Part shown: piece by piece, positions 1 to 24,000 of the stretch
Position numbering within the stretch: position 1 is the stretch's first letter
How the letters are laid out: each line of letters starts with the position of its first letter
Source of the DNA: Candidatus Woesearchaeota archaeon
GTDB taxonomy: Archaea; Nanobdellota; Nanobdellia; Woesearchaeales; ARS49
Assembly (NCBI GenBank): GCA_019322895.1
Contig: JAHWHZ010000003.1
Span: forward strand, 1 to 24,000
Direction: 5' to 3'
Length of the DNA: 24,000 nt
Notes under the pieces: generated by a model
Database searches by the model: none
What the model was told of the DNA's origin: nothing
The model's input: the letters and a program-made list of their open reading frames with translations, nothing else
Translations under genes and position numbers: made by a program

Positions 1-1
1 C

Positions 2-895
2 TTTATATGCTTCTGGAGATTCCTGCAATTAGACAAAAAAATTGAGTTCTTATGCAGTAAGGAAAGAAAGAAAAAAAGAGCTTTAAGCATCAAGAAAGAA
101 TATCACAGAACCACTGAAGAAGAAATTAAGAAAGTATTACAGCACTGTCAGAATTCCAGAGATGAAGCTTTAGTCATGCTCTTTTATGAAACTGGAGCAA
201 GAATAAGAGACTTATCAGGTTTGAAAATCAAAAACTTTGACTTCAGTAATGAAGGCGAGTTAAGAATCACAATACCGACCAGCAAAACTGAAAAAGGAGA
301 AAGAATAGTTCTGGCAATTCTTAGCGTTCCTTACGTGGCTAAATGGTTCAGCCAGCACCCAAACAGAACAGACAGAAACGACTTTGCATTTTTAGGCCTA
401 GGACAATCAAACCGGGGCAAACCATTAACTCACTCAGGAATCCAGACCATGCTTCGCAGGACATGGAGCAGGGCTAAAGTCCCATGGAGCCCGCCTCACG
501 GGCAAAGACACAACCGAGTCAGCATAGCATGCAAGCACATGACAGACAGGCAATTATGCCAATACTTTGGCTGGAGCGAAAAGAGCAACATGCCAGCCGT
601 GTACTCTAATCTTTATGGTAATGAAGCAGATGCAGGAGTGTACTCAATGCACGGTATAGAAAAAGACGAACACATACAAACCACCAGCCTAGTAAGCAAA
701 TTATGCCCTAGATGCGACACAACAAACGAAACCAGCCTAGAGTATTGCAAAAAGTGCGGGTGCGTTCTAGACCTGAAAAAAGCTATACAAATTCAGGAAG
801 AAAAAGAAAAATTGCAAGAGCAAAAAGTCATTAACCAAATAAACAAGCACTTGGCGAAAATTATTACTCCAGCAATTTTAAAGAAAAAAACCTAA
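2..895 (+). CDS. Tyrosine recombinase / integrase, 5'-partial (runs off the left edge), with C-terminal zinc ribbon
   Basis: Track ORF 176..895 is only the ATG-limited part; the same frame is open back to nt 2 (..TEEEIKKVLQHCQNSRDEALVMLFYETGARIRDL). It shows phage-integrase/Xer catalytic hallmarks: ETGARIRD (Arg box), HGQRHNRVS (H-x-x-R-H box) and GWSEKSNMPAVYSNLY (Tyr nucleophile region). A CPRC-x10-CKKC zinc ribbon and a Lys/Glu-rich tail follow. Confidence 0.8.
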   Translation, partial: FICFWRFLQLDKKIEFLCSKERKKKRALSIKKEYHRTTEEEIKKVLQHCQNSRDEALVMLFYETGARIRDLSGLKIKNFDFSNEGELRITIPTSKTEKGERIVLAILSVPYVAKWFSQHPNRTDRNDFAFLGLGQSNRGKPLTHSGIQTMLRRTWSRAKVPWSPPHGQRHNRVSIACKHMTDRQLCQYFGWSEKSNMPAVYSNLYGNEADAGVYSMHGIEKDEHIQTTSLVSKLCPRCDTTNETSLEYCKKCGCVLDLKKAIQIQEEKEKLQEQKVINQINKHLAKIITPAILKKKT

Positions 896-1377
896 ACTTT
901 TTTTTCTCCTTTTGTTTCTCTCCATAGCTTGATGGCTTGTTTCTCCTGACCACTCAAATCCGCTAAATGATTTATCATGTTATACAGATAAGGTCTGCTC
1001 TTTCCTAATCTGTTAGCGGCTAACTCAGGAGTGTACCCGCTTTTTGTTATGTATTCTTTGATTTTTGGTGCAATCTCTTCTTCTGCACAGCTGGTAGAGT
1101 TAAGACTAGCAATTAATTGGTATTCTAGTCTTTGCACATCGCTAAGATTCTCTTCGTAAATAATTGGGACTTTTTTTAATCCAATTATTTTTGATGCACG
1201 CCAACGTCTTTCACCGTCAATAATTGTGTTGTCCTTTTGTATAAGAATAGGAACAATCATCCCAACTTCTTTGATGGAGTTTGCCAATTCTTGCAATTCT
1301 TCTTTACCAAAACCTGTTTTTTTTCTTGGCTGGTTTTTATCAGGTTTTACTTTATTTATAGAAATAAATTCTTTCAT
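892..1377 (-). CDS. ParB/Srx-fold (ParB N-terminal domain) protein
   Basis: ISINKVKPDKNQPRK..ELQELANSIKEVGMIVPILIQKDNTIIDGERRWRASKIIGLKKVPII matches the classic ParB N-terminal boxes (P-x-x-QPR, L-x-x-SI, GERRWRA). Its stop overlaps the integrase stop (convergent genes). Confidence 0.8.
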   Translation of the reverse strand: MKEFISINKVKPDKNQPRKKTGFGKEELQELANSIKEVGMIVPILIQKDNTIIDGERRWRASKIIGLKKVPIIYEENLSDVQRLEYQLIASLNSTSCAEEEIAPKIKEYITKSGYTPELAANRLGKSRPYLYNMINHLADLSGQEKQAIKLWRETKGEKKV

Positions 1378-1389
1378 ATTTTTCCCTCC

Positions 1390-1674
1390 TTATCTTTTTT
1401 CATTGTTGAGTATGCCTGCGAGTTTTCCTTTTTTGACGAGAATTTTTTTGTCGTGCTTGAAACAATATTCTTCTAAGATTTTTATTGAGCAAGCTGGAGA
1501 ATTTTGTTGTGGCTCTAAAGGGGGGTGGTCACAAGAACCAGCTTGCTCTTGATTATGAAGTTCCTGCAGGGCATGGCATTGCGACCCTGCAGGTTTTCCA
1601 TTCGAGGTGAAATCGCATGGATTTTTAGCTAAGAAAGACTCAGCAGTGTTATGTAGTATTTGATTCTCTTGCAT
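1390..1674 (-). CDS. Hypothetical small Cys-containing protein (start moved to the internal Met MQENQIL)
   Basis: Track ORF 1390..1719. The first 15 codons overlap the better-supported AbrB-like ORF, so the internal ATG at 1674 is preferred. I recognise no family. The region is locally GC-richer and carries a 9-bp inverted repeat. Confidence 0.35.
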   Translation of the reverse strand: MQENQILHNTAESFLAKNPCDFTSNGKPAGSQCHALQELHNQEQAGSCDHPPLEPQQNSPACSIKILEEYCFKHDKKILVKKGKLAGILNNEKR

Positions 1675-1828
1675 TAGTATCACCAACTTTTTTTTCTTTA
1701 ACGATAAATTCGTACTCACTGAGTTCTAGAATTTTGTTTTCAACGTATGCTTTAGGTACGGTTATGACGAAAGAATCATTGTTTTTGCGTATTTTTGCTA
1801 CGAATGTGATTTGTTGCTCTATTGACAT
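1649..1828 (-). CDS. AbrB/SpoVT (MazE-like swapped-hairpin) family small DNA-binding protein, 59 aa; not on the ORF track (below its size cutoff)
   Basis: Hand translation of the minus strand from the ATG at 1828 gives MSIEQQITFVAKIRKNNDSFVITVPKAYVENKILELSEYEFIVKEKKVGDTNARESNTT*. The pattern (v)akirk-x-n-s-x-vitvPK-x-x-ve is typical of AbrB/SpoVT domains. It is the first gene of the minus-strand operon ending in ParB. Confidence 0.55.
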   Translation of the reverse strand: MSIEQQITFVAKIRKNNDSFVITVPKAYVENKILELSEYEFIVKEKKVGDTNARESNTT

Positions 1829-1860
1829 TTTTTTGTTACACCTTTCTTTTTTGCGAAAAC

Positions 1861-1868
1861 TTTATATA
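1861..1868 (+). promoter_or_regulatory. Archaeal TATA box (gaaaacTTTATATA) for the eS17-Alba unit
   Basis: TTTATATA preceded by an A-rich BRE-like stretch. The eS17 ATG at 1892 lies 24 nt after the box, consistent with a leaderless transcript. Boxes with similar spacing occur at 6485, 8439 and 9828. Confidence 0.5.
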
Positions 1869-1891
1869 TGCACGATGATTTTCCCTTTGTT

Positions 1892-2086
1892 ATGGGGAGA
1901 ATCAAGACCAAACTAATCAAGAGACTTACGTTTCAGCTAATGAAAGAGCATGGCAGTGAGTTCAAGGAAGATTTTAATGAAAACAAGCAATTAGTAGAGC
2001 AATTTCTATCAGGGCCAAGCAAGAAGATAAGAAATTGCATTGCAGGATATGTTACACGATTATTGAAACGAAAAGAAGAATACTAA
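1892..2086 (+). CDS. rps17e: Ribosomal protein eS17 (S17e)
   Basis: MGRIKTKLIKRLTFQLMKEHGSEFKEDFNENKQLV...SKKIRNCIAGYVTRLLKRK matches the eS17 N-terminus and the SKK(I/L)RN-x-IAGYVT motif. The track start at 1868 adds 8 residues that are unlikely to be real. Confidence 0.85.
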   Translation: MGRIKTKLIKRLTFQLMKEHGSEFKEDFNENKQLVEQFLSGPSKKIRNCIAGYVTRLLKRKEEY

Positions 2087-2106
2087 AAACAACGGGGGGA
2101 TGAGAA

Positions 2107-2388
2107 ATGGCAGATGATAACTCAATTTTTATTGGAGCAAAGCCATTTATGAACTATGTGACTGGGGTTGTGATGCAGTTCACGACAAAAGGAGCAGAGT
2201 CTGTGATTGTGAAGGCAAGAGGAAAATTTATTTCTCGGGCAGTGGACGTGGCAGAAGTAGCTTCAAAAAGATTTTTAGAAGGATCTGTTGGAGTGAAAGA
2301 CATAAGAATCGACTCAGAAGAGTTTGAAAACAAGGAAGGAAGACAGGTAAGAGTAAGCACTGTTGAAATCACTTTAGGAAAGAAATAA
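2107..2388 (+). CDS. albA: Alba (Sac10b family) chromatin/RNA-binding protein
   Basis: IFIGAKPFMNYVTGVVMQF..AESVIVKARGKFISRAVDVAEVASKRFL...GRQVRVSTVEITLGKK is collinear with Sso10b/Alba. A GGGGGGAT Shine-Dalgarno sits 7-13 nt upstream of the ATG. Confidence 0.9.
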   Translation: MADDNSIFIGAKPFMNYVTGVVMQFTTKGAESVIVKARGKFISRAVDVAEVASKRFLEGSVGVKDIRIDSEEFENKEGRQVRVSTVEITLGKK

Positions 2389-2426
2389 ATTTAATTTTTT
2401 CTTTTTTTAAAATAATAATAAAAAAA
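2389..2426. terminator. AT-rich convergent intergenic region with oligo-T tracts on both strands
   Basis: ttttttcttttttt on the + strand follows albA, and tttttttattattatttt on the - strand follows array gene P1. Oligo-T runs are the usual archaeal termination signal. Confidence 0.45.
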
Positions 2427-2930
2427 TTAATAAGATCTTATTGCGCTTGGTTCTTTGCAGCAGTATGCAAAGTTAGCTATCTGTTCTGGTGCTTTTACGC
2501 AGTTTTCAAGGCCTAAATCCCTTGCATGCTGTACAGATGCTCCTCTAGTGTATCCTGCTGGAATCGCGCCGATATTTGCCTGCCCGGTGCATGATGTCAA
2601 TACCTGGTGTATCTTTTTTTCTGGATCTCTTCCATATATGAATCCCTTGCTTACACCGATCTCTGCACCTTCATCTTGCCATCCGCCGAAGGTTCTGCTT
2701 GCTCCGCCGTATGGAGGGATTTGCGCTTCTGTTTTTACGCCGTATGATGCCGGGTTTTCAGTAACTTTGTTAATCTGTCTTGTGTATGGAAAAGGGCTTT
2801 TTGGATATACATAAATGCCTCCTCCTACAGTTGCTCCTGTTTTTGCTGTGGAAAACAGCATCACCAAAGCTACAATAGCCAGTATTATAACTACGCCTAA
2901 AACGCATAGTGTTATGTGTTTTTGTTCCAT
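2427..2930 (-). CDS. P1: small signal-anchored four-Cys protein, subtype B (array paralog, last in the operon)
   Basis: N-terminus MEQKHITLCVLGVVIILAIVALVMLFSTAKTGA; SPFPY motif; C-terminus SCTGQANIGAIPAGY...NCVKAPEQIANFAYCCKEP. GAGAGGT SD upstream. Confidence 0.8.
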   Translation of the reverse strand: MEQKHITLCVLGVVIILAIVALVMLFSTAKTGATVGGGIYVYPKSPFPYTRQINKVTENPASYGVKTEAQIPPYGGASRTFGGWQDEGAEIGVSKGFIYGRDPEKKIHQVLTSCTGQANIGAIPAGYTRGASVQHARDLGLENCVKAPEQIANFAYCCKEPSAIRSY

Positions 2931-2952
2931 TTTTTATCTAAACCTCTCTTGC

Positions 2953-3273
2953 TTATTTTGCATATCGTGAGCGCGGCGTTGTCCATTCTGAATAATCATT
3001 GAATGGAGGATATGGCGGGTAACCAAAATAGTCGCTTAATGGCACATCTTGCAATGTTCTTGATGCTCTTGGCTGTATGCCATAATATGCCGGTTGTTCT
3101 AGTGTGAATTCATACATTACTGGCGGATTATCATATACAAATACCGGATTTTCATAGAAATAAGCTACTTGCGCGCCAGTGAGCGCGTTTTTGAAAATCA
3201 AAACAAGTATGATGATTGCCAATACAGCTACGATTCCTAGAATGACGAGTGTTATGCTTTTTTTTTCTTCCAT
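2953..3273 (-). CDS. P2: array paralog lacking the Cys module (looks like a truncated subtype A)
   Basis: The preferred start is the internal MEEKKSITLVILGIVAVLAIIILVLIFKNALTGAQ; the track start at 3309 would overlap P3. No Cys residues. The C-terminus DYSEWTTPRSRYAK resembles the pre-Cys region DDYWSRKRAPE of P4. The ATG lies 1 nt after the P3 stop. Confidence 0.65.
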   Translation of the reverse strand: MEEKKSITLVILGIVAVLAIIILVLIFKNALTGAQVAYFYENPVFVYDNPPVMYEFTLEQPAYYGIQPRASRTLQDVPLSDYFGYPPYPPFNDYSEWTTPRSRYAK

Positions 3274-3274
3274 T

Positions 3275-3733
3275 TTAATAACCTTTTGTTGGCCTGCAGC
3301 AATATTCAAATTCTGCTCTTTCTAATTCTTTTGGCTTTTCAACGCAGTTTTCTGGAAAATACCTGTCTTCCATCTCCATATATGTTGCAGGTTCGCTGAA
3401 TCCTTCAGGAACATTTCCCAAAGGAATCTGTCCTGCGCAGCTTAAAAGCGCAGTATATGTCCTTCCAGGGTATCTTCTGCGAAACATGCCGTATTTGGTC
3501 TCTTCATATGCCTTGTCTGTTTTTGCTACTTTTGCTCCTTGAAAAGGCAGTACAGAGACTCCGCCTTTTACTGTCCTTTTCTCAGCATATGGATACCAAT
3601 TCAGCATCTCTTGCCCTGAATATGGCTTGTAACCATATTCTCCTGTAAAGCTTGTCTTGAAAAACAATACGAGCCCTATTGCCGCGAGTATTGCGACTAT
3701 TATTAAGACTAATAGGGCTGCTTTATTTTCCAT
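3275..3733 (-). CDS. P3: small signal-anchored four-Cys protein, subtype B
   Basis: MENKAALLVLIIVAILAAIGLVLFFKTSFTGE; NWYPY; SCAGQIPLGNVPEGF...NCVEKPKELERAEFEYCCRP. Confidence 0.8.
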   Translation of the reverse strand: MENKAALLVLIIVAILAAIGLVLFFKTSFTGEYGYKPYSGQEMLNWYPYAEKRTVKGGVSVLPFQGAKVAKTDKAYEETKYGMFRRRYPGRTYTALLSCAGQIPLGNVPEGFSEPATYMEMEDRYFPENCVEKPKELERAEFEYCCRPTKGY

Positions 3734-3737
3734 TCTT

Positions 3738-4154
3738 TTATGGGCTTGTTGGAGGCTTGCAGCAATTTCCGCGCAGTGAGTTTTCTACAACTATGCACTG
3801 CTCAGGTCCCCTGTTCCTGCTTTGCTGTATGTTTGCATCCCAGGTGAATCCTGCTGGCACAAGTCCAAGCCTTACTAACGCGTCACATCTTCCTTTTTGT
3901 GACCTGTACGTCAGTTCAGGGGCTCTTTTTCTGCTCCAGTAGTCATCTTCCCGGTAGTATGGGAATGGGGTTCCTTGCACATTGCCTCTTGCCACTGCTC
4001 CTGGATATTCCATTACTATTCCAGGATATGGCTGGTTAGCTCTTGCTGCTATTGTTGCTCCTGTACTTGCTGTCTTGAACAGCAGTACCAAGCCGATTAT
4101 TGCAAGCACTACAACTATGCCTAATGCAACTAGTGCGGTATGTTTGTCTTCCAT
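3738..4154 (-). CDS. P4: small signal-anchored four-Cys protein, subtype A
   Basis: MEDKHTALVALGIVVVLAIIGLVLLFKTASTGA; GTPFPYY; KGRCDALVRLGLVPAGFTWDANIQQ...QCIVVENSLRGNCCKPP. AGAGGA SD upstream. Confidence 0.8.
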   Translation of the reverse strand: MEDKHTALVALGIVVVLAIIGLVLLFKTASTGATIAARANQPYPGIVMEYPGAVARGNVQGTPFPYYREDDYWSRKRAPELTYRSQKGRCDALVRLGLVPAGFTWDANIQQSRNRGPEQCIVVENSLRGNCCKPPTSP

Positions 4155-4166
4155 TTTAGTTCCTCT

Positions 4167-4517
4167 TTAAGATAATGGCTGTGCTGCCAATGGTTTGTTT
4201 GGCAGGCAGCAGTATTCGATAGGTGCTATGTTTGCAGGTGCTTTAACACAGTAGCTTGCTCCGCGTGCTTTCATTGCATCTGTGGAGTATAGCCCCATTG
4301 TGAAGTCTTTTGGAACATTTCCAAGCCTGCCTTGTGTCTGGCAGTCATATACTTCTGCTGCAATAGGCTTCTGTATAGCTCCTCCTTGATACGGGGCCAC
4401 TATCCTTCCACCAGTTGCTTCTCCTGTCTGTCCTGCTTTGAAAAATAGCACAAGTCCGACAATTGCGATTATTGCAATAACGGTCAATATTACCAGTGCT
4501 GCATTTTTTTCATTCAT
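4167..4517 (-). CDS. P5: small signal-anchored four-Cys protein, subtype B
   Basis: MNEKNAALVILTVIAIIAIVGLVLFFKAGQTGE; DCQTQGRLGNVPKDF...YCVKAPANIAPIEYCCLP. AGGAGGA SD upstream. Confidence 0.8.
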   Translation of the reverse strand: MNEKNAALVILTVIAIIAIVGLVLFFKAGQTGEATGGRIVAPYQGGAIQKPIAAEVYDCQTQGRLGNVPKDFTMGLYSTDAMKARGASYCVKAPANIAPIEYCCLPNKPLAAQPLS

Positions 4518-4535
4518 TTTTATTCAATCCTCCTT

Positions 4536-4952
4536 TTATGATAATGTACAACAATATCCGTCTTGAGAGTCAGTGACTCTTATGCAGTCTCTTCCCATGC
4601 TCATATAATCCACGCTTTCTTGGTAGTTTGCATCCATAATATATCCTGCAGGGACTTTTGCTATCTCTGATGTTGCAAGTATTGCGCATCTTCCCATTTT
4701 AGCTCCATATGTGTGTTCAGGTGCTTTTCTCCAGTCCCAGTCTATCTGGCCTGTGCTTCTTTTCTGTGTGCCTGTGGTGTGCAGTGCATCTTCATAGTAT
4801 GGGAATGGATTTCCTTGTGTATTTGCATATGTCTTTGAGCCGGCATAAACAACATCTCCTGTTTTTGCTGCAGAAAATAGCATTACCATGCCGACAATGG
4901 CTATTACTACAATTACGCTTAGAATAACCAGTGCTGTATGTTTGTCTTCCAT
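4536..4952 (-). CDS. P6: small signal-anchored four-Cys protein, subtype A
   Basis: MEDKHTALVILSVIVVIAIVGMVMLFSAAKTGD; GNPFPYYEDALHT; QIDWDWRK; GRCAILATSEIAKVPAGYIMDANYQ...DCIRVTDSQDGYCC. Confidence 0.8.
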   Translation of the reverse strand: MEDKHTALVILSVIVVIAIVGMVMLFSAAKTGDVVYAGSKTYANTQGNPFPYYEDALHTTGTQKRSTGQIDWDWRKAPEHTYGAKMGRCAILATSEIAKVPAGYIMDANYQESVDYMSMGRDCIRVTDSQDGYCCTLS

Positions 4953-4982
4953 TTTTTCTTTACCTCTTTTGTTTTAAAACAA

Positions 4983-5393
4983 TTAAGGGCTTTCAGGCGG
5001 CACGCAGCAGAATCCTTTTAATGATTCTTCTACTTGAAGGCAGTCTTTGCCTCTGCTCTGCTGGTAATTCGCATCCCAGGTATATGCTTGCGGGACTATG
5101 CCCATTTCATATGTTGCAAGGATGCTGCATCTTCCTTTCAGAGCGCCGTACGTGCGGTCAGGCCTTCTTCTCCAGTCCCAGTCTATCTGCCCAAAATCTC
5201 TTTTTTGCACTCCTAATGTGTGCAAGGCATCCCTGTAATATGGGAAAGGATTGTCTTTATATTCTTGAGGATAAGATTGTTTTGCCACGAATCCTGCACC
5301 GGTCTTTGCAGAGTTGAACAACAGCAAAAGGCCGATTATTGCAAGTATTGCGATTACCGCCAGAATAACTAAGGTTGTTTCTTTTTCTTTCAC
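4983..5393 (-). CDS. P7: small signal-anchored four-Cys protein, subtype A (GTG start)
   Basis: (M)KEKETTLVILAVIAILAIIGLLLLFNSAKTGA; DNPFPYYRDALHT; QIDWDWRR; GRCSILATYEMGIVPQAYTWDANYQ...DCLQVEESLKGFCCVPP. Shares a 22-nt identical stretch with P6. Confidence 0.8.
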   Translation of the reverse strand: MKEKETTLVILAVIAILAIIGLLLLFNSAKTGAGFVAKQSYPQEYKDNPFPYYRDALHTLGVQKRDFGQIDWDWRRRPDRTYGALKGRCSILATYEMGIVPQAYTWDANYQQSRGKDCLQVEESLKGFCCVPPESP

Positions 5394-5408
5394 TTTTTAA
5401 CCTCTTTA

Positions 5409-5828
5409 TTAATATCTGTTTGGCAATGGTTTTGGCGGTACGCAGCAGTATTCAACAGGTGCTATGCTTGCAGGTGCTTTTGAGCAGTACATCTTTCCGC
5501 GTTTCATCATTTCTGCTTCAGACGTCACTTCAAAAGTCTGGTCCACTCTTACTTGTCCGCGTCCAGCAATCCTGTCGCATGCAAATGTGTCTGCGTATTT
5601 CATGCCTGTTCCTTCACTGCCTCCGCTGCTGAAATATTCCTGGTATGTTGGCGTTTCGAAAGGAACCGCGATGTTCTGTCCAGGTGATGGTGTCTGTAGC
5701 ACTCCTCCTGGATATATAGACCGTACCACTTCGCCAGACATTGCAGTCTTGAACAGCAGCACCAGTCCTACAACTGCTATCACTGCAACTATGCCTAGAA
5801 TAATTAAATTAAGTCCTTTTGTTTCCAT
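5409..5828 (-). CDS. P8: small signal-anchored four-Cys protein, subtype B
   Basis: The preferred ATG gives METKGLNLIILGIVAVIAVVGLVLLFKTAMSGE, with an AAGAGGT SD 8 nt upstream. The track uses a TTG at 5837. C-terminus ACDRIAGRGQVRV...YCSKAPASIAPVEYCCVPP. Confidence 0.8.
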   Translation of the reverse strand: METKGLNLIILGIVAVIAVVGLVLLFKTAMSGEVVRSIYPGGVLQTPSPGQNIAVPFETPTYQEYFSSGGSEGTGMKYADTFACDRIAGRGQVRVDQTFEVTSEAEMMKRGKMYCSKAPASIAPVEYCCVPPKPLPNRY

Positions 5829-5843
5829 CTTATACAACCTCTT

Positions 5844-6362
5844 TTAACTATATTCTGTTGAGCTTGGCGGCGTGCAGCAGAAAGGTATTCCTGTTCCTTC
5901 TGGTGCTTTTACACATTTCTTGTTGTATAGTCGTCCTTCTTTTGCATCTGTGTATGTTGCGCCCCAGGTGTGTGTTATTGGAACCACGCCAAGTCTTGCA
6001 AGTGCATTGCAGATTCCTTTTTGAGAGACATACGCGAGTTCAGGTTCTCTTCTCCTGTTCCAGTCCCTGTATACAAGGCCTTCTCCTGTGCCGTATACTT
6101 GTGTTCCTTCATCTACTGTAACTCCTGGGTCTTCTACTCCTAAATATCCGTCTGTAAAGTCTGGCTTTTCAGTTACTCCGCCCTTGTATGTTCCCTGCGC
6201 ATATGGCCAAGGATTCTCCTGTACATTTGAGTATGTGTACGAAGGTGGGAAAACACGTACAACGTCTCCTGTCATAACACTCTTGAACAGCAGCACTAAT
6301 CCGACAACTGCGATTACAGCTACTATTCCTAGAATAATCATACTTAACTCTTTTTTTTCCAT
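5844..6362 (-). CDS. P9: small signal-anchored four-Cys protein, subtype A (first gene of the array)
   Basis: MEKKELSMIILGIVAVIAVVGLVLLFKSVMTGD; ENPWPY; KGICNALARLGVVPITHTWGATY...KCVKAPEGTGIPFCCTPP. GAGGTGA SD (complement of 6370-6376). Confidence 0.8.
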   Translation of the reverse strand: MEKKELSMIILGIVAVIAVVGLVLLFKSVMTGDVVRVFPPSYTYSNVQENPWPYAQGTYKGGVTEKPDFTDGYLGVEDPGVTVDEGTQVYGTGEGLVYRDWNRRREPELAYVSQKGICNALARLGVVPITHTWGATYTDAKEGRLYNKKCVKAPEGTGIPFCCTPPSSTEYS

Positions 6363-6424
6363 TTCGGTTTCACCTCTAACTCTTTTAGAGTTTTACCTCG
6401 TTTTTTATTAAATTCTGCTTTTCT

Positions 6425-6434
6425 TATATATAAA
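6425..6434 (-). promoter_or_regulatory. TATA box (minus strand, gaaaagTTTATATATA) driving the nine-gene array
   Basis: The reverse complement of 6423-6441 reads cgaaaagtttatatataag, the same BRE/TATA consensus as the other promoters in the window. It lies about 65 nt upstream of the P9 ATG, implying a 5' UTR that contains the SD. Confidence 0.45.
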
Positions 6435-6484
6435 CTTTTCGAGTTTTTATAGGTAAATTCGCCACTGGACAAACCCGCAAAAGA

Positions 6485-6492
6485 TATTTAAA
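6485..6492 (+). promoter_or_regulatory. TATA box for the LAGLIDADG gene
   Basis: aagaTATTTAAAag; the ATG at 6516 is 24 nt downstream (leaderless spacing). Confidence 0.45.
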
Positions 6493-6515
6493 AGATAATA
6501 TGTTGTTTAATATGA

Positions 6516-7271
6516 ATGAGAATCACCCCCGAATTGGCAGAAATGGCAGGCATTCATGCAGGAGATGGGTATTTACGCTATGCTGGCCGCAGAAAAGAAA
6601 TAGATATTAGTGGAGGAGTAGATGAAAAAGAGTATTACGATACTCACGTCATTCCATTGTTCAATAATTTTTTTGGTTTGGATATCCAAGGCAGACTATT
6701 CTTAACTAGAAACACATATGGCTTTGTGATTAGAAATAAGAGGATCATACAAATATTCAAGAAATTGGGGTTTCCTTCGGGAAAGAAATCAACTATTGTT
6801 AAATGCCCCACAATTATTCAGAACAGCAGTGATTTTGGTATTTTGCGGCGTTTTATTAGGGGGTATTTTGATACAGACGGCTCGCTGACTTTTGATAAAA
6901 AGATTTTTTTGCAAGATGCATTCAAAAAAACAAAGAATTTTTATCCGCGTTTGATGTTTACTTGTGCATCCAGGAATTTAACAGAAGATTTTTTAAAGAT
7001 TGTCCACAAATTAGGTTTTAAAGCAACTTGTTCAGTGCATTGCCCAAAGAAGACGACAGAAAGCATAAGATATAAGATGCAGTTAGTAGGAGTTAAGAAT
7101 TTAAACAAGTGGATAAAAGAAATAGGGACTAAGAATCCAACAAAGTATTCAAGATATTTAATTTGGAAAAAATTTGGTTTCTGCCCGCCAAATACGACAT
7201 ACAAGCAAAGGATTAATATATTAAAAGGCAATCTTAACCCTCATTCACTTTATGTAGGGCCTGTAGTCTAA
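6516..7271 (+). CDS. Free-standing double-motif LAGLIDADG homing-endonuclease-family protein
   Basis: Two LAGLIDADG motifs: LAEMAGIHAGDGYL (N-terminal) and ILRRFIRGYFDTDGSL (about 100 aa later). This is the architecture of monomeric enzymes such as I-DmoI. It is not embedded in an intron or intein within this window. Confidence 0.85.
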   Translation: MRITPELAEMAGIHAGDGYLRYAGRRKEIDISGGVDEKEYYDTHVIPLFNNFFGLDIQGRLFLTRNTYGFVIRNKRIIQIFKKLGFPSGKKSTIVKCPTIIQNSSDFGILRRFIRGYFDTDGSLTFDKKIFLQDAFKKTKNFYPRLMFTCASRNLTEDFLKIVHKLGFKATCSVHCPKKTTESIRYKMQLVGVKNLNKWIKEIGTKNPTKYSRYLIWKKFGFCPPNTTYKQRINILKGNLNPHSLYVGPVV

Positions 7272-7347
7272 TGGATAGGACGCGCGGCTTCGGAAAGCTA
7301 AGTCTTTAAGAAACCGTGAAATCGGGGTTCGAATCCCTGCAGGCCCA
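7257..7347 (+). tRNA. tRNA-Arg (anticodon UCG) with a 19-nt intron at the canonical 37/38 position (7294-7312)
   Basis: Hand fold. Acceptor GGGCCTG/CAGGCCC. D arm GTCT-AATGGATA-GGAC. Anticodon stem CGCGG/CCGTG with loop CU-UCG-G[intron]A. T arm CGGGG-TTCGAAT-CCCTG. Discriminator A; no encoded CCA. The intron region folds as a bulge-helix-bulge-like motif: CTT/AAG helix, CGG and AAA 3-nt bulges, AAAG/CTTT inner helix. Confidence 0.8.
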
Positions 7348-7356
7348 CTTTTTAAC

Positions 7357-7575
7357 ATGGAAATCAACAATCAAATCGCTTTGACAGTAATCAAATGGGT
7401 AATTGTCATCTTTGTAGCAGGCATAATAGGGCAGTTTGGAAAGTCCCTCACCCTGCATATTCTTGACTGGTGGAAGAAAAGAAAAGCAAAGACTGTCAAG
7501 CCGTCTAAAAAACTTTCCAAGCTTGAAAAGAAGCGGCAGAAAGCAGAGATCAAGAGATTAAAGAAGGGGAAGTGA
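7357..7575 (+). CDS. Hypothetical small membrane protein with a Lys-rich tail
   Basis: One predicted TM helix (IKWVIVIFVAGIIGQF) followed by a highly basic tail (KKRKAKTVKPSKKLSKLEKKRQKAEIKRLKKGK). It starts 10 nt after tRNA-Arg. I recognise no family. Confidence 0.4.
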   Translation: MEINNQIALTVIKWVIVIFVAGIIGQFGKSLTLHILDWWKKRKAKTVKPSKKLSKLEKKRQKAEIKRLKKGK

Positions 7576-7580
7576 AAAAC

Positions 7581-7588
7581 TTTATAAA
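7581..7588 (+). promoter_or_regulatory. TATA box (gaaaaacTTTATAAAg) for the downstream tRNA
   Basis: Consensus box 28 nt upstream of GGGGCT at 7617. This fits that position being the 5' end of the RNA. Confidence 0.5.
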
Positions 7589-7616
7589 GAGAACGCGATA
7601 TCTTTATCTTACTCTA

Positions 7617-7766
7617 GGGGCTTTTTAAGCTCCCCAGCACGGGTTCCCTTTCAGGGACGTGAAGCTATGGGGTAGCTTGGACCATCCTTTCTGGTTTGGG
7701 TAAGCGAAGAACATCTGCTTCGCAGCAAAAAACCAGATGACCCCGGTTCAAATCCGGGTAGCCCCA
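7617..7766 (+). tRNA. Candidate tRNA-Pro (anticodon UGG) interrupted by two introns: about 44 nt in the 5' acceptor strand (about 7623-7666) and 31 nt at 37/38 (7701-7731)
   Basis: The 3' half is unambiguous: T arm CCCGG-TTCAAAT-CCGGG, acceptor 3' strand TAGCCCC, discriminator A. Anticodon stem TCTGG/CCAGA with loop UU-UGG-G[31 nt]A; G37 fits tRNA-Pro. The complementary 5' acceptor GGGGCT sits at 7617-7622, and the 7th base plus U8 (ATG...) resume at 7667. D arm GGGT-AGCTTGGACC-ATCC. Caveats: my fold leaves one extra U between the D and anticodon stems, and the intron-1 junction is ambiguous because GCT is repeated at both ends. Confidence 0.55.
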
Positions 7767-7773
7767 TATTTTT
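7757..7773 (+). repeat. Direct repeat copy 1 (GGTAGCCCCATATTTTT): the last 10 nt of the tRNA plus 7 nt of trailer
   Basis: Exact 17-nt match to 7865-7881. Confidence 0.9.
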
Positions 7774-7864
7774 TTCTTGCGAATATCAGAAATAATATTC
7801 ACTTCGCACGTGCAGCCCTGTGCTGCACATCTTTGGATCCTAGCCTTTTGTAAAGGCTAGCTGT

Positions 7865-7881
7865 GGTAGCCCCATATTTTT
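7865..7881 (+). repeat. Direct repeat copy 2 (GGTAGCCCCATATTTTT)
   Basis: Exact 17-nt match to 7757-7773. The 91-bp spacer contains strong hairpins: GTGCAGC-cctgt-GCTGCAC and CTAGCCTTT-tgt-AAAGGCTAG. Confidence 0.9.
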
Positions 7882-7898
7882 ACCCATTTTTTTAGAAT

Positions 7899-8390
7899 TC
7901 AATCACTAACATTATACTCTTTTTTTATTTGTTTGATTGTTCTCTCTAATGCAATATAATCTTTTTCTGTTTTGTCTATTGCTTGTTCTTGATAATTTGC
8001 TCTTGCTTCTTCAAAAAGCGTGTTAAGGCTTAGCCGCAGTGATTTAAATACATCTGTCCAGAATCTTTTTCTTTGCTCGTCAGAATGGCAGGGGCCGTCG
8101 CTTCCTGACTGGAACCAGTCTGGCCGGAGTATCATGACTTCTTCTTCATTAAATCCTAGTTTTTTTGCTTCTTCTGCAATTGCTTCTCTCTCATCCCAAT
8201 TGTCAAACAAATGCTCTCCATAATCATTGTCTAATATGAATAATCTTCCTATCCAGACAACAGGGTTTGACTCCCACAAGTCAAGCTTGTCTGCAATATC
8301 TTTGTATTTCTTTGTAACGACAAAAGCGTCAATGCTTTCTTGATACTGGAATATCTTGATATAAGTGCGGTCTGCCTTCATTATTTGCAT
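7899..8390 (-). CDS. Hypothetical protein (163 aa)
   Basis: Clean ORF with typical local codon usage; I recognise no motif. The start could be the second Met (8381), judging from the spacing to the shared AT-rich promoter region. Confidence 0.5.
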   Translation of the reverse strand: MQIMKADRTYIKIFQYQESIDAFVVTKKYKDIADKLDLWESNPVVWIGRLFILDNDYGEHLFDNWDEREAIAEEAKKLGFNEEEVMILRPDWFQSGSDGPCHSDEQRKRFWTDVFKSLRLSLNTLFEEARANYQEQAIDKTEKDYIALERTIKQIKKEYNVSD

Positions 8391-8467
8391 TAAATCTTTT
8401 AAAGTATTTATTTTTTGTGTTCAGAGATACAAAAAATATTTATACTCATAAGAGAAAATCAGCTTTC

Positions 8468-9820
8468 ATGGATGCGGGCATTGTATATTCAAATGTTTCT
8501 ATCGACATCAAAAATACTTATATGATATACATAGGGGCATTTAAGTATCATAAAATTTGCAGGTTTTTCAGGAAGCCTTTGAGAAACAGGTATGGCAGGA
8601 AGGTTGAAATAATCTATGTCTTTGGAAGCTTTCCTCCGTCTTATTTTGAAGGCAAATATGTTGTATTGAACAGCAGATTAAAAAAGCTGAAAAATAACAG
8701 CAGCAATTGTTATTTTGACATCGGCTCTAAGAAACTCAACAAAGAAGCATCTAATTGCGATTATGTTAAAAAATTAATAAGAAAAATCCTGAAAAACCAG
8801 AAAGACCTTTTTATTTATCCGTTTAAGGACACCCCTGAATTGAATTTGCAGAAGCAGTTTGAAAATGTTCATCTGCTGGGGCCGAAGACAAACTTGTTTG
8901 CAAAATACAACAGCAAGCTTTTTCAGCACGAGCTGGCAGACGTCCTTGACATCCCCCAGCCAAGATGGTTTCTGGTTCACAGCAAGGCAGACCTGATAAC
9001 GATTTATTCTGACCATTTGAAGGGAAAAAAAGCATTTGTTTCCAAGCTCGAGGGTGCAGGCGGAAGCGGAAGCGCAGTCATTAATTCCAAGAAGGACATC
9101 TTGGACCATCCGCACATAAAGAAAGAGAACTGCAGGTATCTTATTTCTGAATTGGTCGACGTAAAAGTTTCGCCGTCGAGCGAGGCTATTGTCGCCAACA
9201 AGAACGAGATTTTCTTTAACGGCATCATGGACCAGATAATGAAAGGCCCGGATTATCTGGGTACTATCTATCCGTCGATAGTTAATGATAAACTCAAGAA
9301 ACTGATTGAACAATATACGATAAGAATAGGAAAATATATTGGAGAGCACGGCTACAGGGGCTTTTTCGGTGTTGATTTTATCGTGGACAAAAAAAACAGG
9401 CTTTATTTTGCAGAGATTAATCCAAGGACCTGCGGAAGCACATTGGAAAAAGTGTACATGCATGAAGTGACCAAGAAAAAGAATTTTCCTTCAATTCCAG
9501 AGCTTGAATTCAGGGCAGTCACCAGAAATACTTTTGGTTCATTGTCTTCTAAAAAAGTGAAGAAAGCGAATTTCAGCTGGGGCATCTTTAATGTCAAGGC
9601 AAGAAAAGGAAGAATGACCACAAGAGATGTTTTGCCGGAGTTTTCAGAACCAGCAGCATTCAAGAAATTAAAGACAACTATTCTTGATTTTCCCGGCAAA
9701 AATGTATTGTTTTATCATTCCGGCAGGCTCTGCAAGATATTGAGCGTAAAGCCGACAAGAAAAGAGGTCGAAGAAGAGCTGAAAGCAAGAAAAAAACAAG
9801 TCATTGATTATATTAAATAA
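8468..9820 (+). CDS. ATP-grasp fold enzyme (carboxylate-amine ligase type), specificity unknown
   Basis: AFVSKLEGAGGSGSAVI (Gly-rich loop) and GYRGFFGVDFIVDKKNRLYFAEINPRTCGS (the ATP-grasp Mg/ATP motif, E-x-N-P-R). The start is set at the ATG at 8468 (MDAGIVY), 22 nt after the TATA-like TTTATACT at 8439-8446. The track uses a GTG at 8417 that would include the promoter. Confidence 0.7.
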   Translation: MDAGIVYSNVSIDIKNTYMIYIGAFKYHKICRFFRKPLRNRYGRKVEIIYVFGSFPPSYFEGKYVVLNSRLKKLKNNSSNCYFDIGSKKLNKEASNCDYVKKLIRKILKNQKDLFIYPFKDTPELNLQKQFENVHLLGPKTNLFAKYNSKLFQHELADVLDIPQPRWFLVHSKADLITIYSDHLKGKKAFVSKLEGAGGSGSAVINSKKDILDHPHIKKENCRYLISELVDVKVSPSSEAIVANKNEIFFNGIMDQIMKGPDYLGTIYPSIVNDKLKKLIEQYTIRIGKYIGEHGYRGFFGVDFIVDKKNRLYFAEINPRTCGSTLEKVYMHEVTKKKNFPSIPELEFRAVTRNTFGSLSSKKVKKANFSWGIFNVKARKGRMTTRDVLPEFSEPAAFKKLKTTILDFPGKNVLFYHSGRLCKILSVKPTRKEVEEELKARKKQVIDYIK

Positions 9821-9827
9821 AGAAAAG

Positions 9828-9835
9828 TTTATAAA
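9828..9835 (+). promoter_or_regulatory. TATA box (agaaaagTTTATAAAc) for proS
   Basis: Consensus box 24 nt upstream of the ATG at 9859 (leaderless spacing). Confidence 0.5.
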
Positions 9836-9858
9836 CAATAATCAAAACTGATTCTCTT

Positions 9859-11304
9859 ATGCCTGAAGAAAAGAAAGACATTGGAATCACTGTAAAAAAA
9901 TCCAAGGATGTCAGTGACTGGTATCAGCAGGTAATCCTGAAAGCAGAGCTTGCAGAATATACTGAAGTTTCTGGCTGTATGGTCTTAAGGCCGAGATCTT
10001 ATGCAATGTGGGAAAAAGTAAAGGAATATTTCAACAAGGCCCTGAAAAAAAGAGGGATACCTAATGCTTATTTTCCTTTGTTTATTCCGGAAAAATTCCT
10101 GATGAAAGAGTCTGAGCACGTTGAGGGCTTTACCCCAGAGGTTGCTTGGGTGACTCATTCAGGAGATACAGAGCTTGCAGAAAGGCTTGCAGTGCGGCCT
10201 ACGTCTGAGACAATAATGTATGATTCTTACTCTAAATGGATAAGGTCTTATAGAGACTTACCGTTAAGGCTTAACCAGTGGGCAAATGTTGTTAGATGGG
10301 AATTCAAGAACCCGATTCCTTTCTTGAGGACCAGGGAATTTTTATGGCAGGAAGGGCACACTGTCTTTGCAACAAAAAAAGAAGCAGAGGCAGAAGTGCT
10401 GGATATTTTAGAAGTTTACAGAAAATTGTTTGAAGATTTGTTTGCAATTCCTATGATCAAGGGAAGAAAATCAGACAAAGAAAAGTTTGCAGGAGCTGTC
10501 TATACGACGAGCATAGAGACTTTTCTTCCGACTGGAAAAGCTATCCAGGGAGGCACTTCTCATTTTCTCGGGCAGAACTTTTCTAAGGCGTTTAATATTA
10601 AATTTTTAGATAAAGACGAGAAAAACCAGTACGGCTGGCAGAACTCCTGGGGAATATCGACGAGAAGCATCGGTGTCATGATCTTGTTCCACGGAGACGA
10701 CAAGGGCCTGGTGACTCCTCCGGCAGTCGCTCCAACACATGCGGTTGTGGTACCTATATATACTAAGGACAAGGAAAAGATATTGAAAGAAGCAAAGAAA
10801 ATAGCAGGCAGCATTAAAGGATTTGAGGTTATTCTCGACGACAGGGATGAATTCACTCCTGGCTATAAGTTCAGCGACTGGGAGATGAAAGGCATTCCTG
10901 TAAGGATTGAGATCGGCCCGAAAGATATTGAGAAAAAACAAGTGGTTATGGTAAGAAGAGATACAGGAGAAAAAGCATTTGTTCCAATAAAAGACATCAA
11001 TACAAAATTAAAATCACTTCTAAAAGATATCCAGAAGAATTTATTGGCAAAAGCAAAAAAGTCATTGAAAGAAAATATAATCGACGTAAAGAACTGGGAT
11101 GAATTCTTGAAGGCAATAAAAAACAAGAAGATGGCCAGAGCGCCTTGGTGCGAGGAAACTGTGTGCGAGGACTGGATAAAAGATAAATCCGGAGGGGCAA
11201 AAAGCATAAACATTCCTTTTGACCAGCCAAAGAAGATCCCTGCAAAATGCGCTCATTGCGGCAAGCAGGCAAAATGCATCGCTTTATTTGCCAAGAGTTA
11301 TTAG
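9859..11304 (+). CDS. proS: Prolyl-tRNA synthetase, archaeal/eukaryote-like class IIa type with C-terminal Zn-binding domain
   Basis: Collinear with archaeal ProRS: FSDWYQQV-type N-terminus, LRPTSET (motif 2 region), RWEFKNPIPFLRTREFLWQEGHT, GGTSHFLGQNFSKAF, GDDKGLVTPPAVAP, and a C-terminal ...APWCEE..C...CAHCG cysteine cluster. Confidence 0.92.
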   Translation: MPEEKKDIGITVKKSKDVSDWYQQVILKAELAEYTEVSGCMVLRPRSYAMWEKVKEYFNKALKKRGIPNAYFPLFIPEKFLMKESEHVEGFTPEVAWVTHSGDTELAERLAVRPTSETIMYDSYSKWIRSYRDLPLRLNQWANVVRWEFKNPIPFLRTREFLWQEGHTVFATKKEAEAEVLDILEVYRKLFEDLFAIPMIKGRKSDKEKFAGAVYTTSIETFLPTGKAIQGGTSHFLGQNFSKAFNIKFLDKDEKNQYGWQNSWGISTRSIGVMILFHGDDKGLVTPPAVAPTHAVVVPIYTKDKEKILKEAKKIAGSIKGFEVILDDRDEFTPGYKFSDWEMKGIPVRIEIGPKDIEKKQVVMVRRDTGEKAFVPIKDINTKLKSLLKDIQKNLLAKAKKSLKENIIDVKNWDEFLKAIKNKKMARAPWCEETVCEDWIKDKSGGAKSINIPFDQPKKIPAKCAHCGKQAKCIALFAKSY

Positions 11305-11374
11305 TTACTCAATAGTAACAAATGTGCCATAAGCTTTATAAAGGATCGCTGATTTATCCTCTATAGGTGGATTT

Positions 11375-11860
11375 ATGATGATTAAGTTACCAAATACAGA
11401 ATTTCGCAGGTTATATTGGGAGAGCCTATTAGACTGTATTCAAGTTGTCGGCGAGCCAGAAGAAGCTATTGTTGTTGAACTTGAAAAAAAGCCTCTTGAA
11501 GATAATCTAGAAACAAATCTTGTTCTTAATGAAGACAATACTCTAGAAACAGTTCCTCATTATGCTCTTGATTCTTTTTATTTGAAAATCACGTCAGGCA
11601 AGACCGAATTTCATCCTTCGTATATGCTGGACGGAGAAAGAGAATATAATGACGATACAGCAAGATTTACATATTCCCAGGAAATATTTGCAGGACTTAA
11701 GCAGGAAATAAGTTCAAGATTATCAGACCTTTTGCAGGCTGCTAAAGAACTGAATTCAAAACTGTATCTGGACTCAAGCGAAGTCACAGAAGAGTTTATC
11801 GACAGGTTCATGAATTCAGAAGACGGATTGTGTTATATCAAAGAAAAAATTCTGGATTAA
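11375..11860 (+). CDS. Hypothetical acidic protein (161 aa)
   Basis: ORF preceded by the TATA TTTATAAA (11335-11342) and an AGGTGG at 11365-11370. I recognise no family. Confidence 0.5.
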   Translation: MMIKLPNTEFRRLYWESLLDCIQVVGEPEEAIVVELEKKPLEDNLETNLVLNEDNTLETVPHYALDSFYLKITSGKTEFHPSYMLDGEREYNDDTARFTYSQEIFAGLKQEISSRLSDLLQAAKELNSKLYLDSSEVTEEFIDRFMNSEDGLCYIKEKILD

Positions 11861-12606
11861 GCTTTGACATATTCTAATAAAGAGTCTGCCATTTTAATTC
11901 CGCGCGTAAATCTCAATTTGCTTTGTTTTTGGATTATTTCTCCGACAGCATTGAATGTTTCTTCATTTGCGTGTAAGAAGATCTCAAGTATGTTTGCAAA
12001 ATTTTCATAGTAATCAATTGACAGCATCGTTGTTTTTTGAAGCTTGTCAGCTTCTTCTATAGAGCTTTTTTCAGCGCGGTCCACAAGTATTTCATAAGCT
12101 CTCCATTCCTCTTCTAGTTTCTGTATTTTCTTGGCATTTTTTTCCTGCGCGGATTTAGGCAATCTTTGCTTGATTTCCGGCAGGTTAAGAACATTTTTTA
12201 CAGCATCAAGAAGTATCCTGTATTTGCTTGACACGCGGACAAAGTATTGCGTCATGACAGTATGATATTTTTCTCCAAGGTAAGAGATTACTTGCTTGGC
12301 AAGCAGGTTCAATCTTTCGCGCTCTTTGTTTATTGCGCGTATCTCTTTTGTATCTGGCTTTCTTTCTCTTGGTATTTCTCTTGTTTTGCCTCTGCTTATT
12401 GACTCTTCTAGTTTTTTGGCGCGCTCAGTTATCGTGCGCATCTGCAGCACTATATTTTTCAGGTATCCTGCTGTCTCTTTTCCAAAATAGACTGCATTGT
12501 AGATTGCATTGTCTTTTCTTTTTTCTTCGCTGGCCATGGCTGCAATAAGATTGTTTCTTGCTGTCTCAAGTTCTTTTACAACCTCTTTTTCTGCTATTGC
12601 TGGCAT
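11857..12606 (-). CDS. Hypothetical Lys/Glu-rich, probably coiled-coil protein (249 aa from the internal Met)
   Basis: Track ORF 11857..12702. The preferred start MPAIAEKEVVKEL is at 12606, because the upstream 96 nt is the AT-rich divergent promoter region. Heptad-like K/E-rich sequence; no family recognised. Confidence 0.5.
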   Translation of the reverse strand: MPAIAEKEVVKELETARNNLIAAMASEEKRKDNAIYNAVYFGKETAGYLKNIVLQMRTITERAKKLEESISRGKTREIPRERKPDTKEIRAINKERERLNLLAKQVISYLGEKYHTVMTQYFVRVSSKYRILLDAVKNVLNLPEIKQRLPKSAQEKNAKKIQKLEEEWRAYEILVDRAEKSSIEEADKLQKTTMLSIDYYENFANILEIFLHANEETFNAVGEIIQKQSKLRFTRGIKMADSLLEYVKA

Positions 12607-12691
12607 ACTGCTTGATTTTAGGTTTAAAGTTATTAAATCTTTTGCTTTATTAGAAAAATTTAAATAGCATTTATTTGTTCTATGCACTGGG

Positions 12692-12961
12692 GTGATTAAC
12701 ATGCCAGAAGAAGAAAGAAAACCAGTTGGAAAAATAACTCACTTTTTCCCTAAAATCAGTGTCGCAGTGATCAAGGCAGATGTGTTGCTGAAAAAAGGAG
12801 ACAAGATATCTATTGAAGGGCACGACAAGAAAGTAGAGATGACTCTTGAATCAATGCAGATAGAGCACAAGGATGTTGAAGAGATAAAGCCTGGGGAAGA
12901 AGCAGGAATGAAAGTTCCTGAAGATGTAAAAGAAGGCGACCTTGTTTACAAGGCAGAATAA
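12692..12961 (+). CDS. Small beta-barrel protein resembling EF-Tu domain 2 (translation-factor-like domain protein)
   Basis: VGKITHFFPKISVAVIKADVLLKKGDKISIEG....MTLESMQIEHKDVEEIKPGEEAGMKVPEDVKEGDLVYK follows the pattern of stand-alone EF-Tu domain-2-like proteins (G-x-V-x-x-F...GD-x-I-x-I-x-G...S-M-Q...V-x-x-A-x-x-G...GD-x-V-Y). The start is either the GTG at 12692 or the ATG at 12701. Confidence 0.55.
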   Translation: MINMPEEERKPVGKITHFFPKISVAVIKADVLLKKGDKISIEGHDKKVEMTLESMQIEHKDVEEIKPGEEAGMKVPEDVKEGDLVYKAE

Positions 12962-12966
12962 TTTTT

Positions 12967-13761
12967 TTAAACAGTCGGGCGGGATGTTATGTAAGGCATC
13001 ATCGCCTGTTTTAATTCTCCTTCACAGGTTCCAAGCATTCCAGACAATGTATTGATGTATAATGGGCTGAAATCATTTGGAGCATACATGCAGTACATGC
13101 TCTTGCCCAGGAATGCCTCAACTATTTCTTGCGGCTCATCTGGAGCGAGTTTAACGACTGTCTTTTTCAGCACGCAGTTGTTTGTTTCATACTGGACTGT
13201 TGTTCCTTCTATTATGTTAGAGAATGTTGCTGCCTGGCAGGCATCTGCGTGCCTGACAAAACAGGCCTCTGTTGCGCATGCTGCAGGCATCATCCAGATT
13301 ATCACTCCGATTATCGCAAAGAATAATATCAAGAACACACCTGCCATTATTTTTATGAAAAGCCTGTTCTGTCCTGGTTTTTTAGATACTTTTTTCGGCT
13401 TGACTTTTTTTGGTTTTGGCGGCGGCGGTATTTTTTTAAGAGCAGGTTTCTTTGGTGCTGGCGCAAATAATTTCTTGAACAATGATTCTTTTGGTTTCTT
13501 TGCAGCAGGCTTAGGTTTTGGCGGCGGTGGTATTGGTTTAGGAACAGGTTTCTTTGGCTCAGGCTTTTTAACTTCTTTTGCCTCAAACATTTTTTCAAAA
13601 AAGCCTTTCTTGCGCACACCCAGGTCTATAAATGCCTTGTTTATGGATTGTTTGTCAAAACCAGCATGCAGTAATGCAGTTTCAATCTCTCTAACAGAAT
13701 AATTTTTCTTTAACTGCGCCTTGATATGCTTTTTTAATGATTGCATGAATTCTGGTTCCAT
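12967..13761 (-). CDS. Hypothetical bitopic membrane protein: small N-terminal domain, Pro/Lys-rich linker, TM helix, Cys-containing extracytoplasmic domain
   Basis: KKPEPKKPVPKPIPPPPKPKPAAKKPK...KKIPPPPKPKKVKPKK linker; TM helix IMAGVFLILFFAIIGVIIWMM; C-terminal domain with 7 Cys (ACATEACFVRHADAC...). Divergently arranged with the giant ORF. Confidence 0.6.
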   Translation of the reverse strand: MEPEFMQSLKKHIKAQLKKNYSVREIETALLHAGFDKQSINKAFIDLGVRKKGFFEKMFEAKEVKKPEPKKPVPKPIPPPPKPKPAAKKPKESLFKKLFAPAPKKPALKKIPPPPKPKKVKPKKVSKKPGQNRLFIKIMAGVFLILFFAIIGVIIWMMPAACATEACFVRHADACQAATFSNIIEGTTVQYETNNCVLKKTVVKLAPDEPQEIVEAFLGKSMYCMYAPNDFSPLYINTLSGMLGTCEGELKQAMMPYITSRPTV

Positions 13762-13866
13762 ATTTTTTTTAAATAACAGTTTTGCTTAAAAGAGTTTGTT
13801 ACCCCTCAAAAGAAAAAAATATGCTATGTCTGTTTTGCGGATAATATACAGCAAAAAATCGATATA

Positions 13867-13874
13867 TTTATATA
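13867..13874 (+). promoter_or_regulatory. TATA box (gatataTTTATATAtag) plus GGGGGAT Shine-Dalgarno (13913-13919) for the giant ORF
   Basis: The TATA box lies about 52 nt upstream of the TTG at 13926. The SD GGGGGAT lies 7-13 nt upstream of that TTG and has the same sequence as the albA SD. Confidence 0.45.
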
Positions 13875-13925
13875 TAGTTATTGCAAAATTCTTCTTAATT
13901 GGGTTGAAAAAAGGGGGATAGTGTA

Positions 13926-16900
13926 TTGACTAATAAGAAATACCTGTGGTTACTAGTATTGGTAGTGGCATTGTCCATTCTTATAGCCACTTTTGGCTCT
14001 GACTTAGTACCTACTGGCCTGACTGTTCTTAATAACACAAATGCAACAAACAACTCTGCTCCTGTGTGGGTTTCAAACACTACTTATTTCTCAATAGACA
14101 AGAACACAAATCTTGTCATGGATTTGAATGATTATTTTTCAGATCCTGAAAATGATTCAATGAGTTTTCTTGTCACTCAGCCAAGCAATTTCAGCGTCAA
14201 TGTCTCTGACAGCATTGCAGTGTTGACCCCTGACATGAATTTCCTTGGGACACGTTCTTTTTCTATCATTGCATCTGATGAATATTTAGTTTCAGACCAG
14301 GCAGTGCACGTGGATGTTGTTGAAACAGTGTATGATGAAACAAATGAGACAGAAGAAAATGCCACGCCTGAAGAGCCTGTTGAAATAAAAGATGAGAATG
14401 ACAAGTTCTATGGAAAAAAAGTCATAGATGAGCCTGATTTTGAGACGCATTTCACTTCAATTGAAAGCAACTTGACATATCTGAAAATAGTCTTTTATCA
14501 TGACTCAAATGAGTCCCAGGATATCTGGGTTGAAGGAGATGTGAATCATTCATTGAGTAAAAATTCAAGCAGTGCTTTTGAAAGCGTTGTCTTGATTGTT
14601 GAATTGATTGAAGGGATTGTTCCAAAGTTCAACTTGCATGTAGGTACTACTTCTGAGATATTTGAGTTCGGCAAAAATATTCCTGCAATTGAGATTGAAG
14701 ACGGCAATTATTCCTTGATTGATAGAGATGATGAGCTGTTGGATGTAGAGATAAACAAAGAAGATGTTTCTGCAGTGATTAAAGGAACAGACAGTGCATC
14801 AATCAATGCAAAAATAGGTGATGTAAATGATTCTGCTGTTAAAACAGATGTGTTTGCAGCAGACAATGTGTCAATGGAAGAGGCAGTCATCACACTTCCT
14901 GTTTCAGGAGAAATAAATGTCATCCTTGAATGTTCTGATTTTAATGTTAATACATTTATTTGTGAAGGCGATTGGCAAGAGACAGACATTCCTTTTATTT
15001 TAAACGGCTCTAACATCGTTTTTACAGTTGACCACTTCAGCGGTTATGGCGGCGGATTGATTACTGTGCTTAATGTGCAGTCTTATCCTACTCTGAATGG
15101 AAATTGGACAGTTGCATTTAACACGACTGGCTCAGAAAATTTAACGATAACCGGCGTCAATGGAACAAGCTTCTCAGTTGATCTGCAGTTCCTGGAATTA
15201 AGATGCGGCAATTTAACAGTTAATGCATCTTATGACGGCAGCAAGGTATTCTATGAAAATTATTCCTGCAATGAGACAAGTTATGAGACAAGCAAGGTCT
15301 TGACAGAAGGAAAGCACCACTTGAAGTTTGAGTTTGGAAATTCAACAGGCTATGCCCACAACTTAGTTGTTGCAGGTATAAGAAATGTCACAAGCGTGCT
15401 GAACTCAAGCATTTATGGAGAAAGCGGAGGAGACCATCTTGGCTATGCTTTGGCTCTTGGAGATTTTAATGGTGACGGCAGGGAAGATACTTTGTTTGGC
15501 GCTCTTGATGCAGATGATCCTGTGATTCCTCCTCCTTTTGGCACAAATGTCGGAAAAGTTTACTTGCGCTATGCTCCTATTCCAAGAAATGGAAGCTTCA
15601 ACATAAGCAGCATCACAAATATGACTTGGATTGGAGAAGCTAATGCTATTCCTCCATTTACTTCAAATGCAGGAGAATCTCTTGCAGTTGGTGATGTGAA
15701 TAATGATAATTTTGATGATTTTGTGATTGGCTCTCCTGGCTTTAATGTGTTGGGGCCGAATATAGGCAGGACATATCTTGTCTATGGAAGAAGCAGCATA
15801 ATGTCTGGAACAGCTTTGTTGCCGATAGGTTCTAATGCTACTTTTACAGGTGTTGCTGGCGGCAATGCCGGCCTTGAAGTTGCAATAGGTGACTTGAATG
15901 GAGATAATTTTGATGATGTCATAATCGGCGAGCCTTTTGCAGCAATGAATAAAGGAGCTGCTTATGTTTTCTTCGGGCCAATACCAGACGGCGCTGCCAG
16001 GACAGTTGCGCAGGCAAATGTCACAATAAATGGAACTGGAGACGGTTCATTTGGCTATACACTTGAGATTGGGGACATAAATGGAGATAATACTGATGAT
16101 TTGATTGTAGGTGCTTACACAAATGCAACTAATAGAGGAGCTGTTTATGCATTCTTTGGCAGCTGGACAGCTGGAACAACAATCAATGATACAAATGCTA
16201 ATGTGACTTGGTATGGAGAAGGCCCCACTAATTTCCTTGGATGGTCTCTTGCATCTGGTGATGATGTGAATGGAGACAATATTGATGATTTGCTTATTGG
16301 AGCGTATAATGCCACAGGAAATGGAAAAGTTTATCTGATTTATGGAAGTGCTTTGCTTTCAGGAACTTCTAATGTAAGCGCAGCTGCAACAAGCGCGTGG
16401 TTTGGTGAAAGCACAAGAGATTTCCTTGGCTGGAGCGTGGAATTAGATGACCAGAACAACGATACTCTTGCAGATGTGATGATGGGCGCAATTTACTATG
16501 ATACTCCTGTGCTCAATAATGCAGGAGCGATTTATTTTGATTATGCTCCTATTGCAGCAGGCACGGTTAATGTAAGCACTGTTAACGGCTCTCTTGTTGG
16601 TGTTGTAAACCTGCAGGAATTAGGTTATGCGATGGCTGCAGGAAGCTTTTATGGTATTGGCACAGATCACCATCTTTTTCCATTGATTGAGACAGGCGGT
16701 GTTTATTATGAGGGATTTCCTCCATCTCCACCGCCTCCTCCGATAGTTGTTCCAAGATGGAGGGGAAGCAGCCCTCCTGGAGGAAGAGACCCGCATACTG
16801 AGACTGATAATCCTCCTTGTGTTGCAATGGAGTTTGATGCAGAGCTTCTAGAAGACGGCACTTTAAAAGTTACTTTTGATTCAAATGTTCCTTCAACAGA

Positions 16901-19900
16901 CATTACTTTAGCAGCTTTTGTCGGAAATTTTGGCCAGCCAATAGGCAATACATGGGGCGGCAATCTCCGAGGAGCATTTGGCACAGATGCAGAAGGCTTG
17001 TCAACAGCAGAATTCAATATACCGCAGGATGCTTTAGATGCCGGGGACAACATCCGCTTAATCATGACAACACAGGCAGGAATAGAAGTCTGCGGCCAGA
17101 TAGACATGCCTATCCGCCCTTGTGAAGCTGCAGAACCAAGAACTCCTTTGGAATGGGGCCCTATTGATGAAGGAGATATAAATTTTTATGAACCTTTTGC
17201 CACAGCTTACTGGGATGATGTAAATGGAGAACTGCATGCAATCGGCTCTGTTCCGATGATTGTTGAAGGTAATGAACTTGTTCCTGATGTATCAAATCTT
17301 CCTACATCTGTCACATTTACTACCTGCATGGATGGAAGAGAAAAAACTTACACACTTCCATTGGATTATGCTGATAATAATTTTCAGATGTATCTTTTTC
17401 CAGAGACTCTTGCAAGCAAATGTGCATGGGAGGCAATGTCCACGTCAACAGGAGTTTCTATTGCTGACTTGATGCGAGGTTCTGGAGATACTGATTTTCT
17501 TACAGGAAGCGCAGTTGTTGATACAGGAATAACAGGAGCTGCTGCTGCTGGCAAAGACTGCAAATATCCTTGCGTCTATGAAAATCCTAAGACAGGCTAT
17601 TGCACAATACTTGCAATGGCTTCTTGTGTTGCACGAACAGATCCTTGCCCTGCAGGACAGAAATATCCTGGATGGTGCAAATGCGAATGTGTTGATGAAA
17701 CAAAAGATCAAAAAGAATACGAAGAAGCACTTGCTTTTGTTGAAGAACAGAAGAAATTAGAAAAAGAATCTGAAAGCGCAAAAGAAGCAGCTGCAGGAAG
17801 CACTTCTCAATGGATTCCTACGCAATTAGGCGGTGGTGCCGGCGTGACTTTATTCAAGACAAGCATGCCTGTTGCGCCTGAAATTGCAGAAAATAAAATG
17901 AGTTTCAAGTATAATTATCAAGGCGGAAGTGGTGGAAGCACTCCTAGCGGTGCATTGATTACTGGCTTTGCAGCGGCAGATGAGCAAAGCAGTGTGCCGA
18001 TAACTGGCATGGCTATATCCGGGCCTTCTGGCACACCATTAGGTGGAAGCAGCGGCCCTACTCCTGCTCCTGGCACTGCAGGTCAGGGCGGTGCTGGAAG
18101 AACGCCTTCACCAACTGGTTCTGTTCCAGTAGAAAAAAAAGGCACTGATGAAAAGAAAAAAAGGACATATGACTGCAATCCAAAGAATCCTGTGCCTAAA
18201 ACACCAGATACTCCTGCGCCAAAACCTGCCCCTCCTACTCCTACACCTAAACCAGAACCTAAACCTGAACCTGAACCTAAGCCTGCTCCAACGCCCGGTC
18301 CTACTTATGGCCCGCCGTATCCTGTTCCTACTCCTAAGCCTGGCCCTGTTACTTATGGTCCTCCTGCTCCTACTCCAAAACCAACATATAAATGGATTAA
18401 GACACCCGACGGCTGGCAATATGTGCCAGTTACCCCAACGCCCACACCGACTCCTACTCCGACTCCTACTCCTGGTCCAGGTGAAGCTGAGGCAGTAACG
18501 CCGTATATTGCTTCAGACAGGTTTATTCCAACAGGCATGTGGGATGGAACTATCTGGGAAAATACTTGGTTTAATTTCAGGGCAGAAGGAGAAACTTCTA
18601 ATCCAGAATGTGCATTTATTGATTGGCAGTCTTATACTGCTCCAGAAGTTACTGGTGCTGCAGGCATTGATGCAATAACAGGAACAACAGTTGCAGGCAG
18701 TCTTGCAAGCTCTTGCGGTGCAGGAGTTAATGATAACCAGGGAGCAGGAATGAGCAGGCCGACATCAGGCAACACTCCTGCCACTGCTTTTGCAGAAATG
18801 TTTGATCTTAGCACTCACCCAGGAACTCACGATTATGACGAGCCACAAACTTGCAAAGATTGTCCTTATCTGTGTCCTATGCCAGATATTCCAGAGATAA
18901 ACCAGCCAGGTGATCCTGGCGGTGGCGGTCCTGGAGGCGGCGGCGGAGGCGGCGGCCCTGGCGGTGGCGGTGGCGGCGGCGAAGGCGGCCTCTGCGGCTT
19001 AGGAGCAGAATCAGCTGGTGTTTTGAACAGTGTTTCAGACGATGCTGATGAAAGACTGCAGTACATGGAAAGCAGGATTGCTGAGGACGGTGCTGTTAAC
19101 TCATTGAAACAAGGCATTTCAAATCTAGGAGATGCTGTTTCTGCAGGCGTTGCAGAGCATGCAGCTAATTTTGATGGTTCAAGGCTGCCTGGTTCATTAG
19201 GCCCTCCTGCTAGTAGTGGAAGCGAAGGTTCTTTCCAAGCACTTACAGGAATGGCAGTCGGAGCCCAGGCATTTATTCCGCAGCAGGACATTATTCCAGG
19301 AGAAGCAGTTTCTGTTGGAGATGGACAGGCTCTAGATATGCGCGGGGATATTGTTGTTGGTGAAGGTGCTGGTGAAGCAAGAGATGTTATTACAGAACCT
19401 GCTGCAGAAGACGAACCAGGTGATGCTGATGAAAGAGAAGAGATAATCACAGACGGCTTTATTGAGATATTCAATCCATTAGGCAAAGATATCCGCCTGG
19501 AAGGCTATGAATTATGGGATGCAACAGGAGAGATAAAGATTCCTTTCCCAAAAGGAGCTGAAATCAAGTCAGGAGAGTATCAAGTTATTGCATTCAGTGA
19601 CTTGTTTGAAACCAATTTCCAGGTAGAGCCAGATTATATTTTCAAGGGATTCTCTATTGAGAAATTTAAAGGAACAATTGCTTTGATGTACACTGGCGAG
19701 CCAAGCTTGAAATATGTTGATTATGTGAGGTATGGTGAAAAAAGCAAGCCGATGTTTATGAACGGAGACACTCCTCCGATAAACCAGGACTTGTTGCCTC
19801 TTAATGATATTGAAAGAAAAACAATAATCATTTCTGAAGTTACTGTTGATTATGGAAAAAGAATAGTCTTTGTTGAATTGACTAATGTTGGTGAAGAAGA

Positions 19901-22900
19901 CTATGATCTTGCAGGACACAAGCTTTCTGTGTATGCAGGTGACGATTATTACGAAGGGGTGGTCGGCGAGAGCGCATCTGTCGTCGCTGGTGCACCATCT
20001 GCAGGAATGCCTGCAGGAGCAGCACTAGCTGCTAAAGCACCAATGACTGCGATTGCTACAACTGCAGTGCAAGCCACAGGTACTCAGGCAATTGTTACAG
20101 GTGTCTCGTCCCCCCCTACTTTTGCTACATCAGAGATGCTTGTTGAAGGAGAAGGTGTTGCAAGCGCAATAACTGCCGGTGCTGTTGTTGAAGAGCTTTC
20201 AGCTGTTGCTGCAGTAAGCCCTGCTCAAACTGCTGTAAGCACTGTTGGAATAACAACAGGCTCTACAGGAGTTGCCAGTGCAATTACTGCTGGTGCAATG
20301 GCTGCAGCACAAGCTGGTCAAGCCAGTGCACTTACTGCATCCTCCCCGACTTTACTTGCTCCTGGCAAGTCAATTGTGCTGAGATTCAGTGCAGCTGGCA
20401 AGAGATGGGAAGCTCCCTATCCTTATTACACAGACGGCGAGCCAGTTGAAGAAGACAACATAATATGCTTTGAAGGAAAAGATCCTGAGACAGGAGAATG
20501 CCTTGGTCCTGTCATGGCTTCTTCTGAAATGATATCTCCTGTTGCAGGCGCAGAAGTTGCAATTGCAGCAGAGCAGGAGATTCCAGGTGCATTCATGCAA
20601 TGCCCTGAGTGTTCTGTAGGCCAAAAACCAAATCCACTTACTTGCGAATGCATTCCAATAACAAAAGAAAAGAAAACGCTTGTGCAATGCAAGGTAATCC
20701 TTGAATGTTCTGAAGGAAAAGTTCCTGATATGTATAATTGTAATTGCATAACTCCGCAGGAAAGGCAGAAACAATATGAAAACTGGCACAAGACCGGCGG
20801 AACGATGATTACAGGGCAGGCAATCACTGAAACACTGACAACTGAAATAGCATCTGTTGGAACAGCTGCTCCTCAAGGAATCATCACTGCAAAAAAATCA
20901 GTGATGGAGCTTGCTGCAATGCCGTCAACTGCCTTGCTTGCAAAAAGCCCAGTCAGCACCTTGACAACAGGCAAGCGCGAGATATGCTATGAAGGCATTG
21001 ATTCTGAGACAGGATTGTGCAACAGTGTTCCGATTGCAGAAGATACCCCTGTGCTTGACATGAGTGATATGGAAGATGCCAAGCATGTAGAGCATGGCGG
21101 TGTTACAACCTTGCTTGAAGTTATTCTTGAGAAAAATGGCGAGCAGGTTGATTATTTTGTGCGCGATGAAGGCAAGATACCTTATGCAGGAATAAAATCA
21201 TACAAGAGCCGAACAACTCTTGCAGGATCTCCTGTTGACCAGAGGCCTGATGACTTTGTTGAAGGGGCTCCTTCCTTAGGTGTTGTTGAAGGATTAGAGG
21301 CTTCTGAAGTTGCTAAATGGATAATCAATCCAAAAGGGCAGACGCTCATTGAATTTGAGGATGAATATCCAGAAGAAGAGGATGTTGAGATTTGCTTTGA
21401 AGGAATGGATCCAGAGACAGGAGAATGCCTTGGTGCCGTGCTTCCAGAGGATCTTGATGAATTGATTATTGAAGAAGAGGTTTCTGAAGAGATTCCTAAG
21501 TTTGGTGACAGATGCCAGCAGAAATGCGAATTTGGCTGCACTGATTATACTTGCTGTGAATGCAATCCTGCCCCGCCTCCAGAGCCGGTAGAAGAAACAA
21601 TTAGTGATAATACATGTGCCAACTTTTGCCCGTATGGTTATGTTGGAAATACTTGCGAATGCGCATCTTCTCCTGGAGGAGATGATATTACTGGCGGTGC
21701 AATCTTGTCCACGCTTCAAACAGAATTTGCGCAGACAGTTGCTGCACAGCCGCACATTTCAACAACTGTGCTGGAACAGCCTGTAGGCATGCCTGTTACA
21801 ACTGTTATTGAGGCAAGTCCTGTTGAAAACGCAGGTGTTGCTCTTGACCATCACTTGCTTGCATCTTCAATAACTCCTGGAGCCACAAGTGAAGAGATTC
21901 AAGAGACTGCAGAAGAGCTGATGTTTGAAGATCCTTGCGACACTATCTTGAGGCAGGCTGCTGAAAGAGCTGCGGCAGCAGGAGAAGAAGGAACAGAACT
22001 CTTGTCCCGCAAAGAAAAGATTGATGAATTTGATGTTATTGAAGAAATAAATGCAGTGCTGGATGAATTAAGGGCGCAGGGAATTGATGTTGATGATCCT
22101 GATGTGTACAAGCAGTATGCTGGCTATGTGCACATGAAAGTTGTTGAAAAATTATTTGAGTATGTTGAAGATATTGATTTCAAGGTGATTGATTACAAAG
22201 CAGACTTTGACAAGACCCTTTATGCAAACTTTGAATACGGGCTCAAGGAAAAAGAAGAAGACGAAGAGTTTGTTGTTTACTTCAAGCACAATGCTGATTT
22301 GAAAGACAAGATTATAAACATAGATGAATTTGTTGTTGCAGACAAGTTCAAGGGAGATGATATTGAGAAAAAGATTTTTGAGATAGACAAGGAATTGTAT
22401 TTCAGGTTTGGAAAAGACTATAAGATTTCTGCAAGCGCGACACTGCCTTTGAACTCTAACTTGTTTGTTGTCAAGTTCGGCACTGTGCCGTCTGAAAATG
22501 CTCTCAGGCTGACTGCATCAACTTTTGAGAACGCAATTTATGGTGCAGGCGATGCTTTTACCCCTAAAAAATTGGAAGGCTTTGCAGACCCTATGGCAAA
22601 TACAGAGCTTATCAGGCTTGCAATGAGAGACTTGAGATATGATGAAGAAGAGATGAGCAAGCTGATTGACTTGATTGAAGAATATCCTCCAGTAGAAGAG
22701 GAAGAAGTAAGCCCTATTACAGAGCGTGCAAAAGAGCCTTATGAAGAAATGCTTGATGAAGACTTCCAGAGGATGGTTGATGCTTGCCAGGATGTGAGAA
22801 ATGCTTTTGCGGATAATAACCGCGCAATTTACGGCGATCCTATCATAAGTTTCCAAAGAATTGATTATGATGAAGGAATAGAATATGAAAAGCCGCTTCC

Positions 22901-24000
22901 AAAGAAAAGGATAATACCTGGCTTGGGTATTACTCTTGCAAGGATGCTTGAAGGCCCTTCTGCTGAATTGCCAAGTGCAGCTGCTCCAGGCCCTTCTGTT
23001 GGATGGAGAGGAGGCAGTGCTGGCGGAACTGTTTCAGCGCAGGCACAGGCAATACAGTCAAGATTATCTGCTCGCGGCAGGGGCGTAAGCGCAGGAATGG
23101 GCGCAGGACAAGCACTGACTGCGTTTGCAGTTGCTGACATAACTGGAGCGCAATTTTCTGCAGTACAGCAGGTGAGAACAGGCGGCAGCGGAGCTGCAGC
23201 CAGAGGCGGAGGAGCAACACCTTCTATTTCTCCTCAAGAGCTTGAGCAGTTGCAGCTGCGGTTGCGGACAAAGGAATCTTATCTAAATAAGTTAACTTTT
23301 GCGCAGAGAAAAAGATGGGATGCATTGCACCTGACACAGAATGAACTTTATGAAAAATTAAGAAAAGGGATTGACACTGACGAAGCACTTGCAGAGCTTT
23401 ACAAGATTGACCAGGAATTGACAGCTCTTTGTCCTGAAGCAAGAAAACTTGACCAGGATAGGGTGGATAGGCTTCCTGGCAGCGGCGCTTCAAAAGGCGG
23501 CGGTCCAGAGGCAGCTTCATCTGATTACTTGTCTATCCCTGACATAATGGCAGAGCATGGCGAGACCCAGAGAGAGAATGAGCAGTGCTTTATTGATTAT
23601 TGTGCTGATGGCGTTTGCTATCCATTATGTCCTGAAATTCACATCTTATTGACTGAAATCTTTCCAGGCACTGTGAAGATTGATCCTGAAAAGACTGAAG
23701 GCCAGCCTATTACACCAAAGCCTGTTGAAATAAAGGTTCCAAAGCCGGCAGTGCCAGAATACTGGGGGCCAACAGGCCCTGCAACTGTTCCCGGCATGCC
23801 GGGCTATGCTGAAACAGGCGGATATGCTGCGACAACAGGTCCTGCTGGAGAGAGTGATGTGCCGATAACCGGCGCGCAGGTTGCTTTAAGCCAGTTTGCT
23901 GCTGAAGCAGTCTTTGCAGGAGAAGCATCTAATCCTGCAATAACTACTGCAGGCAGTCTTGAAGACATATCGCCAGTAGTCACTGGCGGTACTGCAACAG
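13926..24000 (+). CDS. Giant mosaic cell-surface protein, 3'-partial (more than 3,350 codons inside the window); absent from the ORF track
   Basis: I translated frame 3 (codon starts at positions divisible by 3) by hand from the TTG at 13926 (in-frame TGA at 13905-13907) to nt 23999 and met no stop. The N-terminus (L/M)TNKKYLWLLVLVVALSILIATFGSDLVPTGL is a signal anchor. Recognisable extracellular domains follow (see sub-features). All minus-strand track ORFs from 13895 to 23928 overlap it and are antisense shadows. Confidence 0.9.
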   Translation, partial: MTNKKYLWLLVLVVALSILIATFGSDLVPTGLTVLNNTNATNNSAPVWVSNTTYFSIDKNTNLVMDLNDYFSDPENDSMSFLVTQPSNFSVNVSDSIAVLTPDMNFLGTRSFSIIASDEYLVSDQAVHVDVVETVYDETNETEENATPEEPVEIKDENDKFYGKKVIDEPDFETHFTSIESNLTYLKIVFYHDSNESQDIWVEGDVNHSLSKNSSSAFESVVLIVELIEGIVPKFNLHVGTTSEIFEFGKNIPAIEIEDGNYSLIDRDDELLDVEINKEDVSAVIKGTDSASINAKIGDVNDSAVKTDVFAADNVSMEEAVITLPVSGEINVILECSDFNVNTFICEGDWQETDIPFILNGSNIVFTVDHFSGYGGGLITVLNVQSYPTLNGNWTVAFNTTGSENLTITGVNGTSFSVDLQFLELRCGNLTVNASYDGSKVFYENYSCNETSYETSKVLTEGKHHLKFEFGNSTGYAHNLVVAGIRNVTSVLNSSIYGESGGDHLGYALALGDFNGDGREDTLFGALDADDPVIPPPFGTNVGKVYLRYAPIPRNGSFNISSITNMTWIGEANAIPPFTSNAGESLAVGDVNNDNFDDFVIGSPGFNVLGPNIGRTYLVYGRSSIMSGTALLPIGSNATFTGVAGGNAGLEVAIGDLNGDNFDDVIIGEPFAAMNKGAAYVFFGPIPDGAARTVAQANVTINGTGDGSFGYTLEIGDINGDNTDDLIVGAYTNATNRGAVYAFFGSWTAGTTINDTNANVTWYGEGPTNFLGWSLASGDDVNGDNIDDLLIGAYNATGNGKVYLIYGSALLSGTSNVSAAATSAWFGESTRDFLGWSVELDDQNNDTLADVMMGAIYYDTPVLNNAGAIYFDYAPIAAGTVNVSTVNGSLVGVVNLQELGYAMAAGSFYGIGTDHHLFPLIETGGVYYEGFPPSPPPPPIVVPRWRGSSPPGGRDPHTETDNPPCVAMEFDAELLEDGTLKVTFDSNVPSTDITLAAFVGNFGQPIGNTWGGNLRGAFGTDAEGLSTAEFNIPQDALDAGDNIRLIMTTQAGIEVCGQIDMPIRPCEAAEPRTPLEWGPIDEGDINFYEPFATAYWDDVNGELHAIGSVPMIVEGNELVPDVSNLPTSVTFTTCMDGREKTYTLPLDYADNNFQMYLFPETLASKCAWEAMSTSTGVSIADLMRGSGDTDFLTGSAVVDTGITGAAAAGKDCKYPCVYENPKTGYCTILAMASCVARTDPCPAGQKYPGWCKCECVDETKDQKEYEEALAFVEEQKKLEKESESAKEAAAGSTSQWIPTQLGGGAGVTLFKTSMPVAPEIAENKMSFKYNYQGGSGGSTPSGALITGFAAADEQSSVPITGMAISGPSGTPLGGSSGPTPAPGTAGQGGAGRTPSPTGSVPVEKKGTDEKKKRTYDCNPKNPVPKTPDTPAPKPAPPTPTPKPEPKPEPEPKPAPTPGPTYGPPYPVPTPKPGPVTYGPPAPTPKPTYKWIKTPDGWQYVPVTPTPTPTPTPTPTPGPGEAEAVTPYIASDRFIPTGMWDGTIWENTWFNFRAEGETSNPECAFIDWQSYTAPEVTGAAGIDAITGTTVAGSLASSCGAGVNDNQGAGMSRPTSGNTPATAFAEMFDLSTHPGTHDYDEPQTCKDCPYLCPMPDIPEINQPGDPGGGGPGGGGGGGGPGGGGGGGEGGLCGLGAESAGVLNSVSDDADERLQYMESRIAEDGAVNSLKQGISNLGDAVSAGVAEHAANFDGSRLPGSLGPPASSGSEGSFQALTGMAVGAQAFIPQQDIIPGEAVSVGDGQALDMRGDIVVGEGAGEARDVITEPAAEDEPGDADEREEIITDGFIEIFNPLGKDIRLEGYELWDATGEIKIPFPKGAEIKSGEYQVIAFSDLFETNFQVEPDYIFKGFSIEKFKGTIALMYTGEPSLKYVDYVRYGEKSKPMFMNGDTPPINQDLLPLNDIERKTIIISEVTVDYGKRIVFVELTNVGEEDYDLAGHKLSVYAGDDYYEGVVGESASVVAGAPSAGMPAGAALAAKAPMTAIATTAVQATGTQAIVTGVSSPPTFATSEMLVEGEGVASAITAGAVVEELSAVAAVSPAQTAVSTVGITTGSTGVASAITAGAMAAAQAGQASALTASSPTLLAPGKSIVLRFSAAGKRWEAPYPYYTDGEPVEEDNIICFEGKDPETGECLGPVMASSEMISPVAGAEVAIAAEQEIPGAFMQCPECSVGQKPNPLTCECIPITKEKKTLVQCKVILECSEGKVPDMYNCNCITPQERQKQYENWHKTGGTMITGQAITETLTTEIASVGTAAPQGIITAKKSVMELAAMPSTALLAKSPVSTLTTGKREICYEGIDSETGLCNSVPIAEDTPVLDMSDMEDAKHVEHGGVTTLLEVILEKNGEQVDYFVRDEGKIPYAGIKSYKSRTTLAGSPVDQRPDDFVEGAPSLGVVEGLEASEVAKWIINPKGQTLIEFEDEYPEEEDVEICFEGMDPETGECLGAVLPEDLDELIIEEEVSEEIPKFGDRCQQKCEFGCTDYTCCECNPAPPPEPVEETISDNTCANFCPYGYVGNTCECASSPGGDDITGGAILSTLQTEFAQTVAAQPHISTTVLEQPVGMPVTTVIEASPVENAGVALDHHLLASSITPGATSEEIQETAEELMFEDPCDTILRQAAERAAAAGEEGTELLSRKEKIDEFDVIEEINAVLDELRAQGIDVDDPDVYKQYAGYVHMKVVEKLFEYVEDIDFKVIDYKADFDKTLYANFEYGLKEKEEDEEFVVYFKHNADLKDKIINIDEFVVADKFKGDDIEKKIFEIDKELYFRFGKDYKISASATLPLNSNLFVVKFGTVPSENALRLTASTFENAIYGAGDAFTPKKLEGFADPMANTELIRLAMRDLRYDEEEMSKLIDLIEEYPPVEEEEVSPITERAKEPYEEMLDEDFQRMVDACQDVRNAFADNNRAIYGDPIISFQRIDYDEGIEYEKPLPKKRIIPGLGITLARMLEGPSAELPSAAAPGPSVGWRGGSAGGTVSAQAQAIQSRLSARGRGVSAGMGAGQALTAFAVADITGAQFSAVQQVRTGGSGAAARGGGATPSISPQELEQLQLRLRTKESYLNKLTFAQRKRWDALHLTQNELYEKLRKGIDTDEALAELYKIDQELTALCPEARKLDQDRVDRLPGSGASKGGGPEAASSDYLSIPDIMAEHGETQRENEQCFIDYCADGVCYPLCPEIHILLTEIFPGTVKIDPEKTEGQPITPKPVEIKVPKPAVPEYWGPTGPATVPGMPGYAETGGYAATTGPAGESDVPITGAQVALSQFAAEAVFAGEASNPAITTAGSLEDISPVVTGGTAT
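14058..14324 (+). other. Ig/cadherin-like domain within the giant ORF
   Basis: APVWVSNTTYFSIDKNTNLVMDLNDYFSDPENDSMSFLVTQPSNFSVNVSDSIAVLTPDMNFLGTRSFSIIASDEYLVSDQAVHVDVVE follows the AP-x-W...L-x-x-YF-x-DP-[DE]-x-D-x-[LM]-x-F...G-x-x-x-x-x-[IV]-x-A-x-D pattern of bacterial/archaeal cadherin-like (dystroglycan-type/He_PIG-like) repeats. Confidence 0.55.
15417..16718 (+). other. Seven FG-GAP repeats (integrin-alpha-like beta-propeller) within the giant ORF
   Basis: Seven successive blades. Blades 1-5 carry the Ca-binding loop D-x-N-x-D-x-x-x-D: LALGDFNGDGREDTLFGA, LAVGDVNNDNFDDFVIGSP, VAIGDLNGDNFDDVIIGEP, LEIGDINGDNTDDLIVGAY and LASGDDVNGDNIDDLLIGAY. Blade 6 (VELDDQNNDTLADVMMGAIY) and blade 7 (YAMAAGSFYGIGTDHHL) are degenerate. 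Blades 1-6 end in G-x-(V/A)Y(L/V/A)(F/I/V/R)(Y/F/D)(G/Y); blade 7 ends in GGVYYEG. Confidence 0.85.
18180..18480 (+). repeat. Pro-rich linker with in-frame short tandem repeats (PKPEPKPEPEPKP; PTPTPTPTPTPTP)
   Basis: cctaaaccagaacctaaacctgaacctgaacctaagcct (18246-18284) and acgcccacaccgactcctactccgactcctactcct (18438-18473). This is coding low-complexity sequence, not a CRISPR array. Confidence 0.85.
18909..18989 (+). repeat. In-frame GGN triplet tract encoding GDPGGGGPGGGGGGGGPGGGGGGGEGG
   Basis: 27 consecutive codons, of which 21 are GGN (Gly) and 3 CCT (Pro). Locally very GC-rich. Its antisense generates the spurious poly-Pro ORF 18866..19486. Confidence 0.9.
19443..19745 (+). other. Lamin-tail-domain (LTD)-like Ig-fold domain within the giant ORF
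   Basis: IITDGFIEIFNPLGKDIRLEGYELWDATGEIKIPFPKGAEIKSGEYQVIAFSD...GTIALMYTGEPSLKYVDYVRYG follows the prokaryotic LTD pattern ([EF]-[FW]-[IV]-E-[LI]-[YF]-N-P...[IV]-x-L-x-G-[WY]-x-L...[FY]-x-[FI]-P...L-x-x-G-x-[YF]-x-V...D-x-V-x-Y). Confidence 0.6.

What the first reader, a model, noticed from the sequence alone, without database searches (positions are those of the whole stretch)
2427..6362. Nine-gene tandem array of a small anchored four-Cys protein family I cannot assign to any family
Nine consecutive same-strand genes sit 1-30 nt apart. Eight have their own GAGGT/AGGAGG-type SD in the spacer; P2 starts 1 nt after the P3 stop. A single consensus TATA lies upstream of P9. They encode 106-172 aa proteins that share four elements. 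(i) A near-identical N-terminus M-E-x-K-x3-L-V-I-L-G-I-V-A-V-I-A-I-V-G-L-V-L-L-F-K, one hydrophobic helix of about 22 residues. (ii) An invariant [TS]-G-[ADE], with the [TS] four residues after the L/F-F dipeptide, in 9 of 9. (iii) An aromatic/proline motif (NPFPYY, PWPY, WYPY). (iv) In 8 of 9, a C-terminal module C-x5-8-[GA]-x-[VI]-P-x-[GA]-[FY]...C-[VILS]-x7-11-[YF]-C-C-x-P with exactly four Cys. That Cys count points to two disulfides and hence an extracytoplasmic location. The termini are conserved while the middles are highly divergent in sequence and length, which is the pattern expected of surface-exposed or secreted interaction proteins under diversifying pressure. About 3.9 kb of an apparently streamlined genome is spent on this one family. 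I recognise no named domain in it.
Basis: partly seen in the sequence, partly recalled or inferred. Interest (0 to 1): 0.85.

Follow-up and report, generated by a model that had tools for sequence, protein, structure and literature searches.

The report
Woesearchaeal operon of anchored four-cysteine proteins
Nine neighbouring genes in an uncultured DPANN archaeon (Woesearchaeota) encode small proteins with one membrane helix and a four-cysteine end-knob; the set is real, matches no described family, and is an old, conserved operon rather than a fast-changing surface repertoire.

Summary
Nine minus-strand genes (2427-6362) lie 1-30 nt apart. One TATA box sits upstream and a T-run downstream. 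All nine encode proteins with the same N-terminal helix and F-x4-[TS]-G-[ADE]. Eight carry a C-terminal C...C...CC module. Pfam, NCBIfam, PDB (sequence and Foldseek) and BFVD gave no match.

The "diversifying selection" reading is not supported. The array sits at the same locus (next to Alba and S17e) in five other Woesearchaeota genomes, as 9-12 genes. Reciprocal best hits are collinear in the two closest. Against a relative at dS about 0.27, pooled dN/dS is 0.095. The "divergent middles" are well conserved among P1 orthologues.

New evidence favours an extracytoplasmic location. Cysteine counts after the helix are even in 199 of 200 family members (0, 2, 4 or 12). N-x-S/T sequons are about 15-fold depleted, yet enriched in the window's giant surface protein.

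The helix family extends to distant Woesearchaeota arrays with pilin-like "KG" leaders. Only 2 of 67 proteins in this clade keep that motif, and no pilus machinery lies nearby.

Best reading (confidence 0.45): uncleaved, signal-anchored, disulfide-knobbed envelope proteins that form a mixed surface assembly. Function is unknown. Interest is moderate.

The parts
6427..6434 (-). TATA-box consensus (TTTATATA) 65-72 nt upstream of the P9 start. It is the likely single promoter of the array. A second match lies at 6485-6492.
   Evidence: there are no TTTAWATA matches inside 2427-6362. Sequence read.
5844..6362 (-). P9 (gene 1 of the operon), 172 aa: helix, PWPY motif, long spacer, 4-Cys module.
   Evidence: Reciprocal-best orthologue is the first gene of the array in L001, L005, L006, L007 and L008 (47-54% identity outside the helix).
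5409..5828 (-). P8, 139 aa (ATG at 5828): helix plus 4-Cys module. Its N-terminus is METKG-LNL.
4983..5393 (-). P7, 136 aa, GTG start: helix, NPFPYY, 4-Cys module. It is the closest paralogue of P6 (60% identity outside the helix).
4536..4952 (-). P6, 138 aa: helix, NPFPYY, 4-Cys module.
   Evidence: Reciprocal best hit to L007_g3 and L008_g3 (71-72%).
4167..4517 (-). P5, 116 aa: the shortest Cys-bearing member (helix, short linker, module).
3738..4154 (-). P4, 138 aa: helix, PFPYY, 4-Cys module.
   Evidence: Reciprocal best hit to gene 6 of L007 and L008.
3275..3733 (-). P3, 152 aa: helix, WYPY, 4-Cys module. It starts 4 nt after the P4 stop. It is the only window protein that fits the FlaFind pattern (KAALLV).
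   Evidence: Reciprocal best hit to gene 8 of L007 and L008 (54-55%).
2953..3273 (-). P2, 106 aa: a Cys-free member (helix plus Pro/Tyr-rich tail). It starts 1 nt after the P3 stop.
   Evidence: Cys-free short members are regular constituents of the other arrays (17 of 65 proteins).
2427..2930 (-). P1 (last gene), 167 aa: the most conserved member. It has the helix (with an extra Cys, C9), PFPYTRQINK..., and the 4-Cys module.
   Evidence: orthologue alignment, 60-92% identity; AF2: helix 2-31, module 105-160 at pLDDT about 80-86.
2400..2426 (-). T-rich run immediately after the P1 stop. It is the likely archaeal terminator of the operon.
   Evidence: Sequence (TAA followed by tttttttattattattttaaaaaaag).
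7357..7575 (+). Conserved 72-aa gene (one membrane helix plus a Lys-rich tail), transcribed divergently from the array. It may be linked to the array; its function is unknown.
   Evidence: a near-identical protein lies directly upstream of the array, in divergent orientation, in L015, L007, L008, L001 and L005. No Pfam match.

Best explanation
The array is a single operon of nine ancient paralogues. They encode small one-helix envelope proteins and are confined to one clade of Candidatus Woesearchaeota (DPANN archaea).

Each protein has five parts:
- a 4-7-residue zwitterionic tail (M-E-x-K);
- a hydrophobic helix of about 20 residues;
- a K-x-A-x-[TS]-G helix end;
- a Pro/Tyr/Gly-rich spacer that is specific to each paralogue and conserved among its orthologues;
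- in 8 of 9, an alpha/beta knob of about 55 residues held by two disulfides that tie the C-terminal CC to two earlier cysteines.

The proposed mechanism has four steps. The proteins are inserted N-in/C-out. The helix is not removed and serves as a signal anchor. The subunits are made together from one transcript, and P4, P3 and P2 are translationally coupled. They then associate through the conserved face of their helices and through their ectodomains into a mixed-subunit cell-surface assembly. That assembly must stay free of N-glycans. Its most likely role is in envelope architecture or in contact with a host cell.

Shown here: the operon layout, family membership, synteny and collinear orthology, purifying selection, even Cys counts, sequon avoidance, and the absence of any known domain or fold.

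Inferred: the topology, the disulfides, retention of the helix, hetero-oligomerisation, and the biological role.
For: Operon. Spacers are 1-30 nt, seven carry an SD, there is one upstream TATA and a terminal T-run, and there is no internal TATA.

Old, ordered paralogues.
- The array (9-12 genes) lies next to Alba and S17e in L001, L005, L006, L007, L008 and L015.
- Reciprocal best hits between the window and L007/L008 run in the same order.
- Helix-profile hits occur only inside the arrays on all contigs examined.

Constraint.
- Pooled dN/dS is 0.095 at dS about 0.27. The helix region (0.105) is as constrained as the rest (0.091).
- Among paralogues, synonymous differences in the helix region are near saturation (pS 0.43-0.86). 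Its similarity is therefore kept by selection, not by gene conversion.
- The P1 middle region is highly conserved among orthologues.

Helix as an interface. The most conserved positions (L11, A18, L22, F26, with G12 and G21) fall on one helical face. The 100-degree moment has a permutation P of 0.039.

Outside location.
- Cys counts after the helix are 0, 2, 4 or 12 in 135 of 135 database homologues. They are even in 64 of 65 array proteins.
- N-x-S/T sequons number 2 observed against about 30 expected over six arrays. The window has 0 against 3.4 expected (P=0.03).
- Cytoplasmic neighbours have 15 sequons against 12.8 expected. The window's giant FG-GAP surface protein has 42 against 19.8 expected.
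- Homologues with the same module carry secretion-type 'KG' leaders.

Not cleaved. No -3/-1 small-residue pattern is shared at the helix end (sequences).
Against: Flank charges do not favour N-in. The N flank averages 1.4 K/R and 1.7 D/E. The first 15 residues after the helix average 1.7 K/R and 0.65 D/E.

No topology or signal-peptide predictor was available. No expression or protein data exist. No disulfide-forming enzyme was seen in the loci.

AF2 gives only moderate confidence for the module (pLDDT 70-86) and none for the spacer. Hetero-oligomerisation was not modelled. The helical-face statistic is weak (P=0.039). Sequon counts in orthologues are not independent observations.

Many Woesearchaeota are thought to live in anoxic habitats, where extracellular disulfides would need a dedicated oxidation system (general knowledge; the habitat of this organism was not checked here).
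Confidence: 0.45

Rival explanations
1. Secreted small disulfide proteins. The conserved helix is a family-specific signal peptide removed at the K-x-A-x-[TS]-G site by signal peptidase I or by a dedicated peptidase. This releases nine soluble Cys-framework proteins (effectors, signals or matrix components). The parallel is with toxin and defensin families, which keep the signal and the Cys framework while the mature part diverges.
For: [TS]-G lies at a fixed distance after the helix in 62 of 64 members. Four of nine window proteins read T-G-A, a possible -3/-1 site. In four genomes of a sister lineage, the homologous arrays lie directly downstream of a Peptidase_A8 (signal peptidase II-like) gene. 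The layout is a conserved N-terminus, a variable middle and a fixed Cys framework.
Against: The hydrophobic stretch is 19-24 residues, which is anchor length. Five of nine window proteins have D or E where -1 would be, and -3 is K, M, Q, F or L if cleavage follows G. There is no lipobox Cys for an A8-type enzyme. The helix region is under the same constraint as the mature part (dN/dS 0.105 against 0.091), and its conservation has helical periodicity. No A8 gene lies in the loci of the window's own clade.
Confidence: 0.2
2. Pilin-like subunits. The array would be a major/minor-pilin-type gene cluster of a type IV filament (TFF) or a derivative of one. The shared helix would form the filament core and the disulfide knob the exposed surface.
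For: The architecture resembles pilin clusters: a conserved N-terminal hydrophobic helix, a C-terminal disulfide region, and at least five paralogues in a fixed order. This compares with archaeal T4P loci that hold five or more minor pilins and components with conserved cysteines (PMC4858521). Among database hits, 46 of 55 that share only the helix, and 8 of 81 that also carry the module, have the FlaFind class III pattern ('MAEEGKG|IALAILG...'). The invariant K4 of the window proteins aligns with the -2 Lys of that pattern.
Against: Only 2 of 67 array proteins fit the class III pattern. The -1 position is H, E, N, K or S instead of G or A. Within one distant array (L009), some members have KG and others do not. 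No secretion ATPase, platform protein or A24 peptidase lies within about 10 kb in any of 11 loci. No pilin or class III model in Pfam or NCBIfam matches. The helix profile hits only generic membrane helices in the PDB, and no pilins or archaellins. AF2 shows no pilin-like helix-on-sheet fold. Archaeal pilins are usually N-glycosylated (general knowledge), but these proteins avoid sequons.
Confidence: 0.12
3. Opposite topology (N-out/C-in). A short acidic N-tail is translocated and the C-terminal part stays cytoplasmic. The four cysteines bind a metal (Zn or Fe) rather than forming disulfides.
For: The flank after the helix is more positive than the N-tail (net about +1.0 against -0.25). The conserved E2 and D/E3 would favour translocation of the tail. 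Four invariant Cys could form a tetrahedral site.
Against: There are no CxxC or CxxH knuckles. Homologues with 2 or 12 Cys keep even numbers, and no Cys-to-His swaps were seen. Strong sequon avoidance would be pointless in the cytoplasm, and the cytoplasmic neighbours show none. Module-bearing relatives have secretion-type leaders. The spacers are Pro/Tyr/Gly-rich.
Confidence: 0.08
4. One reading: a repertoire of surface or secreted interaction proteins that is diversifying under an arms race.
For: The paralogues are only about 30% identical outside the helix. The proteins evolve faster than housekeeping neighbours (dN 0.17-0.62 against 0.045-0.10 versus L007). Gene number varies from 9 to 12 between genomes.
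Against: Per-gene dN/dS is 0.02-0.145 at unsaturated divergence. Orthologues are collinear and reciprocal-best across genomes. The middles are conserved within an orthologue group. The two nearly identical strains (window and L003) differ at only 5 sites across the whole array.
Confidence: 0.05

Closest known systems
[quoted passage not shown]
   Same: Both have a short charged N-tail followed by a conserved hydrophobic helix of about 20 residues, several paralogues in one locus in a fixed order, and conserved cysteines in the exposed part. More distant homologues of this family carry the [KR]-G leader.
   Different: The -1 Gly/Ala is missing in 65 of 67 array proteins. No ATPase, platform or A24 peptidase genes lie nearby. 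No pilin HMM or fold matches. A flexible Pro/Tyr spacer follows the helix instead of a globular domain packed on it. Sequons are avoided rather than used.
FlaF/FlaG of the archaellum (archaellin-like proteins; described from general knowledge as keeping their N-terminal helix as a membrane anchor)
   Same: This is a precedent for filament-subunit-like proteins that are not processed and work as membrane-anchored envelope components. That is how I think this family works.
   Different: There is no sequence or fold similarity. FlaF/FlaG are single-copy beta-sandwich proteins within archaellum operons. Here there are 9-12 paralogues with a small Cys knob and no motility genes.
Bacterial minor-pilin and pseudopilin operons (fimU-pilVWXE, gspGHIJK) (general knowledge)
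   Same: In both, tandem co-transcribed paralogues in a conserved order share an N-terminal helix and have divergent exposed parts. Type IVa pilins also have a C-terminal disulfide loop.
   Different: Those all keep the G(-1)/E(+5) processing signature and depend on nearby machinery. Neither is present here.
Cys-framework secreted peptide families (conotoxin superfamilies, defensins, plant cysteine-rich peptides) (general knowledge)
   Same: Both combine a conserved N-terminal hydrophobic leader, a variable middle and an invariant Cys framework that includes a vicinal CC. Both occur as tandem gene families.
   Different: Those evolve under positive selection with rapid turnover. This array is under purifying selection with collinear orthologues, and its helix is of anchor length and as constrained as the rest.
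Bacterial lipoproteins and signal peptidase II (Peptidase_A8)
   Same: Small residues ([TS]-G, G-A) lie just after the helix. An A8-family gene sits next to the homologous arrays in a sister lineage.
   Different: There is no lipobox cysteine at the helix end in any member. No A8 gene lies near the array in the window's clade.

Membership tests
Archaeal type IV pilin / class III signal peptide protein | [KR(DE)]-[GA] at -2/-1, directly before the hydrophobic stretch (FlaFind pattern [KRDE][GA][ALIFQMVED][ILMVTAS]x3) | tested here: not met
   The pattern is present in 2 of 67 array proteins; P3 is the only one in the window. It is met in 46 of 55 distant helix-only relatives.
Archaeal type IV pilin / class III signal peptide protein | Genomic association with TFF machinery (secretion ATPase, TadC/FlaJ platform, A24 prepilin peptidase) | tested here: not met
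   None of these appears among the Pfam-annotated genes within about 10 kb in 11 loci, or in the window. Whole genomes could not be searched.
Archaeal type IV pilin / class III signal peptide protein | Match to pilin, archaellin or class III signal HMMs, or to solved pilins | tested here: not met
   Pfam and NCBIfam gave nothing above noise. The best was Flp1_like at E=0.09, covering the helix only. The helix profile against the PDB hit only Ca-channel and alphavirus E1 membrane helices.
Archaeal type IV pilin / class III signal peptide protein | Pilin fold: a long N-terminal helix whose second half packs on a beta-sheet | tested here: inconclusive
   AF2 gives a helix at 2-31, then an unstructured stretch at 32-104, then a small alpha/beta module. 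Confidence is low in the middle, so this is not decisive.
Sec signal peptide cleaved by signal peptidase I | Small uncharged residues at -3 and -1 after a short (7-15 residue) hydrophobic core | tested here: not met
   The hydrophobic run is 19-24 residues. Only 4 of 9 read T-G-A. The others have D or E at the would-be -1, or K/M/Q/F/L at -3. No SignalP-type predictor was available.
Lipoprotein (signal peptidase II substrate) | Lipobox [LVI][ASTVI][GAS]-C at the end of the helix | tested here: not met
   No member has Cys at the helix end. The extra Cys of P1 (C9) lies at the start of the helix.
Zinc ribbon / zinc knuckle type Cys4 module | Two CxxC(H)-type knuckles; no dependence on Cys parity in homologues | tested here: not met
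   The spacing is C-x29-33-C-x10-14-CC. Homologues have 0, 2, 4 or 12 Cys and never an odd number. Metal binding itself cannot be tested here.
Any Pfam / NCBIfam / PDB / BFVD family | Significant sequence-profile or structure match | tested here: not met
Archaeosortase/PGF-CTERM-type or other C-terminally anchored surface proteins | C-terminal sorting motif plus a C-terminal hydrophobic helix | tested here: not met
   The C-termini are short and hydrophilic (...CCxPPxxx).

The most novel reading that the evidence does not exclude
The 9-12 collinear paralogues are the building blocks of a previously unseen Woesearchaeal surface organelle. In this reading, a mixed-subunit fibre, stalk or coat derives from pilin-like ancestors, has lost prepilin processing, and assembles without the usual type IV filament machinery. 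The cell would use it to attach to its host. The conserved divergent 72-aa Lys-tailed membrane protein (7357-7575) would be an assembly or regulatory partner.
Probability: 0.12. Interest if true: 0.8.

Novelty: new variant of a known kind. Interest (0 to 1): 0.5.

Why it matters
DPANN archaea have very small genomes and are thought to depend on contact with host cells, but the molecules of their surfaces are almost unknown. This operon takes up about 3.9 kb. It is kept in order at the same locus across related Woesearchaeota and is under purifying selection. Its signatures (even Cys counts, sequon avoidance) point to the cell surface.

That makes it a concrete candidate for an envelope or host-contact structure. 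It could be tested by metaproteomics, cryo-ET or heterologous expression.

It may also show pilin-like leaders giving way to uncleaved anchors within one protein family, if the KG leaders of distant relatives are true class III signals. That would bear on how filament subunits are re-used.

If it is only a lineage-specific set of membrane proteins, the result still corrects an attractive but wrong 'arms-race' reading.

Tried and rejected
- **An HMMER search of 1.84 billion representatives with the module alone found only 21 clusters.** One of them, P0124, is a 1780-aa repeat artefact and was rejected.
- **The viral origin was rejected.** There was no hit in viral contigs, and the array is syntenic next to Alba and S17e.
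- **Gene conversion as the cause of the shared helix was rejected.** Synonymous differences in the helix region are near saturation between paralogues.
- **L003 was useless for dN/dS.** The same population gave only 5 differences in the array, so L015 was used instead.
- **Comparisons with L007 and L001 have saturated dS.** They were used only for dN.
- **A8 peptidase processing was considered.** The adjacency is seen only in the sister lineage, and the proteins lack a lipobox Cys, so it is kept as a lead only.
- **Literature searches for any description of this family found nothing relevant.**
- **The sigma-70 promoter and hairpin-terminator scan is not informative for an archaeon.** Counts equalled the shuffles.
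- **The first genome scan with the broad alignment failed.** The scan with P1 orthologues found only 4 species-level genomes.

Full report
**1. The observation**

The window carries nine consecutive minus-strand ORFs between 2427 and 6362. With the obvious ATG/GTG starts they encode proteins of 172, 139, 136, 138, 116, 138, 152, 106 and 167 aa, in the order P9 to P1. The spacers are 15, 15, 30, 18, 12, 4, 1 and 22 nt.

Seven genes have a GAGG-type ribosome-binding site in the spacer. P3 and P2 follow their upstream genes after 4 and 1 nt, which suggests translational coupling.

The archaeal TATA consensus TTTAWATA occurs at 6427-6434 and 6485-6492 upstream of P9, and nowhere inside the array. 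A T-run follows the P1 stop. A single transcription unit is therefore the simplest reading.

The alignment confirms the shared features:
- the shared N-terminal helix;
- F-x4-[TS]-G-[ADE] in 9 of 9;
- aromatic/proline motifs;
- four invariant cysteines (C-x29-33-C-x10-14-CC) in 8 of 9.

P2 has no Cys. P1 has a fifth Cys inside the helix.

"Near-identical N-terminus" overstates the case. Mean pairwise identity over the first 34 residues is 52%.

**2. Source organism and surroundings**

The neighbours are archaeal: ribosomal protein S17e and Alba (Pfam), ProRS, an ATP-grasp protein and a LAGLIDADG ORF. From 13908 to the window end runs a giant ORF of at least 3364 aa with FG-GAP, LTD and Big_9 domains.

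All named homologues of the nine proteins come from Candidatus Woesearchaeota MAGs.

**3. No known family or fold**

None of the following gave a match:
- Pfam and NCBIfam: only sub-threshold hits on the hydrophobic helix.
- PDB, searched with a profile of the module: nothing.
- Foldseek against PDB and BFVD: nothing at E<=0.001.

The family is narrow. The module alone finds 21 clusters at 50% identity among 1.84 billion representatives. Exact-pattern scanning finds P1 orthologues in four species-level genomes. Viral contigs gave none.

**4. An old, ordered, conserved operon**

The same array sits between a ProRS-side region and the convergent Alba-S17e pair in six other contigs:

| Locus | Genes in array | Note |
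|---|---|---|
| L003 | 9 | Same population as the window |
| L015 | 9 | Intermediate relative |
| L007, L008 | 12 | |
| L001 | 12 | |
| L005, L006 | 11 | |

In five of the six loci that reach past S17e, a giant NosD/beta-helix protein, arginase and ArgRS follow, in that order. L003 ends within an unannotated gene of at least 681 aa at that position.

With the helix removed, reciprocal best hits between the window and L007/L008 run in the same order:

| Window gene | Best hit in L007/L008 |
|---|---|
| g1 | g1 |
| g4 | g3 |
| g5 | g2 (L007) / g5 (L008) |
| g6 | g6 |
| g7 | g8 |
| g8 | g9 |
| g9 | g12 |

Orthologues are far closer than the window's own paralogues. P1 is 70-78% and P9 47-54% identical to their orthologues, while the paralogues share about 30%. 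The exception is the P6/P7 pair, at 60%.

Short Cys-free members like P2 are regular constituents of the other arrays (17 of 65 proteins). A helix profile finds members only inside the arrays on every contig.

In P1 orthologues the "middle" (PFPYTRQINKV.ENPA.YGV...GGASRTFGG...) is more conserved than the helix.

**5. Selection**

Against L015 (dS about 0.27), per-gene dN/dS is 0.02-0.145 and the pooled value is 0.095. Six neighbouring genes give 0.055. The helix region (0.105) and the rest (0.091) are equally constrained.

Against L007, dS is saturated. There dN is 0.17-0.62 for the array and 0.045-0.10 for Alba, S17e and ProRS. The family therefore evolves faster than housekeeping genes but under purifying selection.

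Between paralogues, synonymous differences in the helix region are near saturation (pS 0.43-0.86). Its similarity is maintained at the protein level, not by gene conversion.

The "diversifying pressure" interpretation is therefore not supported.

**6. Location of the C-terminal part**

Flank charges are ambiguous or slightly favour C-in, so the Cys count alone did not settle the topology. Three further observations favour C-out.

- **Cysteine parity.** After the helix, Cys counts are 0, 2, 4 or 12 in 135 of 135 database homologues. They are even in 64 of 65 array proteins. This is the behaviour of disulfide pairs rather than of a metal site.
- **Sequon avoidance.** N-x-S/T sequons are almost absent. 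The six arrays hold 2 where shuffles predict about 30. The window holds 0 against 3.4 expected (P=0.03). Eleven neighbouring, mostly cytoplasmic ORFs show 15 against 12.8 expected. The giant surface ORF shows 42 against 19.8 +/- 4.2. Avoidance makes sense only if the proteins meet the external glycosylation machinery and must stay unglycosylated.
- **Secretion-type leaders in relatives.** Some module-bearing relatives carry leaders of the form MAEEGKG|IALAILG....

**7. Relation to pilin-like proteins**

The helix family is much wider than the module family. Among the 136 retrieved homologues, 46 of 55 that share only the helix fit the FlaFind class III pattern. Of the 81 that carry the module, 8 fit it.

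In a sister lineage (L009, L010, L016, L017) such proteins again form arrays of one to six genes, nearly all with four Cys (for L009 and L010). These arrays lie between a Peptidase_A8 (signal peptidase II-like) gene and glycogen synthase. L016 also has a PMT-type glycosyltransferase there.

In the window's clade, only 2 of 67 proteins keep the pattern. The invariant K4 aligns with the -2 Lys, but the -1 residue is H, E, N, K or S.

Four further results argue against pilin membership:
- No secretion ATPase, platform protein or A24 peptidase lies in any of the 11 loci.
- The helix profile hits only generic membrane helices in the PDB.
- No pilin HMM matches.
- The fold is not pilin-like.

I therefore do not file the family under type IV pilins. 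It may derive from such proteins and could work like uncleaved derivatives. FlaF and FlaG are a precedent (general knowledge).

**8. Mechanism proposed**

The proteins are inserted N-in/C-out and keep their helix, since no canonical -3/-1 or lipobox site is present. The most conserved helix positions (L11, A18, L22, F26, with G12 and G21) lie on one face (permutation P=0.039), which suggests helix-helix packing.

Three features point to non-redundant subunits of one assembly rather than to a variable repertoire: co-transcription and translational coupling, fixed gene order, and paralogue-specific conserved spacers.

A highly conserved 72-81-aa membrane protein with a Lys-rich tail is encoded divergently just upstream of the array. 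It is present in every locus whose upstream side is available. It may be a partner.

The biological role (envelope architecture or host contact) is inferred only from the DPANN lifestyle.

**9. Rivals**

| Reading | Confidence |
|---|---|
| Uncleaved anchored envelope assembly (main reading) | 0.45 |
| Cleaved, secreted Cys-framework proteins | 0.20 |
| True filament subunits | 0.12 |
| Inverted topology with a cytoplasmic metal site | 0.08 |

The evidence and refuting tests for each are given in the structured fields.

**10. Verdict**

The feature is real, and the family is uncharacterised and lineage-restricted. Its general kind resembles known systems: operon-encoded small envelope proteins with an N-terminal helix and a disulfide-stabilised exposed part, closest in architecture to pilin-like clusters. 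It fails their membership tests, so I rate it a new variant of a known kind.

Interest is moderate (0.5). It is a well-defined, testable candidate surface structure of an uncultured DPANN lineage.

Noticed in passing
window 1-1890 (ORFs 176-895 + and 892-1377 -): A truncated phage-type integrase and a ParB-like protein lie here. Related contigs carry a giant NosD/beta-helix gene at this position. The window and L003 are 99.95% identical from 1891 to 13738, and the similarity stops exactly at the S17e start. This is either a strain-level insertion or rearrangement, or an assembly join.
   Followed up: partly
window 6449-7346 (ORF 6516-7271 +; tRNA 7257-7347 +): A LAGLIDADG-type ORF overlaps by 15 nt the start of a 91-nt tRNA that probably contains an intron. 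ARAGORN could not name its anticodon; Rfam scored it at 55 bits. The whole segment of about 900 bp is absent from the related contig L015, which has no tRNA between the 72-aa gene and the array.
   Followed up: partly
window 13908-24000 (+), runs off the end: A giant ORF of at least 3364 aa has an N-terminal hydrophobic helix and FG-GAP, lamin-tail and Big_9 domains. It is twofold enriched in N-x-S/T sequons (42 against 19.8 expected). It is probably a glycosylated surface adhesin.
   Followed up: partly
window 7357-7575 (+); also L015:5990-6208, L007:4826-5050, L008:954-1199, L001:5271-5510, L005:5566-5940: A very conserved 72-81-aa protein (one membrane helix, then a Lys-rich tail ...KLSKLEKKRQKAEIKRLKKGK) is always encoded divergently just upstream of the array. 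It has no Pfam match.
   Followed up: partly
L009:4319-4768, L010:5814-6257, L016:5938-6396, L017:9445-9888: A bacterial-type signal peptidase II (Peptidase_A8) homologue lies directly upstream of the homologous small-protein arrays in four Woesearchaeota genomes of a sister lineage. It has the conserved N-x-G-x-x-F-G and F-N-V-A-D motifs. In L016 a PMT-family glycosyltransferase lies between the two. These proteins have no lipobox Cys, so the substrates of this peptidase are unclear.
   Followed up: partly
L001, L005, L006, L007, L008, L015: downstream of S17e: One or two giant NosD/beta-helix proteins (1273-2162 aa; one with a Laminin_G_3 domain) are conserved just beyond Alba and S17e. Two classes of putative surface proteins therefore flank this pair of housekeeping genes.
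   Followed up: no
window 2904-2906 (Cys9 of P1); L001_g7-g9, L005_g7/g8, L006_g7/g8: Some paralogue groups carry a conserved single Cys inside the membrane helix (…ALCILG…). It lies outside the four-Cys module. Its role is unknown.
   Followed up: no
window 8417-9820 (+): An ATP-grasp family protein (450-467 aa) lies next to ProRS in the window, L003 and L015, but not at this position in the other related loci. Its substrate is unknown.
   Followed up: no

What the first reader, a model, noticed from the sequence alone, without database searches (positions are those of the whole stretch)
13926..24000. Giant (more than 3,350 codon) TTG-initiated ORF that is invisible in the supplied ORF track
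The last 10 kb of the window looks empty or antisense-only on the track, yet frame 3 is open from an in-frame TGA at 13905-13907 to the window edge. The only plausible start is the TTG at 13926, which is preceded by a GGGGGAT SD and a consensus TATA. The track omitted the ORF because there is no stop within the window. The product is a mosaic: signal anchor, Ig/cadherin-like domain, seven-bladed FG-GAP propeller, Pro-rich linkers, a Cys-rich module, a poly-Gly tract, two lamin-tail-like domains, an Ala/Thr/Gly-rich region, three repeats of an ICFEG-x-DPETG-x-C unit flanked by C-x-C mini-modules, acidic and coiled-coil-like segments, and further ITG-A-rich segments. Giant surface proteins of this kind are reported from small-genome episymbiotic archaea and bacteria and are proposed to mediate host contact. 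This particular domain combination (FG-GAP propeller + LTD + C-x-C modules) is not one I recognise.
Basis: partly seen in the sequence, partly recalled or inferred. Interest (0 to 1): 0.8.

Follow-up and report, generated by a model that had tools for sequence, protein, structure and literature searches.

The report
Giant archaeal surface adhesin-lipase gene
The last 10 kb of the window is the first four-fifths of one real gene of about 4,100 codons from a tiny symbiotic-type archaeon (Woesearchaeota); it encodes a sugar-coated, membrane-anchored surface protein with an integrin-like binding head, a long variable stalk and a lipase-like enzyme at its base, from a conserved but undescribed family.

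Summary
Frame 3 is open from the TGA at 13905-13907 to the window edge (3,358 codons from TTG 13926). An independent metagenome contig (L001) extends the ORF to at least 3,895 codons, and complete orthologs predict about 4,100 aa. The organism is a Woesearchaeota (DPANN) archaeon.

The gene is conserved in synteny in related MAGs. Complete orthologs of 1,832-2,909 aa share one frame:
- signal helix and Ig-like domain
- three unannotated beta-sandwich modules (AlphaFold pLDDT 89; more than 1,100 relative clusters)
- a 7-blade Ca-type FG-GAP propeller
- a variable middle
- a beta domain and a lipase-like Ser-Asp-His hydrolase
- a Cys knot, three TM helices and a Lys-rich tail

The window's middle region (LTD pair, ICFEG/DPETG units, CxC knots, acidic helical domain) is colinear with another Woesearchaeota fragment.

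L001 lacks 122 bp (22077-22198), which breaks the frame there. That segment encodes conserved peptide, so the window version is the intact one.

The best reading is a giant glycosylated adhesin-enzyme for cell or substrate contact. The function is inferred. It is a new variant of the known class of giant DPANN surface proteins and is not a SPEARE-type protein.

The parts
13853..13890 (+). Promoter-like region with TTTATATATA (13867-13876), about 50 nt upstream of the start
   Evidence: Sequence read directly. The same AAAGTTTATATATA-type motif lies upstream of the paralog array (6411-6448) and of ProRS (9811-9841) (I1/I2). The sigma-70 scan is not applicable to archaea and found nothing.
13913..13928 (+). 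GGGGGAT Shine-Dalgarno-like motif (13913-13919) and TTG start codon (13926-13928); the in-frame TGA lies just upstream at 13905-13907
   Evidence: The start position agrees with the ATG starts of orthologs P0004, P0005, P0011, P0019 and L003 just before the hydrophobic helix.
13938..14000 (+). N-terminal hydrophobic helix (aa 5-25), a signal peptide or signal anchor, followed by P-T-G-L-T
   Evidence: Kyte-Doolittle 19-aa mean up to 2.48; it is the only such segment in 3,895 aa. Orthologs have the same helix followed by PTG[LM].
14052..14303 (+). Ig-like domain (Big_9; Cadherin_5-like), aa 43-126
   Evidence: Pfam PF17963 E=6.5e-5, 24.2 bits (cutoff 23.6); PF17892 is below its cutoff. The same domain occurs in L003 and P0004.
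14385..15368 (+). Three tandem beta-sandwich modules A (aa 154-256), B (about 260/305-378) and C (379-481), with no Pfam or NCBIfam model
   Evidence: AlphaFold2 model of aa 130-505: mean pLDDT 89.4, all-beta. Foldseek matches titin Ig arrays, S-layer SbsC and the SiiE/SdrG adhesins. An exhaustive HMMER search found 1,181 clusters at E<=1e-3 and 119 at E<=1e-30, in proteins of up to 6,807 aa.
15387..16745 (+). Seven-bladed FG-GAP (integrin-alpha-type) beta-propeller, aa about 488-940, with six Ca-binding-type loops
   Evidence: Pfam FG-GAP 114 bits in 5 stretches, plus FG-GAP_3. D-x-[DN]-x-[DN]-G-x-x-x-D loops at aa 513, 590, 656, 717, 780 and 842, with a degenerate seventh blade near aa 905. 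Repeat family D3. Conserved in all orthologs.
16746..17705 (+). Post-propeller region (aa 941-1260): Pro-rich hinge, a beta-type segment conserved in P0006 up to aa 1211, then a Cys-rich module (CKYPC...CKCEC)
   Evidence: P0006 aligns over aa 154-1211 at 42% identity. Cys counts per window.
17706..19022 (+). Low-complexity stalk: Pro/Thr/Lys-rich and Gly-rich linkers, including the poly-Gly tract at nt 18915-18998; several internal [ILVM]TG.A motifs
   Evidence: Composition per 250 aa; repeat family D5; motif positions.
19023..19952 (+). Conserved helical segment followed by two lamin-tail (LTD) domains, aa 1700-2009
   Evidence: Pfam LTD 47.3 bits (cutoff 34.3), 2 stretches. Colinear with P0003 residues 13-285 at 38-39% identity.
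19953..21725 (+). Ala/Thr/Gly-rich segment, then three ICFEG-x-DPETG-x-C units (nt 20463, 20982, 21390) interleaved with small C-x-C disulfide-knot-like modules
   Evidence: Repeat family D6, 68-88% nt identity. The second unit and its following domain align with P0003 residues 324-439. Similar C-x-C modules occur in P0004.
21843..22895 (+). Acidic, mainly helical conserved domain (aa 2640-2990) with no known family. It contains the 122 bp (22077-22198) that the independent assembly L001 lacks.
   Evidence: Aligns with P0003 residues 448-835 (33%) and with the C-terminus of P0006. No PDB relative was found by profile. The deletion is defined.
22896..24000 (+). Ala/Gly-rich segment, charged coiled-coil-like stretch, C-x-x-C segment (CFIDYCADGVCYPLC) and Pro-rich linker. 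The ORF leaves the window here and continues for at least 1,610 nt on L001 (beta domain plus lipase-like hydrolase).
   Evidence: P0003 residues 873-995. Extension: Abhydrolase_6 32.4 bits against a cutoff of 26.3. Catalytic residues are invariant. Structural matches are to lipases.

Best explanation
Window 13926-24000 is the 5' four-fifths of one protein-coding gene of a Woesearchaeota (DPANN) archaeon. The gene is at least 3,895 codons and probably about 4,100.

Shown:
- The product enters the Sec pathway through an N-terminal hydrophobic helix.
- In complete orthologs the protein is held in the cell's own membrane by three C-terminal TM helices with a Lys-rich cytoplasmic tail.
- The N-terminal 1,000 residues form a sequon-rich head: an Ig-like domain, three beta-sandwich modules and a seven-bladed Ca-type FG-GAP propeller.
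- A lineage-variable stalk of about 2,500 residues follows: Pro/Gly linkers, Cys knots, two LTD domains, ICFEG/DPETG units and an acidic helical domain.
- Next to the anchor sit a conserved beta domain and a lipase/esterase-like alpha/beta-hydrolase with an intact Ser-Asp-His triad.

Inferred mechanism:
- The glycosylated head binds a ligand on a partner cell or on polymeric substrate in a Ca-dependent way, as integrin-alpha propellers and giant bacterial adhesins do.
- The stalk sets the reach and carries exchangeable passenger modules.
- The membrane-proximal hydrolase cleaves ester bonds in partner-derived envelope or lipid material once the surfaces are brought together.
- A secreted partner protein encoded immediately downstream is probably made with it.

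Confidence is about 0.9 that this is one real gene for a giant surface-anchored mosaic protein with this architecture, and about 0.45 for the adhesin-plus-esterase contact mechanism. The figure given is a blend of the two.
For: Real single gene:
- Open frame with ln P about -211, and all other frames closed.
- GC3 is uniform at 0.28-0.36 along the gene.
- An independent assembly is 100% identical over 4.2 kb.
- Syntenic orthologs lie downstream of ProRS and three small genes in L003, L005 and L007.
- Complete orthologs exist: L011 (2,909 aa), P0004 (2,578), P0005 (2,414) and P0008 (1,832), plus P0036 and P0072 with the same two ends.
- The middle is colinear with P0003.

Taxon.

Surface location and anchor:
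- The N-terminal helix is the only hydrophobic segment in 3,895 aa.
- Sequons number 42 against 13.1 +/- 3.2 expected in the head, and the same polarity is seen in four orthologs.
- The orthologs' C-terminus carries a Cys knot, three TM helices and a Lys-rich tail.

Head: Pfam, the AlphaFold model with pLDDT 89.4 and adhesin/S-layer/titin-like matches, and Ca-type loops.

Hydrolase:
- Abhydrolase_6 is above its cutoff.
- HG, HSxGG, NDGIV and HT are invariant in 4 and in 7 orthologs.
- BlEst2 by sequence at E=1e-8.
- Foldseek top hits are the Proteus, Streptomyces and Acinetobacter lipases and BlEst2.

Variable passengers: the L011 ortholog carries phosphodiesterase/sulfatase and beta-helix modules instead.

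Downstream partner with ATGA overlap.

Context: giant or Ig-rich glycosylated surface proteins are proposed host-interaction factors in DPANN (PMC10266531; bioRxiv 10.1101/2023.10.27.564410; PMC6142677).
Against: - No expression, localisation or activity data exist, and no host is known.
- The gene's own 3' end, about 200 codons, was not recovered, so the anchor is inferred from orthologs.
- One independent assembly (L001) has a frameshifting 122-bp deletion, so at least one assembly or strain does not encode the intact protein.
- A lipase/esterase would not cleave archaeal ether lipids, so the substrate is unclear if the partner is an archaeon.
- The hydrolase is next to the cell's own membrane, far from the presumed binding head.
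- Whether the N-terminal helix is cleaved is unknown. If it is not, the protein is anchored at both ends and forms a loop.
- The hydrolase model is only moderate (mean pLDDT 59.5; core 70-92).
Confidence: 0.6

Rival explanations
1. It is a surface-tethered enzyme scaffold for scavenging polymers, functionally like a cellulosome or a surface nuclease/esterase array, rather than a host-contact adhesin. The conserved frame displays interchangeable catalytic passengers towards the environment. The propeller and Ig modules bind substrate, not a partner cell.
For: The L011 ortholog carries a type I phosphodiesterase/sulfatase-like domain and NosD/pectate-lyase-type beta-helices on the same frame. 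All orthologs keep an active-looking esterase. LTD domains are known, from the Pfam description and my own knowledge, to accompany extracellular hydrolases in prokaryotes.
Against: The window protein's 2,500-aa middle has no recognisable catalytic domain. A glycan-rich Ig/propeller head of this kind is typical of adhesins. DPANN archaea studied so far depend on cell contact (PMC10266531, PMC11291902).
Confidence: 0.22
2. It is a structural envelope protein of the archaeon itself, such as an S-layer-associated stalk or spacer that ties the S-layer to the membrane. On this reading the hydrolase serves maintenance of the cell's own envelope.
For: The three beta-sandwich modules match S-layer proteins SbsC and EA1 among their best structural hits. 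The protein has heavy N-glycosylation potential and a membrane anchor. It occupies a conserved single-copy syntenic position.
Against: S-layer proteins are normally 40-200 kDa and lattice-forming. The fast-evolving, lineage-variable middle and the Ca-type propeller head fit an interaction protein better than a lattice.
Confidence: 0.15
3. It is a polyprotein. The precursor is cut at the recurrent internal [ILVM]-T-G-x-A motifs into several separate surface or secreted proteins, so the giant ORF is a delivery format rather than one working molecule.
For: There are 10 internal motifs against 1.7 expected (maximum 7 in 300 shuffles). The same motif follows the N-terminal signal helix in 23 of 114 related giants (background 2.6%) and in the nine small secreted paralogs of the window. 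There it fits a -3/-1 signal-peptidase site.
Against: The internal motifs lack a preceding hydrophobic helix, which signal peptidase I needs (established knowledge). Enrichment in the orthologs is weak: P0004 has 2 against 0.8 expected and P0005 has 4 against 0.8. No protease domain was found.
Confidence: 0.12
4. It is an assembly artefact, with several genes or strains joined into a chimeric open frame, or it is a decaying pseudogene.
For: An independent assembly differs by a 122-bp frameshifting indel with no microhomology. Low-complexity tracts (poly-Gly at nt 18915-18998) are hard to assemble.
Against: A 10-kb frame without a stop is not expected from chimeras. The N-to-C order is the same in complete orthologs from other assemblies. 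The 122 bp encode peptide conserved in P0003. GC3 is uniform. Outside the indel, L001 is 100% identical.
Confidence: 0.03

Closest known systems
Giant 'SPEARE' surface proteins of Nanohaloarchaeota (e.g. SVXNc_0300, 9,409 aa; Ca. Nanohaloarchaeum antarcticus SPEARE) - PMC10266531, PMC6642349
   Same: A very large protein from a small-genome DPANN archaeon, with a Sec-type N-terminus and a membrane-anchored, mostly extracellular, acidic body rich in Ig-like folds. It is proposed to mediate interaction with the host, and it is organism-specific and variable.
   Different: Pfam found no VirB4/TraG-like ATPase domain, and no secretion ATPase gene is visible next to the orthologs. There are no long tandem Ig/fibronectin arrays. 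This protein has an FG-GAP propeller, LTDs and a lipase-like hydrolase instead. The two were not compared directly by sequence here.
Integrin alpha-subunit head (seven-bladed FG-GAP beta-propeller with Ca-binding blades)
   Same: Seven FG-GAP blades, six of them with D-x-[DN]-x-[DN]-G-x-x-x-D loops. The family profile hits integrin alpha5/alphaV/alphaIIb propellers at E of about 6e-6. It is an extracellular ligand-binding module on a membrane-anchored stalk.
   Different: No beta-subunit partner, thigh/calf domains or GFFKR cytoplasmic motif. The anchor has three TM helices. Prokaryotic FG-GAP proteins are common and are not orthologs of integrins.
Giant bacterial Ca-dependent adhesins (SiiE, LapA/RTX adhesins, SdrG-type MSCRAMMs)
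   Same: An extended, acidic, beta-sandwich-rich surface protein with a distal binding region. SiiE and SdrG are among the structural matches to modules A-C.
   Different: Those are built from dozens of near-identical BIg repeats and are exported by T1SS or anchored by sortase. This protein is a non-repetitive mosaic, Sec-dependent, TM-anchored, and carries an enzyme.
Bacterial family I 'true' lipases and the Bacillus licheniformis esterase BlEst2 (PDB 6wpx/6wpy, 4hs9, 5h6g, 9g8u)
   Same: Alpha/beta-hydrolase core with an HG oxyanion motif, an H-S-x-G-G nucleophile elbow, the Asp in N-D-G-I-V and a C-terminal His.
   Different: Identity is only 16-21%, with target TM-scores of 0.49-0.59. Here the domain is the membrane-proximal module of a protein of about 4,100 aa, preceded by a family-specific beta domain. 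Substrate is unknown.
Dockerin-type giant proteins of Omnitrophota (bioRxiv 10.1101/2023.11.21.568195)
   Same: A giant protein of an ultra-small organism with an extracellular N-terminal bulk and C-terminal TM and intracellular regions. Attachment and degradative domains are detectable only partly by HMMs, and structure prediction of sub-regions is needed.
   Different: Those are bacterial, exceed 10,000 aa and carry a different domain set (dockerin, discoidin). No homology has been shown.

Membership tests
FG-GAP / integrin-alpha-type beta-propeller (PF01839) | Pfam match above the gathering score, in repeated copies | tested here: met
   114 bits against a cutoff of 22.1, in 5 stretches; FG-GAP_3 37.8 bits against 26.9.
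FG-GAP / integrin-alpha-type beta-propeller (PF01839) | Seven blades with Ca-binding D-x-D/N-x-D/N-G-x-x-x-D loops | tested here: met
   Six canonical loops at aa 513-842, spaced 61-77 aa apart, plus a degenerate seventh blade. The blade count was not confirmed by a structure model.
Lamin tail domain (PF00932) | Pfam match above the gathering score | tested here: met
   47.3 bits against a cutoff of 34.3, in two stretches around aa 1830-2010. The ortholog P0003 is annotated as LTD-containing.
Alpha/beta-hydrolase, lipase/esterase-like | Family HMM match above the cutoff | tested here: met
   Abhydrolase_6 32.4 bits against 26.3 on the L001 extension of the same ORF. PGAP1 and DUF676 are below their cutoffs.
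Alpha/beta-hydrolase, lipase/esterase-like | Ser-Asp-His triad and oxyanion-hole motif conserved | tested here: met
   HG, H-S-x-G-G, N-D-G-I-V and H-T are invariant in A1 (4 sequences) and A4 (7 sequences).
Alpha/beta-hydrolase, lipase/esterase-like | Alpha/beta-hydrolase fold | tested here: met
   The model core has pLDDT 70-92. Foldseek probability is 1.0 to lipases 4hs9, 6wpy, 5h6g and 9g8u.
Alpha/beta-hydrolase, lipase/esterase-like | Ester or lipid hydrolysis activity | not testable with these tools
   Needs an enzyme assay.
SPEARE-type giant proteins of Nanohaloarchaeota | VirB4/TraG-like ATPase domain in the protein, and a VirB4-family ATPase gene immediately downstream (PMC10266531) | tested here: not met
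   No AAA or VirB4 hit in the 3,358 aa encoded in the window, in the 537-aa extension on L001, or in the orthologs. The downstream genes in L082, L083 and L084 have no Pfam hit and begin with signal peptides.
SPEARE-type giant proteins of Nanohaloarchaeota | Long arrays of tandem Ig/fibronectin-like domains | tested here: not met
   Only about 4 Ig-like modules sit at the N-terminus, and there are no long tandem arrays.
PGF-CTERM / archaeosortase substrates | C-terminal PGF motif, a single TM helix and a basic tail | tested here: inconclusive
   The window gene's own C-terminus was not recovered. Complete orthologs end in three TM helices without a PGF motif, and NCBIfam gave no PGF-CTERM hit.
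Diversity-generating retroelement target | A nearby reverse transcriptase and a template/variable repeat pair | tested here: not met
   No RT was found among the window ORFs scanned. There is no long near-identical repeat pair involving the gene.
Woesearchaeota 'frame' family defined here (signal helix, A-C modules, FG-GAP propeller, variable middle, beta domain, lipase-like hydrolase, Cys knot, 3 TM) | Both conserved ends present in the same order, and a syntenic position downstream of ProRS | tested here: met
   The N-terminal end is 50-52% identical and the C-terminal block 37-50% identical to L003, P0004, P0005, P0008 and P0002. Synteny. The Cys knot and TM helices are not yet seen for the window gene itself.

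The most novel reading that the evidence does not exclude
The family is a dedicated lipid- or envelope-harvesting machine of Woesearchaeota. The glycosylated integrin-like head docks onto a partner cell, possibly a bacterium with ester lipids. The stalk then draws the two envelopes together. The membrane-proximal lipase-like domain releases acyl or lipid material at the symbiont's own membrane for uptake by an organism that cannot make its own lipids. The recurrent internal I-T-G-x-A motifs would be processing sites that release passenger modules. The translationally coupled downstream giant secreted protein would be the second component.
Probability: 0.1. Interest if true: 0.85.

Novelty: new variant of a known kind. 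Interest (0 to 1): 0.55.

Why it matters
How uncultivated DPANN archaea recognise and exploit other cells is largely unknown, and no Woesearchaeota has a characterised contact factor. This work defines a conserved, syntenic gene family with four useful properties:
- An invariant frame: a glycosylated Ig/propeller head and a lipase-like hydrolase beside a three-helix anchor.
- A rapidly changing passenger region.
- A beta-sandwich module set found in more than 1,100 protein clusters but absent from Pfam.
- A coupled downstream partner gene.

It gives concrete targets for heterologous expression (head domains for binding screens, the hydrolase domain for substrate assays). It also provides a marker for host-range variation among Woesearchaeota. 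Finally, it shows how gene callers and fragmented assemblies hide such genes, which appear in databases as 'alpha/beta hydrolase, partial' or 'LTD-containing protein, partial'.

Tried and rejected
- **Whole-protein homology search:** timed out.
- **Exact-protein look-up of a neighbour gene:** not on record.
- **Collection scans with the C-terminal peptide:** Genome contigs and metagenome contigs held no relative. Neither the window's contig nor L001 is in those collections, so the last ~200 codons could not be recovered. The L001 downstream fragment is also not in the protein collection.
- **Intron or mobile mini-element reading of the 122-bp indel:** rejected. There is no unusual RNA structure (z = -0.23) and no microhomology. 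The segment is in-frame coding sequence conserved in P0003, and its removal breaks the frame.
- **DGR target:** rejected.
- **SPEARE membership:** rejected, because there is no ATPase domain.
- **PGF-CTERM:** not seen in the orthologs.
- **Mosaic of foreign DNA:** not supported. GC3 is uniform, and the higher total GC of the middle reflects its Gly/Ala/Pro-rich composition.
- **Profile search of the acidic helical domain against the PDB:** gave only integrin hits, which come from the propeller columns that P0006 contributes. The domain remains unassigned.
- **NCBIfam on three window segments:** nothing above cutoff.
- **Sigma-70 promoter/terminator scan:** not applicable to archaea, and empty.
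- **L082's 2,742-aa downstream protein:** shows no detectable similarity to the window protein.
Full report
**Observation.** Translating window 13905-23999 in frame gives a stop (TGA 13905-13907) followed by 3,364 sense codons and no further stop. The other five frames over the same stretch contain 86-315 stops and no open run longer than 212 codons. From base composition the log-probability of such an open frame is about -211. The mechanical ORF list omits it because ORFs that run off the source are not listed. In 13.9-24 kb that list shows only short antisense or off-frame ORFs, which are by-products of the long sense frame. TTG is the first possible start after the stop. Later candidates lie inside the hydrophobic helix. 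Orthologs begin with ATG a few residues before the same helix. A promoter-like AAAGTTTATATATA motif recurs upstream of two other genes of the window.

**Organism and locus.** The window encodes Alba, an archaeal/eukaryotic-type prolyl-tRNA synthetase, an intron-containing tRNA and a LAGLIDADG protein. ProRS is 81-88% identical to several MAGs labelled Candidatus Woesearchaeota; a few carry an automated 'Methanosarcinales' label. The order ProRS, three small genes, then the giant gene recurs in L003 and L005, and partly in L006-L008. The giant gene is therefore vertically inherited in this clade.

**The gene is longer than the window.** JGI contig L001 (5,805 bp) is 100% identical to window 19684-24000 and continues 1,610 bp further. 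The composite ORF has 3,895 codons and is still open. Orthologs whose stop is visible run 185-228 residues beyond the last aligned position, which gives about 4,100 aa in total. Scans of the genome and metagenome collections did not contain this contig.

**The frameshift question.** L001 lacks window 22077-22198, which is 122 bp and not a multiple of three. On L001 the gene caller therefore ends one protein (P0001) and starts another 90 nt later. The junction has no microhomology, and the segment has no unusual RNA structure (z = -0.23). The peptide encoded by the 122 bp (QGIDVDDPDVYKQYAGYVHMKVVEKLFEYV...) aligns residue for residue with another Woesearchaeota protein, P0003 (DGIDVDNPDVFKKQLGNIHVRLVERLFESV...). 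The window therefore carries the ancestral, intact version. L001 carries either a strain-level lesion or an assembly error. Only read-level data can decide between those two.

**Architecture.**
- Pfam confirms Big_9 (aa 43-125), FG-GAP (5 stretches plus FG-GAP_3) and LTD (2 stretches).
- The propeller has six canonical Ca-type loops and a degenerate seventh blade.
- The 350 residues between the Ig domain and the propeller have no Pfam or NCBIfam model. An exhaustive HMMER search nonetheless finds 1,181 clusters (119 at E<=1e-30), many in proteins of 2,000-6,800 aa.
- Local comparison splits this region into modules A, B and C, with C the most widespread. An AlphaFold2 model has mean pLDDT 89.4 and is all-beta. 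Its best structural matches are titin Ig arrays, S-layer proteins SbsC and EA1, and the adhesins SiiE and SdrG. The region is three tandem Ig-like beta-sandwiches.
- Repeat analysis confirms three ICFEG/DPETGEC units and the poly-Gly tract.
- The protein is strongly acidic (575 D+E against 245 K+R), and its only hydrophobic segment is at the N-terminus.

**The conserved C-terminal block.** The L001 extension contains an alpha/beta-hydrolase (Abhydrolase_6 above its cutoff). Alignments of four and of seven orthologs show invariant HG, H-S-x-G-G, N-D-G-I-V and H-T motifs. The nearest solved relative by sequence is the esterase BlEst2 (E = 1e-8). A moderate model of ortholog P0002 (core pLDDT 70-92) matches bacterial lipases and BlEst2 best, and shows a preceding beta-rich domain and three C-terminal TM helices. 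Complete orthologs end with CxCGxGxCGEGE...CPxDC, three hydrophobic helices separated by basic loops, and a Lys-rich tail. This fits an N-out, C-in anchor by the positive-inside rule. No PGF-CTERM is present.

**A conserved frame with variable passengers.**
- L003, P0004, P0005, P0008, P0036, P0072 and L011 share both ends with the window protein, but their middles differ in length and content. L011 carries phosphodiesterase/sulfatase-like and beta-helix modules.
- The window's middle is colinear with P0003. P0003 comes from the same MAG as the C-terminal fragment P0002 and overlaps it, so the two are pieces of one ortholog.
- GC3 is uniform along the gene.
- In every locus where the stop is visible, a gene for another signal-peptide protein follows. 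Three of the four overlap the stop as ATGA, and the one in L082 is 2,742 aa.

**Surface exposure and polarity.** N-x-S/T sequons are 3-fold enriched in the first 1,000 residues (42 against 13.1 +/- 3.2) and absent from residues 1001-3500 (0 against 7.8 +/- 2.6). The same polarity holds in four complete orthologs. The motif [ILVM]-T-G-x-[AVTI] occurs 10 times internally against 1.7 expected. It also follows the N-terminal helix in 23 of 114 related giants and in nine small secreted paralogs of the window. It fits a signal-peptidase -3/-1 site at N-termini. Its internal recurrence is unexplained.

**Interpretation.** What is shown is one real gene for a giant, acidic, glycosylation-prone surface protein, membrane-anchored by analogy with orthologs, with an adhesin-like head and an active-looking lipase/esterase domain beside the anchor. 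What is inferred is that the head binds a partner cell or polymer in a Ca-dependent way, that the stalk provides reach and exchangeable modules, and that the hydrolase acts on partner-derived ester substrates. The rivals are an environmental enzyme scaffold, an envelope structural protein, a processed polyprotein and an artefact. They are weighed in the rival list, and the last is essentially excluded.

**Comparison with known systems.** Giant surface proteins are documented in DPANN, notably the nanohaloarchaeal SPEARE proteins (PMC10266531, PMC6642349). Ig-rich glycosylated surface proteins are proposed interaction factors in Nanobdella and other Nanoarchaeota (bioRxiv 10.1101/2023.10.27.564410; PMC6142677). 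The present protein works like these in outline but fails SPEARE's defining features, because it has no VirB4-like ATPase and no long Ig arrays. I found no description of the FG-GAP, LTD and lipase-like frame in the searchable literature. It is best filed as a new variant of a known kind.

Noticed in passing
window 2427-6362, minus strand: Nine tandem paralogous ORFs (116-172 aa, pairwise 25-59% identity). Each has an N-terminal hydrophobic helix followed by x-T-G-[A/E/D] and a C-terminal 'CC' motif (e.g. EYCCVPPKP). None has a Pfam hit. They look like an expanded family of small secreted Cys proteins.
   Followed up: partly
window 22077-22198 vs L001 2393/2394: The independent JGI assembly (3300028895, Ga0309837_135026) is 100% identical apart from a 122-bp deletion that has no microhomology at the junction. 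The deletion splits the giant gene into two called genes. It is either a strain variant or an assembly error.
   Followed up: yes
window protein aa 1192, 1202, 1345, 1359, 1575, 1584, 1773, 2295, 2588, 3352 (nt about 17499-23981): The motif [ILVM]-T-G-x-[AVTI] occurs 10 times internally (1.7 expected). The same motif normally sits just after the signal helix of related giant proteins (23 of 114) and of the nine small paralogs. Its internal meaning is unknown.
   Followed up: partly
window 13926-24000 and orthologs P0004, P0005, P0008, L011:5310-14036: N-glycosylation sequons are about 3-fold enriched from the N-terminus through the propeller, and depleted to zero over the next 2,500 residues. 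The same polarity is conserved in complete orthologs.
   Followed up: yes
L082:2394-10622; L083:11452-12426; L084:11641-12183; L011 about 14075-14190: Every ortholog whose stop is visible is followed by another gene for a signal-peptide protein. Three of them overlap the stop as ATGA. The one in L082 is 2,742 aa with no Pfam hit, and L083b and L084b are 46% identical. A second large partner probably follows the window gene too.
   Followed up: partly
window 7257-7348 (+) and 6516-7271 (+): A 92-nt tRNA gene with an intron (Rfam 55.4 bits; ARAGORN could not assign the anticodon) starts inside the last codons of a LAGLIDADG-domain ORF.
   Followed up: no
window 176-1377: A phage-integrase-family fragment (176-895, +), which matches the integrase profile only from profile position 29, converges on a ParB-N/HTH protein (892-1377, -). 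This is possibly the edge of an integrated element.
   Followed up: no
window 13853-13890, 6411-6448, 9811-9841: A shared A/T-rich promoter-like motif (AAAGTTTATATATA) lies upstream of the giant gene, the paralog array and ProRS. It is a likely BRE/TATA consensus for this organism.
   Followed up: partly
window 13926-23999 vs 8417-11304: GC3 of the giant gene is 0.28-0.36 throughout, lower than in the neighbouring ProRS and ATP-grasp genes (0.44-0.45). Total GC reaches 0.52 in the Gly/Pro-rich part.
   Followed up: partly
P0002 (MBN1645185.1) and P0003 (MBN1645207.1), MAG GCA_016929895.1: Two database entries named 'alpha/beta hydrolase, partial' and 'lamin tail domain-containing protein, partial' are overlapping fragments of one giant ortholog split across contigs. 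This illustrates how the family is hidden in annotation.
   Followed up: yes
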